Below are positions 1 through 64,000 of a stretch of 64,000 bases of DNA, one piece after another. Under the pieces are notes generated by a model. The model worked only from the letters and a program-made list of their open reading frames with translations. It did not search any database and was not told where the DNA came from. Source of the stretch: an uncultured delta proteobacterium (GTDB lineage Bacteria; Desulfobacterota; Desulfomonilia; Desulfomonilales; Desulfomonilaceae); the NCBI GenBank assembly GCA_963789265.1, contig CAWBKB010000003.1, positions 352,001-416,000 on the forward strand, read 5' to 3'. Position numbers and translations under genes: made by a program. Every line of letters starts with the position of its first letter. Position 1 is the stretch's first letter.

Positions 1-4
1 TCCC

Positions 5-799
5 TTGACCAGGGATGAAATACCCAACTGGTGCGACGGGGACGCCTGGCTTGGGGGCGGAACGTGGCTTTTCTCTGAACCGCAGCCTGAAGTGCGTCGA
101 CTCGTCGATTTGGATGGGCTTCGCTGGGAACCGCTGCAAGTCAATGAGACAGGTCTCACAATTGCCGCCACGTGCAAAATCGCCCAGCTCTACGGCCTGG
201 CTGTGCCCGCAGAATGGAGCGCGACGCCTCTGATCCGGCAGTGCTGCCAGTCGCTGCTGGCATCGTTCAAGATCTGGAACACTGCTACTGTGGGCGGTAA
301 CATCTGCATGTCCCTGCCGGCCGGCGCGCTAATCTCCCTGACCGCGGCTCTCGAAGGCGTTTGCACGATCTGGCAGCGCGGCGGCGGCGAGCGCCGTGTG
401 GGGGTCGTCGACTTCGTTACCGGCGTTAACGAGAATATACTCGAGCCGGGCGATCTGCTTCGCAGCATCGAATTGCCGGCATCTGCCCTTCAGAAGCGAA
501 CCAGCTTTCGCCGAATGTCGCTGACTCACTTGGGCCGGTCTTCGGTGCTGCTGATCGCCACCTCGGCCCCTGCCGAAGGCAATATGACGCTGACGATCAC
601 CGCTGCTACGGTGAGACCAGTTCAGATCGAGTTTCCCGGGATCCCCGCTGCAGATCAACTTCGAAGCAAGCTTTGCGAAGCTATCCCGGATGCTTTGTAC
701 CTGGATGACGTTCACGGGACGCCTGCTTACCGCAAACATATGACATTCTATTTCGCCGAAGAGATCCGCAGTGAACTCTCGGCCGGGGGTGGCTCATGA
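5..799 (+). CDS. FAD-binding subunit of a xanthine dehydrogenase/CO dehydrogenase-family molybdoenzyme (5' end probably runs off the window)
   Basis: LGGGT and ATVGGNI FAD-binding motifs; C-terminal DVHGTPAYRKH; overlaps the next gene (ATGA). Confidence 0.9.
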   Translation: MTRDEIPNWCDGDAWLGGGTWLFSEPQPEVRRLVDLDGLRWEPLQVNETGLTIAATCKIAQLYGLAVPAEWSATPLIRQCCQSLLASFKIWNTATVGGNICMSLPAGALISLTAALEGVCTIWQRGGGERRVGVVDFVTGVNENILEPGDLLRSIELPASALQKRTSFRRMSLTHLGRSSVLLIATSAPAEGNMTLTITAATVRPVQIEFPGIPAADQLRSKLCEAIPDALYLDDVHGTPAYRKHMTFYFAEEIRSELSAGGGS

Positions 800-3536
800 T
801 TTATCACATCAACGGCAGGACATTCTCCAAGGAACCGCGGCCCGGGCAGTGCCTGCGCACCTTCCTGCGCGACCTGGGGTGGCTCGGAGTCAAGAAGGGA
901 TGCGATGCGGGCGATTGCGGAGCGTGCACAGTCTGGCTCGATGGCGTTCCCGTCCACAGTTGCCTGGTGCCGGCATTTCGCGCCGCGGGCCGACAGGTGA
1001 CGACAATCGAGGGATTGGCCGCCGATGGGGAACTCCATCCCGTGCAGCAGGCGTTTATCGATGCACAGGGTTTCCAGTGTGGTTTCTGTACGGCAGGACT
1101 AACCATGACCGCGGCCAGCCTCAGCGAGGAAGACCGCAAAGACCTGCCTCGCATGCTCAAGGGTAATCTCTGCCGCTGTACCGGATACCACTCGATCGAG
1201 GATGCAATCCGCGGGATCAAGTCGATTGAGGAACCGCAGCCGGGGGAGGCCTTCGGCAGCAGGGTCGCTGCGCCGGCATCCGCAGCAATTGTCATGGGAA
1301 AGGAGCGGTACACCCTTGATGTGCACATGGACGAACTGCTGCACCTGAAACTTCTCCGGTCACCTCACGCGCACGCGCGAATTCTGTCCATTCGCAAGGA
1401 GCGCTCCATGGCGGTGCCCGGCGTCCAAGCGGTCTTCACGTGGGAAGATGTCCCGCGGCGGCTGTTTACCCGGGCCAATCACGACGATTATCACTCCGAT
1501 CCCAACGACACGTACATTCTCGACAACGTGGTCCGTCACGTGGGTCAGAGCGTCGCGGCTGTGGTGGCGGACAGCGTGGGGGCTGCGGAAGAAGGGTGCC
1601 GCCGTCTGGAGGTGGAATATCAATTGCTGCCGGCCGTCTTCGATCCCGATGAAGCGATGAACGTCGGTGCACCTATTCTGCACGACAAGGGTGCGGAGTC
1701 CCGTATCCAGCGTCCGGGCCGAAATATCTTGCTCGAACTCCACGGCGGCGTCGGCGATGTCGAAGCCGCTTTCGCGCAGGCGGATGTCGTCCATGAAGCG
1801 ACCTATTCAACCCCCGCGCTCAGCATGCTCATCTCGAAACGCACTGCACAACCACGTGGATCGACGAAGACCAGCGCCTGAACGTCCGAACCAGCACACA
1901 GACCCCTTTTCTTACCAAGGCAAAACTTTGCTATCTATTCGGCCTCTATCCGGACAGCGTACGCGTGTTCTGCGAGCGAGTGGGCGGAGCCTTTGGCGCG
2001 AAGCAGGAAATGGTGACAGAGGATATTTGCACCCTCGCCACGATCAAGACAGGCAGGCCGGTCCGGTTGGAGTATACCAGGGAGGAGCAATTCTTCGGCG
2101 CCACGACTCGGCATCCGATGAAGATCCAAGTGAAGGTCGGAGCTAAACGCGACGGCACGCTGACCGCTCTCCAGTTACGAATCGTTTCCAACACGGGCGC
2201 CTATGGCACGCACGGCGGTTCCGTGCTCTTCCATTCCACGGGCGAATCGGTGGTGGTTTACCATTGCCCGAACAAGAAGATCGACGCCTACGCTGTTTAC
2301 ACAAACACAGTCCCTGCCGGGGCATTCCGCGGGTACGGGCTGTCGCAGACCATTTTTGCGGTCGAGTCGGCGATGGACGAACTAGCCCAGGGCTTGAACA
2401 TGGATCCCATCGAGTTCCGACATCGCAACGTCATACGTCCTGGCGATCCGATGACGTCGCTGGGCGAGGAGCCACACGACTTGGATTACGGAAGCTATGG
2501 ACTGGACCAGTGCCTCGATCTCGTACGCGACGCTCTCGCCAGAGGTAGTGAGCTATCCGACCCCGAGGGAGACGAGTGGCTTGCAGGGAAGGGTGTCGCA
2601 TTGGCAATGATTGCTTGTACGCCGCCCCTCGAGCATCGTTCCGAGGCGCGTCTCAGCCTTGAGGCGGACGGCAAGTACCGCCTGACAATCGGATCGCCGG
2701 AATTCGGCAACGGTTCAACCACGGTCCGCCACCAGATCGTCGCCACGGTTCTCGGCACTACCCTGGAGAGCGTGTTTTCAATCCAGTCGGACACCGACCG
2801 CGCGGGCTATGACACCGGGCCGTTCGGCAGCGCCGGAACCACCGTGGCCGGAAAGGCGGTGCACCAGGCGGCAGAATCGCTCCGGGACAGCATATTGGAT
2901 TTCGCAGCCCGGCATTGCGGTACCAGCCGCGATAAATGCCGGCTGGAATCGGACGCGGTGGTTTGCGATGGCACCCGAATCGGGCTGGTGGATCTTCACA
3001 ACGCGGCACGGCAGGCGGGGCAGTATCTGCGAGTCGTGCGCAAAGCCTATGGAACCCCGCGCACCGTGGGTTTCAACGTGCATGGTTTCCGGATAGCAGT
3101 CCATCGAGTTACCGGGGAAATCAAGATCCTCCAGAGCGTTCAAGCAGTCGATGCCGGCGTTGTGATCAATCCGCGGCAGCTCCTAGGGCAAGTCGAAGGC
3201 GGTATTGCCCAAGGATTGGGATGGGCCCTTTACGAAAAACTGGTTTTCGACCAGGAGGGACGAGTCGTAAACCCGACATTCAGGCAGTACCGCATACCGG
3301 CTTATGCCGACGTCCCACGCAGCGAGGTCTATTTTGCCCGGACAACGGATGTCTTCGGCCCCTTGGGTGCAAAAAGCATGAGCGAAGCGCCGATTAATCC
3401 AGTAGCCCCCGCGCTGGCTAATGCTCTGGCCGACGCCACCGGTATCCGCTTTCGTGATCTTCCCCTGGCACCCGATCGCATTTACCGGGTCATCTTCGAG
3501 AACCACCCACCGCCCCGCGACGGTGAGCACGATTAA
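796..3536 (+). CDS. Fused 2Fe-2S plus molybdopterin-binding subunit, xanthine dehydrogenase family; apparent 1-nt frameshift near 1811-1815
   Basis: GCDAGDCGAC, QCGFC and NLCRCTGY Fe-S motifs; GGAFGAK, AFRGYG and GQVEGG Moco motifs. Adding one C to the C5 run gives TYSTPRAQHAHLETH...VRVFCERVGG and joins ORFs 796-1881 and 1965-3536. Confidence 0.88.
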
Positions 3537-3724
3537 CCGACATAGCCTCGCGCCTGATGGGTAAGCCACGGAACGCGGGCGAGACGACGAAACGGCCGTC
3601 CCGGCATCACATCGCTATGGCCGATGAAGCCCTCGGCGTTAAGCAGAAGAAGGTCTGCTGCCGCCGATGGGTTCCGTTATGTGATGAGGACAGCCTGCAG
3701 TCAGTTGTTCCGGCGTTCCGCTCA

Positions 3725-4168
3725 TCAGGTCGTTGGCTGGACCCCATAACGTTCCAGCATGCTCTTCCCATGCAACAATACGAAAAAAGCTTTTCCTTGA
3801 TTGCGCCAGAACTCGCTAGATTCCTTGAAGATATCAAGGGCGATTTCGAATTCACGTGGCGAACCCTCCGCCAGGGAGTCAAAATGATCGTAAAGGATCA
3901 CGAATCCACCTGTTTCATGCCATGACATGTCGGTGAGACAGTCTGCAAACGCGTCCCAGTTGTTCCCGAAGTATTCAGGGAAGCGAAGAACCAGCGCGGT
4001 TTGTTGCAAGAATTGATCCTTGTCTCTAACATCTTGGCCTTCAATGTGGAAAAATGCCAAACCTCGTTCTCTGCTGATTTTTTCAAGGTGTGTCACCGAT
4101 GGCGATTCTTGCAGCAGATAGACTCCTGATGTTGCGGGATCTTTGAGCATATCGCAAAGCTTGTTCAA
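3725..4168 (-). CDS. Barstar family ribonuclease inhibitor
   Basis: FPEYFGNNWDAFADCLTD barstar signature; directly downstream of an RNase gene. Confidence 0.9.
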   Translation of the reverse strand: MNKLCDMLKDPATSGVYLLQESPSVTHLEKISRERGLAFFHIEGQDVRDKDQFLQQTALVLRFPEYFGNNWDAFADCLTDMSWHETGGFVILYDHFDSLAEGSPREFEIALDIFKESSEFWRNQGKAFFVLLHGKSMLERYGVQPTT

Positions 4169-4171
4169 TGC

Positions 4172-4591
4172 TTACTCCTTGATCGGCTTGAATGTCCTGT
4201 AATGATCATCGGTATAGTAGAATTCGCCCCTTGATCCGGCAATGATCCGACGAGCACCCCTGTCCCGTCTACCGGGAGTTTTCACGGTGTATTCCCGGTA
4301 GTATCCTCGCCTGTGCGGAGGGAGCCGCCTCTCCCGATTGCTGAAAGTAATACCGTCCCTGGGATAAGGGAAAGGGCCGCCTTGTTTGATGAGAGTGAGA
4401 GTGTGCCTGGCTTCAGGAGGCAGGCTGGATATCGAGACGGTCGGCAATCCCCCGAGGTGGGTCTGATCACGGCTCACGGAATAAGCCGGCAAGGAATGGC
4501 TCATGCCACTGTCAGCTTGGGAGACCCCCCAGAGCCCTAGTCCAAGCAACAGGGAAATAAGGAAAATGAATCGTTTGGGAAGACCGAGCAT
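4172..4591 (-). CDS. Secreted guanyl-specific ribonuclease (RNase Sa/barnase family)
   Basis: GGPFPYPRDG, FSNRE, YYREYTV, RGARRII and YYTDDHY motifs; hydrophobic signal peptide after the ATG at 4591 (alternative start 4654). Confidence 0.9.
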   Translation of the reverse strand: MLGLPKRFIFLISLLLGLGLWGVSQADSGMSHSLPAYSVSRDQTHLGGLPTVSISSLPPEARHTLTLIKQGGPFPYPRDGITFSNRERRLPPHRRGYYREYTVKTPGRRDRGARRIIAGSRGEFYYTDDHYRTFKPIKE

Positions 4592-5200
4592 TGTGTGTCC
4601 TTTGGCCCGTCCCGGCCTGTATGCGCATTTGATTTGCGTTTGTTTAGGCTCCACTCTTGATCGAGGACGATCTTAATGTGAAACCGGGCTCATTCTCATT
4701 ACCGCACTGCCAACCAAGGTCCCACGCCAATCATGTCTCATCTGACCCTATTTCGGCTGGGAGCCCTCGGCCAAGTCTCCTATTAAATAACAGAACTCTC
4801 CTTCAAAAGTGAATATTTCCATGAGTGTGTACCTGTCGGCTCCTTGAAGCCTTGTGGACCGGCTCGCGTCTTCTTCGCCCGAGTCCCGAAGGAGCTCAGT
4901 GACACCAGGGTTTAGGTCGGTTAAGATAGTGGACACGGCCGTGACTACTGTTCCTGGTTCAACCGGGACGGATTGACGAGCCCACGTGTCGTCGGATCCT
5001 GACACGGGCTGGATAGGATTTTGTGAACCGACCGATGCAAAAGGGGCTGAGAGTTTTTCTCGTTATCATTTCGAAAGGAGTGAAATCGTCTATGGGATAA
5101 GTTCAGACCGCTTGGAAAAACGAGGCAGCATTAGCATGGCCCTGCGAAAAGGAGGTCTTCAACGAAATGTCAACATCTAGTAGATGAGGTCGATGGCATC

Positions 5201-6261
5201 ATGAAAAAAGGGCGGCACGGAGGAGATCTCGAGTACTATGCAAGCATGAGCGGCATGCGAAGCGGGGAGATACTGGATTTCTCGGCGAACATAAACCCGC
5301 TCGGCACACCGGAGTGGTTTGACGATGTGGTGAATTCGGCCCTGAAATCTGTACTCCATTATCCCGATCCGCGGTACGCGAAGTTAGTCTCAGCCATCGC
5401 CACCCGGTACAATGTGGAAATAGATCAGGTAGTTGTGGGAAACGGCTCCACGGAAATTCTCTACCTCCTCCCGAGAGCGTTGAATCCGCTACGGGCGCTG
5501 ATTCCAGTTCCTGCCTACGTTGATTACAAGACGAGCGCCGTGGCAGCGGGACTTGAGGTCCTGCCAATTACCTTGGAGGAAGATGATTCTTTTATGCTCG
5601 ACCCTGCCAGGCTTGAATCTGCGCTTCACGGGGGGGAACTCGTTTATCTTTGCCTACCGAACAATCCAACGGGTCTCCTGTTTGATACCGATGCCCTCAG
5701 AGCAGTTGGCGCGAGGCATCCAACTACAATGTTCATGGTGGATGAAGCTTACGGAGACTTTGTGGAGGGGATGCCCTCCTTCACGAAGGATCGACCTCAT
5801 AATGTCGTCGTCCTGCTCTCTTTGACAAAGAACTTCGCTATTCCAGGACTGCGCCTGGGTTGTGGAATCGGTGACCGACAATTGGCGGATCGGATCAAGA
5901 AAATACAACCCCCCTGGACAGTCAATGCCATGCCCAGGCCGTGGGAGAGGCAGCGTTGCAAGACAAGGATTGGACTGAACGAAGCCGGGTGTACCTGAAA
6001 AATCAGCGGGAGAAGATGGTTTCGCTTCTCAGATCCGTACCATCCCTGACTGTGTATCCCGGCGAGGCCAACTTCCTTCTGATCCGCATCGATCGCTCGG
6101 ATATTGACGCAGAAACACTTTGGCGGCGAATGCTGCACCAGAACATAGCGATCCGGGTCTGTTCCAATTTTGATGGATTGGACAACCGTTTCTTTCGCAT
6201 TGCGGTGAGGACCGAGCAAGAGAACCGGCAAATGCTGAAATCTCTTGAGGCGGCTATGTAG
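5201..6261 (+). CDS. cobD: Threonine-phosphate decarboxylase (PLP-dependent); apparent 1-nt frameshift near 5931
   Basis: HGGD, DFSANINPLG, PNNPTG, DEAY and SLTKNFAIPGLRLG motifs; adding one G gives VNAMAQAVGEAAL and joins ORFs 5201-5998 and 5941-6261. Confidence 0.85.
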
Positions 6262-6276
6262 GAAAGGGGTTAGCGG

Positions 6277-7668
6277 CTAATCGGAACATATATAGTCGTC
6301 AATCCGCAAGCGGGAAACAATAAAGGGTCGCTTACCGCTGTTGATCACAGGCACGTCCTCCACCTCTTCGATCAAAATTTTCATGTCCGGAGATTGCAAG
6401 CACTTGCGGATTTCGTTGACCAGGAATCTCTTCTTATCAACGGGAAACTGCTTCCACGGCACTATATTCACGACCAAAGTCTTGAGATCTTCCTGAATGA
6501 TCTGTACGGCATTTAAACCCTCAATGTGACGAAAGGGGTGAGTCATTGACGATACCGATACAAATCGCCTCTCAGGTGTGACCACGATGTCACCCTGTCG
6601 TCCTTCAATTCCCGATAGAACAGGGTGATTCCTGCCGCAACAAGACGACTTCGCCTCGCCCGCTGCCAAGTCTCCAGTTCGGTACCTTATAAACGGCATG
6701 GCGAAATTATGGAGAGAGGTCCCCACGATCTCAAATTCACCCGGTTCAGCGGGTATCAGTTCCACCACATTCTGTTCCATTTGAATGTGGTAACCTTGAG
6801 CCTTTGCGCACTGAAAAGCCTCGGCGACCAATTCTTTTTGCCCGTAATGGGCGATCACCGGAACGTCAAGCACTTTCTCGGCTAATTCCTTGATGTCGGG
6901 ATAAAGCGCTTCGGAAGAAGTTATGACATATTTTAGCGGCGGGATGCTCTTGTTGTTGGCCTCCATCCATCGAGTGAGGATGTAGAGCGAGGACGGAAAG
7001 GCTTGGAGAAACGCGGGCTTGAATTTTTGAAGCGTCACCACGATTCGTTCAAGTGCCTGGCGGGCGACACTTCGAGCACTGAGTTTTAGGATTCTCGAGG
7101 TGGGGGAATAGCTGTAATCTTGATCTGAGTTGGCAAAAATGTCCGACTTGAATTGGGCGATTACATCCTTGGGCTCGTAGCCGAGCCAATAAAGATGGCG
7201 TCTCAGAAGAGCCCTTTCAAAGGCACGTGCTTCGGTGCTTATCAGGAAATCAAGTGGCGCTCCCGTCGAACCGCTTGTCTCCACTAGTTCTCTCCGCGCC
7301 TGTCCGATATTAACGGCCAAAAGGTCTCGTTTCCTTTCCCGCACTATCTCCTTTGTAAGAAAAGGGAGCTTTTGGAGGTCCTGAACCGTCACAATGTCTT
7401 GTGGAGTGAGAGAAGCCTTTCGGAATACCTCTCGATAATACGGTACGTTTTCATAGCAATGGTGGATCAATTTCCTCAGCCGCCATTCTTGGTAGCTTTC
7501 AAGACTTTGTAAATCCCACTCATTGCTGTACCGAAATAGAGCTAAAGCCTCCCTGTAGGCCCTGCCGTAGCGCATTGAAGGCGGGAGCAGCCGATACGTG
7601 GCTTTGGAGAAATCTTCCCAACGCGCGGGCATGATCCGCAGCATTTTTTTCAGATAACCTCTAATCAT
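6277..7668 (-). CDS. Phenylacetate-CoA ligase/CapK-like adenylate-forming enzyme
   Basis: ETSGSTGAP, YGQKE, IRYRTGD and SGK ANL-type motifs. Confidence 0.85.
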   Translation of the reverse strand: MIRGYLKKMLRIMPARWEDFSKATYRLLPPSMRYGRAYREALALFRYSNEWDLQSLESYQEWRLRKLIHHCYENVPYYREVFRKASLTPQDIVTVQDLQKLPFLTKEIVRERKRDLLAVNIGQARRELVETSGSTGAPLDFLISTEARAFERALLRRHLYWLGYEPKDVIAQFKSDIFANSDQDYSYSPTSRILKLSARSVARQALERIVVTLQKFKPAFLQAFPSSLYILTRWMEANNKSIPPLKYVITSSEALYPDIKELAEKVLDVPVIAHYGQKELVAEAFQCAKAQGYHIQMEQNVVELIPAEPGEFEIVGTSLHNFAMPFIRYRTGDLAAGEAKSSCCGRNHPVLSGIEGRQGDIVVTPERRFVSVSSMTHPFRHIEGLNAVQIIQEDLKTLVVNIVPWKQFPVDKKRFLVNEIRKCLQSPDMKILIEEVEDVPVINSGKRPFIVSRLRIDDYICSD

Positions 7669-7878
7669 GCCTCACCCCTGTGGCCACTTTAATAGTTATA
7701 CCTAACCGGCGGCCTGTCAAGGCGAACACAGTAACCTTATCGGAAGGACAAGACGGGTTTGGTGTTTCTTGTAGCAATTGCTCCGGCGACCGGGATTTAT
7801 CACATGATAATAATGGGTTATCATGCCGGGACGGACTCTGTCTCCACGGCCAACAGTGTCCATCCGGGACCGAGCTTC

Positions 7879-9301
7879 TCACAACGAAGAGATTTCCAGC
7901 GTCGTAGAAGTCCCGGCGTCCCATCCATCCCATAGAAAGGCGTTTTCCCTCCCGTCGGCAATGAGCCGCATAGCGTACCGGACCTGCTCCTCGTACAATT
8001 CACAAAAAGCCCCGGGTTTGTTCATCCCTCCATTCATTTCATAGGCTTCCGCAGGACATGGGGAACCGCAAAAATGCCGTACCGCGCAAGCAGAACACGG
8101 CGTGATCTCTTCTACTTTCCTGCCGGTGACAGCCCTGAAAGCGTCTGTTTCCAAAACTTCGGATATATTGTCTCGGAAAAGATTCCCTCCCTTGAACCCC
8201 GGTAATCCCACGAACTCACTGCACGGGAACAGATCTCCTCTCGCTCCTACTGCGAAGAAACATCTTCCCCCGCCACATGGCGAAATGTCGCACATCAGAC
8301 GCCGAGCCAGAGGCGCGACTATGCTGATTAGAACATTGGCGAAATTGGCTATCACCAGTTTCCGCCCGGTCCGTTGATAAAGTTCATAGGTTCGATCAAG
8401 GGCCTTGAAATAAGTAGTAGCTAATTCAGCGTCCCTTGGCTTGATGTCTCGAGCCCCTTGTCTCGTGCATCTCACGGGGTTGAGCATCCCCATTGGAACT
8501 TCCATTTCGTGAAGGAAGTTTACGATGTCGGTTAAGGATTCCATGTTCTGGGTCGTGACTGTACAGATCACATTGTAATTCGAGTAGCCCTTCAACCTCT
8601 CAAGCGTGACGACTACCTTCTTGAAGAATCCTTCACCCGCCCAATTCTTCCTCGTCCGGTTTGCTATACTCTCTTCATGACCGTCCAGCGAAAGCCCTAT
8701 CCCTATATTCCGAGAGACGAGGAACTCGATAGACTCGGCGTCTAGGAGCGTACCGTTGGTTCTGGATGCCGAAACTGAAATCATCTATGTATTTCGTGAT
8801 ACCGGCAAAGAGTGCATCGCGGGCAAGCATAGGTTCTGAACCGTGGAAAACCACCTGGGGAAGCCTTCCTTCAGGCAAAGTGGTTCCGAAGTATTCCTTG
8901 AGGATGCCTAGTGCTGTGATAAGTTCTTCCTCAGACATTTGACCGCCGTTTCGGCGCATGTCTTCCGGGATATAGCAATATGAGCAGTTGAGGTTGCATC
9001 GTTCCGTGGGATTGAAATAAACCGCGGAAGGTTTTAGGCCGAACCGAAGCAATTCCATTTCTCGTGTAAAGTCCTCTCGTTTCTTGCCAAACTCCTGCAG
9101 TAGAGAGCTGGACCTGTCAAGGGCTTCGCTGATCTTCTCCTTTTTCAGGAGAGACCAAAACGCGGTGTCGGGATCCACGAGGGCAACGTAGTTCGGGTGT
9201 TCGATGTCGATGAGTTGGATGGTAGGCCCATTGCCTGAGTTGAAATAATGACCGCGGGATGAGGCCAATGTGGCCTCCGCTTTGCTTATGTCCATGAACA
9301 T
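7879..9301 (-). CDS. cbpB: Peptide-modifying radical SAM/SPASM enzyme; apparent 1-nt frameshift near 8760
   Basis: CNLNCSYC radical SAM motif, FHGSEP, SPASM cysteines (CDISPCGGGRC, FPCSEF, CSACAVRHFCGSPCPA); removing one A restores GIQTNGTLL; lies downstream of a CbpA-like peptide and a B12 riboswitch. Confidence 0.85.
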
Positions 9302-9381
9302 GTCTCCTACAAAAAGATTGTTTACTCTTCCTATGGGCGGGGGTGATGGATTGCTCCATACCCCCGCCGGGGCTGAGAGGT

Positions 9382-9471
9382 TTACTTGGCCTTGGCCACC
9401 GTGAGAATGTAGTGAGACAACCCGGTTCCATCGGCCGCGCAGGTCTTGCGATAGGCTATGATGTCCTTCAC
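9382..9471 (-). CDS. cbpA: 29-aa modified-peptide precursor MKDIIAYRKTCAADGTGLSHYILTVAKAK (absent from the ORF track)
   Basis: GTG start with AAGGAGGT RBS; IAYRKxC..GTGLSHYIL is the CbpA-type signature; directly upstream of the radical SAM gene. Confidence 0.88.
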   Translation of the reverse strand: MKDIIAYRKTCAADGTGLSHYILTVAKAK

Positions 9472-9502
9472 TTCTTCATCACCTCCTTTCTTCGCTGCGA
9501 AA

Positions 9503-9537
9503 TAAAAAAACCCTGACACCCAAAAGGTGCAGGGTTC
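9503..9537 (-). terminator. Intrinsic terminator, probable expression platform of the riboswitch
   Basis: Minus strand AACCCTGCACC-TTTTG-GGTGTCAGGGTT followed by a T-tract, between riboswitch and cbpA. Confidence 0.75.
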
Positions 9538-9564
9538 TACTTTTGCCATTCGACTTACCCTAGC

Positions 9565-9715
9565 CTAAACGCCCGTCTTCTGGCTTTCGGGTTATCCTCC
9601 GCCTGCCCTTCCCATCCGGTTTAGACCGGACAGTGGCTATGCAGGCTTCGTAACCGATTACAGCGGCGGGACCGCCACGGATTTACACCGTGTTCCGATA
9701 GCGTCCAGACTTTGT
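9565..9715 (-). promoter_or_regulatory. Cobalamin riboswitch
   Basis: Minus strand GGAACACGGTGTAAATCCGTGGCGGTCCCGCCGCTGTAA...GCCACTG...TGGGAAGG...AAGCCAGAAGAC (B12 box); boundaries approximate. Confidence 0.92.
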
Positions 9716-9765
9716 GCTGCATATTTAGCATTAAGCCGGTTCGGGCTGTCAAGGAAAAAGTCGCC

Positions 9766-9923
9766 CGCGAGGTAATCCCTTAGTTATGGGCGGTAAAAGA
9801 ATGTCATTGCGAGCGGAGCGAAGCAATCTTTTCTTCTAACTACCTAGATTGCTTAGTCGTTTCACTCCTCGCAATGACAGGGAACTGACTTTTGCCCCGC
9901 GTAACTGAATGGTTACCCCGCGA
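9766..9923. repeat. Palindromic repeat family A (TGTCATTGCGAG...CTCGCAATGACA core, 9802-9879) inside an outer imperfect inverted repeat
   Basis: Core nearly identical to the copy at ~43730-43810 and related to ~19241-19325. Confidence 0.8.
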
Positions 9924-10006
9924 GGACCATCGGGTTGGGTTGGCTTCCGTTGCGGCTCTCTCGCCGAGAAATTATTATTATAGAGCAAGTCTGAAAGGTG
10001 AATTAC

Positions 10007-10696
10007 ATGTCATCAGAGATTTCGACGCGGCGAATCGTAGTCCAGTCAGTGATTTGGTTCGGGTTTATGTTCGTTTGTCTGTTTGGGTGTGCGGGGACTT
10101 TCATCTGGCCTGAAGCCTGGTTTTACATCTTCATACAGACCTCGTCCTCCGCAGTCATGGTCGTTTGGCTCAGGAAACACAACCCCGAACTTCTAAAGGT
10201 GCGTATGGAGCTATGGAAACGAATGGCAAAACCCTGGGACAAAGCCATCGTGGTACTTTTTATTGCTGATTCCATACCTCTGTTTGTCCTTCCCGGCTTG
10301 GACGCTATAAGATACCAGTGGTCGCACGTGCCGCTACCAATCAAAATACTTGGATTTGCCGTAATGCTCGTCTCATCCGGTTTGATTTTTTGGGTATTAA
10401 AGACGAATCCTTATTCCTCGGCAGCCGTCGAAGTCCAAAGAGAACGCGGTCACAAGCCAATCACAACGGGACCCTACCGATTCGTCCGCCACCCAATGTA
10501 CGTGGGCGCCATATTGTGGTTTATTTCTACCCCCTTGGCTCTTGGTTCTCTCATCACACTCATACCCGCCACAATTCTTGCCGCGTTGATCGTGCTGCGG
10601 ACCTACCTGGAAGACAAAACTTTGCATGAGGAACTGGAGGGTTATGCGGCTTATACGCAAACGGTGAAGTACCGGCTGATACCGGGCATCTGGTAG
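10007..10696 (+). CDS. Isoprenylcysteine carboxylmethyltransferase family membrane protein
   Basis: ITTGPYRFVRHPMY and RTYLEDKTL...Y...VKYRLIPGIW motifs; several TM helices. Confidence 0.88.
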   Translation: MSSEISTRRIVVQSVIWFGFMFVCLFGCAGTFIWPEAWFYIFIQTSSSAVMVVWLRKHNPELLKVRMELWKRMAKPWDKAIVVLFIADSIPLFVLPGLDAIRYQWSHVPLPIKILGFAVMLVSSGLIFWVLKTNPYSSAAVEVQRERGHKPITTGPYRFVRHPMYVGAILWFISTPLALGSLITLIPATILAALIVLRTYLEDKTLHEELEGYAAYTQTVKYRLIPGIW

Positions 10697-10705
10697 TTTA
10701 TGGAG

Positions 10706-12109
10706 CTACGCGAGAGTTAGGACCTCACGCCATCGAGGCACGTGAACGTCCAAGCCGAACTGTTCTCTTATGGCCTTTGCCAGCACCTCACTCGAAGTCG
10801 GTTCGCCATGAATTACAAAGACTCGAGGCTTGGACCTGCCGGAAAAGTGTCCTACCCATCTCAGAAGATCTGCCTGGTCCGCGTGAGAAGACAACCCCCC
10901 GATGGTGAATACTTTTGCCCGAACCGCGATTTTCTCCCCGAAGATCCTGACCATTTTGGCTCCGTCCACGATCTGCCGGCCCGTGGTTCCTTCGGCCTGG
11001 AATCCGACGATCACAATACTTGCCCCGCGATGCCACAGGTTGTGCTTCAGGTGATGCTTGATCCGGCCCGCTGTGCACATGCCGTTGCCGGCAATAACAA
11101 TCGCAGATCCTTGCAGTTGGTTGATCTGCATGGACTGGGCTGTTGTCAATGTGGGTTTGAGATTCGGCATATCGAATGGGTCAAAACCCTGCCCTACAAT
11201 GGCCTGAGCAGCACTGTCGTAATACTTTTTGTTTTTTCGGAAGATCTCCGTTGCTTTGATAGCAAGAGGGCTATCAAGGTACACGGGAATATCGGGAAGG
11301 TGCCCGGCTCGGAAAAACTCCCCAAGAAGATAGAGAATTTCCTGGGTTCTTTCGAGAGCGAATGCGGGAATAATTACCTTTTCTTTGTGAGAAACCGCAT
11401 ACTTGATCGCGTCCAGTAGTTCCGCCTTGCTCTCATCGAATGTGCGGTGCAGACGGTTACCATAAGTTGATTCAATGAATAAGAAATCCGCCTCAACAAT
11501 TTCAAAAGGATCTCCCACAATCAACTGGTCATGTTTTCCCAGATCGCCGGTGAAGACGATCTTTGTCTCCTTCCCCTGATCCTCGATCCACATTTCCGCA
11601 ATGGCCGAACCGAGCACATGCCCTGCGTTTCTGAGTCGGACCTTGGTGCTCGGCTCAAGATCAATAGTCTGATTAAGCTCTACCGGAGCCAGATACCGTA
11701 GGCTCTCCTCCGCGTCCTTCATCGTGTAGAGCGGTTCTATTCCTCGCTTGGCCTGCCGGCGTTTCTTTCTGGTCCGCCATTCAGCGTCCATCTCCTGCAC
11801 ATGGGCAGAATCGAGAAGCATTATCTTACAAAGTTCGGCGGTGGGCGGTGACGTGACTATCCTCCCGCGAAAGCCGTCCTTCACTAATTTCGGGATGCGG
11901 CCGCTGTGGTCGATATGAGCGTGGGTCAAGACGAGGTTCTTGATCTCTCTTGGATCGTAACCCCAATCTTCCCGGTTGCGCCGATCCATCTCTTTGCACC
12001 CCTGAAATAGGCCGCAATCCACGATGAGGCTCTTGGCCCTGGAAGTTTCAACGAGATAATTCGAGCCGGTTACGGTCCCTGCGGCTCCGCAACATGTCAC
12101 TTTGACCAC
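10706..12109 (-). CDS. Metallo-beta-lactamase/beta-CASP family ribonuclease
   Basis: GAAGTVTGS, VDCGLFQG, THAHIDHSG, AGHVLGS, ESTYGNR, SSHAD and IHGE motifs; start could be as far up as 12166. Confidence 0.9.
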   Translation of the reverse strand: MVKVTCCGAAGTVTGSNYLVETSRAKSLIVDCGLFQGCKEMDRRNREDWGYDPREIKNLVLTHAHIDHSGRIPKLVKDGFRGRIVTSPPTAELCKIMLLDSAHVQEMDAEWRTRKKRRQAKRGIEPLYTMKDAEESLRYLAPVELNQTIDLEPSTKVRLRNAGHVLGSAIAEMWIEDQGKETKIVFTGDLGKHDQLIVGDPFEIVEADFLFIESTYGNRLHRTFDESKAELLDAIKYAVSHKEKVIIPAFALERTQEILYLLGEFFRAGHLPDIPVYLDSPLAIKATEIFRKNKKYYDSAAQAIVGQGFDPFDMPNLKPTLTTAQSMQINQLQGSAIVIAGNGMCTAGRIKHHLKHNLWHRGASIVIVGFQAEGTTGRQIVDGAKMVRIFGEKIAVRAKVFTIGGLSSHADQADLLRWVGHFSGRSKPRVFVIHGEPTSSEVLAKAIREQFGLDVHVPRWREVLTLA

Positions 12110-12344
12110 GATTTTTCCTTTCCGAATCTCAGGTGGTGGCACAAGGGCCTGACCGTTTCTGAGCATACCTCAGCACAGGTTTCCGGGGCAATGGTAAACT
12201 CCGCTGCCTGCCGTGTATCGACTTTGTACCTTCCTTCTTGGAAGGAAACCGGTCCAGGCATAAGTAAGAGTGAAGATTTCGCTTGACCGGTACAACCACG
12301 ATAACGTATGCCCTGACGGCAAGAAATATTTGGCGTCAGTTCCG

Positions 12345-12428
12345 GCAGGATGTGGGAAAGGAAATGAACTGCATCAGCCGCAGTTTTTTTCTCTATCGAT
12401 GCGGTTCGCTGCGCTCACCACATCCTAC
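12345..12428. repeat. REP-like inverted doublet
   Basis: GCAGGATGTGG...GAACTGCATC opposite GATGCGGTTC...CCACATCCTAC; GTAG-type REP end. Confidence 0.6.
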
Positions 12429-12443
12429 TACAGAGGGAACGCA

Positions 12444-12887
12444 TTGAATCTGAAGTTGCTTGTTCCTTTGCTTATCACCGCGGGTGTAACCATTCTTGGG
12501 TGGTTTGCCATCCACCAACTCACAGCGTGGCGTGATCAAGCCAACAAACGTCGAGAACAACGAATCGCGTTTCTAATTGAGGCGTTCCGTCGTTTTGCGA
12601 AGGCGGTGCATCATCCTCGTCTCCATGAAGTTGCCGAAGAAGTCTAGTCCGCCGTAGCCGATATCCATTTATTTGGCAGTGCGGCTCAAGTTCATCGTAT
12701 TCAGTCCTTTGTCAAAGAGCTTGCAGAATCGCAAGAGGCGAGGATTGATGTGTTGCTGGAATCGCTACGCAATGACCTTCGTGAAGAACTACGACTACCA
12801 AAGCTTGAGGGCAGACTTTGGTGGATTCGAATCGAACAAAAAGGGCCTGGACAACAGAGCAAATCAGTACTTAAGTCAGCACAGTAG
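12444..12887 (+). pseudogene. Hypothetical protein with an N-terminal TM helix, interrupted by an in-frame TAG at 12645-12647
   Basis: RBS GAGGG before the TTG at 12444; protein-like reading continues in frame after the TAG (SAVADIHLFGS...LRNDLREELRL). Confidence 0.55.
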
Positions 12888-12949
12888 AGATTGCGAAGTG
12901 AAAACATGAGTGAACCACCCTTCATAAAACCACCTGGAGGCATCTCCCC

Positions 12950-13417
12950 ATGACAGCCGTAGTTTCACTCCAAGATGTCGTCGGTGAAATGGACATGCAA
13001 AGCGATGAGACCGTGGGATTCCTCAATAAGCATACAGGCGAACTCATCACTTTTTCCTCAGAAGATCTTTCGGCGGCCGAAGACGAGGAACTCGACACTA
13101 ATGAGTATCCGGATTGGCAAATAGAAGTCATCGAGCAGGCGAGGAAAGTTCTCGGTTCCGATGAGTACCTTACGCTTCCAAGCCAGTACGACATTCATGA
13201 GTACCGTATAATGGAAGAGTTCTGCCACTCAATCGCGGACGAGGACGTGAGCGACAAGCTACTGGACGCCATAACAGGTCGTGGAGCATGGCGTCGCTTC
13301 AAAAATGCCATCCATCATATCGGGATCGAGAAGGAATGGTATCGTTTTCGCGAACTTGAGCTTGAGAAGATTGCCGTAGCTTGGCTTGAAGAGCACGGAA
13401 TCCCGTGCAGGCGCTGA
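12950..13417 (+). CDS. UPF0158 family protein
   Basis: LPSQYDIHEYRIMEEF...AITGRGAWRRFK...W..FR...AVAWL; GGAGG RBS. Confidence 0.85.
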   Translation: MTAVVSLQDVVGEMDMQSDETVGFLNKHTGELITFSSEDLSAAEDEELDTNEYPDWQIEVIEQARKVLGSDEYLTLPSQYDIHEYRIMEEFCHSIADEDVSDKLLDAITGRGAWRRFKNAIHHIGIEKEWYRFRELELEKIAVAWLEEHGIPCRR

Positions 13418-13477
13418 AAGCAAGATTTCATACCACTGCGCCGCCATATAGATTAATAATCTTAGATTAGGATGTGC

Positions 13478-13632
13478 TGGGGGAGTCCCGCGCCGATCCC
13501 GGGACTGCATGTCATTTGTCATTCCCAACGCAGATTCCGGGGGCAGTCCCGCCATTGGCGGGACTGCCCCCGGCGGCGATTCGCGAACAACCCCGCGTCC
13601 CGCGGGGTGGCCGGTCCTACTGGATGCCCGCG
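13478..13632. repeat. Cluster of short GC-rich palindromes (GGGGCAGTCCCGC...GCGGGACTGCCCC type)
   Basis: Related copies at ~17072-17102 and ~51983-52060. Confidence 0.6.
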
Positions 13633-13854
13633 ACACTTTTGTCGTTCATACTAGACCATGCCTGTCGCGTTTTCGCCCACTTGCGGACACTTTATTATTC
13701 TTCTCATCTTGTTTGGATGCAATTGTTCGGTTTTGGGTTCTGCCTTCGCGCCCCGCTCGTTCAAGGCATTGCAGGGGATTAAAGAAAGCATGAGGCATCG
13801 CGAGGTGTGGGTCGGGGAGGCAGCCGATGTGAAATCTAAGCATGCGCGACTCCG

Positions 13855-14055
13855 TTAGCCCCACCTCAGTGCCCCATTATTGCATGACAGGGAAGCGCTA
13901 CCACCGGACCTACACGTCCCCCCCTGGCCGGCACTCCCGTAATGGCACGGGCCGTGCGCTTCGTGCGTCTCGTCAAATTCTATTATCTCCGGTTTTTGGT
14001 ACTGCGGACGGGCATCTTTTTGCGGTATTGTTCCGTCACGGCCGTTTTCAGCCAT
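13855..14055 (-). CDS. Putative RiPP precursor peptide (YQKPEI leader motif; three CxxG repeats)
   Basis: GGGGTGA RBS; YxxP leader; Gly/Ser-rich core CHYG...CRSG...CNNG. Confidence 0.6.
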   Translation of the reverse strand: MAENGRDGTIPQKDARPQYQKPEIIEFDETHEAHGPCHYGSAGQGGTCRSGGSASLSCNNGALRWG

Positions 14056-14346
14056 AGTCGAGCTTCACCCCCATGATTCAGTACAGAAGGATTACCACGC
14101 TGCGGAGAAAAAATCACTGAGTGTCCTGAAGAGCCATCACGTGGTAAAAGGTGAGGAACCGTAAAGAGGAAAGGGAAAGATCCGACTGGCCGGTGTGAGC
14201 GAAACAGGCGATTCTTACATTGGAACGAGAAGAGTGTGGCGGCCTGTTATTTTCATGGCTCTATGTCTCGCTCACAGACAATGCGACACGGGTTGGTAGC
14301 TGTTCTCACGTAAACAAGACCCTGAATCACGCTCAGGAGGTGTCAG

Positions 14347-15468
14347 ACGTCGAGATTATTGTGCGTGCTCATCGTGGCGTCGGCGGCGCTGGCGTCCCCG
14401 GCAGGCGCGGCCGGACCTATTGATCTGGGGGCGTTCCTCTCCATGACCGGAAATGGCGCCTCATGCGGCGATATGGGATGGACAGGCATTTCTGTCGCCA
14501 AGAAGATGGAACCGAATGCCCTGGGAAGGCCGGTTGACGTTAAACTTGCGGACACCAAATCGGACAAATTCGAAGCGGCCAATGCTGTTTCGAGGCTTAT
14601 CGAAAACGAGAAGGTCTGCGCCATAATCGGGGGGATGGATTCAAGCGATGCTATAGCAGGCGCGGACTTGGCTGAAAGGAGCAGGATCCCGATGGTGTCC
14701 CCCACAGCCACCAATCCACTTGTGACTCAAGAGAAGAAATACATCTTTCGTCTGTGCTTCATTGATACTGACCAAGGCCGAGTTCTCGCCAAGTTCGCCC
14801 ACGACCGGCTCAAAGCCAAAACCGCAGCGCTGATCTGTGATATTTCGCAAGATTATTCTTTGCGCCTTGCCGCCTCCTTTAAGAAGGAGTTCGCAAAAGC
14901 AGGCGGGCGGATCGTGTCGGAAACAGAATTCAAAAGCGGTGACCGAGACTTTACTCCCCAGTTGAGTTCCATCAAGGAAGCAAATCCTGATGTAATTTGT
15001 GCTCCAATTTATTACACCGAATGCGCACTTGCGGCCAAGCAGGCTAAGGCTCTGGATCTGACGGCCCCCATACTCGGAGGTAATGAACTTCATGCACCTG
15101 AACTATTGAAACTCGGGGGCAGCGCGGTGGAAGGCATATATTTTACGACGTATTTTCATAAAGACATGATAACCAGTAAATTAGGGAAAAAATTCCTGGC
15201 CCTCTTCAAGGCCGAGTATCCCAACAAAGAGTTGGACGCTTTGACAGCTATGGCCGCGGATGCATATTTGATCGTTGTCGACGCGATTAAGGGAGCAGGT
15301 TCGGCCGAGCCCGTGAAAATTCGCGAGGCCCTCGCGGCAACCAAGGACTTCGACGGGGTGACCGGGAAAATCACGATGAAACCCGACGGAAATCCTATCA
15401 AAGCCATGGTGATAGACAAGGTGAAAGGCGGCAAATTCACATACGTAACGACAATAAATCCGGAGTGA
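14347..15468 (+). CDS. Branched-chain amino acid ABC-type substrate-binding protein (LivK-like)
   Basis: Signal peptide, SPTATNP, FRLCFID..QG, DFTPQL and FDGVTG motifs; start is TTG 14359 or the in-frame ACG at 14347. Confidence 0.88.
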   Translation, partial: TSRLLCVLIVASAALASPAGAAGPIDLGAFLSMTGNGASCGDMGWTGISVAKKMEPNALGRPVDVKLADTKSDKFEAANAVSRLIENEKVCAIIGGMDSSDAIAGADLAERSRIPMVSPTATNPLVTQEKKYIFRLCFIDTDQGRVLAKFAHDRLKAKTAALICDISQDYSLRLAASFKKEFAKAGGRIVSETEFKSGDRDFTPQLSSIKEANPDVICAPIYYTECALAAKQAKALDLTAPILGGNELHAPELLKLGGSAVEGIYFTTYFHKDMITSKLGKKFLALFKAEYPNKELDALTAMAADAYLIVVDAIKGAGSAEPVKIREALAATKDFDGVTGKITMKPDGNPIKAMVIDKVKGGKFTYVTTINPE

Positions 15469-15475
15469 TCGTAGC

Positions 15476-16198
15476 ATGCTAAGGAGCCTTCAAACAGCGC
15501 TGGGATTTCTTACTGTTTTTGGGAGCCGTGATCGCACTATCACGGATTTGGCTGAAATTGGCCGGTCCGCATGGGCTTTTCCGGTTGTGGGCGCTATAAT
15601 CGGCTTAATTCTCGTGATCGCCCATCTCGTTTTTTTCTCGCACCTCCCATCCTTTATTGCTGCCATTTTGACAGTGACGTTGTGGATCGTCCTCACCGGA
15701 GGGCTCCATCTGGACGGATGGACTGACTGCTGGGACGCATTGGCTGCATCGGTGACTCCTGAACAGCGATTCGCCATCTTGAAAGATTCTCGTGTGGGGA
15801 CTTTCGGTGCCGTGGCTCTTATCGCCCTCCTCGCTCTGAAGACGGCTGCCCTTGCATCCGACGATTTGGGGGTTGTTGCGCTGTTCCTTGCGCCGGTCGT
15901 GGGCCGAGGTGTCATGGTGGTGACTGCTTACGGATCCAGACATAGAGGAGAAGGCATGGCCGCGATGTTTCTTGCCGGACTAGATCGGAAGACAGTTCGA
16001 TGGGCAGCGCTGATCGGGCTGGTCCCGGCGGTAATCGCGGGGTGGATGGGGATCCTGGCGGCCGCGGGCGCTTATCTTGGAGCTATTTGGTTCAGGAACT
16101 TCTCTGATTCGAGGCTTCCCACCATTAACGGCGATGTGTTGGGGGCAATCTGCGAACTTTCGGAAACCCTGTTTCTCTTGATCGCCTGTATCAGGTGA
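15476..16198 (+). CDS. cobS: Adenosylcobinamide-GDP ribazoletransferase (cobalamin synthase)
   Basis: ALGFLT, FPVVG, TGGLHLDG..D..D, LKDSRVGTFG and GDVLGA..E motifs. Confidence 0.93.
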   Translation: MLRSLQTALGFLTVFGSRDRTITDLAEIGRSAWAFPVVGAIIGLILVIAHLVFFSHLPSFIAAILTVTLWIVLTGGLHLDGWTDCWDALAASVTPEQRFAILKDSRVGTFGAVALIALLALKTAALASDDLGVVALFLAPVVGRGVMVVTAYGSRHRGEGMAAMFLAGLDRKTVRWAALIGLVPAVIAGWMGILAAAGAYLGAIWFRNFSDSRLPTINGDVLGAICELSETLFLLIACIR

Positions 16199-16974
16199 AA
16201 GCCATGAGACTCGGGACCACGTCCTACATTTATCCGGCGGACATCATCACCAACGTCCGCAAGCTGGCGGGCAGAGTTCAAGATGTCGAACTCGTCATAT
16301 TTGAAGTCGATGAAGGCTTAAACGATCTTCCAGATGGGGACACGATTGACGAGCTAAGGCTGCTGGGCGCGGATTATAATATGACTTACACAGTCCATCT
16401 GCCTCTGGGGCTCGGCCTGGCGGATGAGGATCCGTCCATAGCTAAAGCCGTTCAGGTGATCAGACGCACGGAGCTGCTCTCGCCACGAGCTTTCATTGTG
16501 CATCTTGAAGGTAAAGATGAATCCCCATCCGGACAGAACCGACGATGGATAGACAACTCCGTGCGATCCCTGAAGATCATCTGTGACGAAGTCTGTCGGC
16601 CCGAACATATCTGTGTCGAAAATTTGGATGACTGGTCTCCGACAATGCTCGATGCAATCTTGGACACGATGCCTGTGTCCTGCTGCGTGGATGTAGGCCA
16701 TCTATGGAAACAGGGGCTGGAGCCAACCCCATTTCTCGACAAATGGTCTTCACGTGCCAGGGTTGTCCACATTCATGGAGTAGGTGAGCGCGACCACATG
16801 CGACTTTCTCTTATGCCGGCGGCTACGCTGGACCCGGTGGTGGAGAAGCTCCACAGGCGCTTCCGAGGCGTGCTCACATTCGAAGTGTTCAACGAGAGAG
16901 ATCTATTGGACTCGTTGGCGACCTTCCACGAATCCGTAGAAAGAGTGGACCTGAGCCGCCAACACCATAGGTAA
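16195..16974 (+). CDS. cbiR: Cobamide-remodeling phosphodiesterase (AP endonuclease 2-like TIM barrel)
   Basis: LGTTSYIYPA, VELVIFE, TVHLP, VEN, DVGHL, HIHG..DH and FEVF motifs; translationally coupled to cobS. Confidence 0.82.
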   Translation: MKAMRLGTTSYIYPADIITNVRKLAGRVQDVELVIFEVDEGLNDLPDGDTIDELRLLGADYNMTYTVHLPLGLGLADEDPSIAKAVQVIRRTELLSPRAFIVHLEGKDESPSGQNRRWIDNSVRSLKIICDEVCRPEHICVENLDDWSPTMLDAILDTMPVSCCVDVGHLWKQGLEPTPFLDKWSSRARVVHIHGVGERDHMRLSLMPAATLDPVVEKLHRRFRGVLTFEVFNERDLLDSLATFHESVERVDLSRQHHR

Positions 16975-17177
16975 TGAGGAGCGGCCGTATGCATTCAGTT
17001 ACAGCCCGAATTTGCGGATGGCTTCGTGGGGTGGGCTTTCTAGCCCGCCATTGAACAGGGGGTTCCCCGGCAGGCAGTCCCGCGCCTCGTGGGACTGCCC
17101 CACAAGATTGGATGGTTACGAGCGGCCAGCTTTTCTTATTGACACTCTTGGGCAGGTAATGCAAAAATAGTAGAATT

Positions 17178-17264
17178 GCCGAAGTGGCGGAACTGGTAGA
17201 CGCGCCAGGTTCAGGGTTTGGTGGGCGTAAGCCTGTAGGAGTTCGAGTCTCCTCTTCGGCACCA
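17178..17264 (+). tRNA. tRNA-Leu (anticodon CAG)
   Basis: GCCGAAG/CTTCGGC acceptor stem, TTCAGGG anticodon loop, long variable arm, GTTCGAGTC T-loop, ACCA end. Confidence 0.97.
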
Positions 17265-17273
17265 ATATGAACG

Positions 17274-17308
17274 AACAAACCCGGTCAAATCGATCGGGTT
17301 TTTGTTTC
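17274..17308 (+). terminator. Probable intrinsic terminator after tRNA-Leu
   Basis: AAACCCGGTC-AAATC-GATCGGGTTT followed by Ts. Confidence 0.6.
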
Positions 17309-17409
17309 AGGCGGCGAGATGGCCTGTTTTGAAACAATACCCGATTATCGGAATTCTCGAAACTAATCACGAAAAAAGAGCATGACTTAGCGGCACCGGG
17401 CACCTTGCA

Positions 17410-17464
17410 GTGGGGATGGGCATCCTGCCCGTCCGTCAGCGACAGGCTGGAAGCCTGTCCCACC
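17410..17464. repeat. Palindromic repeat family B (GTGGGG...GCATCCTGCC / GACAGGC...GCCTGTCCCAC)
   Basis: Related copy at ~19043-19150. Confidence 0.65.
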
Positions 17465-17774
17465 AATCCGAATTAGCTGCCAATACTCCGCGTGCTACTG
17501 ACTTGGATGCCATCCTGGGCACTGGGCCAGCGCGTTTTATTGCCAGCCGATTCTCACCGCTGATAGCGAAATGGCATTGACGGCGGTAGATGACGGCAAT
17601 ATTACTTGCTCGAATGTGCGTTGATATAAAAGAAGTAGCATTGACAACCCGAGTTTCATAGACAAATTAGCAGCAGACAAAGCGGCTGGAGAGATTCAAT
17701 CATCAAACCGACTCTCCGGACGAGAATCTGGGGGTTAGAAATTTTCGGCGAGGCCGCGGAAAGGAAAGAAGACC

Positions 17775-18128
17775 ATGAACATCGGGCCGGAACTATTGGG
17801 AAAAATAGATGCTCTTCACGACATGGCTCGGGAATTCGTCGAGCGGGACCAAATTCATGGGGTGGCCGTTGAATACGAGTACAATGCCTGTGCCTTCGAT
17901 CAGTGGAGACGTAGAGTCAATGACCTGCTCTTCAGTCTTGGAGGCTGCGAAGACATTTATTATCAGCGTTTCTCAAAAGAAGTAGTCCAACCTAGCATCA
18001 AAGACCTTGAAGAGGGCTTGCGGATTCTCTCCGCAGTGAGAGATGACGTGGCAAGAGCCTTACATAAGCAAGCAGGCGAACTGAACCACGGAGTCTCCAA
18101 AGTCAGGTTGAGCGTGAGCTATCATTAG
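17775..18128 (+). CDS. Hypothetical helical protein
   Basis: AAGGA RBS, ATG start, plausible composition; no motif recognised. Confidence 0.65.
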   Translation: MNIGPELLGKIDALHDMAREFVERDQIHGVAVEYEYNACAFDQWRRRVNDLLFSLGGCEDIYYQRFSKEVVQPSIKDLEEGLRILSAVRDDVARALHKQAGELNHGVSKVRLSVSYH

Positions 18129-18871
18129 TCGATGGATTGTCGAGTATGTGTGCAGTTGCGGTTTGTGCACAAGGGGTCTGTATGTTCGGGGATTCGAAAC
18201 ACGAGATAGTAAAGGGTCGCTATGAGAATGAGTACCAAAATCCCGGCCCACAGCACATCTGTTGGGAAGTGACCTCCTTGGATTACTCTGGTTACGCCGA
18301 GAAGAATGCCGTACGCGATCCCCGCGGCCAACGCACAGACGGACAGTGCCGGATGAAAAGGATAGAAAGCTGCGCCCGAAGCTAGTGAAAACCCCATAGA
18401 ACAGTGACCGCAGGGGAAAGATTTACCCGCCAGTGGCCCGCCAGGCATCCACACTTTCCGATAATTCTCAGTTCCGCCCATTATTGTGATGTCGGCAGGG
18501 CGTGGCCGACCCCAGCAAGGTTTAAGAATCCCGTTTACCAGTAATCCCGGCCCCAGAGCAACACTGAGAATCACCACAAGACAGCTTCTTGCATATTGAG
18601 GCCGAGCTTTTCCTAATCGCGCTGCCACGTAGAGCGCAATTGCCGCGGCAACAAGTATGAACGGCGGAATCTCACCGTAATCGTACAGGAAGCCCCAGGG
18701 TAGTTCACGGCCGTGAAACCATCCTCCTAAGGGCCCATTTCGTGAGTAGAAATGGCTCACCCAGGCAAGATCCCATCCAGTGGCGTCCAAAATCGCAGTA
18801 CTCGCGACACCCAGGAGCAGAAGACTGAAGATGATCACGATTCCTCGGGTGCGAGAGTGTTTTACCAGCAT
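18125..18871 (-). CDS. PAP2 family membrane phosphatase
   Basis: K..WGRPRP, SFPCGH and RVIQGGHFPTDV motifs. Confidence 0.9.
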   Translation of the reverse strand: MLVKHSRTRGIVIIFSLLLLGVASTAILDATGWDLAWVSHFYSRNGPLGGWFHGRELPWGFLYDYGEIPPFILVAAAIALYVAARLGKARPQYARSCLVVILSVALGPGLLVNGILKPCWGRPRPADITIMGGTENYRKVWMPGGPLAGKSFPCGHCSMGFSLASGAAFYPFHPALSVCALAAGIAYGILLGVTRVIQGGHFPTDVLWAGILVLILIATLYYLVFRIPEHTDPLCTNRNCTHTRQSID

Positions 18872-18990
18872 TGCGGAACCTCATACGATCGAAATTATCG
18901 AAAGTGATCACTGATTAATTGGTGGGTGCCACTGCTGGGCAAGGCAGCAGTGGCACCCGGCTCGAAACGAGACACCATGTTCAGGAAATC

Positions 18991-19325
18991 GAGTGCTGAT
19001 ACCAGTGCGCCATCAAACAAGTGACAATCCCCGCGAGGATATGGTGGGGCAGGCATCCTGCCTGCCATTGGTCACCCCGGACTTCGATCCGGGGTCCAGT
19101 CTGGATGCTCGCGTACGCGGGCATGACGACAGGCAAGATGCCTGTCCCACTAAAAACACGATGTCACTTGTTTGAAAGCGAATCGGTATGAGTACTCCTT
19201 TTCGCAAATACGGTGAGGTTAAGAACCCGGTCCAGAAGAAGATTGCTTAGCTGCGCTCGCAATGACAGGTAGTGGGAATGTCATTGCGAGGAGTGAAATC
19301 CCGCGTCCCTCGGGAAAGCAATCTC
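18991..19325. repeat. Nested palindromic repeats (MITE/REP-like) followed by a family A copy
   Basis: TCAAACAAGTGACA/TGTCACTTGTTTGA outer IR enclosing a family B IR and an inner CCCCGGA-CTTCGA-TCCGGGG hairpin. Confidence 0.7.
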
Positions 19326-19464
19326 TATCGTGAAAATACGTGACCGAATTTATGAAACTGTGTATTTAGCTCCCTTCCATCAAAAAAACTATCTTTAGCC
19401 CACTAGCTCGTCTCCGAAAAGACATCTCCCCGTTGCAGCGGCTACGCGGCACATGGGCAGAAAA

Positions 19465-20001
19465 CTACTCGCAAAATGTGGCAAATTGAACGAACTCTCT
19501 GAGTCGTTCCAGATCTTTAACTGATATATGGGTTATCTCGAACCCGGCCACCTGGCGCTTGGTGTCAGTTTCCGCTCTGGTCCATCTGCATTGTGCCTCA
19601 AACGAAAACGGTTGAACATCGGCAAATTGCGAGGCTTGAATAAGAAAACCCTTTTTTTCGCCGACTTCGGTCTTCAAGTTTACGATTTGGAGTCCTTTTT
19701 CAGTAAGGTCTCTCACGTGGCAGTCCGCATTCAAATTGTCCATGTCAGTGATGGGCAGTTTCATTATCGTATAGCATCTCGGCACGTGTCGCACGGAACC
19801 GTGCACAACTTCATGCTGCGGCCAAAGCAGACGGCCGTCAAGGTCGCTTTCGGTTATCAAATTAGCGTCTTTCAGCTTTTTGAAGACCTTCTCCAATGAT
19901 ATCGCTGAAACCTGGTACTTTTCCATCAATTGAGCATTGGTCATTCCTGCGTTAATGTCCGCAACAATCGGCCGCGCCGGAATCTGCTTCTTTGGCCGCA
20001 T
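19465..20001 (-). CDS. PilZ domain protein with an N-terminal helical module
   Basis: RHVPR and RDLTEKG PilZ motifs, AQCRW and AGFEI; AGGAGG RBS before the ATG at 20001. Confidence 0.75.
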   Translation of the reverse strand: MRPKKQIPARPIVADINAGMTNAQLMEKYQVSAISLEKVFKKLKDANLITESDLDGRLLWPQHEVVHGSVRHVPRCYTIMKLPITDMDNLNADCHVRDLTEKGLQIVNLKTEVGEKKGFLIQASQFADVQPFSFEAQCRWTRAETDTKRQVAGFEITHISVKDLERLREFVQFATFCE

Positions 20002-20500
20002 GATCGGAGCACCTCCTGTGAGTCGTCTGAATTCAGCACGTTTGACGGATGATTTCAGGAATTTCGCCCCAAGTGCACGTGCAAGCCCAACCCAGGGCGT
20101 GATCCAATGGGAGTGCTGACATCCCAAACCGAATCGTCGCAAGATCGGGAATGCCTTGAGGACTTCTGTGGCCGCGTAATCGCCACATTGTCCCGTCCGT
20201 AAAATACACCGAAATCCCTAGTTGTAACAACTGCCGGTAGTGTCCTAATTTGAATTTCAGGATTTAGAGGGAGAGAGCGTACGTGTACCTGAACTACTTA
20301 GCCAATTTACTCTTCTCCGGTCCATTCTTGAACGTTGAGTTGGATTTCATCATTAAGGACTGCCTTTTTCTGCTCGGGGTCAAGACCAGTTAAGACTTGT
20401 TGGTACGCTTCCGGTTGGTTTCCTGGCTTTTACTTTTCCTACGCCAATTGGCCTTCCTTCACTGATCAATTCCCATTCATATTCTTTTCCATTCATTGAA

Positions 20501-20827
20501 TTATCCTTCCTTTCTTTGATGTTCCGCTACAATTGCAGCGCGTACCGCATTCAAAGGAGAGTCCACCGGGCCTTGATGCAGAACAGCAAAGAACTTGCGC
20601 TTGCTGGACTTCTCGTCTGTGACATAAGACCAAGCATAACAGCGGGTAGCTGTAGGGTGCCCCTCAACATCGAATACCTGGACTTCCCCTTCCCAGACAG
20701 TCTTACCCTGAAAAACCTCTCTTACAGGCACAGATTCGACCCACGTAGCCTTGCAGCAGTGGAGATCGCGAATGGCTTTGATGAGGGCCTTGATAGGGGC
20801 TTCGGTGTTAGATTTTGATGAATTCAT
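20501..20827 (-). CDS. Hypothetical passenger protein (108 aa)
   Basis: GGAG RBS; well-formed alpha/beta pattern (WEGEVQVFD..GHP...CYAWS); inside the element. Confidence 0.8.
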   Translation of the reverse strand: MNSSKSNTEAPIKALIKAIRDLHCCKATWVESVPVREVFQGKTVWEGEVQVFDVEGHPTATRCYAWSYVTDEKSSKRKFFAVLHQGPVDSPLNAVRAAIVAEHQRKEG

Positions 20828-20945
20828 GATACTAAATCTCCAGAACGGGTTGAGTTGATCCCCCCGTCCACGGTCTTTGGTTCTAAACTAAATCATATTT
20901 TTGTAAATTGCCATAAAAAAAGAATGAGCCAAAAAGTGGTATCTC

Positions 20946-21072
20946 TTGACAATATCATCATAACTAAGTAGAATAAGGAAACTTATAAATGGGGAGATGC
21001 CTCATGGCAGACGTGCTAAAATTGCGAGAAACTGCTTGACAACCTCAGTGAGAAGAGTTACATTTTTCTCAC
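20946..21072 (+). promoter_or_regulatory. Two tandem sigma70-like promoters with a palindrome over the second -10 box
   Basis: TTGACA-17-TAGAAT (20946-20974); TTGACA-17-TACATT (21036-21064); GTGAGAA-N11-TTCTCAC (21048-21072). Confidence 0.65.
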
Positions 21073-21105
21073 AATAACCAAGCGCGATTCACACGAAAGG
21101 AGTGA

Positions 21106-21888
21106 ATGATCATGGTTGAGGCTGCGAAAAGGAAAGAAAGAAAAGGTCGAGCAATCGCACTAGGTCTCGTGGATGCCTTGAGGATGGTGGAGCAAATTCA
21201 CCGACAGGGTGCGGGATCTGACGTTCCTAAAACTTCGCTTGGGCATATACTTGGGTCCAAACCAACTAGCAGCCTCTTTGATCGAAAAGTCGCCGCGTTG
21301 AAGTCCTATGGACTCATAGAGACACGGGGAGAAATGATTGCCTTAACCCCATTAGGCAAAACTTACGCGATGCCCACAAGCGCAGAAGAGAAAAGCCAAA
21401 TAGCGCTCCAGGCTTTCAGGGAGGTTTCGTTATTCGATAGGCTATTGAGCCAATATAACGGGAATCCCCTACCTGAAATTAATCAATTCTTTTATAACCA
21501 GGTGGCAAGCACTTATGGAATTTCCAATGAGGAAGTGGCCAAATGGATAAAGGAATTTATGGGAGCAGCGCGGCACACTGGTTGTCTCGTTTCAGAACAA
21601 GGACATGATGTTGTTCGTCTTCCCGACCCTGTTGGTGCACCTTTACCTCAACTTAAAGGAGATGCACCGACGATGAACATTCAAGAAACACAAGAATCTT
21701 TTGAAATGGTCAGTTTGAGAATTGAGGGGGCACAAATGACAGTGAACGTTCCTGACAAGGTGGACCCTAATCTTCTCAAAGAAACGATTGGCGCAACAGA
21801 AGACGCTTTAGAGCTTTTGCGTAGAAAGTGGAAGCGGTTAACAGGGCAGCCTTCTCCAACCGATCTAGCTAAAACGCCTCAGAATTAG
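21106..21888 (+). CDS. Hypothetical passenger protein with a predicted winged-helix-like N-terminal domain
   Basis: AAGGAG RBS; VAALKSYGLIE....IALTPLG wing pattern. Confidence 0.75.
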   Translation: MIMVEAAKRKERKGRAIALGLVDALRMVEQIHRQGAGSDVPKTSLGHILGSKPTSSLFDRKVAALKSYGLIETRGEMIALTPLGKTYAMPTSAEEKSQIALQAFREVSLFDRLLSQYNGNPLPEINQFFYNQVASTYGISNEEVAKWIKEFMGAARHTGCLVSEQGHDVVRLPDPVGAPLPQLKGDAPTMNIQETQESFEMVSLRIEGAQMTVNVPDKVDPNLLKETIGATEDALELLRRKWKRLTGQPSPTDLAKTPQN

Positions 21889-21965
21889 GGGGCCATAATG
21901 CGAAGACCCCGCAGCCTGGATCACGCCAATGAATACAGACTACAGGGTCGCGTCGGATTCACAGT

Positions 21966-22036
21966 GGGGCCTGCATGGTGCCTTCCCGGACTTTACACCC
22001 AGAGGAAGCGCGGTTCGAATCCGCCAGGCTCCACCA
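21966..22036 (+). ncRNA. Atypical tRNA-like element (8-bp acceptor stem, 4-bp T-stem, G3:U70, no D-stem)
   Basis: GGGGCCTG/CAGGCTCC plus ACCA; GCGG-TTCGAAT-CCGC; central CTTCC/GGAAG helix. Confidence 0.65.
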
Positions 22037-22070
22037 CATCTGAGTATAAGACATACTCAGGGAGAATTCA

Positions 22071-22895
22071 ATGAATAAGTTGGGGTTGGATAAGCAAACG
22101 GCAGTTATAAGTGCGCTGGTTGAAGGTGTCTCCATTCGCTCCATAGAGCGCATGACTGGAGTTCACCGGGACACAATTATGCGATTGATGGTACGCGTAG
22201 GTGACGGTTGTCAACGGCTCATGGACGAGAAGATGCGAAGTCTTCCCTGTAAGCATCTTCAACTTGACGAGATATGGTGTTATGTCGGCAAGAAGCAGCG
22301 CCACGTGAAAGACACCGACGATTCTTCTACGGTTGGGGACTTCTACACCTGGGTTGCTATCGACTCTGCCACGAAGCTGATTCCATCTTACAGGGTCGGG
22401 AAACGGGACGCTGAGACAGGACAGGCTTTTGTTGACGACTTGGCTGACCGCTTGGCTAACCGAGTTCAGATCAGTTCAGATGGTCTCAACATCTATGTGG
22501 ATGCTATTGAAGGGTCCTTTGGAGCAGACGTAGACTATGCCCAAATTGTAAAGTTCTATGAAGCGGAACCGATTGGACCCGGTAGATACTCGCCTCCCAA
22601 GGTCGTGAAGGTCGAAAAGTCGTATATCGCTGGGAATCCCGACTTGAATATTGCCTCTACCTCTTATATCGAAAGACAAAATCTGACGATGCGCATGGCG
22701 ATGCGCCGGTTTACCCGGCTGACCAATGCGTTCAGCAAGAAGGTTGAGAACCTGAAAGCTGCCGTGGCCCTGCATTTCGCCCATTACAACTTTGTGCGGG
22801 TTCACAAGACACTGAGAGTGACACCTGCGATGGAAGCAGGGATATCAAACAGACTGTGGAGCATCCGGGAAATGGTAGAGATGATAGGCGACTGA
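22071..22895 (+). CDS. IS1-family DDE transposase (single ORF, N-terminal HTH)
   Basis: VEGVSIRSIERMTGVHRDTI HTH; QLDEIWCYVGKK, SSDG...Y, STSYIERQNLTMR...RFTRLTNAFSKK. Confidence 0.93.
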   Translation: MNKLGLDKQTAVISALVEGVSIRSIERMTGVHRDTIMRLMVRVGDGCQRLMDEKMRSLPCKHLQLDEIWCYVGKKQRHVKDTDDSSTVGDFYTWVAIDSATKLIPSYRVGKRDAETGQAFVDDLADRLANRVQISSDGLNIYVDAIEGSFGADVDYAQIVKFYEAEPIGPGRYSPPKVVKVEKSYIAGNPDLNIASTSYIERQNLTMRMAMRRFTRLTNAFSKKVENLKAAVALHFAHYNFVRVHKTLRVTPAMEAGISNRLWSIREMVEMIGD

Positions 22896-23489
22896 TTACC
22901 GATTCTTCTTTCTTGAAAGCTTTGTTAGTGCAGCTTTACTTTTACGCTTCGATTTGTCGAACCCTCTGGCGGCCCCGGAAGAGCTGGGCTGACGAATAAT
23001 TTGGGGGCGATTCTGGGGATTTTCAGGGTGTTCAGGATGCGATATGCTGGGGATGTCGATTGTACATGTTCCCGTGAATCCGTCATAGGTGAAATAAGTA
23101 TTTCTCAGTACATCCCTTCCGACTAGCATACCTATACGTCCGACAAGCGGATCGGCCATCTCGCAGACCCATTTGTTCGATATCCAAAAATTACTGCCAT
23201 CGAAGGTGAAATCTACGGAATAAACTTTACAAAGTTCGAGGCTATGGGCTCCCTGTATAGGGATTTTATCCGCCGCCTGCAAACCAAGTTGTGCGGCCAA
23301 ATCTGCTGATATGGCTGTAATTGATGCGCCCGTATCAATAAGCGCTATCGTCTGAATTTCGGTTGATCCTCCGGTAAGCTGAGCAACAGATATAGGGACC
23401 TTGAGAGAGACATTCAACACCGGTCCCATGCCCAACAACTTATTCCAAGGACCCGGGATGATGCAGCGCCTAGGAATAAACTGGGGCAT
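22896..23489 (-). CDS. Retropepsin-like aspartic protease with a basic C-terminal tail
   Basis: ALIDTGASITAI catalytic motif and MLVGRDVL motif. Confidence 0.85.
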   Translation of the reverse strand: MPQFIPRRCIIPGPWNKLLGMGPVLNVSLKVPISVAQLTGGSTEIQTIALIDTGASITAISADLAAQLGLQAADKIPIQGAHSLELCKVYSVDFTFDGSNFWISNKWVCEMADPLVGRIGMLVGRDVLRNTYFTYDGFTGTCTIDIPSISHPEHPENPQNRPQIIRQPSSSGAARGFDKSKRKSKAALTKLSRKKNR

Positions 23490-23733
23490 GAAATAATCCT
23501 AGAGTCAAGTTTACAGATATCTCAATTGGTTCACGCTTTTCCGTGATTTGCCTCACTAGAATCTGAGCTGACTGTGTGGCCTTAACCCCCTGTTCATACG
23601 CCTCAGCGAAAGACTCAAAGAATCCTAAAAGTTTTTGCTGATGAATAACTACCCATTTCCCTTTATGATCGACAAGCCATTCTCGCCAATGCTCGTCAAA
23701 CCATTCAATTTCCTTATCGAGATAGTCGGCCAT
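23470..23733 (-). CDS. Small DUF5678-like protein, coupled to the protease gene
   Basis: E.EWF..H..EW...HKGKWVVI....LLGFF...EAY..G pattern; GGAGG RBS; 20-nt overlap with the protease ORF. Confidence 0.7.
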   Translation of the reverse strand: MADYLDKEIEWFDEHWREWLVDHKGKWVVIHQQKLLGFFESFAEAYEQGVKATQSAQILVRQITEKREPIEISVNLTLGLFHAPVYS

Positions 23734-24283
23734 GATGAAACCTCCGATGATTGATCAGCCGAAACCATTCCTAAGATAAAATTAATAGATTGAACGATTC
23801 AAGTCAAATAGTTTCCAGGTTGTAGCGGAAAGTCGAGAAAAGAAACCCTGAGGTACACGTCCCCTAATTGATACTCCATATCTTATCACGGCAATCCAAA
23901 TTAGGACACTACCCAACTGCCGACTAATGGCATTCCAAAGGAGTTCAAGCCATTTCGCAACTTAGCAGACATGTTTCAGGGTTATTGGGAGATAACTGTG
24001 CATCGGGCAATCAGGCCCGCGGTCCGGGCGGGATCACCGTCCCGCGAGACGCGAGATGCGCGGAAAATGCAGAGAAAAACAATAGCTAGTCCAACGCCAC
24101 GTGAGCCATCGCAGCGTACAGTCAAGCTGGAATTGTCCTCCCTATTGCATGCCGGAATTTGCTATACCCTTTCGCATTAGGTGTGGAGAAAATAGAATTC
24201 TCCGCGGTCTCTGCGTTCTCCGCGGTAAATTACTACGAAATAAGGAGGCAATCCCCCCCGGGGATTACCCAGGGAGAAAAAGG

Positions 24284-25054
24284 ATGAAGAAACGGTGGTT
24301 GCCGGCCGCGATGGCGATCGCTGCTATTGCTCTCCTGGAAACGAGTGTCGTACACGCGGGGCCCCGAGATGCAGGTGGAGAAGAGAAAAGATCCGTGAAT
24401 ACTTTGCGCCTTTACGGCCCCGGAGGTCCGCTTGGTCCCATGAAAGAATGTGCGGACAAATTTTCCGAGAAGACGGGGACAGAGATAAGCATAACCACCG
24501 GCACGCCGCCGCAGTGGATCGAGCAGGCCGAGCAGAACGGTGACCTGATCTTCGAGGGTGCCGAGTACATGCTGAATGACTTCATGCAATCACATCCGGG
24601 CATTGTGGACGAGGCATCCATTACCGGGCTCTACGCGAGAGCTGCGGCAATCCTGGTGAGACATGGCAACCCAAAGCACATAGCAACGCTCGACGATTTG
24701 GCCAAAGCCGGGACCAAGATCATGGTTGTCACCCTGGAAAAGATGGAAGAGGTATACGGCCGCGTCCCCGGAATCCAGTACAACATTGTGAAGCCCGTGT
24801 TGACGGGCCGCGAGGCTGCACGAAATTGGAAGACGATGCCGGAACTCGATGCATGGATCACGTACGAATCTTGGGGCTGCGCTCTGGCAGACGACACAGA
24901 TATAATTCAGATTCCAGAGGAAAACCGAGTCTTACGAATCACCCCTATCGCCATGCTCAACAGATCAAAGAACAAGAAATTGGGCATGGAATTCATCAAA
25001 TTCCTGAGAAGTGGCGAAGTGCACCGGATATTTCAAACATGGGGCTGGAAGTAG
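24284..25054 (+). CDS. AcfC-like periplasmic substrate-binding protein
   Basis: Signal peptide; LYGPGGPLGPMKECA..F, GAEYM, GNPK.I and DAWITYESW motifs. Confidence 0.8.
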   Translation: MKKRWLPAAMAIAAIALLETSVVHAGPRDAGGEEKRSVNTLRLYGPGGPLGPMKECADKFSEKTGTEISITTGTPPQWIEQAEQNGDLIFEGAEYMLNDFMQSHPGIVDEASITGLYARAAAILVRHGNPKHIATLDDLAKAGTKIMVVTLEKMEEVYGRVPGIQYNIVKPVLTGREAARNWKTMPELDAWITYESWGCALADDTDIIQIPEENRVLRITPIAMLNRSKNKKLGMEFIKFLRSGEVHRIFQTWGWK

Positions 25055-25221
25055 AAATTCCGACAATTGTGGAGGGCGGATCTTGAATCCCGTTGGGGCG
25101 CGACGCCAGAACGGAAAATCCGCCTTGTTGTTTGCCCCAACGCGGCGGATTCTCAGGTCCGTATGCCCCAGACTCCCACTAACTTCCCGGAAAGAGGCTT
25201 CTGGGGCCAAACTGCACTCGG

Positions 25222-26443
25222 TCACCGGCTCCTATTCACCTTTTTGAGTTCCTCTGGGGTGCGGCATATCTGCTCACCCTGAATCGACTGGATGTTCGTG
25301 AGCACTGAGAAGCCGTATTTTTCGCTGTACGCCGTCTCGCCCCACACAACGTCTTCCACCACCTGATGGTCTCTCGGCCGCATGACCTTCCACCCTTCCG
25401 GGGTCAGCCAGGCGAGCGGCTCTTTTTCCACTGCCTTAACTATTGCTTCGGGATCTGTGGTCCTGGCACGTTCCACGGCCGCCTTGATAAAGTAAACACC
25501 AGCGTAGGTCTCTTCAGTCATGTAATCCGGATACTCTTTGTATTTCTCGTGGTATTTCTTTACGAAGTCCCGGTTTTCGGCAGAGTCGGGAGTGGTGAAA
25601 AAATACCGGGAGGCCATGTATAGACCAGCCGGAGTCTCTTTGCCGAGTGGGACGAGAGTCTCCAGAGCGGCGCCCACGGGAAACGCGAACTTGATCTTGT
25701 CAAACAGCTTGGCTTCCTTGGCCTGCTTGATGAAGTTCACTGCATCTCGTCCCCACAAGGGGCACCACACTGCATCCGGCTTGGCCTTACGAATCTGCTC
25801 TATTTGCGCGGAGTAGTCCTTGGCCATAAGCTTGGGAAACGTTTCGCCCACTATTTCTACTTCGGGCTTTAGTTCCTTGAGTTTTTCCATGAACAAGCGC
25901 CAGGATTCGTGGCCATAGTTGTAGTCCGGCCCGATGCACATCCATCTCTTGTAAGGCTTTGCGGCCATGTAATAGGCGCCTGACCGGGAATGCATCATTA
26001 TGTTGCTCAGAGGTACTGAAGAGGTAAGGATTGAACTTGGCTCCTGTCACGGCATCTGTGGCTGCTTGCGTCACAATAAGGATCTTCTTGTGCTTTCGAG
26101 CAATTTCCGACAGAGACAGAGCCAGGCCGCTGGAGGTCGGTCCCATGAGGAAGTCCACTTTGTCCTCACCAATGAATTTCTCCGCGAGTTTCGCCGCAAC
26201 ATCCGGTTTCAATTTCGTGTCCCCGAAGAACGCCACCAGCTTCCGGCCGAGCACACCGCCTCCGGCGTTGATCTCTTCCACAGCCATATCTATGGCCCGC
26301 TTGGCATTTATTCCATAACCGCCGAGCGGCCCGGAGCTTATGAACATCGCTCCCAGTTTGATGGGCTTTTCAGCCGCTTGCGAAGCACTGAAGAGTGACA
26401 TCGCCAGGCACAAACCCAAAGAAACAAGCAACAGCCTCTTCAT
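25222..26443 (-). CDS. Branched-chain amino acid-type ABC substrate-binding protein; apparent 1-nt frameshift near 26012
   Basis: AVEEINAGGGVLGR, PDYNYG and R..DHQ motifs; removing one C gives YLFSTLSNIMMHSR and joins the two ORFs. Confidence 0.82.
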
Positions 26444-27288
26444 GATCGACCCCCTGCAAGTCATCATTCGTAAGAGTTGAGGTTGAATGACTCTCCGCCT
26501 AACCAAAGAATCTCCAGGGATTATTATGAAGCGCCGACCGGTTCGGGGTCAACCGGAGCCTCGACCTGGCGCTCGATAGCCCTTCAGACCGCAAAAAGCT
26601 CCGTATCGCCTCCCGCAATACCGACGGACGCAAAACCGTCATCATGTTGAGAGAAAAGCCCGTTGTTTCCCGGCCTTGAAGGTAACTCTCTCCACGGTCA
26701 CATGTCAAACGCAATCTTCATCATAGAATCGCGCTGAGAAACGACATGCGACGAGTCAATGGGCTTCACCGTAGGGACACACCGTTATGGGTTGGAGTCT
26801 AGAGCGGTGAACACCACAAACCGTAACGATCCACAACCGAATGACGCAAAATTGACAGAGCGGTGAGCGAACTGGTCCAGGAAGTGCACCATGATAAAAA
26901 GAGACGCGTGATGGCACAATCCTCGGGGCGACATGAGAGACCTCACCGAAATGGAGGCATCTCACCGCAGAAGGGTGCTTGCGGGGTCCAAGGCCAATGA
27001 AAGACTTGACTCGTTCCTTCTGGATGAGGGTGAGATCGAGGTTTGTAACATCCTAGAACGCGGGCGTGGAGCGGATTATCATTGGTTTGGCGTGGCGCCT
27101 GAAGACAGTGGCGTAAATAGGCTGCGGCATCGGAAACATGAGGTTGACTACGCAGCGACTGTATCTGGAAAGCGCGGATAGGGCATGATGGCGAATACAA
27201 GGCTTATCCAGACGCGTTGGGACTACGGTGGTGCGGTGTTTTCCGAATAGATTCGGGTGCCATTTGACGAACATTGGCACCCCTGCGG

Positions 27289-30200
27289 TCACCGGTCAAA
27301 CAGATGGAACACTTCGTCAATGCCGTAAGCTTGAATTTCAGTCATGCGGTCTATCATGTCTAGGCATCGCCTTTGAAGCGCTGCATTCGTATTTTGGCTG
27401 TAAATTCGGACTACTAATTTTCCAATGATAGTTGCAGCCCATCCTTCGGACCCAGCGGGGCTACTCGCGGCGGTTCCGACCTGCTCCAAAAAAAGTTCAC
27501 ACACTCGGCAGGTTATCTCCGGGAGCCTCGCTGTGGTTTTTTCCAAAGCCTCTATTAACGGCAAGCTGTGGATCTTAAAGGCGGGGCTTTGGACGAATTT
27601 TTCAACAAGAGAGATGTGGTTCCCCAGTTGGTCCCCCTTGAAACCTCCAAAACATCTTGCGGCGATCTTTGCCACATTTTCATCTTTATCACGAAAGAGT
27701 CGTTCCAATGCCTTATGGCAGAAAGAGGATGTGTCGTACCATTTCGCATTGGCTGCGAAGACCTCAGCGGCGGCAGTTCGTTCCACGACAGATCCATTCA
27801 AACACTGGGTTGCTAAGGGACGAGCCGCTGTGATGCGTAGCGACGCCAGACACGATCTGGTGGCACCGACCTTCCGGACGCCCTCAACATCTGAAGCCAG
27901 CATCCATCCTAAGATTGGTTTTAATGAATCAAAATGAGTCATTAGGGCATAATAGAGGAAGGCGTCCGCATGGGAGGTACCCAGAAGCCTATCGTCCGCT
28001 GACACTAGTTCTTTGAAGAGGTGAACAGCAATGTCCCTGTCATGGTTGAGCATTATAATTAGCGGAGCAGTGGCGCATGCACGCACGGCAAGAGATATGT
28101 CGCGGACGATCAACTCAATCGCCGGAAGCAGTAATTGCAAGGCCTGAGGATGATGCTGAAGAATCACAGCCATAGCCTCAGCAGCGCTTCCCCTAACCGA
28201 ATTGAACCCGGCCTCTAAAATTTTTCCCCGAAATATTCGGTCCCACCCGTTTCTTCCTTGTTCCAAAGTTCTTTGTCTGGATCAGGATCTTGAGTCGCAT
28301 ACCAAGCTAAAACATCCAAAAGTTCTTGCGGTAGCAAAAGAGAGGCATTTTCCTTGATTGCCGCAATAATTGGACGACCACAAGGTCGATCTGGCAATTT
28401 GTGGCAACGATCAACAGCCCTGAAAATTAATTTTGCATCCTTCGCGATTCCGGCCAATCCGCTCAAGATCGCGTTGAAATATCGAGGATTGATATCATTG
28501 GGAAGACTCTCGATCAATTTGATATATCGCTGGGGGTCTTTTCTGGTCTGCCCTTCTAACAATCGTGAAAGCTCCTCAGTGCCGCCCACACCATTGTTGA
28601 ACCTCCATGCTCCATCTTCAGCCGCGTACTTTCTGAGAGCCCGCACCCATTGCTCATCGGTCATTTTTCCTGCCGCGGCTGCGGGAATGGGAGGTGCAAG
28701 TCGCACGCTTCTGCCAAATGGTTCAGGGACGTCGGCGTACCGGTCCAAACTTTCTCCGCAATTCTTGAAGCCGTTTCTGTACGGCTGGTGACAATCGCGA
28801 CGCTTCGATGCCTTTCAATAAAACGAATTGCGCGTGGCCATGCTGTCCCTTCCCTCGGGCCGTTTTCTCAAATTGCGGATAATAATTAAGTATGGTGGTC
28901 TCGAGTCGCTCTATTCGATCTCGGCTGCAATAGGGGGTGATGGCCTCCAAGAGTTGTCTTGTGGCCCATTGCGGTTCGCCTACATATCCGGTCCTGAGGC
29001 GAAACGTTTCCTCACACAAATAGTCGCAAGCTTCATCGGCAAATCTGGGACCATTGGCCGCATACGACCGAACTAAGAGAAACTGAACGGTATCAAAACA
29101 TGACTCCTTAAGTATCTCGGCAATCACGGCAAACCGCTCAGGGTAATGGGAAGCGAGATCAGACAAAGCCCTTTCCATCGGTTCTAATAGGGGGGCGTCT
29201 GGGCTGTGATGACCCGAGACATCTCTCAGATAAAAAATGGGGTCTGGCCACGGGGGCCTACCTTCCTTAATAGCGGTGAGTTCGACAACTTTGATGACAA
29301 ATGGTAACAAGTTGTCCACGAATGAAACCGAAGCCAGCTTTGCGCAAGTTAATGCAAATTCAGCCAGGAATTGACTGTGAGGGATATGGGTGACAAAAGG
29401 ATTGTTCTTCCCCGCCTCCAGACTCAAATTTAGCCGACGGTTTAAATAATGATTCATCAGCTCACAGGCCCATTCGGGATGCTGCTCTGGCAAGCCATAG
29501 AAGAAACTCCAAAAATCACTATTCACGCCCCTAGGTCTTTTAAAATCATCGAAAAGCCCCCGATCCAAAAGTTGCAACGAAAGATCTAAAAAATCCCTGC
29601 CAGCACCCATGTCGGCATACTGGACAATGTACATCAGGCGTTGATCCCACTCTTTCGAAATACCTATGTAGCTGCTGAGCAGTTCAGCCACACGGGTCGG
29701 GAAGTACTTCTGAACGCCGGACAAGAGATACACTCCTAGGTTAGCAACACGGTCATCGCTGGAAGCCAGCCAACTGCTAATTATTGCCAGCTTATCCAGC
29801 AATTCGAACCACGGAACAGATCCACGGAGGACATGAAATACGTGTTCCATACCGGACAGTTTTCTCAAGCAATAATTCTCCAAAACCTCCCATTCTTCTT
29901 CCATTGGGTCTTTCAGGCTCTTCAATATGTCAAATATCACCCTCTTTAGATGAAATCGCACTCCGGCATCATTTATTACGGCGCTAAGATCCTTCAGATA
30001 CGAACCTTTGTTAGATCTGTTTCTCTCATAAACTAGAATTTGCCGGATCTGCGAACGTCGGAAGAGATGCTGCTCATCATCCCTTAAGAATTCCAGCAAA
30101 TCGCGCTCTTCAGCATGAAACCGACACGCGTAAGCGTAGTCAAAGAAAGTCTCATGAAAAAAAGCATATTGCCTTCCTTCACGGACGAGAATGTTTTCCG

Positions 30201-31789
30201 AAACCATAAGCTCGGCATCCAGGAGGAACGCGTCAAGTGTCTCTTCAGGCAGCGCTCAGGACACAGTTGCGACTCATATATTTACATAAAGTGTCAATTA
30301 CTTTCGTCCACTCCAGTCGAAAATGATGACACCGACTTATCTCCACCTGCTTTTGACGCCAAAAAATATCGTAAAGATTATTTACTGTGCCAAAACTTGG
30401 CGAGTCTAAAGAAGTCTCCTGAGCCTCAGTAAGTAATTTAAGATGTATCGGTATCGACAGTAGTCTCATCTCGTTCTGTGTCAGAATGTCCGCGCTAATA
30501 TTGGCTGCAGACAGCGTTTCTAGCACCATTTCGTCGGAGAAATTGGTGATTTCTTCAGACCTGAAAGCCAATGAAGTCGAAAGTTGCCGGAGTCGGTGAT
30601 CATTCTCCAAATCGAACTTTCGACAGCCCAGAATTAACCGCACATGGGAATAGAGTTGGGCCTGGGCAATGATTTCATTTACACACTCAAAAAAATCCGG
30701 GTGCCGTCCGGAGGTCAGACTGACTGCATCTAATTGATCAATAATTAGAACACATTTTTTCCCCTTTGCCGTTGACGCTATGACATGGAGAGGTGAACCC
30801 GGCAGGCCTATCTGCTCACCTACTTTCTCGGGCAGCGTCGTAGGCTTCAAGCGATCAACGCGGAAAACGAGATAAGGAACCCCGGCCTCAGCCAAAGCAT
30901 CAACTACTTCGAGAATCGTGGCGCTCTTACCAATACCCGCCTGCCCGGTAACTAAAGCCCCACGGCACGTGTCCTCAAGAACCAGAGCAGAAACCAAATT
31001 CTGTGCCTCAGGACGCTCAATCAACTTCCCGCGAATCGCGCCGGCCCGAAGAGGATTCTGGTACCGGATGTTCGCCGCGCCCAGCAAAGCCAGCACGTGC
31101 TTGTCTTTACCCCAGTCCCGTCTTACGAACCCGTGTTTTTTGAGATGATTCCAAATATCGTGAGCAGACAATTGACGATGGATGCTGTTTATTATAATTT
31201 GGCACAACACATCAACGATAGTTCTCGGATTTCCCTCAACCAATGCCCCTATGCTTCCTCCAAGCGCATTCCTGAGAATTTTTTCATCGATAGTCCGAAA
31301 CTCTGTCCTTTGCAGGGCTTCAAAGCATCCTTGAGGAGATAAGTCCTTCCAGACTTTGCACAGCGTGTCGAAAGCCTTACTATGTTTCTTCGCAGCCAAG
31401 AATTCAGATTGAAAACTCTCGAATGACATGGCGCTGGTTGCTCTGGAAGCCAATTCGTCCATTTGATAAGCAGAATGGCCGGACACGAAAACGCATTTGG
31501 TGTCGGGTTGTTTAAGTTTTTCAGCAAAATTGAGTAGGATTTTGGAGAGGGCATCAATAGTCCAGCGTCCTTCACCCGTAATTTGTCTCTTTACTTGATG
31601 AAATTCTCTGACCTTATCTTTCTTAATGTAGAACTCGACGCCCTTTCCCGCGTCACCAGGCGGCTCCAAGTATATGGATTCGGGCTGCATTCCATCAGAT
31701 CGCTCGTCCATGACGTCGACCAAACAAAAGACTGTCCAGAGCCCCTCATAAGTATTTCCAAGTTTGTCGCTGGCTCCACCTGGCATCAT
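27289..31789 (-). CDS. Large (~1500 aa) nuclease-STAND ATPase-helical repeat protein, Avs-like putative antiphage protein; split by three apparent frameshifts
   Basis: N-terminal GG.SDKLGN.YE..W...E...VEF...HQVKRQ nuclease-like motif; Walker A GQAGIGKS; Walker B LIIDQLD; LLSIPIHL; FFHETFFDY; C-terminal HEAT/ARM-like repeats; single-base fixes at ~30250, ~28745 and ~28228 join four ORFs. Confidence 0.75.
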
Positions 31790-32176
31790 TGGAGTTCCTC
31801 TCTCAAAATTCCTTCAATTCCGGAAGTATATCATGAGGAAGGCCAACCGACTGGCAAAAACGCATCTGGATCCACAGACATCCTCTGACGCGGTTGGAGA
31901 TGCCTGTCCCCGATATTCTAGTCCGCTGGAATACCGGGGTTCCTCGCAATCTACACATCGGCTCGGAGCGGTACCTTTAGCCTCGACAATTCAGTTCTTC
32001 ATCCTCCCATCCGCTCCTGCTATCTGCTCCGAGGTCCTGCCTCTTCAGACACGAGGGATTCGGACACCTTTGCCTAGTCTTTTAATCATAGGCATCACCC
32101 TATGACGCTCTGGGTTTGTGATTCCTGCTTGTGGAGGAGTTAAGGAAGAAGTCACCGGGAAGCGGGCTCACTTGGG

Positions 32177-32610
32177 TCAATGAATCAATGGGTTGCGTAC
32201 ATGCAGACCCGCAAACCTGGCGAAATCACGATCGGCCGTCCACAGCTCGGTCACACCATGCAGCCGGCACAGTGCAGCTACTCGGCAATCGTGTACCTGC
32301 GGCCCAGTTACTTGCCCCGTCTGAAGCAGAGATCGTAGGTGCAGCCAATAGTCTTCCCCTTCAGATAGAAGAACGAGGCTTGGTGATTCCAGCCAGGCCT
32401 CCACCTGGTCAATGGCAATTTCCAGGGCGTAGGAGGGGCGTAGATCCGGGGATGCGTAACGATAGAGAGGAATTCATGAATGCACGGCCAGGGTATCACC
32501 CAAGGCGCGCGGCTTTCTGCCAATACGGCCAGCCGATCATAAGCAAGGACGTGCCAGGACGAATCCTCGCGATGTGCATAAACGAGAATGTTGGGGTCAA
32601 GGGCTATCAC
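32177..32610 (-). CDS. vapC: VapC-family PIN toxin; apparent 1-nt frameshift near 32424
   Basis: MIALDPNILVYAH, EF..IVTHPRI, VHD..VAA and LWTADRDFARF motifs; adding one C gives PTPLEIAIDQVEAWL. Confidence 0.85.
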
Positions 32611-32864
32611 GCGCCTCGTCCTTTATAAATTTCCTCTCGAATCTGTTCCCAGGAAGCCCCGGTGAGGTGAGGTTGCAGGCCCGTGCCTTTGAAAGATGCC
32701 TTTCGGAGCCGAAAATCACCAGGCTTTTTGCGCCTGGAGACAATGAGGCGGAGGCCTTCTTCCACGAGCGCCTTCAGAGTCGTGTGCTCTTTGGCGGCTA
32801 ATTTACGTGCTTCTTCGAGGAGGCTATCGGGTATTTGTATGGTAGTTTTCATACGGCTAGCCAA
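32607..32864 (-). CDS. vapB: VapB-family ribbon-helix-helix antitoxin
   Basis: MKTTIQIPDSLLEEARKLA...TLKALVEEGLR; overlaps the toxin start. Confidence 0.88.
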   Translation of the reverse strand: MASRMKTTIQIPDSLLEEARKLAAKEHTTLKALVEEGLRLIVSRRKKPGDFRLRKASFKGTGLQPHLTGASWEQIREEIYKGRGA

Positions 32865-32964
32865 CCATCATGTGTGGCAAGACGTCAAGATTGTCTCGCC
32901 GTCGGCTTCGTGGGGGCATCCAGGCAAAAAAAGACTTGGCAATTGCCAAGTCCTTGTTTCTTTA

Positions 32965-33040
<76 letters not shown>

Positions 33041-33091
33041 AGCAACTTTTAATTATAAGACCGAGCCTGAACTTATGTCAATCCTTTCGTA

Positions 33092-34000
33092 CTAACCGTT
33101 GAGGTTCAATGTGAAGCCCAGTATCTCGGCCGGGTTGTTTATCCTTAGAAGGCGATACTGTCCTTCCGAATAGATCTCACCTTCCTTGACTCGATGCATC
33201 ACGTCTTCAATATCCGCGGGTGCAATCTTCGGCTTCTCTTTGAGGGCCTCCAGTTCCGGTATCTGTTGGACTGAAAGGAAGACGTAGATTCTGTCTCCGA
33301 CTCGCTTGGCATCATAGACAAACCCCTTCTTCCCGACCGGGATCAAAATCGGCTCGTGAACCTTAACCTGACCTGTGTCCCTCATTAGAGGCGGCGGCGC
33401 CTTCGCCTTTAGCTTTTTGCCCTTCTTGCCCTTCTTGGGGTTCAGCCGAGTCTTGAGTTTTGCCGGAAACAATAATTCGACGGCCTTAGGCCCTTGCCGC
33501 AAGATGTAGCAATAGCCATCCACATTCGGCTCGAACCTTAATTTATATTGGTCCCCTTTCTTGAGCTGCGTGTCGAAGCTCTCCGGCGGACCGAACCCTT
33601 TTTCTCGTTTGCCCTTGACCAGTAACTGATTGCTCATGCCGATTATCGGATCTGGAATGACGATCTTGTCGCCTGCGGCAACTTTCCCGGTCGTTGATAT
33701 ATCATTGTACTTAGCGAGACCCGAGGCTAGATTTGCGTCGCCCATCAGTTTCTGCGCTACGCTCTCTAGAGTGTCCCCTTCCTTGAATGTGTAGGTGCTG
33801 GTGTTGGGATCGTTCCCATCTTTTTTAGGTTTTGGCAGAGCAGCCCATGGAAAGGCCTTGAAATACTCTGCTTTCATGGTGAGGGGGGGCGGGACTTCTT
33901 CTATGGGAGGAAGGGGCGGAGGCTCGTCTTTCTTTTGAAAATAGGCGCATCCCGTAATCAACCCCAGAATGATGAACACTAAAACAATGTGGCGTTTCAT
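33092..34000 (-). CDS. Lipoprotein with a LysM-like domain and a DUF4384-like domain
   Basis: Lipobox ITGC; YTFKEGDTLESVA; LKKGDQYKLRF.PNVDGYCYIL...LLFP. Confidence 0.7.
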   Translation of the reverse strand: MKRHIVLVFIILGLITGCAYFQKKDEPPPLPPIEEVPPPLTMKAEYFKAFPWAALPKPKKDGNDPNTSTYTFKEGDTLESVAQKLMGDANLASGLAKYNDISTTGKVAAGDKIVIPDPIIGMSNQLLVKGKREKGFGPPESFDTQLKKGDQYKLRFEPNVDGYCYILRQGPKAVELLFPAKLKTRLNPKKGKKGKKLKAKAPPPLMRDTGQVKVHEPILIPVGKKGFVYDAKRVGDRIYVFLSVQQIPELEALKEKPKIAPADIEDVMHRVKEGEIYSEGQYRLLRINNPAEILGFTLNLNG

Positions 34001-34037
34001 AAGATCCTCCTGGCCCGGCCGTCGCGGCCGTCCGACC

Positions 34038-34649
34038 TCATTTGACAGATCCGGGGGAAGCAGCGGGCGCCTTCAGCGAAGCAGCCGGCCTACGCCGTGA
34101 TATTAGCGGAGCAAGCTCCTGCGCGCCCTTCCACTTTGTGGTTAATAAAAGCCACTGATCTTTCACTTCTTTGGGAGCGTAAGTGAGGGCCTTCCCTGTG
34201 AGTTGGTCCACCGGTTTGATGAGTTTGGAGGTCTTGACCAGAGGCCAGTCGGGTATTCCAATCAGCATCACTTGCACCGATGCAGCGACCACCAGCAGAC
34301 CGGCGGCAATTCCCATGGCGGCTCCGAATACGCGATCCAGCCAACTCAGACGGGTTAGATCTATCAGAGCCTCCAGTACCCGTCGGATAACCACAAAGAT
34401 CATCTGGACAGCGACAAAGATAAGTACCATCGAGAGGATCACTGAAATTTGCGGATCCAGTGCCGATACCTTGCTCAGGTATGCCTGTGCAACAGGGTAA
34501 TACTTGATCGCAAGGGCGACGCCGGCAACTAAACTGGTCAACGCGGTAAGCGATCGAACGAATCCTTTCCATATTCCCAGGATCAGCGTTATGAGCAGCG
34601 TGACCATGATAAAAAGATCGATCGCATTGTAGGCTTCAAGAAAGTTCAT
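34038..34649 (-). CDS. cvpA: CvpA (colicin V production) family membrane protein
   Basis: NAIDL...GIWKGFVRS and LSWLDRVFGAAMG motifs. Confidence 0.85.
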   Translation of the reverse strand: MNFLEAYNAIDLFIMVTLLITLILGIWKGFVRSLTALTSLVAGVALAIKYYPVAQAYLSKVSALDPQISVILSMVLIFVAVQMIFVVIRRVLEALIDLTRLSWLDRVFGAAMGIAAGLLVVAASVQVMLIGIPDWPLVKTSKLIKPVDQLTGKALTYAPKEVKDQWLLLTTKWKGAQELAPLISRRRPAASLKAPAASPGSVK

Positions 34650-34665
34650 GGATTCTTCCCTTGAT

Positions 34666-35775
34666 TCAGGAAGCAAGTTCGAAACTTGATGACGGAAACT
34701 GAGATTCCCCAAGTTCCAACCCGGCTCCCATGGCATATAGCGCTTTGGCTCTCGTCTTGCCGGCCATCACAATCCTCTTCGTCAGGTTCCGTTTCTTTAA
34801 TAGAGGTTCCCTAAAATAAGGATATGTAACTGATCCGACGAGAATAAGTTGTTCATCCAGACTCCTGCACGCCCCAATCAAATCGTCGCCGTCCCTGAAC
34901 AGCATCGGACCGACACCGTCAAATCCCCACCTCACCGGATAATCGGTTTCAATCATCTCATCCGCATCGCAATCAAGCAAAATACAGCCTCCGCGGGATC
35001 TGACCAGCGCGGACAGCTCATGCAAATGTTCCCTGACAAATGGGTCAATGATCGAGGCCATGTCATGGGAACGGGGAAATCCTCCGGCGTGTTCACGAAA
35101 AAATATCATCTTTACTCCCGCATCCAGCATCGCCCCGGCCGCGCCAAGATGAAATCTTTTCCAATAGCGAAAGACCCCGTGAACAAAATCCGGATTGCTT
35201 GTCAACATTCGGCAGGCATTCTTAAAATCGAAGCTCATCCAAAGAGCGTCCCACAGGCCGAAGCCCACTGTACCTGCGATGATAATGCGGCCGCGAGCAA
35301 GCCTCTTCACCCTGTTGTAAAAGCTTCGCACATTGTCTTCTTCGTAAAGCGCCCGAGAGCCGACAGAGATTTCCCAGTCCTGCTTGTTCCGACAGCACCC
35401 TCCCTGGTACGACAGTTCCAGAAGCCCTTCGTGTTGTAGGGTCAGGTCAAAAACTCTTCCCACCCTGTCAACGACAATCCCCCATGCCGGCAAATCCATA
35501 TCCAAGGGGTACAACACTGTGGAGACATCGAATCCTTGCTGAGCATCAATTTCCGTCTTGAACTTGCAGCAGCCGCTGAGAAAACCGTTGAATAGCCCCT
35601 TACGACTCACTCTTCGCGGCGAGCGGTTCATAATGCGGCCCCAGAAAAGGTGCTTGTACGCGCAGGCATCGTTGAAAAATAAGGAATTCGGACGCGTGAG
35701 ATCTCCCATGGGAGAGAGCGTTGCCGGTTCATTCCTATCACTTAGCATCTTTTTTATAGATTTTACAGGGGGCAT
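34666..35775 (-). CDS. Divergent uroporphyrinogen decarboxylase/methyltransferase-like TIM barrel protein
   Basis: VDRVGRVF, GLWDALW..F...C..L...PDFV and MLDAGV; normal metal ligands not evident; start uncertain. Confidence 0.5.
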   Translation of the reverse strand: MPPVKSIKKMLSDRNEPATLSPMGDLTRPNSLFFNDACAYKHLFWGRIMNRSPRRVSRKGLFNGFLSGCCKFKTEIDAQQGFDVSTVLYPLDMDLPAWGIVVDRVGRVFDLTLQHEGLLELSYQGGCCRNKQDWEISVGSRALYEEDNVRSFYNRVKRLARGRIIIAGTVGFGLWDALWMSFDFKNACRMLTSNPDFVHGVFRYWKRFHLGAAGAMLDAGVKMIFFREHAGGFPRSHDMASIIDPFVREHLHELSALVRSRGGCILLDCDADEMIETDYPVRWGFDGVGPMLFRDGDDLIGACRSLDEQLILVGSVTYPYFREPLLKKRNLTKRIVMAGKTRAKALYAMGAGLELGESQFPSSSFELAS

Positions 35776-36009
35776 TGGACTTCCGTTTGCACAGATCCCG
35801 GACCGCTCTCTTGTATTATTAAGTCACTTATTTGTCAATAAAAATCACAATGTTCCATGTAAAAGTTAAAGTTAACCCACCGCCTGTGCGTTAAACGCGG
35901 CGGCAACGTCTTTATTTTTTTTACAGGTTCTTCGGTGGTATGCCTGGTTGACATCCCGGTACACAACGATGTTAAGCTATTGCTACATCCCTTTGAGGCG
36001 AAGGCGACT

Positions 36010-36747
36010 ATGAAACGAATACGGAGCGAAAGTCGGGGTCCGGAGCAACTCAGAGATTGCAAAATTACCAGTGGCGTGCTCGACTACGCGGAAGGGTCCG
36101 CGTTAATAGAGGCCGGTCGTACACGTGTCATGTGCGCAGCGAGCATTGAAGACAAGGTGCCATCGTTCTTGAAGAACGAAGGGCGTGGTTGGGTAACCGC
36201 CGAATACGCGATGCTGCCTCGCTCCACTGTTACACGTTCGTCTCGAGAACGTGGTTCTCGGATAGGCGGCCGAACTATGGAGATACAGCGGTTGATCGGG
36301 CGATCTCTGCGTTGCGTAACCGATTTGTCCGCGCTGGGAGAGCGCACAATTACGGTGGACTGTGATGTGCTCCAGGCCGACGGAGGGACGCGGGTAGCCT
36401 CTATCAGCGCGGCATGGGTGGCCCTTTATTGTGCCTGCGCAACTTTAGTGACGACCGGCAAACTGGCATCGAACCCGCTCAGGGACTCCGTGGCCGCTGT
36501 AAGTGTGGGCCTGGTGGGGAACGAGATGTTGCTGGATCTGAACTACGAAGAAGATTCCGCGGCCGAAGTTGACATGAACGTGGTCATGACAGGTCGGAGA
36601 CGGCTGGTAGAGGTTCAGGCTACAGCGGAAGGGGCCCCCTTTTCCTTAGCACGATTGAATTCTCTGGTCCAACTGGCACAAAAAGGGATCACGCTTATCC
36701 AACAGATTCAGATGCAGGCCATCGAGGGACGCGCGGATGCGTTGTGA
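36010..36747 (+). CDS. rph: Ribonuclease PH
   Basis: [41 protein letters not shown] and [12 protein letters not shown] motifs. Confidence 0.97.
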
Positions 36748-36774
36748 TTCTCCAATGGCAGAGCGCCAGGGTTA

Positions 36775-38052
36775 TTATTTCCCGGGATTTTCCGAACGGG
36801 CGCTGGCCCCGCTTTTCAGGTCCGGGAGGCCGCTTGAAATATTGGAGGATTCTTCGTTGTTGGTGCCGACAAGTGCGGCAATCTTTTCCGTCAACGCGGC
36901 CCGGTGTTTCTCATCTGTTGTAAGCTTCACTGCATGTCGGTAGTCTTCGGCGGCCTTTGGCGCGAGTCCCTTCATAATCCAAATCAAAGCGCGGTTTTCA
37001 TAGAACGTAGGGTTTTGGGGATCGAGCGATACTGCCTTGGAGTAGGCAGCCAACGCTTTGTCGAATTCGCCGCGCTCGTGATAAACCAGCCCCAGGTTGT
37101 TGTACGCCACCGCATCTTTGGGGTTCAATTCCAGGGCCTTGTTATAATCCGCGAGAGCTTTATCTGCTTCTTTCATCTTGTAGTACGCGTCCGCTCTTAC
37201 TCGATAAATCTCCGAATTTGACGGATCCTTTTCGAGCGCGGCGTCAAAATCCTCGATAGCCTTTTGGTGCTTGCCCTCTTTATGATATGTCAGACCGCGA
37301 TCGCGCAGAGCAGGAACGTACCCGGGGTAGACTTTCAGAGTTTTTGTCCAAAGATTGATTGCCTTTTTTTCCTGCCCTTCCCGGTATTCCTGCAGGCCCT
37401 CCTTGTGCAGCTCCTCGGCATACATCTTACGAATCTTTGTTATTCGCTTTTCTACGCCCGGCAGGCTTTCGCGACCTCCACTCGCGTCAACAGCTTTAAT
37501 GTACGCTTCCAGGGATTTCTCGTAATCCTTTTTCTGCTCGTAGATCTCCCCTAGTCCCTGATATGCACGCACATTCTTCTTATTTAGTGAGACACCCTGA
37601 CGCAACTGTTTGACGGCCTTGTCAAGCTCCCCTTTGTCTTTAAGCACCAGACCCAGTGTTGTGTGAATTACACTGTCTCTCTTCCCGTGTTTGAGAGCAC
37701 CGGTGAGGTCTGACAAGGCGCCGTCCAGATCACCTTTTTTGTAACGCGCGTTGCCCCTGTTCGCCAAAGCATTGTTGTAATCAGGCTTGATTTCCAGGGC
37801 TCGGTTGTAGTCCTCGATGGCCTTGTCCAGCAATCCCTTGCGCTTGTATGCCACTCCTCTGTTGTTGTACGAGAGATGGTCCTGAGGATCCAACTGTATG
37901 GACTTCGTAAACAAGGAGATCGCGTCGTCCAGATGACCTTGACTGAGAGCGTCTACGCCCTGGTTGTAGAAATCTACAGCATTTTGCTGGGAAAATGCCG
38001 CAACTGGTGTGAACAATACGAAGAAACTCAAACAAAACAGTAGCTTTTTCAT
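36775..38052 (-). CDS. Secreted tetratricopeptide repeat protein
   Basis: Signal peptide; repeated YNNRG.AY...G..DKAI.DY.RALE..P TPR units. Confidence 0.93.
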   Translation of the reverse strand: MKKLLFCLSFFVLFTPVAAFSQQNAVDFYNQGVDALSQGHLDDAISLFTKSIQLDPQDHLSYNNRGVAYKRKGLLDKAIEDYNRALEIKPDYNNALANRGNARYKKGDLDGALSDLTGALKHGKRDSVIHTTLGLVLKDKGELDKAVKQLRQGVSLNKKNVRAYQGLGEIYEQKKDYEKSLEAYIKAVDASGGRESLPGVEKRITKIRKMYAEELHKEGLQEYREGQEKKAINLWTKTLKVYPGYVPALRDRGLTYHKEGKHQKAIEDFDAALEKDPSNSEIYRVRADAYYKMKEADKALADYNKALELNPKDAVAYNNLGLVYHERGEFDKALAAYSKAVSLDPQNPTFYENRALIWIMKGLAPKAAEDYRHAVKLTTDEKHRAALTEKIAALVGTNNEESSNISSGLPDLKSGASARSENPGK

Positions 38053-38393
38053 GGTGCCTGGAGTCTCCTACAATTTGCTCCGCCTTCGCCCGTTAGCACA
38101 AACTTCCACGTCCCGTTATCATTCCTTGGTCCATAGGAGAGGCGGGGGCCGCGCGCGCCTCTCAGTGTATTGAGTCAATATATCATATTATTAACCATAT
38201 AACCAGTTCAGATCAGCAAAAATGCAAGACTTTAGGATAACATTTGCAATCTATTATTTTTGCTTGACAGCGTTCTGCGCCGATGTTAAAGAGCCTTTTC
38301 AATGAAGCCCGACAACGGGCTAAATTCAGTATCCTTAGCTTGAGTCTACGCCCTCAAGTATATATTTAAAGATCTACCAAAGGAGGATCCGGT

Positions 38394-38858
38394 ATGGTGA
38401 CAAGAGTGACCACAATACTGTTCTGTGTGGGGATATGCTTGTGTGCGGTGATGATCTCCCTTTGTCACGCGGGTGGTCCGGTGGCTTGCGCTGAGCCTTA
38501 TTGTGCTCAGGCCCCCCAACCATGCGGCCCGCCGCCTTGCGCGCCGCCCACCTGTGGCGCTCCAACTCCCTTTTCTTTTTGTGGTGGTATCTTGGGCGCG
38601 TGCAGCGGGATTTGCGGCGCAGTTATCGGCATCCCCGCGGCGATCATGGGGGGCATTCTGGCGCCTCCGAGACTGCCCGGCGCCGGCTGCGCTCCGCCGA
38701 TGTGCTCTCGACCCGCCTGCCCGCCTCCGGTATGTCAGCCTCAAATGTGCTGCGCACCACCCATGTGCGCGCCTCCTCCTTGTCCTCGGCCCATAACCAA
38801 GTGCCGACCCACAGCCTGCGGACCGGGTTATGCTTACGGGCCGGTAGGGTATCGCTGA
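38394..38858 (+). CDS. Secreted Cys/Pro-rich protein of unknown function
   Basis: AAGGAGG RBS; signal peptide; repeated CxPPx units. Confidence 0.75.
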   Translation: MVTRVTTILFCVGICLCAVMISLCHAGGPVACAEPYCAQAPQPCGPPPCAPPTCGAPTPFSFCGGILGACSGICGAVIGIPAAIMGGILAPPRLPGAGCAPPMCSRPACPPPVCQPQMCCAPPMCAPPPCPRPITKCRPTACGPGYAYGPVGYR

Positions 38859-39311
38859 CGGCCGTGCCGAGTCCCCGCCATTGGGGCAAGAGTCGAAAAG
38901 AACAATTGGATGTAAAAGTCTTGCTTGAGGATTTGTCCTGGCTGTCGCCTCTTGGTGCTGATTCCGGAGTGGCACGCGGCCAATGTGCAAAGCTGATGTC
39001 GGTGTGACGTCTCGTGAAAACTTGAACAAAAACCGATGTCAAGAACATAGGCCGGCATACGACTCCCTTCCCCCTGTGTCAAAGGGGGCGTAGAGAGATT
39101 TTGAAAGCGAGGATGAGATTCGCTTCAAGCAAAAGTCGTCAAGATTCGAAGTTGCGGCTCCGACAGTTACACGAGGAGCCGGCCAATAGACCTTAGGGAA
39201 GTTCAACGGATCAGGGCGTCTACCGATGGTTCGGTGGGAAAAACCCTGATCACAGCCGAGGGGGTGAAGTGGGATCCCCTCTTTTTGTTAAACCCCAATT
39301 CCTCCTTATCC

Positions 39312-39341
39312 ACGGGGACGCTCAACGTCCCCGTTTTTTTT
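39312..39341 (+). terminator. Intrinsic terminator
   Basis: ACGGGGACG-CTCAA-CGTCCCCGT followed by a T-run. Confidence 0.75.
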
Positions 39342-39422
39342 GAGGAAAGCATTGAGAACCGCGATTCTTGCATCGCCGGGTATGCTCATCCTTCCTAAGT
39401 TGTAGAATGACACTGGCGCACC

Positions 39423-40019
39423 TTACCGAGTCTCCTCGTTGGATGCCGGACCCCTGAGCAGTCCCCAGATGGGCGGGCAAGCGGCGACCGGGACGATTTG
39501 CTCAATCACCTCAAATCCATGCTTCGAATAGAAGTCTAAATTCCTGCGATTGGAACTCTCCAGGTAAACAGCAATTCCGTCCTCATCTGCTTTCCGAAGG
39601 ACCTGCCTGAGCAGTACACCTCCCAAGCCTTTTCTCTGATGATCCGGATGCACTCCCAGGACCAGGATGTACCAGTGTGGCTGGCGAGGGCGTATCTTAT
39701 CAAACTTATTAAAGATCTTAACCCATTGTTCCATCACGCGATAGGGCGCAAAAGACAGTGACTTCAGAATCAGTTTGGTTAACACGGCCATCATCTGAAA
39801 AAACGGGGGAGGGTACTCTTCCGGCGGAGACGCGCCGATCACTCCCGCGCACTCCTTATTGGCCGTCGCGACAGTCCATGTCTTTGCGGATAGTCCCAAA
39901 ACGAAGTCCAGTCCTGTGGAGAGTCCCTTGGTCCGGGATCCTGCTTCCGGCAACAAGAATTCACTCAACGGATCGTGGAAAAACGCGGCTGTCAAAGTTT
40001 CGATACGGGGATCTCCCAT
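39423..40019 (-). CDS. GNAT family N-acetyltransferase
   Basis: HWYILVLGVHPDHQRKGLG and YLESSN.RNLDFY.KHGF motifs. Confidence 0.92.
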   Translation of the reverse strand: MGDPRIETLTAAFFHDPLSEFLLPEAGSRTKGLSTGLDFVLGLSAKTWTVATANKECAGVIGASPPEEYPPPFFQMMAVLTKLILKSLSFAPYRVMEQWVKIFNKFDKIRPRQPHWYILVLGVHPDHQRKGLGGVLLRQVLRKADEDGIAVYLESSNRRNLDFYSKHGFEVIEQIVPVAACPPIWGLLRGPASNEETR

Positions 40020-40283
40020 TATGAAACCGTGCGGAAAATTTGTGCAGCGAGCCCGTAAGATTCTCGCACTTCACATGAATCAGAAATTTTACTGCCATGT
40101 CAACAACAAGAAAAGCCTAAGCGGTGAGTTCCTTTTCGCTTCAAAGAGAAGTTGTCAGCCCTTCTTTAGCGCCACCTGCCTAGATTCCATTTCCTTTAGG
40201 TTAGCACGGAAAAATCTGGTTGATTTCAAAACAATGTCCGGAGATAATCAATTGCAATGAAATTATGGAAAAAGGGGGTTGTA

Positions 40284-40715
40284 ATGGAATTTATTAAGAA
40301 ATTCGCCGTTGTTTTGGCCGTATCTTTTGCCCTCGTGGGGTGCGGTTCGTCGATGGACAAACAGGTTTCTAAATTGTCGGCAACAGTAACAAAGCTTGAA
40401 CAAGAGACTGCGCAATCAAAGGAAGCCGTCAACAAACTCCAGCAGGAGGTCACCGAGGCCAAGGAGTCCATCAGTAAGATGGAAAAAACGATGACTCAAT
40501 CAATAAAGACGGCAGTTAGTAAGCTGGAACAAGGGCAAACCTCTTTCAAGGCAGATCAGGAGCAGTCCTTGGCGCAGCTAAAGGCAACATTGACGAAACT
40601 CCAGGAGGAAATTTCTAAAGCAAAGCAGAGCGTCAAGCCAGCGGAAAAGAGTGCCGCTCCAGCGGAAAATAAAGCCGCTCCGAAGGAAAGCCCTCAAACG
40701 CCCCCGGCTCAGTAG
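40284..40715 (+). CDS. Coiled-coil lipoprotein
   Basis: Lipobox LVGC; heptad-rich body; alternative start 40257. Confidence 0.75.
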   Translation: MEFIKKFAVVLAVSFALVGCGSSMDKQVSKLSATVTKLEQETAQSKEAVNKLQQEVTEAKESISKMEKTMTQSIKTAVSKLEQGQTSFKADQEQSLAQLKATLTKLQEEISKAKQSVKPAEKSAAPAENKAAPKESPQTPPAQ

Positions 40716-41032
40716 ACCGATCCATTGAGCCGGAACGCGTCCATTTTGTGTGCCGGGAAGAGACACAAGGAAATTGCGACGATAAAATCTCTGGCGAGCA
40801 GTCGGATGTGCCTGTGAAAGAGCAGCGTTGATTAAGGTCGATCCATGACGGGCAATTCGGGAATATAGAGGAGCCTGAATTTTAGCTCTCACGTCATTTC
40901 GTTTTCGTACAAGTAATGCGGCGGGCACTGATGCCCGTCGCTTTCATTTCCAGGGCCGACAGGGACGGGACATCGGCCAATGCGTGCATCTGTTGGTTAA
41001 TCGACCGTCAAATAGTGTCAGGCCGCTCAAAA

Positions 41033-41554
41033 TCAGCGGTTTTTCCATTCTTCTTTGGTCTCATTCCTTAAGCGTTTCTTCCGATCTTTCCTCGTCTGTC
41101 GAGCCATCATGTCCTCTCTGATCTTGTCATGCCGCTCTCTTCTTTCAATGTCTTCCAACTCGGCCTGTGCTCTCAGCTTTTCGAAGCGAATCTTGGCCTC
41201 GTAGCTCCTAATTCGCTGTTCGCTTATAAGCGCCTCCTCGATTTTTTGCCAATCCTCATCGCCGCCGCAGCACCAGGAAATATGCTTGCGGACCAGAGAT
41301 CCAGGGATACCTTGGATGTACATCCCGCAACAGGGGCATGCGTCAACGTCCTCTTCCCCGGCGGGTTTCCTGAGGACATACCCTTCGTTCTCCAGCTCTT
41401 CGAGGGAGCATTCTCTTTGGATCCAGAGATCCCTTCTACGCAGGTACCCCCAACCGGGCCGTTCCGCCCATATTGTTTCCAGCATTTGGTCAGGGGCATC
41501 CGGTCGGCATGTGTAACTCGCGGGGTGGATCCAGAACGTCTGTTGACTTTTCAT
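41033..41554 (-). CDS. Hypothetical protein with a CPCC motif and charged helical C-terminus
   Basis: Plausible ORF; ACPCCG...H..WCC possible metal site. Confidence 0.6.
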   Translation of the reverse strand: MKSQQTFWIHPASYTCRPDAPDQMLETIWAERPGWGYLRRRDLWIQRECSLEELENEGYVLRKPAGEEDVDACPCCGMYIQGIPGSLVRKHISWCCGGDEDWQKIEEALISEQRIRSYEAKIRFEKLRAQAELEDIERRERHDKIREDMMARQTRKDRKKRLRNETKEEWKNR

Positions 41555-41797
41555 GGGCCCGTGTGAAGTCTGCAGGTACTGCGACCGTCAAGGAAGTTTG
41601 CCGCTTTGACTCCGTCCGGTGGTCAAACCAGACTCGTTCCGCACTTGCAACCAGTTGGACGGCAGGCTCGCTTGACAGACCTTCCCGATATTAACTAAGC
41701 TGATTGGTATGGTCAATGATTGTAGCCAGGCTTTCGGATGCAACCCGATAGAGAGCCAAAGTGTTTCCGCTTTTTAGCTATTGTTGGGAAATCCATT

Positions 41798-42880
41798 ATG
41801 GCAAATACTGATGTGGTCGAGTCCCTGCCCTCGTTGCTGGTGACTGCTGTCGGCAGCTTGCCTCATAGCGATCCGAACCAAGCGGTGGATCTTGTCCTCG
41901 AAAGCCTGATAACCGCGCCGCACGTGCCGCAGCTTTCCCAGGCGGATCTTCGGGAACAGATGTGGATACAATGCACCGAAGGTTTGCCCCGCTTCCGGCT
42001 GGATTCAGAAAATCTGTCCTATCATTTTGATACATCCGGCGACCCGGGCGCTGAAGTGGAGCAGTTCTACACCGTGTATCTAGAGATCATGGATGGGGCA
42101 CCGGCAGATCATTTTGCCATTGGGCCGGAGTACGGGAAAGGCATACATTGTTTTCTGGAGAGAATTCGTCAGGAGAGGAAGCGGCGCCCATTCATAAAGG
42201 TCCAGGTCACGGGTCCTCTGAGCTTCGCGCTGACAGTGACCGATGAGAACAAAAGAGCCATTTTCTATCACCCCGTTTTTCGCGATATAGCTGTTAAGGG
42301 TATGGGATTAAAGGCAATCTGGCTGATGGAACAATTCAAGCCATTTGCGGACAACGTGCTGGTCTTTTTCGATGAACCGAGTTTGAGCGCGTACGGCTCG
42401 TCCGCTTTTCTTGCTCTTTCAAAGAACGATGTGATCGAGTCCCTCCAGGACGTCATCTCAATGGTACAGGAGCGCGGCGGCATTCCCGGAGTCCATTGCT
42501 GCGGAAATACCGACTGGGGGATGCTCATGGAGACCTCAACTCGCATCATTAATTTCGATGCCATTGACTACATGGAGTCGATGTCTCTGTACGGACCGCA
42601 ACTATCTGCTTTTTTGGCACGTGGTGGCGTATTGGGATGGGGGGCGGTACCCAACACTGAGAAAGTCCTGGATGAGACAGCCGACGGTGTGCTGAGAAGA
42701 ATAGCTGGAGGAATCGAATTGCTGGAAAGCGCAGGAGTCGATCGGTCGGTTTTGACTGAAAAGATTCTCGTGACTCCAGCGTGTGGCTGCGCGGGTATGA
42801 CCGTCCGGCAATCGGAAAAGGTATACGAGATCCTGGCGGAACTTAATGCGAAATCGGCTGACAATATATTCGGCCACTGA
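41798..42880 (+). CDS. Single-domain (core) MetE-like methionine synthase
   Basis: VGSLPH, KVQVTGP, FFDEP, GVHCCGNTDW, GWGAVP and TPACG motifs; lacks the N-terminal half of MetE. Confidence 0.8.
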   Translation: MANTDVVESLPSLLVTAVGSLPHSDPNQAVDLVLESLITAPHVPQLSQADLREQMWIQCTEGLPRFRLDSENLSYHFDTSGDPGAEVEQFYTVYLEIMDGAPADHFAIGPEYGKGIHCFLERIRQERKRRPFIKVQVTGPLSFALTVTDENKRAIFYHPVFRDIAVKGMGLKAIWLMEQFKPFADNVLVFFDEPSLSAYGSSAFLALSKNDVIESLQDVISMVQERGGIPGVHCCGNTDWGMLMETSTRIINFDAIDYMESMSLYGPQLSAFLARGGVLGWGAVPNTEKVLDETADGVLRRIAGGIELLESAGVDRSVLTEKILVTPACGCAGMTVRQSEKVYEILAELNAKSADNIFGH

Positions 42881-42898
42881 GCGAAGAAAGGGTTTGTA

Positions 42899-43669
42899 AT
42901 GGGATCAACACTGGCGGTTGCAGGAAAAGGAGGAGTCGGCAAGACTTCGATAACTGCACTGATTATTAAAGCCTTGATAGAAGCCGGTAAGAATCCCCTT
43001 CTAGCCATAGATGGAGATTCCAACTCGAACCTGCATGAAGTCCTTGGGATCAAGAATCCCCGAAGCGTCGGCTGCGTTCGCGAAGATACCAGGAAAATGG
43101 GAGAAAATATTCCCGGCGGAATGACCAAGGATCGTTTTATGGAATACCAAATCCAGGCATCCCTGGAAGAGACCAAAAATCTTGATTTCCTCTCGATGGG
43201 TCGCCCGGAAGGTCCGGGTTGCTACTGCATGGCAAATAATATCTTGCGTGAAATAATTTCTAAACTGACGTCCAACTACTCGTATGTGATTATCGACAAC
43301 GAGGCGGGCATGGAACACCTTTCCCGTCGAACTGAAGAAGAAGTGGATCATCTTTTCATCATCTCGGATCCGGTTCCCCGGAGTCTCCGCACGATCGGTC
43401 GTATTGTCGAGCTGATTGACGAACTGGGAGGCCGTATTCACAACAAGCATCTCGTCTTGAGCCGGGTACAAGGGTCACCTGAAGATTTACCCGAGATGAC
43501 GCGAAAGGAGATCGCGGCCTTACCTTATCCCCCGGAGGGACTGATCCCTTACGACGATACGCTTGTAAGTCTTGATCTTCAGGGGCAGGCTCTTTTGAAG
43601 ATTTCGCCGGAAGCGCCTTCGTACAAGGCCGTCAAAGAGATGCTCGAGCAGTTGGGAATACTCAACTGA
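42899..43669 (+). CDS. cooC: CooC/AcsF-type CO dehydrogenase maturation ATPase
   Basis: GKGGVGKT, MGRPEGPGCYC and DNEAGMEHLSRR motifs. Confidence 0.9.
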   Translation: MGSTLAVAGKGGVGKTSITALIIKALIEAGKNPLLAIDGDSNSNLHEVLGIKNPRSVGCVREDTRKMGENIPGGMTKDRFMEYQIQASLEETKNLDFLSMGRPEGPGCYCMANNILREIISKLTSNYSYVIIDNEAGMEHLSRRTEEEVDHLFIISDPVPRSLRTIGRIVELIDELGGRIHNKHLVLSRVQGSPEDLPEMTRKEIAALPYPPEGLIPYDDTLVSLDLQGQALLKISPEAPSYKAVKEMLEQLGILN

Positions 43670-43704
43670 AGCTCTGAAGATACTGTGCACGGGGATAGCG
43701 CGTC

Positions 43705-43841
43705 CATTCACTTACGTGCGGCAAAGGATTGTCATTGCGAGCGGAGTGAAGCAATCTCTTCCTTCAAACGGCGCTTAGATTGCTTCGTCGTTTCACTCCT
43801 CGCAATGACAGGAGCCCAAAGATTCCCCGCGTAAGTGAAGG
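43705..43841. repeat. Palindromic repeat family A with outer IR (TTCACTTACG/CGTAAGTGAA)
   Basis: Core matches 9802-9879. Confidence 0.8.
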
Positions 43842-43978
43842 AATACGGGATAGCCGCGAAAATTCTTGACTTCCCTCACTCCCGCCCTATAATAGAAACT
43901 GAATCTTTATTTAATTTGCTCGAGGTTCTTGGGCCACGAACTCTCACATGTGGTTTTGGAGTTTGTAGGGAGTGTGAA

Positions 43979-44188
43979 ATGGTGTATACGGATGCCCAAG
44001 CTTGGCTGGATGCTCACGAGCTTATCGAGTGCAAGCCTTTAAAGGGTCGCTGGACCCGTGAGACCTGCCTTGAAATCTCCAGGAGGGTCCGCAAGGTGCC
44101 TAGAAATGCGAAATCTCAGGTGAATGTGGCAGCAGCCAGGACCCTGCCGTGTGCCAATTGCCCAATTCTCGCCGCGCTCGAAAAATAG
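43979..44188 (+). CDS. Small 4-Cys protein (WLD...C...KGRW....C...PCxxC)
   Basis: GGGAG RBS; upstream TTGACT-16-TATAAT (43866-43893); paralog at 55879. Confidence 0.7.
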   Translation: MVYTDAQAWLDAHELIECKPLKGRWTRETCLEISRRVRKVPRNAKSQVNVAAARTLPCANCPILAALEK

Positions 44189-44539
44189 CAATTCCCTGTG
44201 ATTACAAATGGATGAAGGAAGCGCTCTTTGGTGCTCGTGGGCTGCTATAGCAAGCGCCCGCATGTAGTGAACTGTGTCAAAAACTACTCTTAAAGAGACT
44301 TTTACTAGTTTGCAATCAAACGCTAAAAACAGCACGGATCTGACAAAGCCTCCCGCGGGACGCGGGATGGCACCCGGAACCTCATGAATAGATGTCGGGT
44401 GCCACTGACCTGAGCGCCGTTAAGGGGCCGGGTCAGTGCCGTGTGCCGATTTTCACTTATTTGGGGAGCGAACTAGTATTACGCTCGGGTAAAGATTCCT
44501 CTGTGAGTGAAACATTACGAGCACTTCTGAGACGACGAA

Positions 44540-47461
44540 CTAAGACGGGTCGGAAGTGATCGTTTCGATTTGTTCCCTTACTATCTTCTCTACAGCGCCC
44601 AAAAGCTTCAAATTGATTTCTTCGCGCAGAATATCCACAATTTCTTCTCTCTTGGGAAGCAATCCTCTGGTCCTCTCGTCGAAAAGGCCCCGTGACACGC
44701 TCTCAAGCCATACCCGTTCAGGCAACGAATTCTGGATTGCCTCTGCAATGCCATGTCCCAGAGTTTCCTGGAATCGCTCCTTTTCAGGGAGTGCACTTTT
44801 GATGGTCTCCAAAATCCGGTCTGTCCCGGGAAAGAGCTTGTCGATCAGTGCGCTTGGATCCACTTCGGTGACGATACGTTCAACTCTCTGCTCCAGCATT
44901 GAATGAAACGTAGCTCTAAGTTCTTCTTTTCCGGGGAGGAGGGATGAAAGGTGATCGTCGATTCGCGCAACCGCGCCGTCAGGCGACGTCAGGAACTCTA
45001 GCGATTCATCAACCCTGCTCATGATCCGATCCGCCGTTGGAATGGCCTGTAAAGCGGAATTCAGCCGCTCATTCACAATGTCGGCAGACGGCAGGGCAGC
45101 AAAAGCATTATCGAGGCGTATGCGAATATACTCTTGCGACGGCATGCCACGAAGGGCCGTATCCACACGTTCAGCGACCAACTCCGGCGATATTGCCTTT
45201 GCAAGCGCCGTGTCCAAGGCTTCTTTTACAAAGTCCCGCAAAGGCACATCCTGGAACGCTCCTTGCATTATCCTTTTCAACTCGTCGTAAGAAAAGAATT
45301 TTGCAACAGTTTCCTGGAATCTCTTGCTCAATTCGTCGCGAGGCAGCAAGGATAGAAGCCCTCTCTCCAGGCGCTCTCCGACCATTGAGCGCGAGGGGAG
45401 CACGGCCTGTATAGCGCGATCCACTCGCTCGGCGATTTCGTGTTCAGACGGCAAAGATCGCCTGAGGATCTCGTCAACTCTCGAAAAGATATCCTCACGA
45501 GTTGGTAGAGAGCCTGCAAGGTTCCGAACTATACTGTCCAACACCTCTTGTTTCGTTGGGAGAGACGATTGCAGGGCTCGTGAGACAGTTCCGGAAAATT
45601 CAGCTTTATCCGGTTGAGGCGTGAACTCCAAAGAGGGGGGCATTGTTTCCGGTAAAGCCGAGGCAGCACGTAGCGGTTCATGTACTGGAGTTGTGGAAGG
45701 CTTTGCACGAGCAGCTTCTTCACTCTCTCTCGCCAGGCCCGCAATCTTGCCGGCCGCTGCTGCCACGGCTCCTGCCGCAAGTGTTCCTCCAGCGACACCC
45801 GCAATTGTCTCAGCCATCGTGGGGCCGGGGGCAACCGTCGGTCGCTTCTTCGGAATCTCTTCGATCTCGTCCTCCAAGGAAATTTCGTCGAACGAAATGT
45901 CTTCAGTCACTTCCAGCATGGGTTCTTCTTCTCGCGTATCAGCAAAGAGGATATCCTCAGCGGAAGCGGCATCAAGAGTAATTTCTTCAATCGGCGTTTC
46001 TCCGATAGCTGGAGTCTCATCCAAGGAGATTTCCTCGGGGGTCTCGTCAAGATCAAGAGAGACCTCTTCCAGGTTAAGGTCGCCCGTTTTCTCTTCAGGA
46101 AATCGCTCGGTGGGAAATTCTTCGGTAGGAAGTTCTTCTCCAAAGAACTCCTGGGTTGTTATCTCTTCTTCGCCTATTTCGTCTAGGGTCAGTTCGTCGG
46201 TAGGCTCGTAAGAAGAGCTTGCGATCTGCGGCGTTTCCAGCCCAAGCGTGATATCCCCGGAGTCGTCAATCTGGATTTCCTCAAGGTCTTCGTTGGCAAG
46301 GTGTTCCATTTCTTGATTTTCCACGGGAACAGTGTCGTCGAGATCGGTTCCGACGAGGCTCTCCTCCGGGGTGTGGAATGCCTCCAATTCCTCCATTTCT
46401 ATCTCTCTGATTTCAGAATCTTGCTCCAGGTCGATAACGTCAAATTCCGTAGAAGAGGACGCATCTTTTATAAGAGAGTCATCGTCCAGCATCAGGTCTT
46501 CTGAGGTGAGGACTTTTGACGGTTCCTGGACGTCCAAGATGTTACCGATCTCGGTAACATCAGCATCTATCTCGCTCATTTCCTTCGACGCGAATTCTTC
46601 GATGGGCTCTTCAGACTCGAGTTCCAGTCCCAAATCATCTACATCCATCTCCACCGTTACCGAATCTTTGGAACTGGCTCCAGCCTCGCTCGTGTCCTCA
46701 GTGTCAGATCCAAAATCAGGGAGAGTCACATGAGAATCGAGATCGATTTCCAACACTTCGGAGGAAAGAGTGGCACCCAGATCGGTCGGAACATCGGAAA
46801 CCAACTCAATGGTCGGCTCGTAAGCCTCATCATCATCAATCCCCATATCTTCGAGGTTGAGCCGAACCGTGTCTTCGTAGGTCTCATCCTTTGCCATCTC
46901 TTTTGTGTGGTCCAATTCGGCGATGAGCGTCCCCGTGTCGATTTCGACGGTGTCGCCCACTTCTGTAGGAAGTTCCTCCGAGTCCAGCGCCGCATTGGAC
47001 ATGGCCAGCAGTTCCTCTGTCATTTCGCCGGAATCCTCGTCCGTGAAGTCGATCATGATCTCTTCGTCAGCATTTTCACCGGCTATGCCGCTTCGCAGGC
47101 CTAGAAGAGACTCCACCGTGTCGTTCAGAGTGACTCCGTCGATTGGTTTGCTTAGATATCCGTCCGCTCCTGAAGTGCGGGCCTCGGCCGGTGGCGGGCC
47201 GCCGGGATCACCGGTCATCAGCAGAATAGGAATATGAGAAAAGTCTCTCGAACCCTTTATGCGCTGGACTAGACGCCACCCAGGTACATCCGTGAGTAGT
47301 GAGTTCAAGATAATCAGGTCGGGCTTGTGAGTTTTAATAGCTTCCTTAAGTTCTCCGGAACTGGAAACATTTATAAATTCATTATCTTCTTGCACAAGAG
47401 AGCGCTTTACCGCTTCCTGGCTTTTAGGGTCTTTGTCGGCCACGACGATCCGGTAGGACAT
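44540..47461 (-). CDS. Pseudo-receiver domain protein with a long acidic linker and C-terminal helical repeats
   Basis: REC fold (VADKD, PDLIILN, GADGYLSKP); D/E-rich middle; LP[ST]xxE...R[VL]D repeats. Confidence 0.85.
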   Translation of the reverse strand: MSYRIVVADKDPKSQEAVKRSLVQEDNEFINVSSSGELKEAIKTHKPDLIILNSLLTDVPGWRLVQRIKGSRDFSHIPILLMTGDPGGPPPAEARTSGADGYLSKPIDGVTLNDTVESLLGLRSGIAGENADEEIMIDFTDEDSGEMTEELLAMSNAALDSEELPTEVGDTVEIDTGTLIAELDHTKEMAKDETYEDTVRLNLEDMGIDDDEAYEPTIELVSDVPTDLGATLSSEVLEIDLDSHVTLPDFGSDTEDTSEAGASSKDSVTVEMDVDDLGLELESEEPIEEFASKEMSEIDADVTEIGNILDVQEPSKVLTSEDLMLDDDSLIKDASSSTEFDVIDLEQDSEIREIEMEELEAFHTPEESLVGTDLDDTVPVENQEMEHLANEDLEEIQIDDSGDITLGLETPQIASSSYEPTDELTLDEIGEEEITTQEFFGEELPTEEFPTERFPEEKTGDLNLEEVSLDLDETPEEISLDETPAIGETPIEEITLDAASAEDILFADTREEEPMLEVTEDISFDEISLEDEIEEIPKKRPTVAPGPTMAETIAGVAGGTLAAGAVAAAAGKIAGLARESEEAARAKPSTTPVHEPLRAASALPETMPPSLEFTPQPDKAEFSGTVSRALQSSLPTKQEVLDSIVRNLAGSLPTREDIFSRVDEILRRSLPSEHEIAERVDRAIQAVLPSRSMVGERLERGLLSLLPRDELSKRFQETVAKFFSYDELKRIMQGAFQDVPLRDFVKEALDTALAKAISPELVAERVDTALRGMPSQEYIRIRLDNAFAALPSADIVNERLNSALQAIPTADRIMSRVDESLEFLTSPDGAVARIDDHLSSLLPGKEELRATFHSMLEQRVERIVTEVDPSALIDKLFPGTDRILETIKSALPEKERFQETLGHGIAEAIQNSLPERVWLESVSRGLFDERTRGLLPKREEIVDILREEINLKLLGAVEKIVREQIETITSDPS

Positions 47462-47864
47462 GGCGACCTCGCCTTTTTTTATCTAAAAAATACAACCAAT
47501 TCACCCTAAATGTCAAGTCAATTCAAGGTTACAACTATGTCTCTTTCGCAAGGAAATCTATGGCGGAGGAACGTTATCCTTGATAGAATGTCTTTGAGTT
47601 TAATCGTAAGTTTTCAAGATCCGGATAACAAGCCGCTGAAATTCGTCCGCCGGAAAGAATCATCTTCCTGCCATTTCGATCGGCCGGTGTTGATATCCAG
47701 AATTTTTGATAGACTATCTAAGAAGCTTCTTGCCTCACACATGAGCGATAGCTAAAAAGTGGCTTCATGTTAGCAGGTTAAGCAACCGTAACCAAGGTAA
47801 AAACTTGACTTGGTCTTCGTTATAGATTAAGAAAATACTTGATTCGAAGAAAGGAGAAATCGCT

Positions 47865-48611
47865 ATGCTCGAGGCCTTTGCCACGGCATTGCCCCAACAC
47901 ACGTTTCATCAACAAGGCATGTTCGAAATCGTTATGGGCGCCGGATGGGTAGTGAAAGGTGTGATGCTCGTACTCCTCTTGTTTTCCATAATATGCTGGG
48001 GGATCATTTTAACCAAAGCAATCACGTTGTCCCACGCTCGCAAGGATACTCAACTCTTTTTCGACGCATTTCGTGAATCGCGCAAATTCTCCCTTTTATA
48101 CGCAGAGGCTAAACAATTCACGTTCAGCCCTCTTGCCCATGTTTTCAAAGCGGGTTACGCCGAACTAAATCGGTTGTCTCGGATACAGCAGGCCGCTCAG
48201 AGTTCCGCGGATTCCACGCAAGAGCCGGAGTACGAACGAACGGGCATGGATAATGTGACGCGTTCGCTCCAGCAGGCTGTAACCGCAGAGAGGAGTCGTC
48301 TCGAACGAGGCGTGAACTTTCTGGCCACCACGGGCTCATCTGCTCCTTTCATCGGTCTATTCGGGACTGTTTGGGGAATCATGGAGTCCTTTCGCCGGAT
48401 AGGTGTCATGAAGAGTGCATCGCTGGCAGTAGTGGCACCGGGAATAGCCGAGGCATTGATCGCTACCGCTGCAGGTTTGGCAGCGGCAATTCCTGCGGTT
48501 ATTTTTTACAACTATTTTCTGAGCCGCATCAACACGATCTCCGGCGAAATGGATAACTTTTCTTCGGAACTGATAAATATAATTGAGCGGATTTACTGGG
48601 CGAGAAAATAA
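47865..48611 (+). CDS. tolQ: TolQ
   Basis: FLATTGSSAPFIGLFGTVWGIM and VAPGIAEALIATAAGL motifs. Confidence 0.95.
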   Translation: MLEAFATALPQHTFHQQGMFEIVMGAGWVVKGVMLVLLLFSIICWGIILTKAITLSHARKDTQLFFDAFRESRKFSLLYAEAKQFTFSPLAHVFKAGYAELNRLSRIQQAAQSSADSTQEPEYERTGMDNVTRSLQQAVTAERSRLERGVNFLATTGSSAPFIGLFGTVWGIMESFRRIGVMKSASLAVVAPGIAEALIATAAGLAAAIPAVIFYNYFLSRINTISGEMDNFSSELINIIERIYWARK

Positions 48612-48662
48612 CCGTGCGCATCTGCCCGCTCCACTTCTGCGCTTAGGTGCGCTAAGGAGTAA

Positions 48663-49100
48663 TTGATGGCTTTTAGCATGAGTTCACAGAGAAGAACAGC
48701 AATGGCGGAGATCAACGTCACTCCGCTCGTTGACGTTATGCTGGTCCTGCTCATCATCTTCATGGTTACTGCCCCTATGATGCAAGAAGGTGTTTCAGTG
48801 GAACTGCCTCAGGCGAAGGGGGCACCCATTAGTAAAGAGCAGCAGGCGAAAGATGTCGTTATATCTGTTTCCGGTCAAGGGAATATTTTTGTCAACGATC
48901 AGGCAGTGCAGGAAGACAAACTCCCGCAGAAGATTGTTGATGTGACCAAAGACCAGCCAGCTAGAGAAGTATATCTTCGTGCAGACAAAACTGTACCTTA
49001 TGGTACGGTGGTCCGCATTATGGGAGCGCTAAAGAGCGCAGGAATAGCTAACCTCGGGATGATAACGACCCCCCAAGAAGAATCTAAGCCTGTAAAATGA
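48663..49100 (+). CDS. tolR: TolR
   Basis: EINVTPLVDVMLVLLIIFMVTAP and LRADK.VPYG.VV motifs. Confidence 0.95.
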   Translation: MMAFSMSSQRRTAMAEINVTPLVDVMLVLLIIFMVTAPMMQEGVSVELPQAKGAPISKEQQAKDVVISVSGQGNIFVNDQAVQEDKLPQKIVDVTKDQPAREVYLRADKTVPYGTVVRIMGALKSAGIANLGMITTPQEESKPVK

Positions 49101-49966
49101 CAGTCATTTATGCCAGATCCGCCGCTGCGGCCTCGCCGTGGGGACTCCTGCTCTCGGTGTGTCTTCACGGCTTGGCATTTCTGGCGGTAATCATCCTGGC
49201 ATTTCCCCTCTCTAAAGCGAACAAACCGGTGGATGAAGTCATCAGCCATGTGAAGCTTGTGGAGTTCAACACACGTCCACCGGTTGCCGAGCAAATCCAG
49301 GCCGGCCCGGCCCAGGCTACAAACGTTCACTCGCCCGAAGTCCTTACCCAGGCGGAACAGCATGAAAAGAGTCCGGAGAAATCACGCGCAACTGTAAAAG
49401 CCAGGACCATAGGCTCTCAGACTCGAAATGTCATCGCTATGAAGAAACGCAAAAGGCCTCTCCGCCGGGTTGAAGCCGCCAAAGAGCCCGACAAGAAGAA
49501 GTCAGAAGTCAAAAGCGCCAAGACCAAAGAGAGCTCACAGTCTTTCCTGGAAAAGCGTCTGGCAGCCATTCGTCGGGAAGTTGACAGCAAAAAAGCCGAA
49601 GCTGGACCCTCACAATTCTCCCAACCTCCCGGGCTGCCCGGCGAGAAAAACAGCGGCTCCTCGATTGACGCAAAGGCTGTTCGCTGGTTCAATAGTGTCC
49701 GGACCACCATAAATTCCCATTGGTCCATTCTTGTAGACGATCGGCAACTGGAAAGAGTGACCATTATCGGGGTAAGAATAGCCGATAACGGTAGCCTCAT
49801 GGACGCCTCCGTAGATGAAAGCTCCGGCGACCGTGTATTTGACCGGTCTGCAATGAGAGCCGTCTTTCAGGCGGCCCCATTTCCGCCTGTTCCCTTAGAA
49901 GTCAAGGAGAAGATCAGCAAAGCAGGCGGGCTCGCCTTCCGATTCACACCCAAAGGCATGCAATGA
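49097..49966 (+). CDS. tolA: TolA/TonB family protein
   Basis: SVCLH TM anchor; C-terminal SSGDRVFDRSAMRAV..AAPFP; position in the tol operon. Confidence 0.85.
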   Translation: MTVIYARSAAAASPWGLLLSVCLHGLAFLAVIILAFPLSKANKPVDEVISHVKLVEFNTRPPVAEQIQAGPAQATNVHSPEVLTQAEQHEKSPEKSRATVKARTIGSQTRNVIAMKKRKRPLRRVEAAKEPDKKKSEVKSAKTKESSQSFLEKRLAAIRREVDSKKAEAGPSQFSQPPGLPGEKNSGSSIDAKAVRWFNSVRTTINSHWSILVDDRQLERVTIIGVRIADNGSLMDASVDESSGDRVFDRSAMRAVFQAAPFPPVPLEVKEKISKAGGLAFRFTPKGMQ

Positions 49967-51369
49967 AGCGTAAGTCTCCCAAGGGCAATTGTCGCCCAGG
50001 ATTGTCCAGGGACTCAACCCAGAATGTTTCAAAGGCCATATCGGAGAGCAGCGTAAGCCCCGGCAGAAAAATCGGCAAACTTACCATCGGGGGCCGTCTG
50101 AAGACGCTGTTTTGCCTTATTTCGCTCGTGTCAATGGTCGCCTGGCCGGTTCAATCTCATTGCAAACTCTTTCTGGATCTGGAAAATCCGAATTCGGCAA
50201 AGATGCCCATAGCAGTACCGGACTTCGTTGGCCAAGGACCGGCCTCCCTCAATGGGCACGACCTGGCTAGAATAATCAAAAACGATCTGTACCTTACAGG
50301 ACTTTTCGACATTGTAGAGGGTTTACCATCGAGTTCGCATAATCTCACGGATCCCCCGGATTTTGATAGCTGGTCCCAAATCGGCGCCCAAGCGCTGATA
50401 CTGGGAAGCTTCCAAGTGAGAGGCGATGAATTGGTCGTAGAGGCCCAGCTCTATGACGTCGCCCTAAAGAGACTTGAGTTGGGCAAACGCTACACCGGTA
50501 GAAAGAACTATTATCGCACCATGATCCACAAATTCGGGGATCGCGTTATGGAAAAACTTACAAACGTTCCTGGCTGCTTCACCACTCAAATCGCTTTCGT
50601 GGGGGCCGGCCGATCCCGAGAAATTTTCAGCATGGATTTCGACGGCCATAACTTGTGGCAGATTACTCGAACGGGGAGCATAAATCTCTCCCCTGAATGG
50701 TCGCCGACCGGGCGAGGTATGATATTCACTTCTTATATGAATCGTAAGCCTGACCTATGGGGAGTGGATTTAGCCACTCTGAAGCCGTACGTAATATCCG
50801 CTCGGCCTGGGCTCAACGCTTCTGGGCGGTACTCATACGATAGTAAGTTCATTGCATTATCTATGAGTTTTAAAGGAACACCTAAGATATTTATCATAAC
50901 ACCGCAAGGACAAATTATAAAAGAGTTGACGTCTGGCAGAGGAAATGATATCTCTCCCACATGGTCGCCCGATGGATCGGCCATCGCCTATGTTTCGGAT
51001 CAAGTAGGGACTCCACAGATCTATATTATTCCGGTGAATGGCGGTGAACCGAGACGCCTTACCCTGCAAGGCAACTACAATACTGATCCGAAGTGGTCGC
51101 CACGAGGAGATTTATTGGCTTTCACCGCCCGTATCAAGGGACGGTTTCAGATATGCACCATAAGAACGGATGGCACCGACTTGCGGGTGCTGACCGGAGC
51201 CGGGTCAAATCAAGCGCCGACCTGGTCGCCCGACGGCAGGATGATAGCTTTTCAATCCAACAGGGATGGAAGAAAGCTGATCTACGTCATGGACGCCCGT
51301 GGAGAGATCCAGGTCCCGGTCTCACCCATCACGGGGAGGGCGCCCGCTTGGTCTCGGACAGGTCGATAA
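49963..51369 (+). CDS. tolB: TolB beta-propeller protein
   Basis: PIAVPDF; repeated P.WSPDG motifs; true start may be downstream. Confidence 0.93.
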   Translation: MKRKSPKGNCRPGLSRDSTQNVSKAISESSVSPGRKIGKLTIGGRLKTLFCLISLVSMVAWPVQSHCKLFLDLENPNSAKMPIAVPDFVGQGPASLNGHDLARIIKNDLYLTGLFDIVEGLPSSSHNLTDPPDFDSWSQIGAQALILGSFQVRGDELVVEAQLYDVALKRLELGKRYTGRKNYYRTMIHKFGDRVMEKLTNVPGCFTTQIAFVGAGRSREIFSMDFDGHNLWQITRTGSINLSPEWSPTGRGMIFTSYMNRKPDLWGVDLATLKPYVISARPGLNASGRYSYDSKFIALSMSFKGTPKIFIITPQGQIIKELTSGRGNDISPTWSPDGSAIAYVSDQVGTPQIYIIPVNGGEPRRLTLQGNYNTDPKWSPRGDLLAFTARIKGRFQICTIRTDGTDLRVLTGAGSNQAPTWSPDGRMIAFQSNRDGRKLIYVMDARGEIQVPVSPITGRAPAWSRTGR

Positions 51370-51406
51370 TGAGGGGAGGGATGCGGTTAGAAAGGAGAAC
51401 ACATTC

Positions 51407-51907
51407 ATGTCATCTCGCTGCCTGATAAAGGGAATGACCGCAGCATTCGTTCTCCTCTTTCTCGCATCGGGCTGTGCACCAAGGATCGTCAGGCCCAATC
51501 CCGGGCCGGCACCCGGCTTTACTGGCCCGCAGGCTAGTGGACCAATGATGGAACAGGACGTGCAAATGGTGCAAACAACCCTCAAGCCCATATATTTTGA
51601 TTACGACAAATACATGCTTTCTCCGGAAGCGGAAGCCAACCTTCAGTATGACGCCGAAATTCTCAAGAGGGCCCCCCAGGTGTCAGTGGTCGCTGAAGGG
51701 AACTGCGACGAGCGCGGAACGGCCGAGTACAATCTGGCTCTGGGCGACCGTCGTGCCAGATCCGCGGTGGAATATCTCGCAACTCTCGGAATTGCCCCCA
51801 ATCGATTGTCAACTGTTTCTTACGGGTCGGAACTGCCTGTCGATCCGGGTCACAACGAAGAGGCCTGGGCGAAGAATCGGCGCGTCTATCTTCGGGTCTC
51901 CAGATAG
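51407..51907 (+). CDS. pal: Peptidoglycan-associated lipoprotein
   Basis: Lipobox ASGC; IYFDYD, EGNCDERGTAEYNLALG.RRA and AWAKNRR motifs. Confidence 0.95.
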   Translation: MSSRCLIKGMTAAFVLLFLASGCAPRIVRPNPGPAPGFTGPQASGPMMEQDVQMVQTTLKPIYFDYDKYMLSPEAEANLQYDAEILKRAPQVSVVAEGNCDERGTAEYNLALGDRRARSAVEYLATLGIAPNRLSTVSYGSELPVDPGHNEEAWAKNRRVYLRVSR

Positions 51908-52051
51908 TGTGTAGTTAGAATGCGGCTATCGGACATGCCTAATACGGATTCGCTTTCAAGCCGGTCACACTGCATTTCTGATGGGACAGTCCCGCCCGGG
52001 CGGGATTGTCTGTCGCCATACCCAAGAATGCGGTCCCGCGTGGAACGCGGG

Positions 52052-52951
52052 ATGCCCCACTTTATCCTGTGTGCCGTTGTCACTTGCCTGAAGGCACACT
52101 GGCACAATCCCTTGGGAAGTGGACGTATCGCCCTTTTCGGAGCGCTCGTTGTCTCGCTGATCTCTCTTTCAGGGTGCCTGACCAGGCCCGGCGGACCTAC
52201 CATGCCATATATCAGACCGGCCCAATCCGTGCCTGCCGTTGATGCTATTCCCCTTCGGCTCTCTTCCCGGTTGCAAGATATGGAAGTTGAAATGCAGCGA
52301 CTCAAGGAGATGATAGAGCGCCTCCAGGCGGCAGGGGGAAACCAAAACTCAATCAAGAATCTTCAGGAAAGGGTCAGCATCATCGAGCGACAACTTGGAA
52401 TAGAGCCTCCCAGGGACGCGGCCGCTACAAGTGCTCCAGCGCCTCCTCCACCTACAAATCCCCCCACCCAGGGGCAGCCGCGAACAACGGGACGCGTTCC
52501 GGCCAACCAGCAAATCCCGACTCCTCCATCGACCCAACCCGTCCCTGTTGAGATCAGCAACCCCCCGCTTCCCCCGGACGAGAAGGCCTACAAAGACGCC
52601 TACACCATGTTCAAGGGGAACTCTTTCGATAGTGCGGTGCTCCAATTCGAGGATTTTCTGAAGAAGTATCCCAAAAGCCAGTTTTGTGCTGATGCAGTGT
52701 ATTGGATCGGAGAGACCCGTTTCGCGCAGGGCCGGTTTGACGAAGCAGTTCTTCAGTTCGATCGGGTGATTAAAAATTTTCCGGGTTCCAAAAAGGAACT
52801 CAGCGCCTTGCTCAGGCAAGGTGAAGCTTTCGAAAAGTTGGGAGACGCTCGTTCAGCAAGGATTATTTTTCGAAAACTTATCAGTGACCATCCTCACACG
52901 GCGCAAGCCCGTATAGCCGGCAGTAGGCTCAAATCGCTGCCTGCGGAATAG
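52052..52951 (+). CDS. cpoB: Tol-pal system protein CpoB/YbgF
   Basis: Coiled coil, Pro-rich linker, TPRs (AVYWIGE); follows pal; start uncertain. Confidence 0.88.
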   Translation: MPHFILCAVVTCLKAHWHNPLGSGRIALFGALVVSLISLSGCLTRPGGPTMPYIRPAQSVPAVDAIPLRLSSRLQDMEVEMQRLKEMIERLQAAGGNQNSIKNLQERVSIIERQLGIEPPRDAAATSAPAPPPPTNPPTQGQPRTTGRVPANQQIPTPPSTQPVPVEISNPPLPPDEKAYKDAYTMFKGNSFDSAVLQFEDFLKKYPKSQFCADAVYWIGETRFAQGRFDEAVLQFDRVIKNFPGSKKELSALLRQGEAFEKLGDARSARIIFRKLISDHPHTAQARIAGSRLKSLPAE

Positions 52952-53287
52952 ATTCAAGACCCAACTTTACCGGGCTGTCACGCAGACCATTTCGATTTCA
53001 AGTAATTAATACAAATCCCCCTTTCCCCTTTACTCAAGGGAGTGTACGGGGATTTTGAAAGCGTGATGGTGTCAGATCATTGCAACGACAAAGAATTCTT
53101 GCCGTTTCTCACGAACGACCCCTGGCCTCTCGGTTCGGTTGCCTGACGAGGAACGTCCGCCCCCCCCCATTTACCGGGATGCCAAGACCAAATATGTCCG
53201 AAACTTCCGCCTTATAGGCCCCAGTTGCAGGTCGGACTCGCGTCGAGCCTATTGAACGCCGGATGGATATCCTGACGGGCCTCTCCG

Positions 53288-54004
53288 TTACTGCTGCGCG
53301 CCGGTTGGATATGCCTGTGGAAGAGCAGGTTGTTGCGCTACGCCCTGATAGGACTGAGGGGCTGGCTGATAAGCGGACTGCGCCGGATATTGCTGGGGTT
53401 GGGGAGAAGCCTGATAATATTGGGCTCCCCCCTGGTATTGCTGAGGGTTAGCTTGGTATTGCTGAGGGTTAGCTTGGTATTGCTGAGGGTTAGCTTGGTA
53501 TTGCTGAGGGTTAGCTTGGTATTGCTGAGGGTTAGCTTGGTATTGCTGAGGGTTAGCTTGGTATTGCTGAGGGTTAGCTTGGTATTGCTGAGGGTTAGCT
53601 TGGTATTGCTGAGGCGCTCCCCCGTAAGCGGGTTGAGCCGGCTGGGTGACGCTCTGGCCGTAAGCCCCCTGTGGAACCTGCTGCGGATAATATGAGACGG
53701 TAGGCTGTGGAGTCGGCGACATCCCGGGCGAGGCTGCACCCATTGGGCTGTACCCCTGAGTGCTCGCCGGGTTCGTCGGATTTGCCTGCCGGCCTTGCTG
53801 CTGATTAGTCTGGTTTCCCGACCAGAAGGGGTTGAACGTATAGCCGGGGTTGCCTGTCCACCAAGCCCGGAAATCACCGAGAACAGAGTTGTCTATGGCG
53901 TCTCTGCTAGCCGAGCCCGAAAACAGATAATCAAGGAATCCATAACTTGGGACGGTCGAAGCTACCAGAAAAAGGAGCATCCCCAACAGTGCGTACTTTT
54001 TCAT
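53288..54004 (-). CDS. Secreted Q/Y/P-rich low-complexity protein
   Basis: Signal peptide; AAGGAAGG RBS; QQYQANP x8. Confidence 0.8.
   Translation of the reverse strand: MKKYALLGMLLFLVASTVPSYGFLDYLFSGSASRDAIDNSVLGDFRAWWTGNPGYTFNPFWSGNQTNQQQGRQANPTNPASTQGYSPMGAASPGMSPTPQPTVSYYPQQVPQGAYGQSVTQPAQPAYGGAPQQYQANPQQYQANPQQYQANPQQYQANPQQYQANPQQYQANPQQYQANPQQYQANPQQYQGGAQYYQASPQPQQYPAQSAYQPAPQSYQGVAQQPALPQAYPTGAQQ
53433..53614. repeat. Perfect 21-bp tandem repeat, 8 copies plus a partial copy
   Basis: Unit TGGTATTGCTGAGGGTTAGCT. Confidence 0.97.
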
Positions 54005-54255
54005 GACAAGCCCTTCCTTTAAACAATTTAAACCAATAATTACCGATCAATCATATCGCGGCTGGAACAATCCGTCAAGATCTCAAATGTAATCGGCTAT
54101 TTTTGAAGTAGGGATAAGAAAAGAAGTGCGACTGCCAGAGACTTGATCAAATGAAGGCAAATGCAGCAATGATACCGGCTACGTCGAAGCAGTCCCGATT
54201 GGGGAGACAAAGTCCACGAGTCGATCGACCTACTTAAGGATGAAAAGGGCAAAGG

Positions 54256-55642
54256 TCACTGGAAACTCGTCAGCTCGGTTCGGACTGGTCGGCGGGTCAA
54301 CATTACTCCGTCCAGCGAATGCATCCGCTCGTGAGCAACTGTCATGAAACGGCCTCGCAATGGGGCTTGAACCTTGCGAAGACTCTTAACCAGCTTGTTT
54401 GGGGAAGGCGGAGGGCGGTGATGCCCTTTCACCAGCCACTCAAAATGGAGATGAGGCCCGGTTGCCAAGCCGGTTTGGCCAACGAGGCCTATCTTCTCGT
54501 CCTGCTTCACGTGCTGCCCCTTTTGCACACTGATACGGCTCAGGTGCCCATAGCGGCTCTCACGGCCATTATCGTGCTTCACAAACACGTAGTTCCCCAA
54601 CTGGTAGTGCCGACCGGCGGCGGTGACCACGCCGTTAGCAACGCACCGGACCGGCGTTCCAACAGGAGCGGCAAAGTCTACACCTTTGTGGTTTTTCCAT
54701 TGACCCAGAATGGGGTGCATACGAAAGCCGTACGGGGAGCTGATCCGCAAACGATAGCCGCCCAGGGGTGATCTCAGGAAATCCTTCTTTAATTCCGTGC
54801 CATCTTCATCATAATATTGGCCGTTGAAGAGAATTGCCGTCTTCCTCTTTGTTTTCTTTCCTTCGTAGACAGCGCAGAGGATACGGCCATAGCCTGACGG
54901 GCGGTCATCAGCATATCGTCTCTCAAAGAGAACCTTACATGTGTCACCCCATACGGCGTCAGACTGAAAGTTAATGTCCCAACGGAATATTGTCGCCAAT
55001 TTCGTGGCTAATTCTTTTCCCTCACCAACGCTGCGAAGGGATTTTCTCGAGGTCCCCTTTGAGCCGGAAAGTTACGCTCTCAACCTTGAAGTCGAGCACA
55101 ACATCTTCTTTCCAGGAGTGAATTTCATTGCCCTTCCGAACGGCATGAAAAACCTTGTCTGGAGCCAATTCCAAAGTGGCCTTTAGGAAGCGGCCCTGGC
55201 CGTCAACAATTATGTCGTAGCTCTTTCCGGGCCTGAGCACTGTGAAACCGTCAAAAGGCAAATCAGAGTTTGAGCGAATGACAGAGACCATGCTTGCCAC
55301 TACGCGCTTGCATTCCGATTCGTCAGTCAAATTGTCGTTCAATAGAGAGAAAAGGGTATCACCCCGGCCGGTGATTTCTGCAATCTCCTGGCAACCGCTT
55401 CTGGTTTGATCCGAGGCTTCATTATTGATGGGGTACGGGTACGATTTCTTGTCAATGCTAATTGGTTCAGAGGGAAGATTGCACGATAACTGCGCGTTTC
55501 CGTGGCTGTCTGGCGGAAGACAAAAGTATCCCCCTGCGGCAACTACCCCTAGCAGAACAACGAATAAAATCAATGCCGTTCTTCCAGAGGACCGCGGCTG
55601 GCGCCCATAATTCAAGTTGGCAGAGTGATGATTTAGTCGCAC
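54256..55642 (-). CDS. M23 family metallopeptidase (MepM/NlpD-like); apparent 1-nt frameshift near 55044
   Basis: HKGVDFAAP, YGHLS and GLATGPHLHFE motifs; removing one A gives LEKSLRSVGEGKELATKLATIF. Confidence 0.85.
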
Positions 55643-55878
55643 AGCCTCTTATCCACACCTCTAGTCAGCAAAATCTAGCACCTATCAAAATATCAATCAA
55701 CGCCTAATTATAGCATTTCATGAATAAGACGTCTAAACTTTTCTTGTTGTAGGAACATTTCAAAGATCGGAGTGTCGGGTACTATCACCAAGGGTTACGG
55801 GAATTATCAGCCGTTGTGGTTCATGGGCACATAGCCGCGAAGCGGACGGCCCCTGGCGTCCGGAAGGGAAAGGTCGCC

Positions 55879-56163
55879 ATGAAAGCGGACAATAAAGTAT
55901 GGTTGGACGAGTACGCGGTGAACTGTAGAGTATTTAAGGGAAGGTGGAATATTCGGCATTGCATGAGGATGTATAACGATATAAAAGATCTCAAGATTCA
56001 CATGTCGTCGCGGGCTAAGGGAAAAGTAACGCGTTATGAGTCGGCCTACAACCCATGTGAACGGTGCAAAGTGCTAACACGTTACATAAGCAGCCTCCAT
56101 GAGGAACAGGAACGTTATAGCACTACTGACGAAAGTCCTTACAAGGAAGTGTGGGCCTCTTAG
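55879..56163 (+). CDS. Small 4-Cys protein, paralog of 43979-44188
   Basis: WLDEYAVNCRVFKGRWNIRHC...PCERC; purine-rich RBS. Confidence 0.7.
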   Translation: MKADNKVWLDEYAVNCRVFKGRWNIRHCMRMYNDIKDLKIHMSSRAKGKVTRYESAYNPCERCKVLTRYISSLHEEQERYSTTDESPYKEVWAS

Positions 56164-56201
56164 GATGAGAAAGCGGCAGTTTTGAAACAACTGCTGTCCA
56201 G

Positions 56202-59200
56202 TTACGGTATTTTCCTTTGCATGCCTTGTTGCAGCGCGCGACGAACTTGTATTATACTGTCCCAGCGCTTCGCGGGGTCTTTTTCGAGGCATCCCAGGAT
56301 TATAGGTTCCAGCCAATCCGGAACAGTCGGGTCGATCAACCTTGGGGGAGCAGCAAATATTTTGGTGTGCTGGAATTTGTAATCCTCGAAGGAAGGACCC
56401 TCGAAGGGGAACTCGCCCGTAGCCGCAAAGTAGATAACAATCCCCAGCGAATAAATGTCGGCGGATCTCTCCCTGATAGTACCCACTTTCGAGCGGAAGA
56501 ACTCAGGAGGCATGGAGACAGGATTCATTCCCGGATCTTGCCATCTGGGCTGTCGACCCCGAGTCAGGTTTCGGAATATTTGCGAATACCCGATCCCCAC
56601 CAAGTAGCACCATGAAAGATCGCGGCTCAGAACTATGTTGGACGGGTGCAGATGCAGGTGAAAGGTTCTCCGCAACTGACCGTCGATTCCTTTGTAGTTA
56701 TGGGCATACTCCAGAGCGTCAATCACTTTCGCAATAAGTTCTATCCTCTGCGCCGGTTCCGGCCTTTTTTCAGACTGCATCACCTTTTCCAGGGTGAGGG
56801 CAGCGAACGGGTGAATTAAGCCGCTAACCCCGTTAGGGGCGGTAACGACTTCCAGGATAGGCAGGATGTTCTCGTGGGCCATATTGAAACCGATGTTTGT
56901 GACTTCGTTCAAGAACTCCTTCAAAGTTGGTGGGTCAAGCAAATCATTTCTGAAAAGCCTCATCAAAAAATGCCGACCCGTATTTATCTGAATGACCACA
57001 TGCAGATCTCCCCAGCCGTCACTCATAAGAGGTTCCATTTTCTGGTAAGCGAGAGATCCCGATGTTGGGCGGAATAATTCCTCTTGGGCGAATTCCATTA
57101 AGGGTCTCTTGGAGTAACCGGACACAAAGGTGGTCACAGCCTTTTCATCAAAGGACGTGTCCGCATCTTCCAAATCAATTGTCTGAATGGAAGCGCTGGG
57201 CCCTAAAGAGTCTCTCGGCGGCCGGTCGAGCCCCAATCCGGATTCCTCCATGCCCTTTGCGGATGATTCTTTTGCCGGAGGAGCAGCGGTGAACTCCCCG
57301 GCATCGCCAGGTGCAAGTTTCTTTTTCACTGCTGACAGTGTAATCTAATTTCTGGTCTTCCCTTCTCTTCACCGCCGACGTTGCTCCGGCTCTTACATCC
57401 GAATTTGGTGAGTTATCGGACCTTGTCGGCGATACGACCTTGCTGCGCGCTTCTCTCGCGGAGCCCAACGCGGCCGATTGTCCCAGCGTCCTCAGATAAG
57501 TTAGTATTCGAACTTCATCCGGCCTTTCCTTGACGGCTATCTCCAATATTTCTTTGGCCTCCGGTCCCACAATTTTCCTTTGCACAATTTCGAGAGCCGT
57601 CCTCACGATAAGCGAGGCACCGCCATTTTCGAGGATTTGCCGCAGGAGCCCATGCTCTGTGGCCATCGATGCCACTCGTTCGCACAGTTCGTGATCGTCG
57701 GGCGTTTGCTTGATCAGAACGAGTAAGTGATGGAAACTTTTTCCATATTCTTTGCGATTTTCATAGGCCGCGGCCAATGCAGTGCGGATGATTGCATTGT
57801 GAGGTTCGTATTTGACGAGCTTCTCAAACAACCACACGGCCTCATCATTATGGACCCCCCGTTTGATTAATTGTTTTAATACCTTGGCATTCAGGGCGCG
57901 ATTGCCTTCTTTGATCGTCTGCTCTATCAGGTTGTTGTCGATTATGCATTGGGCCAAGTCCGTCAAGTAATCCTGATTTTCCCCGTCAATCTCATGGAGA
58001 AGTCGCAACTTTCCTATGTATTTGTCGAGGTCTCCCCTAGTCAGATACACGGTACTAAGCATCCTGTTGATTCCGACTGCATTAGGCTGGAATTCCAGGA
58101 CTTTTTCATAGGCTGCCACCGCGTCCGGAGTCACCTCCGACCTGGCCAAGAATATTTGCGCGATTTTCTTGATGATTAACGGGTTTCCTTCCGTCAAGGC
58201 GTCTTGCACGCGTTTATTCTCAACGTAAATCTTGGCTGCTTCTTCGATGTATTCTTCCGATTGCCCTTTATCTAGTTGGTGCAGCATCGTGAGTTCGCTG
58301 ACTGCACGTCGAAAATCTCCGTCCCGATTATAGATGTCGGCAAGAACTCGATGGATTCTCGGGTCTCGCCGGTCATATTCCAGTGACTTAAGGTAAATCC
58401 GTCCAGCCCCGGGAGTCTTGACCTGATCGTCAAGAAATTCCCTGCATACTCCGGCGATCAAGTTCTTATGATTCGATTCAATCGCCAGATCGGTCCGGCC
58501 CTCGGCTATCAGCAAACTCACAACCTCAGGGATGACTCCCGATCCCGCCGTGCCGAACTTCTCCAATTCAATAGCGTGATTAATCAGTTTTTTTGGCTCT
58601 CTGATCTTGCGATATATGTCGAAGAGCTTTTGATGAATCTCATACCGCTGGTCCTCGTCGGACTGAGTCTCCAATAACAACTCGTAGATTTCCGCGGCTT
58701 CAGGCTCCCTTCCTAGGGCCACCATCAGTTCCGCGCCAATGCTATAGTCCTTGTAGCCCTTGAGCCCTCCTAGAGACCGCATCGTTTCCCAGGCTCCGGC
58801 CGCTTCGCGGATTTCGTCCGTCTTTTGGTAACAAACAGTCAGCCTGCGGTAGACGTCCGGCGATCGGACCGCTCCACCTTGCAAGTTGATGTAACGATTG
58901 AAGGCCTTGATTGCCTGCTCGTAATCCCCCGATCGGTAAAGTTCCTCGCCAAGTTTGATCGCGGCTGGAATGGACGCTGTGCGCTGCTCTGCATCCTTCA
59001 TTCTCCTTTGCTTGATGACAAAGAAGGCGATTACGGCACCAATTACGACAACGAGGACCACGAGACCCAGCATCCAGTTCATTGAAACATGTTCGGCCGG
59101 CGGATGCCACGGCACAGTGTATTCTTTGGGTACGTAACCGACCCTTTTGTCAGCTAGTCGGACTCCGACGAATCCGTCTTGCGCGCCTGTGGACTCCAGG

Positions 59201-59397
59201 ACGTCGTCGTGAAGCGCAATAGCCAGGACCTCCGATCCAAACCTCGGTTGAGCGTAGACTTGAACAGAGAGCCGGTCAGGCGCTACAATCTTCACAGCGT
59301 TCGGAAATTCTTGTGCGGTTGCCAGGAAATGTGGGAGGAGGCAAAGGGAACAGATGAGGAGGACCAGGATCTTCACCTTGGTAAGAAACCGTTTCAA
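56202..59397 (-). CDS. SH3-like / TM / TPR / Ser-Thr kinase-like fusion protein; apparent frameshift near 57325
   Basis: Signal peptide, SH3b-like domain, TM helix, TPR array; kinase C-lobe HENIL, MPPE, ADIYSLG, TGEFPF and CLEKDP.KR. Confidence 0.75.
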
Positions 59398-59538
59398 AGA
59401 TATTCCCTCATGTTGGAATGGTGGCGACAGGGTGATTGTTTCATAAGTGTTGATAGTTTAACATGAAGAACTGCCACGAGCAAACTTAAAGCTCAAGACT
59501 TCATGTGGCTGAATTCAATTCGGAGTGATGAAGAACTT

Positions 59539-60690
59539 ATGAATACAGCATTGGATTTTGAGCAGGGGCCTATTAGGCCCCCAAGCGAAGCAGGGAGCCT
59601 GCTCATACGAGTTACGCGGAACTGTCCATGGAACCGATGCGTCTTTTGTAGCACTTACAAGGGCAAAAAATTTTCTCGCAGGAGCCTCGAGGAAGTCAAG
59701 GCTGATGTCGACAGGGCTAAGGCCGTTATGGATGAGATCGGGGAGTTATCCTGGAGAATTGGAGAGGGAGGCAAACTGTCCCAGCGTGCTTTGACGAGTA
59801 TATTGAGAGACGGGAATCTGCCTGACTCGTTTCGTTCAGTGGCACTGTGGATGGCTTCAGGAGGCGAGGCTGTTTTTCTCCAAGACGCCAATTCGCTCAT
59901 GCTTTCAACCGACTCTCTTATCTCCATTCTAAACCACATTCGGCAAACCTTTCCGCAAGTTCAACGAGTGACTTCGTACGCTCGCGCGGCGACTTTAAAG
60001 GGAAAATCGGTAGCTGAATTCGCACGCCTCGGGGCAGCCGGCTTATCGAGACTTCATGTGGGGATGGAATCCGGGTCCGACCGAGTCTTGAAAATGATCG
60101 ACAAAGGGGCCCGTTCCGAACAGATAGTGGCGGGCGGAAAGCAAGCGGTTGAAGGTGGCTTGTCGGTCTGCTTTTACGTCATGCCCGGGATAGGCGGGGT
60201 TGAATTATCTGAGGAGAATGCGCTGGAATCCGCCCGAGTGATCAATGCCGTCAATCCGGGCTTCGTAAGGTTCCGCTCCCTATATGTCAGACGAGGGACG
60301 CCCTTAATGGAGATGGTGAAAAACGGTAGCTTCCGGCCCCCCGATGAAGATCAGATGGTAAGCGAAATCAGGATGCTGATCCAGAATCTGGAAGGCATAT
60401 CCGCTCGGCTTGTCAGCGATCACGTCCTCAACCTTCTCGAGGAAGTCGAAGGCGTTTTGCCCGAGGACAAGCGCCGCATACTCGATATCATTGATCGCTA
60501 TCTCTCTCTCCCGGAAGAAGAGAGGCTGCTCTTCCAACTGGGGCGACGAGGAGGTGCAATCCGATATCTTGACGATTTGGATGAGCCGGTAATGCGGGCT
60601 CGTCTGAAAGAAGCAATGCGACAGATAGACGGCGAAGTCAGCGGCGGTGTGCTAAGCTATATCCAGGCGATTAAGCAGCGGTTTGTGTGA
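59539..60690 (+). CDS. Radical SAM protein
   Basis: GPIRPPSEA.SLLIR.TRNCPWNRCVFC, FLQDAN and GMESG motifs. Confidence 0.9.
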   Translation: MNTALDFEQGPIRPPSEAGSLLIRVTRNCPWNRCVFCSTYKGKKFSRRSLEEVKADVDRAKAVMDEIGELSWRIGEGGKLSQRALTSILRDGNLPDSFRSVALWMASGGEAVFLQDANSLMLSTDSLISILNHIRQTFPQVQRVTSYARAATLKGKSVAEFARLGAAGLSRLHVGMESGSDRVLKMIDKGARSEQIVAGGKQAVEGGLSVCFYVMPGIGGVELSEENALESARVINAVNPGFVRFRSLYVRRGTPLMEMVKNGSFRPPDEDQMVSEIRMLIQNLEGISARLVSDHVLNLLEEVEGVLPEDKRRILDIIDRYLSLPEEERLLFQLGRRGGAIRYLDDLDEPVMRARLKEAMRQIDGEVSGGVLSYIQAIKQRFV

Positions 60691-60903
60691 GTTGCCGAGC
60701 CGTTCAGCACGGTTGCTCGAAATGGTGCCCTTTTAGCAATGCTGTCGTAAACCTTGACCAGTCAGCGTGAGAGAACTTCCGTAGGCCCGACTTATGCCTC
60801 TTAAACCAAAGAGGAAGAAACTCTCTTTTGCCAAGAGTTTCCTCCTTCATTGCAATGGGGATGGCGCGCCGTCTTGACTTGAGCCCGCCACAGCACCGGC
60901 CGA

Positions 60904-62217
60904 CTATTTTGCCAACGAAGCAGTAGAAGGCAATTTGGTCGGTTTCTCCATTTTGAGCTGTTTCACTGTAACGTCTGATTTAATCCATTGCAAAGCCTTC
61001 CTGAGGACCGGATCGGTTTTGGGATCCGGTGTCTCATGCAGGAACTTGTTATGTTTGCCTTTCTTCTTATTTTCCGGCTTTGCCTCTTCTGCGGCTTCCT
61101 GTTCCCGCTGCTTCTTTACTTCCTGTTTCATGTCCACGTCGGGAACAATGCCGGTCTTCTGAATGTGGCGCCCCTTAGGGGTGTAATAGTACGCGGTCGT
61201 AAGTCTCAGTCCCGTTTTGCTGTCCAGGGGTATAATAGTCTGAACTGACGCCTTGCCAAACGATTTAGTCCCGAAAATGGCTGCCCGGTCGTGATCTTGC
61301 AAGGCCCCGGCCACGATCTCCGAGGCGCTGGCGCTACCTTCATTTATCAGCACCGCCATCCTAAACTTATAATGTTTTCCGGTCCTAGTGGCCTTGAATT
61401 CCATTTGCTGGTCCTTCGACCTGCCATCGGTATAAACGATTAAGTCTCCCTTTTCCAAGAAGAGATTCGCAACTTTCCAGGCTTGATCAAGAAGGCCGCC
61501 GGGGTTGTTCCGCAAATCCAACACCATTCCCTTGATCTTTGCGTCTCCCCCCATCTCCTTAAGAGCGTTGCCCAAATCCGTGTCGGTGCTCTCCTGAAAG
61601 CTGGCGATCCTGACATAGGGATACCCGGGCTCGAGCATCTGGGTCTTCACTGAGTGCACGTGGATGATGGCTCGCTCGAAGGTGTAATCCTTGAATTCTC
61701 TGAACCCTTCTCGCATGACCGTCAGAGTAACCTTGGTTCCCGGGCGTCCCCTCATCTGCTTTACTGCTTTGAGCAAAGTAATGTTCTTCGTGGTCTCACC
61801 GTCGATTTTGAGGATCTTATCCCCGGGTTTTAGGCCGGCCTTGTATGCGGGCGTGTCTTCGATCGGAGAAACGATCGTCAAGATGCCGTTTTCAAGGGTG
61901 ATCTCGATCCCCAGCCCTCCGAATTCTCCTTTGGTTTCGACTTGGAGTTCCTTAAACATCTCTTCGTTCAGATACTGGGAGTGGGGGTCCAGAGACTGGA
62001 GCATGCCGTTGATGGCTCCCTGAATGAGGTCTTTATCCGAAACGTCCTTGACATAGTGTTTTTGAACGATTCCCATGACGTCTCGGAAGAGCTTCAGCTC
62101 TTTATAGTCCGGGGATTTGGTAGCGCTCTCCGCCGGAAGCGTTTGTGCCGGCAAGAAAGTGGCTCCAATAATAGCCAGTATGAGAAGCGCAGATCTAATT
62201 GTTTTGTTGATTGTCAT
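60904..62217 (-). CDS. ctpA: S41 family carboxy-terminal processing protease
   Basis: LDPHS, GLGIEI PDZ domain, DLRNNPGG, SASASEIVAGALQD and SFGKASVQ motifs. Confidence 0.95.
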   Translation of the reverse strand: MTINKTIRSALLILAIIGATFLPAQTLPAESATKSPDYKELKLFRDVMGIVQKHYVKDVSDKDLIQGAINGMLQSLDPHSQYLNEEMFKELQVETKGEFGGLGIEITLENGILTIVSPIEDTPAYKAGLKPGDKILKIDGETTKNITLLKAVKQMRGRPGTKVTLTVMREGFREFKDYTFERAIIHVHSVKTQMLEPGYPYVRIASFQESTDTDLGNALKEMGGDAKIKGMVLDLRNNPGGLLDQAWKVANLFLEKGDLIVYTDGRSKDQQMEFKATRTGKHYKFRMAVLINEGSASASEIVAGALQDHDRAAIFGTKSFGKASVQTIIPLDSKTGLRLTTAYYYTPKGRHIQKTGIVPDVDMKQEVKKQREQEAAEEAKPENKKKGKHNKFLHETPDPKTDPVLRKALQWIKSDVTVKQLKMEKPTKLPSTASLAK

Positions 62218-62341
62218 GGGAAATCCTCATCCGCTGCGTGTTACGAAGGTTTCCAAGAAAAGCCTCCATTGTGAAAGAGTTGAATGCTATCATACGTTAT
62301 CGGGTGTCACAAGTGAAGACGTCCACTTCTGAGGAACAAAA

Positions 62342-62857
62342 ATGAATGGCAAGACTTATAGAGTTGATCCCCGCATGGTCACGCCTGTCGCTTTGGCGAT
62401 GGCATTGGGGGCCTGCCTCTTGATCATGGAGGGAACAACCAGGAGAGGGTTCCTGTTGCTTTTGCTGCTCTCACCATTCTTTTATTTGGGAGCCGAGATC
62501 CTCGCAAGAAAGATAGTTGTGGACACGACAGGCATCACCGTATCGAAGCTCTTCCGATCTGTCGGCGTAGAGTGGTCGGAGATCCAATCCTTGGATGCAA
62601 TTCGATCGGGCAATAAGCTGTTTCTCATCGTTCAACGCGAGGAAGGAGGGCCCGTGATAATCACGAACACGATACGACCGTTTTCCGACCTCGTCTCCTC
62701 GCTGGTGGACGTGGTGCCCTCTGGGAAGGTGTCATCGCAGGTTCGAGACTTACTCACAGATTCTCCCTCCAAGTTCGGGCCCGTAGTCCAAGCGTGGCTG
62801 GTTTGTCTGGTTTTCATTGCTCTAGTGGCCGGCAAACTTCTTGGTTACGGACAATGA
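62342..62857 (+). CDS. Membrane protein with a bacterial PH-like domain
   Basis: Two TM helices, GITV..LFR...VEWSEI, C-terminal TM helix. Confidence 0.7.
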   Translation: MNGKTYRVDPRMVTPVALAMALGACLLIMEGTTRRGFLLLLLLSPFFYLGAEILARKIVVDTTGITVSKLFRSVGVEWSEIQSLDAIRSGNKLFLIVQREEGGPVIITNTIRPFSDLVSSLVDVVPSGKVSSQVRDLLTDSPSKFGPVVQAWLVCLVFIALVAGKLLGYGQ

Positions 62858-62951
62858 TCTGACAACCACACAAAGAGCTTGACTCCTGCGACGCACAGGG
62901 TTAAGGTCCCGGCCCGATGCAACACCGAGGCTAGCATAAGGGAAGGACGAG

Positions 62952-63725
62952 ATGCGAATCACTCCTCTGGCCAGCGGCAGTTCCGGAAACTCGTTTCTGA
63001 TTCAAAGCAACGCGGCGGCCCTGCTCGTGGACGCGGGACTTTCCGGCAAGCAGATCGTGGAGAGGCTGGAAAAGGTGCAGTTCAGTCCTGAGGAACTCGA
63101 TGGGATACTTGTGTCTCACGGCCATTCCGATCACATTAAAGGGGTTGGGGTGCTATCGAGGAAGTTCAAGCTCCCGGTATGGATGAACCGAGGCACCTGG
63201 GAAGCGGTTGCGGGCCAGGTGGGTAAAGTTCATGAATTAAAGATTTTTGAAACGGGCCGTGTGTTCGTCGTAGCCGATTTTCGCGTCCATCCCTTTTCCG
63301 TCCCGCACGACTGTGCCGATCCAGTGGGATTCCGTATTTCCATAGGCACGGCCGGCGTCGGAATCGCAACCGACCTCGGCACACCTACCGGACTGATTGC
63401 AAGCCTGTTGACCGGCCTGCAGGTGGTTGTTTTGGAGAGCAATCACGATCCTGTCATGCTTCGAGACGGACCTTATCCCTGGGAGTTGAAACAGCGGGTC
63501 CGAAGCCGCCTAGGGCACCTGTCTAATTCAGAAAGCGCTGAGTTGCTGCAACGCGTTGTGACCGACGAGCTTCAAGCGGTGATTCTTGCCCACATGTCTC
63601 AGACGAACAATACCGCCGAACTAGCCCTTGATTGCGCGTGCGCGTCTCTTCAGGAATTTCTCGCTCAGGACGGCGCCATTTGCTGCGCCTACCAGGATGA
63701 AGTTGGCCCGACGATTGAATGGTAA
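62952..63725 (+). CDS. YycJ/WalJ-like metallo-beta-lactamase fold hydrolase
   Basis: LASGSSGN, SHGHSDH, PHD, ATDLG, LESNHD and GHLSN motifs. Confidence 0.92.
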   Translation: MRITPLASGSSGNSFLIQSNAAALLVDAGLSGKQIVERLEKVQFSPEELDGILVSHGHSDHIKGVGVLSRKFKLPVWMNRGTWEAVAGQVGKVHELKIFETGRVFVVADFRVHPFSVPHDCADPVGFRISIGTAGVGIATDLGTPTGLIASLLTGLQVVVLESNHDPVMLRDGPYPWELKQRVRSRLGHLSNSESAELLQRVVTDELQAVILAHMSQTNNTAELALDCACASLQEFLAQDGAICCAYQDEVGPTIEW

Positions 63726-63880
63726 TCTGCATCGCTTCGGCGCAATTCTTTTTTCGGACTCTTTTCGGGAAAGCGGATTAGATGCGAAATCAGAAATGGC
63801 ACAAGATTGGGAGAGAATCGGAAATGAGTATTTGCAGAGTCCGAACGCCGGGGGATTTCGCCAGGGTGCTTACGGCCTGT

Positions 63881-64000
63881 TTATTCGTCAATGAGAGGGA
63901 GGAGTTTCTCTAATTCGGAGATCTTGAGAAGAAACTCATTGGTGGCATCTTCAAGCTCTTTGGACAGCAGATGTAGTCGGATGTCCGCGGGCGTATCTTG
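63881..64000 (-). CDS. C-terminal end of a gene entering from beyond the window
   Basis: Open frame QDTPADIRLHLLSKELEDATNEFLLKISELEKLLPLIDE-stop. Confidence 0.5.
   Translation of the reverse strand, partial: QDTPADIRLHLLSKELEDATNEFLLKISELEKLLPLIDE

Follow-up and report, generated by a model that had tools for sequence, protein, structure and literature searches.

Mimics of tRNA are known in tmRNA, at the ends of viral RNAs and among a few animal non-coding RNAs; we know of no insertion sequence whose transposase unit includes one as a conserved component. The RNA considered here is one of a family of tRNA mimics, conserved and carried by transposons, that are located in the transposase leader of single-ORF IS1-family cargo transposons. 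It occupies 71 nt, 21966-22036 on the + strand as read from the sequence, within the window, by which we mean the whole 64,000-nt stretch of DNA that was analysed. The pair G3:U70 suffices for alanine charging even in minihelices. The element shares that pair with tmRNA (SsrA), along with A73, an acceptor end of the form GGGG.../...CUCCA, a reduced D region that retains GG and a normal T arm, and like tmRNA it is presumably a substrate of alanyl-tRNA synthetase. It departs from tmRNA in being contiguous and about 70 nt long, with neither a message-like reading frame nor internal pseudoknots, and in having an anticodon-like arm, the loop of which is conserved. The host genome has its own, normal tmRNA at another place.

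Two other kinds of mimic invite comparison. The mascRNA and MEN-beta RNAs (RF01684) are also small and tRNA-like; their D arm is reduced, they lack a working anticodon, and they too are placed directly after the end of a structured RNA. In mascRNA, cleavage by RNase P generates the 3' end of the RNA that precedes it, and the logic of our element is likely to be similar. Our element differs in its setting, a bacterial transposon, in its identity bases for alanine and in having a loop matched to the downstream gene. In plant viruses such as turnip yellow mosaic virus, the genome ends at its 3' side in a valine-accepting tRNA-like structure with pseudoknot domains upstream. Much as the element may do, these structures bring together a chargeable tRNA mimic, a pseudoknotted domain and a valine-type anticodon triplet in the RNA of a selfish element; unlike them, the element belongs to a DNA transposon, where it sits in the 5' leader of the message, and has the identity bases for alanine.

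Judged against a canonical elongator tRNA, the element has the 7-bp acceptor stem, the 5-bp T stem and a T-loop of the TTCRANY type, but the D stem of the family is 2 bp rather than 3-4 bp, its position 37 is C rather than a purine, and the loop of the window copy has 8-9 nt rather than 7. The initial annotation had looked instead to allo-tRNAs. These and other irregular tRNAs resemble the element in being non-canonical tRNAs of soil and sediment bacteria, some with G3:U70 (PMC5389517), but they are built on 8/4 or 9/3 plans, while the family is 7/5, has a 2-bp D stem and lacks both a long variable arm and serine-type architecture, and the link is not supported. The same paper (Mukai et al. 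2017, PMC5389517) voices the suspicion that some irregular tRNAs are non-translational and tied to transposable elements, and the present family may account for such earlier, unexplained reports of irregular tRNAs near transposon genes. The supplementary tables of PMC5389517 contain two TTTACA matches and 24 tRNA0 rows, none of them like the family, and no description of the RNA family was found in titles and abstracts of literature on allo-tRNAs or tRNA-like RNAs and transposases.

In the window copy the acceptor stem pairs 21966-21972 with 22026-22032, including G3:U70, and is followed by a mini D-stem of two pairs (G8-C16 and C9-G15; 21973-21974 with 21980-21981) around the loop ATGGT. The extended anticodon-like arm (21982-22008), an arm that we read in the family as 5 bp, an internal loop and then 3-5 bp, carries the loop ACTTTACA at 21990-21997. 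The T arm (22010-22024) sets a TTCGAAT T-loop (22014-22020) on a GCGG/CCGC stem, after which come A73 (22033) and an encoded CCA (22034-22036), all on the + strand. A variable arm is absent, the T arm directly adjoining the anticodon-like arm, and the two halves of the tRNA-like domain lie 50 nt apart with one arm in between. The position and length first given for the element, its G3:U70, A73, CCA and T-loop, and the 34 nt from the CCA to the transposase ATG (22071) all agree with the sequence.

Two parts of that first description do not carry over. It had no D-stem, and RNAalifold predicts the 2-bp mini D-stem, which the pair counts back (the second pair is GC 22, AU 14, CG 11 and UA 10 across the family). 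It also gave an 8/4 geometry, and the family is 7/5: its outer T-stem pair, standard in 61 of 65 copies, covaries (CG 31, AU 13, GC 7, UA 5). In the window copy this pair is C.C, leaving G8 free to pair with C60, a quirk of this copy; the only other C.C is in one copy in locus L178. In the family as a whole, a 7-bp acceptor stem is followed by a mini D-stem of 2 bp, with GG retained in its loop, then by an irregular extended anticodon-like arm whose loop has the core UACA, and lastly by a normal 5-bp T arm. The energy of the fold is unremarkable (z = -0.71, with 45 of 200 shuffles equally stable), and it is conservation over 65 family members, not fold energy, that places the element beyond chance.

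These members were found with a covariance model built in this analysis, and 5 further ones in viral contigs. They score 42-84 bits (61.4 for the window copy), against 33 or less for ordinary tRNAs. A script that demanded seven acceptor pairs and four T-stem pairs chose the seed; sequences outside it (L097, L129, L132, L165 and the relatives L174-L182) score 42-81 bits. Both this filter and the fitting of the alignment to the model inflate the values for paired cells, which are 91.6% overall against 73.6% in shuffles and 43-59% in slid controls, 99.6% in the acceptor stem, 98.8% in the T stem and just 73.8% in the anticodon stem. They do not inflate compensatory changes. Covariation, suggested initially as a check on the regions upstream of related transposases, is present there: both sides change in 16 of 19 pairs, compensatory changes are numerous in the acceptor and T stems, and none of 500 shuffles reached any of five measures.

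Selection on the alanine identity set is strict. The two determinants singled out at the start, G3:U70 and A73, are invariant (65/65 each), as is G2:C71 (65/65), and G1:C72 is found in 64/65. The T-loop reads TTCGA or TTCAA in 60/65, the core of the anticodon-like loop reads UACA in 57/65 with C at position 37 in 63/65, and the standard positions 34-36 are UUA in 48/65 and CUA in 9/65. As would be expected of an RNase P substrate, acceptor and T arms form a stack; the base preceding G1 is U in 52/65. The encoded CCA, present in 25 of the 65 copies, is not a family feature.

Almost everywhere, and in many phyla, the element precedes an IS1-family transposase gene by 21-66 nt. It accompanies 48 of 80 transposase loci from metagenomes, 9 of 80 from genomes and 5 of 80 from viruses. 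Among bacteria of soil, sediment and freshwater it is common across many phyla. The window DNA itself is listed in three soil DNA runs, all of one study, and in no RNA run. The source genome has the element once; 151 related genomes have it at 10 places in 8 genomes, with the transposase directly downstream at 8 of the 10.

The family escapes standard tRNA and Rfam annotation. ARAGORN calls two other tRNAs in the window and misses the element, though it calls eight family copies, with odd anticodons, among them four as tRNA-Stop(tta) and one as tRNA-Pyl(cta). Rfam has no match at the element at gathering scores: the best sub-threshold match of the window copy is tRNA-Sec (22.1 bits, gathering score 47), the tmRNA model gives a sub-threshold 9.4 bits, RF00005 has no match at E <= 10 within 21800-22200, and RF01684 leaves the window copy unmatched at the same E value. 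Across the family the nearest models are mascRNA (28.3-34.4 bits in six members, gathering score 42.5) and the tRNA-like ends of tmRNA, which align to three members at 19-32 bits (gathering score 47).

The surrounding transposon is 3,678 bp long. A repeat search of the window yielded no convincing terminal repeats, local alignment staying at chance level, and the ends were located through an empty site in a congener (G001:C58), which lacks the 3,678 bp and joins window position 20236 to 23914. The 17-bp left terminal inverted repeat GGTAGTGTCCTAATTTG (20236..20252, +) has a perfect copy on the right (23897..23913, -), and the 8-bp target duplication CAACTGCC is found at both ends (20228-20235 and 23914-23921). 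The element had been placed inside a transposon from the beginning, and repeats, duplication and empty site all bear this out. The same terminal repeat recurs, by pattern, in most of 124 matching loci. The IS1-type DDE transposase, the terminal repeats beginning GGT and the 8-bp duplication are those of IS1-family insertion sequences; in addition this transposon has a structured RNA and a 108-aa gene, both conserved. The description as a single-ORF IS1-family element with passenger genes follows ISfinder's subgroup naming. The transposase itself is a single ORF of 274 aa (22071..22895, +; Pfam DDE_Tnp_IS1), scoring 30.6 bits with PF03400, above the cut-off of 24.1, and 62.9 with NCBIfam transpos_IS1, below the cut-off of 100; all 8000 candidates scored in the protein collection are relatives, a lower bound for the size of the family.

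Directly upstream of the element is a passenger gene of 260 aa (21106..21888, +), with a homologue, 53% identical, in the corresponding position of L136. Promoter-like sites lie at 20946-20974 and 21036-21064, and the + strand between the passenger gene and the transposase shows neither a promoter-like nor a terminator-like site. The 260-aa gene, the element and the transposase are probably co-transcribed, which makes plausible a role for the element as an RNase P and 3'-processing signal, one of the functions proposed initially. The element is preceded by a structured RNA domain, reduced in the window copy (21872..21965, +), that was recognized by alignment with 19 loci having the full domain. 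It comprises the segment GCGTCGGATTC at 21950-21960 and, ahead of this, a small hairpin at about 21875-21894 and a long hairpin at 21905-21949. Elsewhere among the loci the outer helix has undergone compensatory changes of three kinds, and the domain matches no Rfam family. Between the element and the ribosome-binding site is another small hairpin, CTGAGTAT / ATACTCAG (22040..22060, +), followed by GGGAG at 22060-22064; loci L092-L099 have a hairpin of unlike sequence in its place. Six other loci have, as read by eye, a TTGACA-17-TATAAT-like promoter ahead of the RNA domain.

A 58-aa ORF (21898-22074) runs through the element and overlaps the transposase start by ATGA. Its frame is open across the element in only 24 of 49 loci (the other two frames in 21 and 7), and we reject it as coding.

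Then there is the evidence from the transposase gene. Among 131 conserved amino-acid columns, only two are frozen in their codon, Val160 (GTA in 52/56) and Gly171 (GGT in 51/54), and in the same genes GTA is the rarest or joint-rarest valine codon at 12 of 14 other conserved valine columns. At the first site the frozen GTA plus AA makes GUAAA (22548..22552, +), complementary to the loop YYUAC; in the window copy the complementarity extends to 8 nt, between ACTTTACA (21990-21997) and TGTAAAGT (22547-22554). At the second site a frozen GUAGA lies out of frame in Gly171-Arg172 (GGT AGA; 22582..22586, +). Loci with a UAC loop have GTA at codon 160 in 52/52 cases, loci with other loops in 0/5, and GUAGR is kept at site 2 in 49 of the 52. 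A scan of all positions found GUARR in at least 75% of loci at exactly two places, these two. At site 2 the nucleotides stay constant while the residues change: GGT AGG elsewhere is CGT AGG in the viral locus L195 and AGT AGG in L075.

This association between a UAC loop and a frozen GUA is newly found here. The sister clade, which has the same terminal repeat and no element, uses GTT 14, GTC 3, GTA 4 and ATA 3 times at codon 160 and has GGN CGN at site 2. In L016 the loop reads GAC and codon 160 is GTT, and in L061 and L072, from other clades of this transposase family, an upstream tRNA has the anticodon UAU and the same column reads ATA. The fit is uneven in places: CCUAC loops pair well with site 2 only, CUUAC loops have a C.A mismatch at site 2 in 3 of 9 loci, and the four loci with UGC loops share no GCARR motif (a GCA three codons upstream in 3 of the 4 is too weak). 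Two loci inside the clade, L150 and L161, lack the element and keep GTA, L150 keeping GGTAGG as well; L100, with only 110 nt of upstream DNA, keeps GTA and site 2. The element-bearing clade is essentially single, contrasts outside it being limited to L016, L033/L075 and L195, and the association rests on few independent evolutionary events.

We propose, with the chances put a little short of even, that the element is a leader RNA dependent on tRNA processing, probably alanylated, and coupled to transposase expression. One transcript would cover the upstream passenger genes, the tRNA-like RNA and the transposase gene. Enzymes of tRNA processing would excise the RNA, RNase P cutting at G1 and the 3' end being trimmed, with CCA added post-transcriptionally in copies that do not encode it. 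Excision would part the transposase frame from upstream transcription and fix its 5' end. The freed RNA would be charged by alanyl-tRNA synthetase, and its YYUAC loop would act on the two frozen GUARR motifs, at codon 160 and codons 171-172, tuning the amount of transposase. Both sites are better suited to base pairing independent of frame than to ordinary decoding.

The model combines three strictly selected features, namely the alanine identity bases, the loop core and two synonymous-site motifs next door, and together they give a hypothesis testable by mutation, that tRNA charging or processing is linked to control of transposition. Beyond the exceptions and the few independent events noted above, two further points count against it. 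A stable contact between RNAs would usually take more than five base pairs, and in many loci a terminator-like hairpin stands 5-10 nt upstream of the element, where it would limit read-through transcription. A bolder form, to which we give a rather low chance, holds that this is a private alanine-charged tRNA mimic matched to GUA-160 and GUAGR, whose charging or amount would gate or recode transposase synthesis. Other clades would then have a private tRNA of another kind for this codon position (UAU with AUA), and mobile DNA would have a general, undescribed route by which to sense the translation state of the cell.

An alternative view, unlikely on present evidence, is that the element works on the ribosome as a private decoding or recoding tRNA that reads GUA-160 of its own transposase message. 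By reason of G3:U70 such a tRNA would carry alanine, so that a Val160Ala variant would result, or else translation of codon 160 would depend on the element. The recoding RNA imagined in the initial annotation does gain indirect support from the match of loop and codon: the anticodon-like UAC meets an in-frame GUA in all 52 loci, the GAC of L016 meets GTT, the UAU tRNAs of L061 and L072 go with ATA at the same column, and the extended arm, by our own reading of it, is as long as the usual stack of anticodon and D arms. Other observations speak against it. UAC lies at standard positions 35-37 and not 34-36, with C37 in 63/65; ARAGORN reads the anticodon as UUA in four copies and CUA in one; the anticodon stem is paired in only 73.8% of cells, and the window-type loop has 8-9 nt. 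GUA is out of frame at site 2, it is not rare in the host (15% of Val codons), which has a tRNA-Val(UAC), and alanine at column 160 is not seen in relatives.

Also unlikely, and placed after decoding, is that the element does no more than bring in RNase P and 3' processing to separate the passenger and transposase messages, and that its loop has nothing to do with the frozen codons. Transfer RNAs serve as punctuation in mitochondrial transcripts, and mascRNA does so for MALAT1. The location between passenger gene and transposase suits such a signal, as do the U at -1 in 52/65, the adjoining upstream domain, which would shield the new 3' end, and the nearest Rfam models, mascRNA and the tmRNA ends, both below gathering scores. 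But G3:U70, A73 and the conserved loop (UACA in 57/65) are dispensable for RNase P and are frozen all the same, and the two GUARR motifs are left unaccounted for.

It is improbable that the transposon carries the element as cargo, an alanine-inserting nonsense suppressor with the standard-numbering anticodon UUA (ochre) or CUA (amber). Positions 34-36 do read UUA or CUA in 48 and 9 of the 65, ARAGORN names four copies tRNA-Stop(tta) and one tRNA-Pyl(cta), and allo-tRNAs with G3:U70 put alanine at amber codons in E. coli (PMC5389517 and PMC7609411). Yet C37 is nearly constant (63/65), the anticodon stems are weak and the D arm reduced, conservation centres on UACA rather than on the first loop positions, and the transposase ORF is intact and requires no read-through, the stops of close relatives being TGA, TAA and TAG.

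More improbable still is a decoy for tRNA-targeting toxins, as first suggested, or for anticodon nucleases, or a non-ribosomal Ala-tRNA substrate. Strict alanine identity with a non-canonical loop would suit a bait, and irregular tRNAs near toxin-antitoxin genes are reported in PMC5389517, but the neighbouring genes contain no toxin-antitoxin or defence family (PADLOC gives only weak matches, E >= 4e-4), and neither the fixed place upstream of the transposase nor the frozen codons would be explained. As for a decayed copy of an ordinary tRNA, the outcome named at the start as refuting a tRNA mimic, or an integration-site remnant, the one attraction is a T arm identical over 18 nt to the host's tRNA-Cys(GCA). 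Conservation and covariation refute this reading, which has next to no chance, and descent from that tRNA, of which the T arm alone matches, is rejected as well: the 65 relatives, spread over many phyla, show compensatory changes and keep their identity bases without exception, and the element is internal to the transposon, not at its ends, single in the source genome and patchy in relatives, together with the transposase.

Other causes of the frozen sites were considered. A local mRNA hairpin was rejected, no fold around the two sites being conserved (RNAalifold -0.48 kcal/mol). So was an antisense promoter: the reverse complement of ATY-GTA is -10-like in 38/49 loci, but there is no conserved -35 at the right distance, and site 2, 30 nt off, is wrongly spaced, as we read it. 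Site 2 (GGTAG) is not an echo of the transposon end GGTAGTG, since the sister clade has that end and not the site.

The remaining genes of the transposon deserve brief mention. A conserved 108-aa accessory gene (20501..20827, -) accompanies the transposase family, with tblastn matches in about 45 fetched loci; no frozen codon was found in it. Its protein belongs to no family in Pfam, NCBIfam or PADLOC, has no sequence match among solved structures at E < 0.2, and as an AlphaFold2 model (pLDDT 88.5) has no Foldseek match at E <= 0.001; the best VIA match has Z 4.8 and rmsd 3.2 over 67 residues, the arrangement being generic alpha+beta. The right-hand passengers, both on the - strand and assigned from ORFs and Pfam, are an aspartyl-protease-like ORF (22896-23489) and a DUF5678-like ORF (23470-23733).

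The tRNA-like element at 21966-22036 (+) belongs to a new family within the known kind of tRNA-like RNAs. Its members share a structure, a set of identity bases and a place in a transposon, and the transposase genes beside them carry frozen motifs complementary to their loop. Viewed alone, the window copy might resemble a tRNA by chance or be the decayed remnant of one. Its 71 bases agree with the initial annotation: an acceptor helix GGGGCCT/AGGCTCC that includes G3:U70 and is followed by A73 and a genomically encoded CCA, a T arm with loop TTCGAAT on a GCGG/CCGC stem, and the anticodon-like loop ACTTTACA. The CCA lies 34 nt before the ATG of a 274-aa ORF, an IS1-family transposase (Pfam PF03400, 30.6 bits, cut-off 24.1). 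ARAGORN misses the element while calling two other tRNAs in the window, no Rfam family reaches its gathering score there, and the top sub-threshold match, tRNA-Sec, has 22.1 bits where the gathering score is 47. In folding stability the element does not stand out from its shuffles (z = -0.71; 45 of 200 equally stable), and the T arm is identical to that of the host tRNA-Cys over 18 nt.

DNA surrounding genes related to the transposase was fetched at 80 loci on contigs of genomes taken one per species, 80 in metagenomes and 80 on viral contigs. A script demanding seven acceptor pairs beside a T arm picked similar elements of 67-70 nt just upstream of many of these transposase genes, and a covariance model, R1, was built from 51 of them. 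R1 matches an element in 9 of the 80 genome loci, 48 of the 80 metagenome loci (as a tandem pair at two of these; one further locus is cut by a contig end) and 5 of the 80 viral loci. Family members score 41-84 bits and ordinary tRNAs of the DNA searched no more than 33, and sequences from outside the seed (L097, L129, L132, L165 and the relatives L174-L182) are recovered at 42-81 bits. The genome to which the window belongs has a single copy. Searching 151 related genomes with R1 gave 10 places in 8 genomes, 8 of them with a transposase directly downstream; of the other two, L179 looks decayed and L180 is at a contig end. An odd long-arm tRNA with anticodon UAU (L180, 1579-1681) stands 6 nt after the element there, and in L175 (reverse strand) a normal-looking tRNA-Leu(UAG) stands 7 nt before it, an arrangement like that of a tRNA operon.

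The alignment of 65 members (A3) has standard pairs in 91.6% of cells, against 73.6% for shuffles and 43-59% for slid controls; paired percentages from it are inflated, because the seeds were chosen by script for pairing and the alignment was fitted to the model, while the compensatory changes are not. Two-sided changes are found at 16 of 19 pairs, and none of 500 shuffles reaches any of the five measures. Covariation is seen at acceptor pairs 4 to 7 and at all five T-stem pairs, which is the outcome of a check for covariation that the initial annotation proposed. Two details of the structure as first drawn have to be given up for the family. It was said to lack a D-stem, yet RNAalifold predicts an extra 2-bp stem directly after the acceptor stem, outside the original model, whose second pair covaries (GC 22, AU 14, CG 11, UA 10). 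The loop that it closes is of 5-11 nt and nearly always contains GG; on this predicted fold, stem and loop are a minimal D arm. The geometry was said to be 8/4 (base pairs of acceptor and T stem). The outermost T-stem pair is standard in 61 of 65 copies, and the family is therefore 7/5; the C.C at that pair in the window copy is what permits the 8/4 drawing there. The anticodon-like arm is irregular, its upper five pairs being 73.8% paired, and by my reading of fold and alignment it is lengthened by 3-5 more pairs below an internal loop.

Alanyl-tRNA synthetase is the known reader of G3:U70 with A73. Both determinants, already pointed out in the window copy, are kept in 65 of 65 copies, next to G1:C72 in 64 and G2:C71 in 65. 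The third pair is never G-C or A-U while neighbouring pairs covary, and thus it is selected as a G.U pair, which makes the + strand RNA the functional one. The CCA is encoded in only 25 of the 65 copies, and U precedes G1 in 52.

The core of the loop, UACA, is near-invariant (63 of 65 copies have C at alignment column 37, and as many have A at column 38), with UAC present in 57 of 65. In a codon alignment of 155 transposase genes, 131 columns with a conserved residue were scanned, and in genes that carry the element synonymous choice is frozen at only two: Val160 is GTA in 52 of 56 and Gly171 is GGT in 51 of 54. Arg172 is AGR in 49 of 57, and mostly CGN in genes without the element. GTA is rarest or joint-rarest at 12 of 14 other conserved valine columns of the same genes (0-5 uses per column), and therefore shared ancestry cannot explain the freeze at codon 160. 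In the host GUA is not rare (15% of Val codons), which counts against a coupling of this codon to the element.

The frozen codon goes with the loop. GTA stands at codon 160 in 52 of 52 loci with a UAC loop and in none of 5 whose element has another loop; in L016 the loop has GAC and codon 160 is GTT, a codon to which GAC could pair. When every nucleotide position is scanned, GUARR is kept in at least 75% of loci at two places and no others (52 of 52 loci at the first, 49 of 52 at the second): in the window, site 1 at codon 160 (22548-22552) and site 2 across codons 171-172 (22582-22586). GUARR is complementary to loop bases 33-37 (YYUAC), and the match between loop and site 1 in the window is 8 nt. 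Site 2 keeps its nucleotides despite change of residue: GGT AGG, CGT AGG in viral L195, AGT AGG in L075. At codon 160 the sister clade, which shares the terminal repeat and has no element, shows GTT 14, GTC 3, GTA 4 and ATA 3, and its site 2 reads GGN CGN. In two loci of another clade (L061, 1177-1261; L072, 504-592) a long-arm tRNA with anticodon UAU precedes a more distant IS1-family transposase with ATA at the Val160 column; the position seems to be matched there by a different transposon tRNA.

The loci that carry the element are essentially one clade, so there are few independent contrasts for this coupling. Also against it, L150 and L161 keep GTA without an element, L150 keeping GGTAGG too, and both motifs are kept in L100, where the upstream DNA is cut off at 110 nt. 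The count of GTA among supposedly negative genes (18 of 66) is inflated by misplaced loci, the carriers L108, L112 and L121 and the upstream-cut L096 and L149. No local mRNA fold accounts for the frozen sites, and a reading frame through the element and an antisense promoter were ruled out as causes.

In a congeneric genome (G001) window position 20236 is joined directly to 23914, an empty site. The insert of 3,678 bp is bounded by 17-bp terminal inverted repeats without mismatch (20236-20252, 23897-23913) and flanked by a target duplication of 8 bp, and its right-hand repeat is common to most fetched loci. It holds, in order, a conserved 108-aa gene (20501-20827, -; related copies in about 45 loci), a 260-aa passenger gene, a structured RNA domain, the element, the transposase, and two right-hand passenger genes (22896-23733, -), aspartyl-protease-like and DUF5678-like, the former ending directly against the transposase stop codon. 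By consensus matches, + strand promoter-like sites lie only upstream of the 260-aa gene and no + strand terminator-like site was found before the transposase; the element is probably inside one message spanning both genes. A larger domain of about 110 nt precedes it in 19 other loci, comprising a small and a long hairpin and an outer helix (AAUCGCC paired with GGCGAUU) whose compensatory changes are of three kinds, and several of these loci have a strong promoter-like site upstream. In the window the domain is reduced and occupies about 21872-21965. No Rfam family matched element or leader domain; the models nearest to the family, mascRNA (28-34 bits) and tmRNA ends (19-32 bits), are both sub-threshold. 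In L013, L015, L153, L169 and 15 more loci a strong ribosome-binding-like site starts the large leader domain, about 160 nt upstream of the element, followed by a conserved AUGAGAAGAG (Met-Arg-Arg, two AGA codons). Indels of other than multiples of three count against a conserved peptide; a short leader ORF is still allowed.

I propose that the element is cut out of the message by RNase P and 3' processing, that the freed RNA would be charged with alanine, as its identity bases suggest, and that its loop would act on the transposase message. The combined reading is tentative, a little short of an even chance. Pairing independent of frame suits site 1, where GUA is in frame, as well as site 2, where it is not. 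A private decoder or recoder tRNA, with UAC facing an in-frame GUA at site 1, is the strongest alternative and an unlikely one; ordinary decoding is disfavoured because UAC falls on positions 35-37, the base at 37 is C, and the anticodon called by ARAGORN is UUA or CUA. Slightly more doubtful again is a pure processing signal, which the place of the element in the message would suit and the frozen motifs would not. A suppressor tRNA, set against the near-invariant UAC, is improbable, and a decoy, set against the frozen motifs, more so. A decayed tRNA, which the window copy alone allowed, can be dismissed beside the compensatory changes of the family. The coupling of the loop to transposase codons is new here. 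The allo-tRNA paper (PMC5389517) mentions irregular tRNAs near transposon genes, but the rows of its supplement that were searched hold no sequence like this family, of which no description was found in the literature searched.

The 108-aa protein is usually encoded about 1.1 kb upstream of the transposase on the opposite strand, in some loci just downstream. It is a member of no known family, and its gene has no frozen codon. Its model is confident (pLDDT 88.5), with a helix, four long strands and a helix, and no structure is clearly related to it. Immediately past the stop codon of this gene, the 16 nt at 20491-20506 repeat, inverted and at 94%, the stretch with the ribosome-binding site and start of the transposase (22061-22076), which may be chance or a remnant. 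Elsewhere in the window, 18996-19215 and 16987-17120 represent two short repeat families with dozens of copies in the same genome at 80-97% identity and more in congeners, probably miniature mobile or REP-like elements, and a long imperfect palindrome (18973-19215) encloses the first. A cobalamin riboswitch is found at 9553-9741 (-), with 82.8 bits.

Follow-up and report, generated by a model that had tools for sequence, protein, structure and literature searches.

The closest described system to the locus analysed here is SeAvs7 of Salmonella enterica (PDB entries 9N00, 9N01 and 9YIX, of which 9N00 is the apo form), which detects the major capsid protein of phages and responds by cutting DNA (Lee et al., Nature 2026, PMC13581612). 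In that report, the Avs7 family is defined by its sensor, which is homologous to the sensor of SeAvs7/Dsr1, and the SeAvs7/Dsr1 sensor structures are bilobed and sharply bent. The sensors of Avs7 and Dsr1, though distant, both recognise capsid protein (PMC13581612). At least 20 effector types occur across the Avs7 family, and a Cap4 effector is therefore not strictly Avs7-defining. The same source gives 3,272 verified Avs7 sequences and 9,097 sensor-bearing proteins (its Supplementary Tables 7 and 8), distinguishes no fewer than 90 sensor families by structure, and places the use of EF-Tu in one Avs7 clade only (192 of 1,757 representatives). The related Avs1–4 (AVAST) receptors, including SeAvs3 (8DGC) and EcAvs4 (8DGF), are triggered by terminase or portal (PMC13581612).

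We analysed a window of 64,000 nucleotides, taken as one continuous stretch of DNA, and examined a gene on its minus strand at 27289..31789 (start codon ATG at 31787–31789, stop codon at 27289–27291), which encodes a 1,499-residue protein once three single-base indels are read through. In the deposited assembly the gene appears as four minus-strand ORFs owing to three probable single-base indel errors: ORF 1 (514 aa, 30245–31789), ORF 2 (494 aa, 28723–30207), ORF 3 (177 aa, 28215–28748) and ORF 4 (325 aa, 27289–28266). As judged by tblastn, all five full-length homologues tried (1,501–1,516 aa) run colinearly through the four ORFs with three frame changes (frames −1, −2, −3 and −2), at an identity that is even over the pieces (42–48%). 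The proposal of the first-pass annotation that the four ORFs constitute one gene of about 1,500 codons is thus borne out across all three junctions. Residues 2–1499 of the read-through ORF align to residues 3–1504 of homologue P0003, and we found neither in-frame stops nor other decay in the gene. A similar length is usual in the family: 106 of the 120 longer homologues among those listed measure 1,426–1,568 aa, and 56 of 80 related genome loci contain an ORF of 1,400 aa or more.

To locate the frame breaks, the assembly was compared over 27000–32100 with Logan contigs from two public soil-metagenome runs, X1 and X2; a further run, X3, yielded no contig on the stretch. All 18 contig pieces are at least 99% alike to the assembly, and they differ from it by exactly three indels, one per junction, and otherwise by a single substitution. 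At junction 1, which falls within the STAND NTPase module, the assembly holds one surplus base at 30251 that is omitted in an X1 contig (29967–30343). Junction 2 likewise has an extra base, at 28740 within a CC pair, which X1 and X2 contigs both lack. Junction 3 (28225..28226) is a C run that is one base short in the assembly (C4, as against C5 in the X1 contig). Applying the three contig indels to the assembly gives the single 1,499-aa ORF, a correction that draws on contigs with a depth of only 2.6–3.3 that may share a sample with the assembly. Two of the three junction peptides proposed in the first-pass annotation (LSAPEETLDAF... and EYFGGKILEAGF...) agree exactly with the contig-supported reading, whereas the middle one (RKFDRYADVPEP) differs from it at two residues at the junction.

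Similar breaks are found elsewhere in this genome. The rpoB gene is spread over three frames and secA over two, and frame breaks within the window also interrupt vapC, a Peripla_BP_6 gene and a radical SAM/SPASM gene. Because the only three indels of the contigs lie at the junctions, and because rpoB, secA and neighbouring genes are split as well, the three breaks are very probably single-base assembly errors rather than a property of the organism. We rejected programmed frameshifting, as no slippery motif is common to the three sites and the contigs show plain indels. Frame-breaking indels occur in the assembly about once every few kilobases, rpoB and secA included, and we therefore suggest that all 'fragmented' or 'hidden' genes of this genome be treated as artefacts until reads show the contrary.

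Residues 1–250 (31040..31789, minus strand) form a Cap4-type PD-(D/E)xK nuclease domain, as judged from an AlphaFold2 model with a mean pLDDT of 87.8. A Foldseek search with this model, against a library that extends to April 2026 and does not hold 9N00, returned 22 matches at E ≤ 1e-3, and all of those shown are Cap4-type nuclease chains from defence systems, including LmuA 9nxx (5.7e-6), Avs3 8dgc_A (9.7e-6), HamA 8zue and Cap4 6wam. The PADLOC model for LmuA also matches residues 53–219 (E 6.5e-4). Glu42, Glu52-Phe53, Gln65 and Lys67 are invariant across 43 sequences, and Gln65-Val66-Lys67 (codons at 31589..31597, minus strand), the QxK of the nuclease active site, align with Gln60-Cys61-Lys62 of SeAvs7, in which the nuclease-dead control is Q60A-K62A (source-data file; Lee et al., Nature 2026, PMC13581612). 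The N-terminal PD-(D/E)xK-like motif noted from the sequence at first pass (E...VEF...QVK) is real and conserved.

The nuclease is followed by a STAND NTPase comprising a nucleotide-binding domain, a helical domain and a winged helix (approximately residues 251–560; 30110..31039, minus strand), which was delimited by weak Pfam matches, PADLOC and alignment to SeAvs7. The Walker A and Walker B motifs recognised at first pass are real and conserved: Walker A is GIGKS (residues 285–289), with Lys288 at 30923–30946 (minus strand), and Walker B is IIDQLD (residues 349–354). In the alignment, the counterparts of the Walker A Lys, Asp358, Arg395 and His545 of SeAvs7 are Lys288, Asp351, Arg390 and an invariant His within an FFHE motif. 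In Pfam, the module matches AAA_16, AAA_22, NACHT and nSTAND_NTPase5, all weakly; the match of the first ORF to nSTAND_NTPase5 (PF25199) scores 18.5 bits, below the gathering cut-off of 34 bits. Many homologues carry a precomputed PF25199 match, which places the NTPase near that family. PADLOC models matching the NTPase in the first ORF are PDC-M54A (2.4e-13) and Avs2 (1.5e-4).

The remainder of the protein (approximately residues 561–1499; 27292..30109, minus strand) is a helical-repeat, HEAT/TPR-like sensor, as indicated by a structure model, weak HEAT matches and the profile match to SeAvs7. The model of residues ~514–1016 (pLDDT 90.3) is an all-helical solenoid that follows a short beta element, and Pfam detects HEAT repeats weakly in the last ORF, in keeping with the long helical-repeat C-terminus described at first pass. 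In a wide fold search, the middle part of the protein matched generic HEAT/ARM solenoids, with a best Z of 10.9 that falls short of the noise level stated for repeats, and, over the winged-helix and repeat region, Avs4 (Z 7.2); since SeAvs7 is absent from the library of that search, nothing can be inferred from it on the fold of the sensor. In the ESM Atlas, the middle part matched only unnamed 'hypothetical protein' clusters.

All three modules are homologous to SeAvs7. A profile built from 43 sequences matched 9n00_A in the PDB at E 1.7e-36, and a wider profile built from 38 ORFs of many phyla matched it at E 2e-52, with the next PDB match at 4e-4. Positions 57–641 of the wider profile align with SeAvs7 residues 58–640 (i-E 1.5e-29), reaching about 80 residues into the sensor, and positions 958–1373 align with residues 943–1373 (i-E 1.4e-18), with an envelope that extends to residue 1522 of 1523; the C-terminal part of the sensor (approximately residues 950–1499) is thus homologous to that of SeAvs7. 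Between these segments, HMMER left the middle of the sensor (approximately residues 640–950, about 300 residues) unaligned to SeAvs7. The relationship is visible to profiles only, as phmmer of the first ORF alone against the PDB gave nothing at E ≤ 0.01.

Like SeAvs7, the protein is one polypeptide of about 1,500 residues (1,499–1,511 aa here versus 1,523 aa in SeAvs7) that combines a Cap4 PD-(D/E)xK nuclease, a STAND NTPase and a helical-repeat sensor, and that carries the QxK motif, the Walker A Lys, the Walker B Asp, the Arg contacting the γ-phosphate of ATP and the winged-helix His. Both are encoded by stand-alone genes of patchy distribution with defence-gene neighbours in other genomes. 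They differ in that SeAvs7 has an enterobacterial host and the proteins described here have environmental hosts, in that their similarity is remote, and in that the sensor middle is not HMMER-alignable. The protein combines several features of Avs7, namely sensor homology (with residues ~640–950 unaligned), the NTPase residues, a Cap4 nuclease and a single-gene system. The effector–STAND–sensor layout of an Avs-type receptor proposed at first pass therefore holds, with the nuclease fold, the NTPase and the HEAT-like repeats all found. The accompanying suggestion of an unclassified subtype with an unknown trigger does not, since the family is homologous along its length (E 1.7e-36 and 2e-52) to SeAvs7, a capsid-protein sensor. 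We regard the protein as a new, divergent member of Avs7, and its homology to SeAvs7 suggests that capsid protein may be its trigger. Six accessions of close homologues are absent from seven supplement files of Lee et al., files that exclude the large tables, so that this absence has no bearing on membership.

Other defence systems match the protein over shorter segments. Avs1–4 share its tripartite logic, and the N-terminus finds one of its best fold matches in the Cap4 domain of SeAvs3 (8dgc_A). The PADLOC models for Avs2 and Avs4 match the NTPase core only, weakly (E 1.5e-4 to 1e-6); the Avs2 match covers about 120 NTPase-core residues and is not full-length, and the family profile found no Avs3 or Avs4 chain in the PDB at E 1e-3. 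The best PADLOC model is PDC-M54A, where PDC is presumably 'phage defence candidate', with E values of 1.3e-23 and 4.5e-24 for full-length homologues. A distantly related candidate model is thus already present in PADLOC. Its profile length (1,621–1,657) is similar to that of the protein, and the match is not full-length, covering profile positions ~307–660 (residues ~265–560) and one weak C-terminal stretch; a literature search for the term 'PDC-M54' found no paper. The nucleases Cap4, LmuA, HamA and DUF4297 (of CBASS, Lamassu, Hachiman and HerA-DUF4297, respectively) share the N-terminal fold (TM 0.45–0.61, E 5.7e-6 to 7e-4), but in those systems regulation comes from partner ATPases or a cyclic-nucleotide sensor, whereas the nuclease here is fused to a STAND switch. 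Neither the gene nor two full-length homologues fall into an NCBIfam family, apart from a sub-threshold IteA match, and homologues are labelled merely 'ATP-binding protein' or 'hypothetical'. As had been anticipated at first pass, the gene would escape automated annotation in this assembly.

Upstream of the gene, and outside the system, lies a vapB-vapC toxin-antitoxin pair (32177..32864, minus strand; VapB_antitoxin 2.1e-8, TIGR00028), in which vapC is split by a frame error so that TIGR00028 positions 2–62 and 71–141 lie in two frames. A tRNA-Ala(GGC) gene (32965..33040, minus strand) stands beside the locus. A search of 22000–33100 for a direct repeat of the tRNA end, as an island integrated at tRNA-Ala would leave, gave just short repeats at chance level, and promoters and terminators predicted over 26400–33100 show no excess over shuffled sequences (7 versus 5.4 ± 2.4 and 9 versus 8.0 ± 3.3, respectively), so that the gene is given no promoter here. 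Among 30 nearby ORFs compared with PADLOC, none matched a defence model convincingly; a single TPR protein had two weak matches of repeat type. Elsewhere, no neighbour family is common to more than 6 of the 56 loci with a full-length gene, and, of the 8 neighbour families that recur most often among those tested, 7 resemble known defence genes by model match (Hma, NERD-UvrD, NsnB/AriA-like and type I R-M). A match is present in only 2 of 40 genomes of relatives, and homologues are hosted by Cyanobacteria, Chloroflexota, Acidobacteriota, Myxococcota, Actinomycetota and others, as well as by the archaeon Methanothrix.

Based on these observations, we propose, with a probability of roughly 0.78, that the locus is a single intact gene for an Avs7-type anti-phage receptor, 1,499 residues long and composed of a Cap4 nuclease, a STAND NTPase and a sensor, and that it is split only by three assembly indels. 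One alternative is that the frameshifts are real in the DNA of the organism and that the receptor is dead. The deposited assembly does carry them, loss or decay is frequent among defence genes, and the contigs that lack them, being of low depth, could derive from a co-occurring strain. A genuine pseudogene is nevertheless highly improbable, as the contigs match the assembly in all but one substitution and differ by indels at the three junctions alone, as essential rpoB and secA are broken likewise in the same assembly, and as the gene shows no sign of decay beyond the junctions while its identity to homologues stays even throughout. Still less credible is a STAND NTPase with a role outside defence, for example a HEAT-repeat regulator or scaffold. 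Defence and non-defence STAND clades are interspersed according to Lee et al. (PMC13581612), and the gene does not lie within a defence island here; such a role is difficult to reconcile with a Cap4-type nuclease effector whose active-site motif is intact, with homology to an experimentally validated defence protein, and with the recurrence of defence genes as neighbours in other genomes.

The alternative that deserves more weight, though we consider it rather unlikely, is a related but distinct Avs family of Avs7 ancestry, with a sensor for another phage protein or for capsids without EF-Tu. It would account for the restriction of the similarity to profiles and for the approximately 300 unaligned sensor residues, and Pfam reads the repeats as HEAT, whereas the SeAvs7 sensor is termed TPR in Lee et al. 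(PMC13581612); the diversity of sensor families and the confinement of EF-Tu to one Avs7 clade point the same way. Against it, the SeAvs7 match spans both ends of the sensor at near-identical coordinates and total length, no other Avs structure in the PDB is found with the family profile at E 1e-3, and capsid recognition is common to the distant sensors of Avs7 and Dsr1.

For an intact Avs7-type receptor, homology to SeAvs7 suggests the mechanism, trigger, oligomeric state, defence phenotype and, if any, EF-Tu dependence that might be expected. At rest, the protein would be an ADP-bound, auto-inhibited monomer. Upon infection, a freshly synthesised phage protein, most probably a major capsid protein of the HK97 fold, would be gripped by the sensor, and exchange of ADP for ATP would then be followed by oligomerisation via the Cap4 domains. 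Once assembled, the nuclease would cleave double-stranded DNA and so bring phage replication to a halt.

The family represents a divergent clade of putatively capsid-sensing Avs7 receptors that occurs widely among bacteria of soil and aquatic habitats, and also in a methanogen. It is conceivable, although doubtful, that this environmental clade is a separate Avs7 branch in which the unalignable N-terminal lobe of the sensor has been re-tuned, maybe so as to act without EF-Tu or to bind something other than the HK97-fold capsid protein. If so, archaeal members of such a branch might bring the tailed viruses of archaea within reach of capsid pattern recognition. The clade does not amount to a new kind of biology, but it would be a reasonable source of new sensor specificities.

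The receptor locus (window 27289..31789, minus strand) is a single gene of about 1,500 codons with three frame changes inside it. It was deposited as four tandem minus-strand ORFs of 514 (30245-31789), 494 (28723-30207), 177 (28215-28748) and 325 aa (27289-28266), which the first-pass annotation had proposed to join. The locus is read as one gene because all five full-length homologues examined by tblastn against the region align colinearly through the four ORFs (frames -1, -2, -3 and -2), crossing all three junctions and extending from residue 3 to their C-terminal end. Queried with the first ORF, a search limited to longer proteins (8,000 candidates scored) returned 483 proteins at E ≤ 1e-3; among the 120 homologues listed, 106 are 1,426-1,568 aa long, and identity to the query is 43-49%. 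No NCBIfam model was found for the family, whose members are labeled “ATP-binding protein” or “hypothetical” in their sources.

At the N terminus, where a PD-(D/E)xK-like motif had been noted, aligning 43 sequences shows E15, E42, E52-F53, H64-Q65 and K67 to be invariant. Residues 1-250, modelled with AlphaFold2 (mean pLDDT 87.8), gave 22 PDB matches at E ≤ 1e-3 in Foldseek. Those listed are all Cap4-type nuclease chains of defence systems: LmuA (9nxx, 5.7e-6), the Cap4 domain of Avs3 (8dgc, 9.7e-6), HamA (8zue) and Cap4 (6wam, 6vm5, 7yia). The PADLOC LmuA model also matches residues 53-219 (6.5e-4). The PD-(D/E)xK-like reading holds, and the nuclease is of the Cap4 subtype. Residues ~265-420 show weak P-loop/STAND matches (AAA_16, AAA_22, NACHT and nSTAND_NTPase5), none above the Pfam cut-offs. 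The top PADLOC model, the candidate PDC-M54A, matches the first ORF at 2.4e-13 and full-length homologues down to 1.3e-23 and 4.5e-24, with the match confined to the NTPase; Avs2 models follow, weakly. The C-terminal two thirds give weak HEAT matches and otherwise no family. The second ORF was modelled (pLDDT 90.3) as a helical solenoid preceded by a short strand-containing element; the matches listed by a wide structural search are generic HEAT solenoids (Z up to 10.9, which is below the noise level that the tool gives for repeats) and Avs4 (Z 7.2). The nuclease-STAND-HEAT architecture had been read correctly.

The suggestion of an unclassified Avs subtype did not hold. When the 43-sequence profile was compared with all PDB sequences, one strong match was obtained, 9n00_A (E 1.7e-36), a chain of 1,523 residues named “AAA family ATPase”. 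A wider profile, built from 38 full-length ORFs from genome loci of many phyla, matches the same chain at E 2e-52. The alignment consists of two colinear segments, which pair profile positions 57-641 with chain residues 58-640 (i-E 1.5e-29) and positions 958-1373 with residues 943-1373 (i-E 1.4e-18; envelope reaching residue 1522 of the 1523). Its second PDB match was an AP-3 HEAT protein (4e-4), and no Avs3, Avs4 or other STAND structure appeared at 1e-3. As described by Lee et al. (Nature 2026, PMC13581612), 9N00 is apo SeAvs7, the Avs7 protein of Salmonella enterica, in which a Cap4 nuclease is joined to a STAND NTPase and a bilobed repeat sensor. The same paper reports that the sensor's ligand is the major capsid protein (HK97 fold) of tailed phages, with host EF-Tu aiding its binding in one clade, that capsid binding relieves an ADP-bound auto-inhibited state, and that ATP binding then yields an asymmetric tetramer whose Cap4 domains cut dsDNA.

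Functional SeAvs7 residues named by Lee et al. are conserved in the window protein, as judged by the profile alignments. The nuclease-site pair Q60/K62, mutated in the nuclease-dead control according to a column header in the source data, corresponds to Q65/K67; the nucleotide-binding Walker A Lys to K288; the Walker B Asp358 to D351; Arg395, which contacts the ATP γ-phosphate, to R390; and the winged-helix His545, which contacts the ADP β-phosphate, to an invariant His in an FFHE motif. The likeness is remote, visible to profiles but not to phmmer, which found no PDB match with the first ORF alone, and HMMER left some 300 mid-sensor residues unaligned to SeAvs7. The fold searches used a Foldseek library that ends in April 2026 and lacks 9N00, and a wide structural search that does not list it. 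The main rival reading is a sister family to Avs7, for which this distance and the unaligned mid-sensor speak. Lee et al. list 3,272 Avs7 and 9,097 sensor-bearing proteins; none of six close-homologue accessions occurs in seven of the supplement files (PMC13581612), which do not include the large tables. On these sequence comparisons, the receptor is filed as a probable, divergent member of Avs7, the capsid-sensing kind that was described in 2026. By homology to SeAvs7, the clade of the window protein would share its capsid trigger, any EF-Tu use, tetramer and phenotype.

Genome loci place the family in Cyanobacteria, Chloroflexota, Acidobacteriota, Armatimonadota, Myxococcota, Actinomycetota, Gammaproteobacteria, Binatia and Latescibacterota, and in two Methanothrix-type archaea (MAG contigs L029 and L030). 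One Methanothrix-type homologue has an open frame of 1,511 aa that extends to the end of its contig, and its N-terminal domain is 41% identical. Two paralogues lie ~12 kb apart on one Gammaproteobacteria MAG chromosome (L058, L070), and two occur in one Dehalococcoidia MAG (L016, L036). Among 40 relatives' genomes a match was found in two, one a 1,508-aa open frame (45% identity) and the other partial (30%). Such a patchy spread is what a defence gene that moves horizontally shows. The gene stands alone, no neighbor family occurring in more than 6 of the 56 loci with a full-length copy; seven of the eight most recurrent neighbor families match defence models (HmaA and HmaB; type I R-M methylase, specificity and restriction subunits; an NsnB/AriA-like ATPase; and a NERD-UvrD helicase).

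In the window, the receptor gene is flanked by a binding-protein gene on one side and, on the other, by a vapBC pair next to tRNA-Ala(GGC), in a stretch whose G+C is a little lower (0.47) than that around it (0.50-0.55). The vapB-vapC toxin-antitoxin pair directly adjoins the tRNA (together 32177-33040, minus strand), and a small island may have left this arrangement as a remnant, though no flanking att-like repeat was found. Among 30 other ORFs of the window, PADLOC gave no convincing defence gene. Elsewhere, the stretch 3725-4672 (minus strand) encodes a barnase-type secreted ribonuclease (Pfam Ribonuclease, 1.9e-23) and, behind it, the inhibitor barstar (5.1e-29). At 22050-23498, where the G+C of the window is lowest (0.45-0.50), a retropepsin-like aspartyl protease ORF adjoins one whose match to an IS1-type transposase is weak (5.3e-7). 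A complete-looking Tol-Pal cluster (47826-52951, plus strand: TolQ/ExbB, TolR/ExbD, TolA/TonB-like, TolB, Pal/OmpA and YbgF-like TPR) indicates a diderm host.

To return to the three frame changes, a search identified public runs that contain the stretch, and contigs from two soil-metagenome runs of one study were aligned to window 27000-32100. All 18 aligned contig pieces are at least 99% alike, and they differ from the assembly by one substitution (30126) and exactly three indels, which coincide with the junctions: an extra C in the contig behind 28225, one base absent from the contigs of both runs at 28740, and one base absent from the contig at 30251. Of the three sites, only the one with C4 in the assembly and C5 in the contig is a homopolymer. 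Applied by script, the indels give an open frame of 1,499 codons from ATG, and residues 2-1499 of the read-through protein align with residues 3-1504 of the full-length homologue P0003 (46% identity); the alignments with P0006 and P0009 are similar. Two of the three junction peptides proposed earlier were reproduced exactly, and the middle one differs at the two junction residues. The contigs have a depth of 2.6-3.3 and possibly derive from the assembly's own sample, so that their independence is at most one of assembly method, not of population.

Frame-breaking indels are frequent throughout the source genome assembly (9 contigs, 6.06 Mb). rpoB lies in three frames (C3:808388-812571; TIGR02013 positions 2-345, 339-1108 and 1076-1238) and secA in two (C1:2200296-2202627); rpoC and uvrA are unbroken. 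Since essential genes cannot be pseudogenes, and rpoB and secA are broken likewise, consensus errors in the assembly are the best reading of the breaks. In the window, the same errors probably underlie the splits in a Peripla_BP_6 binding-protein gene (25222-26506, minus strand; profile 1-120 and 123-334), a radical SAM/SPASM enzyme gene (7879-9475, minus strand) and vapC (32177-32610, minus strand; TIGR00028 positions 2-62 and 71-141), a truncated class I/II aminotransferase (5135-5998, plus strand; profile 3-250 of 361) and the overlapping ORFs of a xanthine-dehydrogenase-family gene set (775-3536, plus strand). The receptor gene is almost certainly intact in nature; its “hidden” state is an assembly artefact of genome-wide extent, and split or “hidden” genes from this genome call for a read-level check first.
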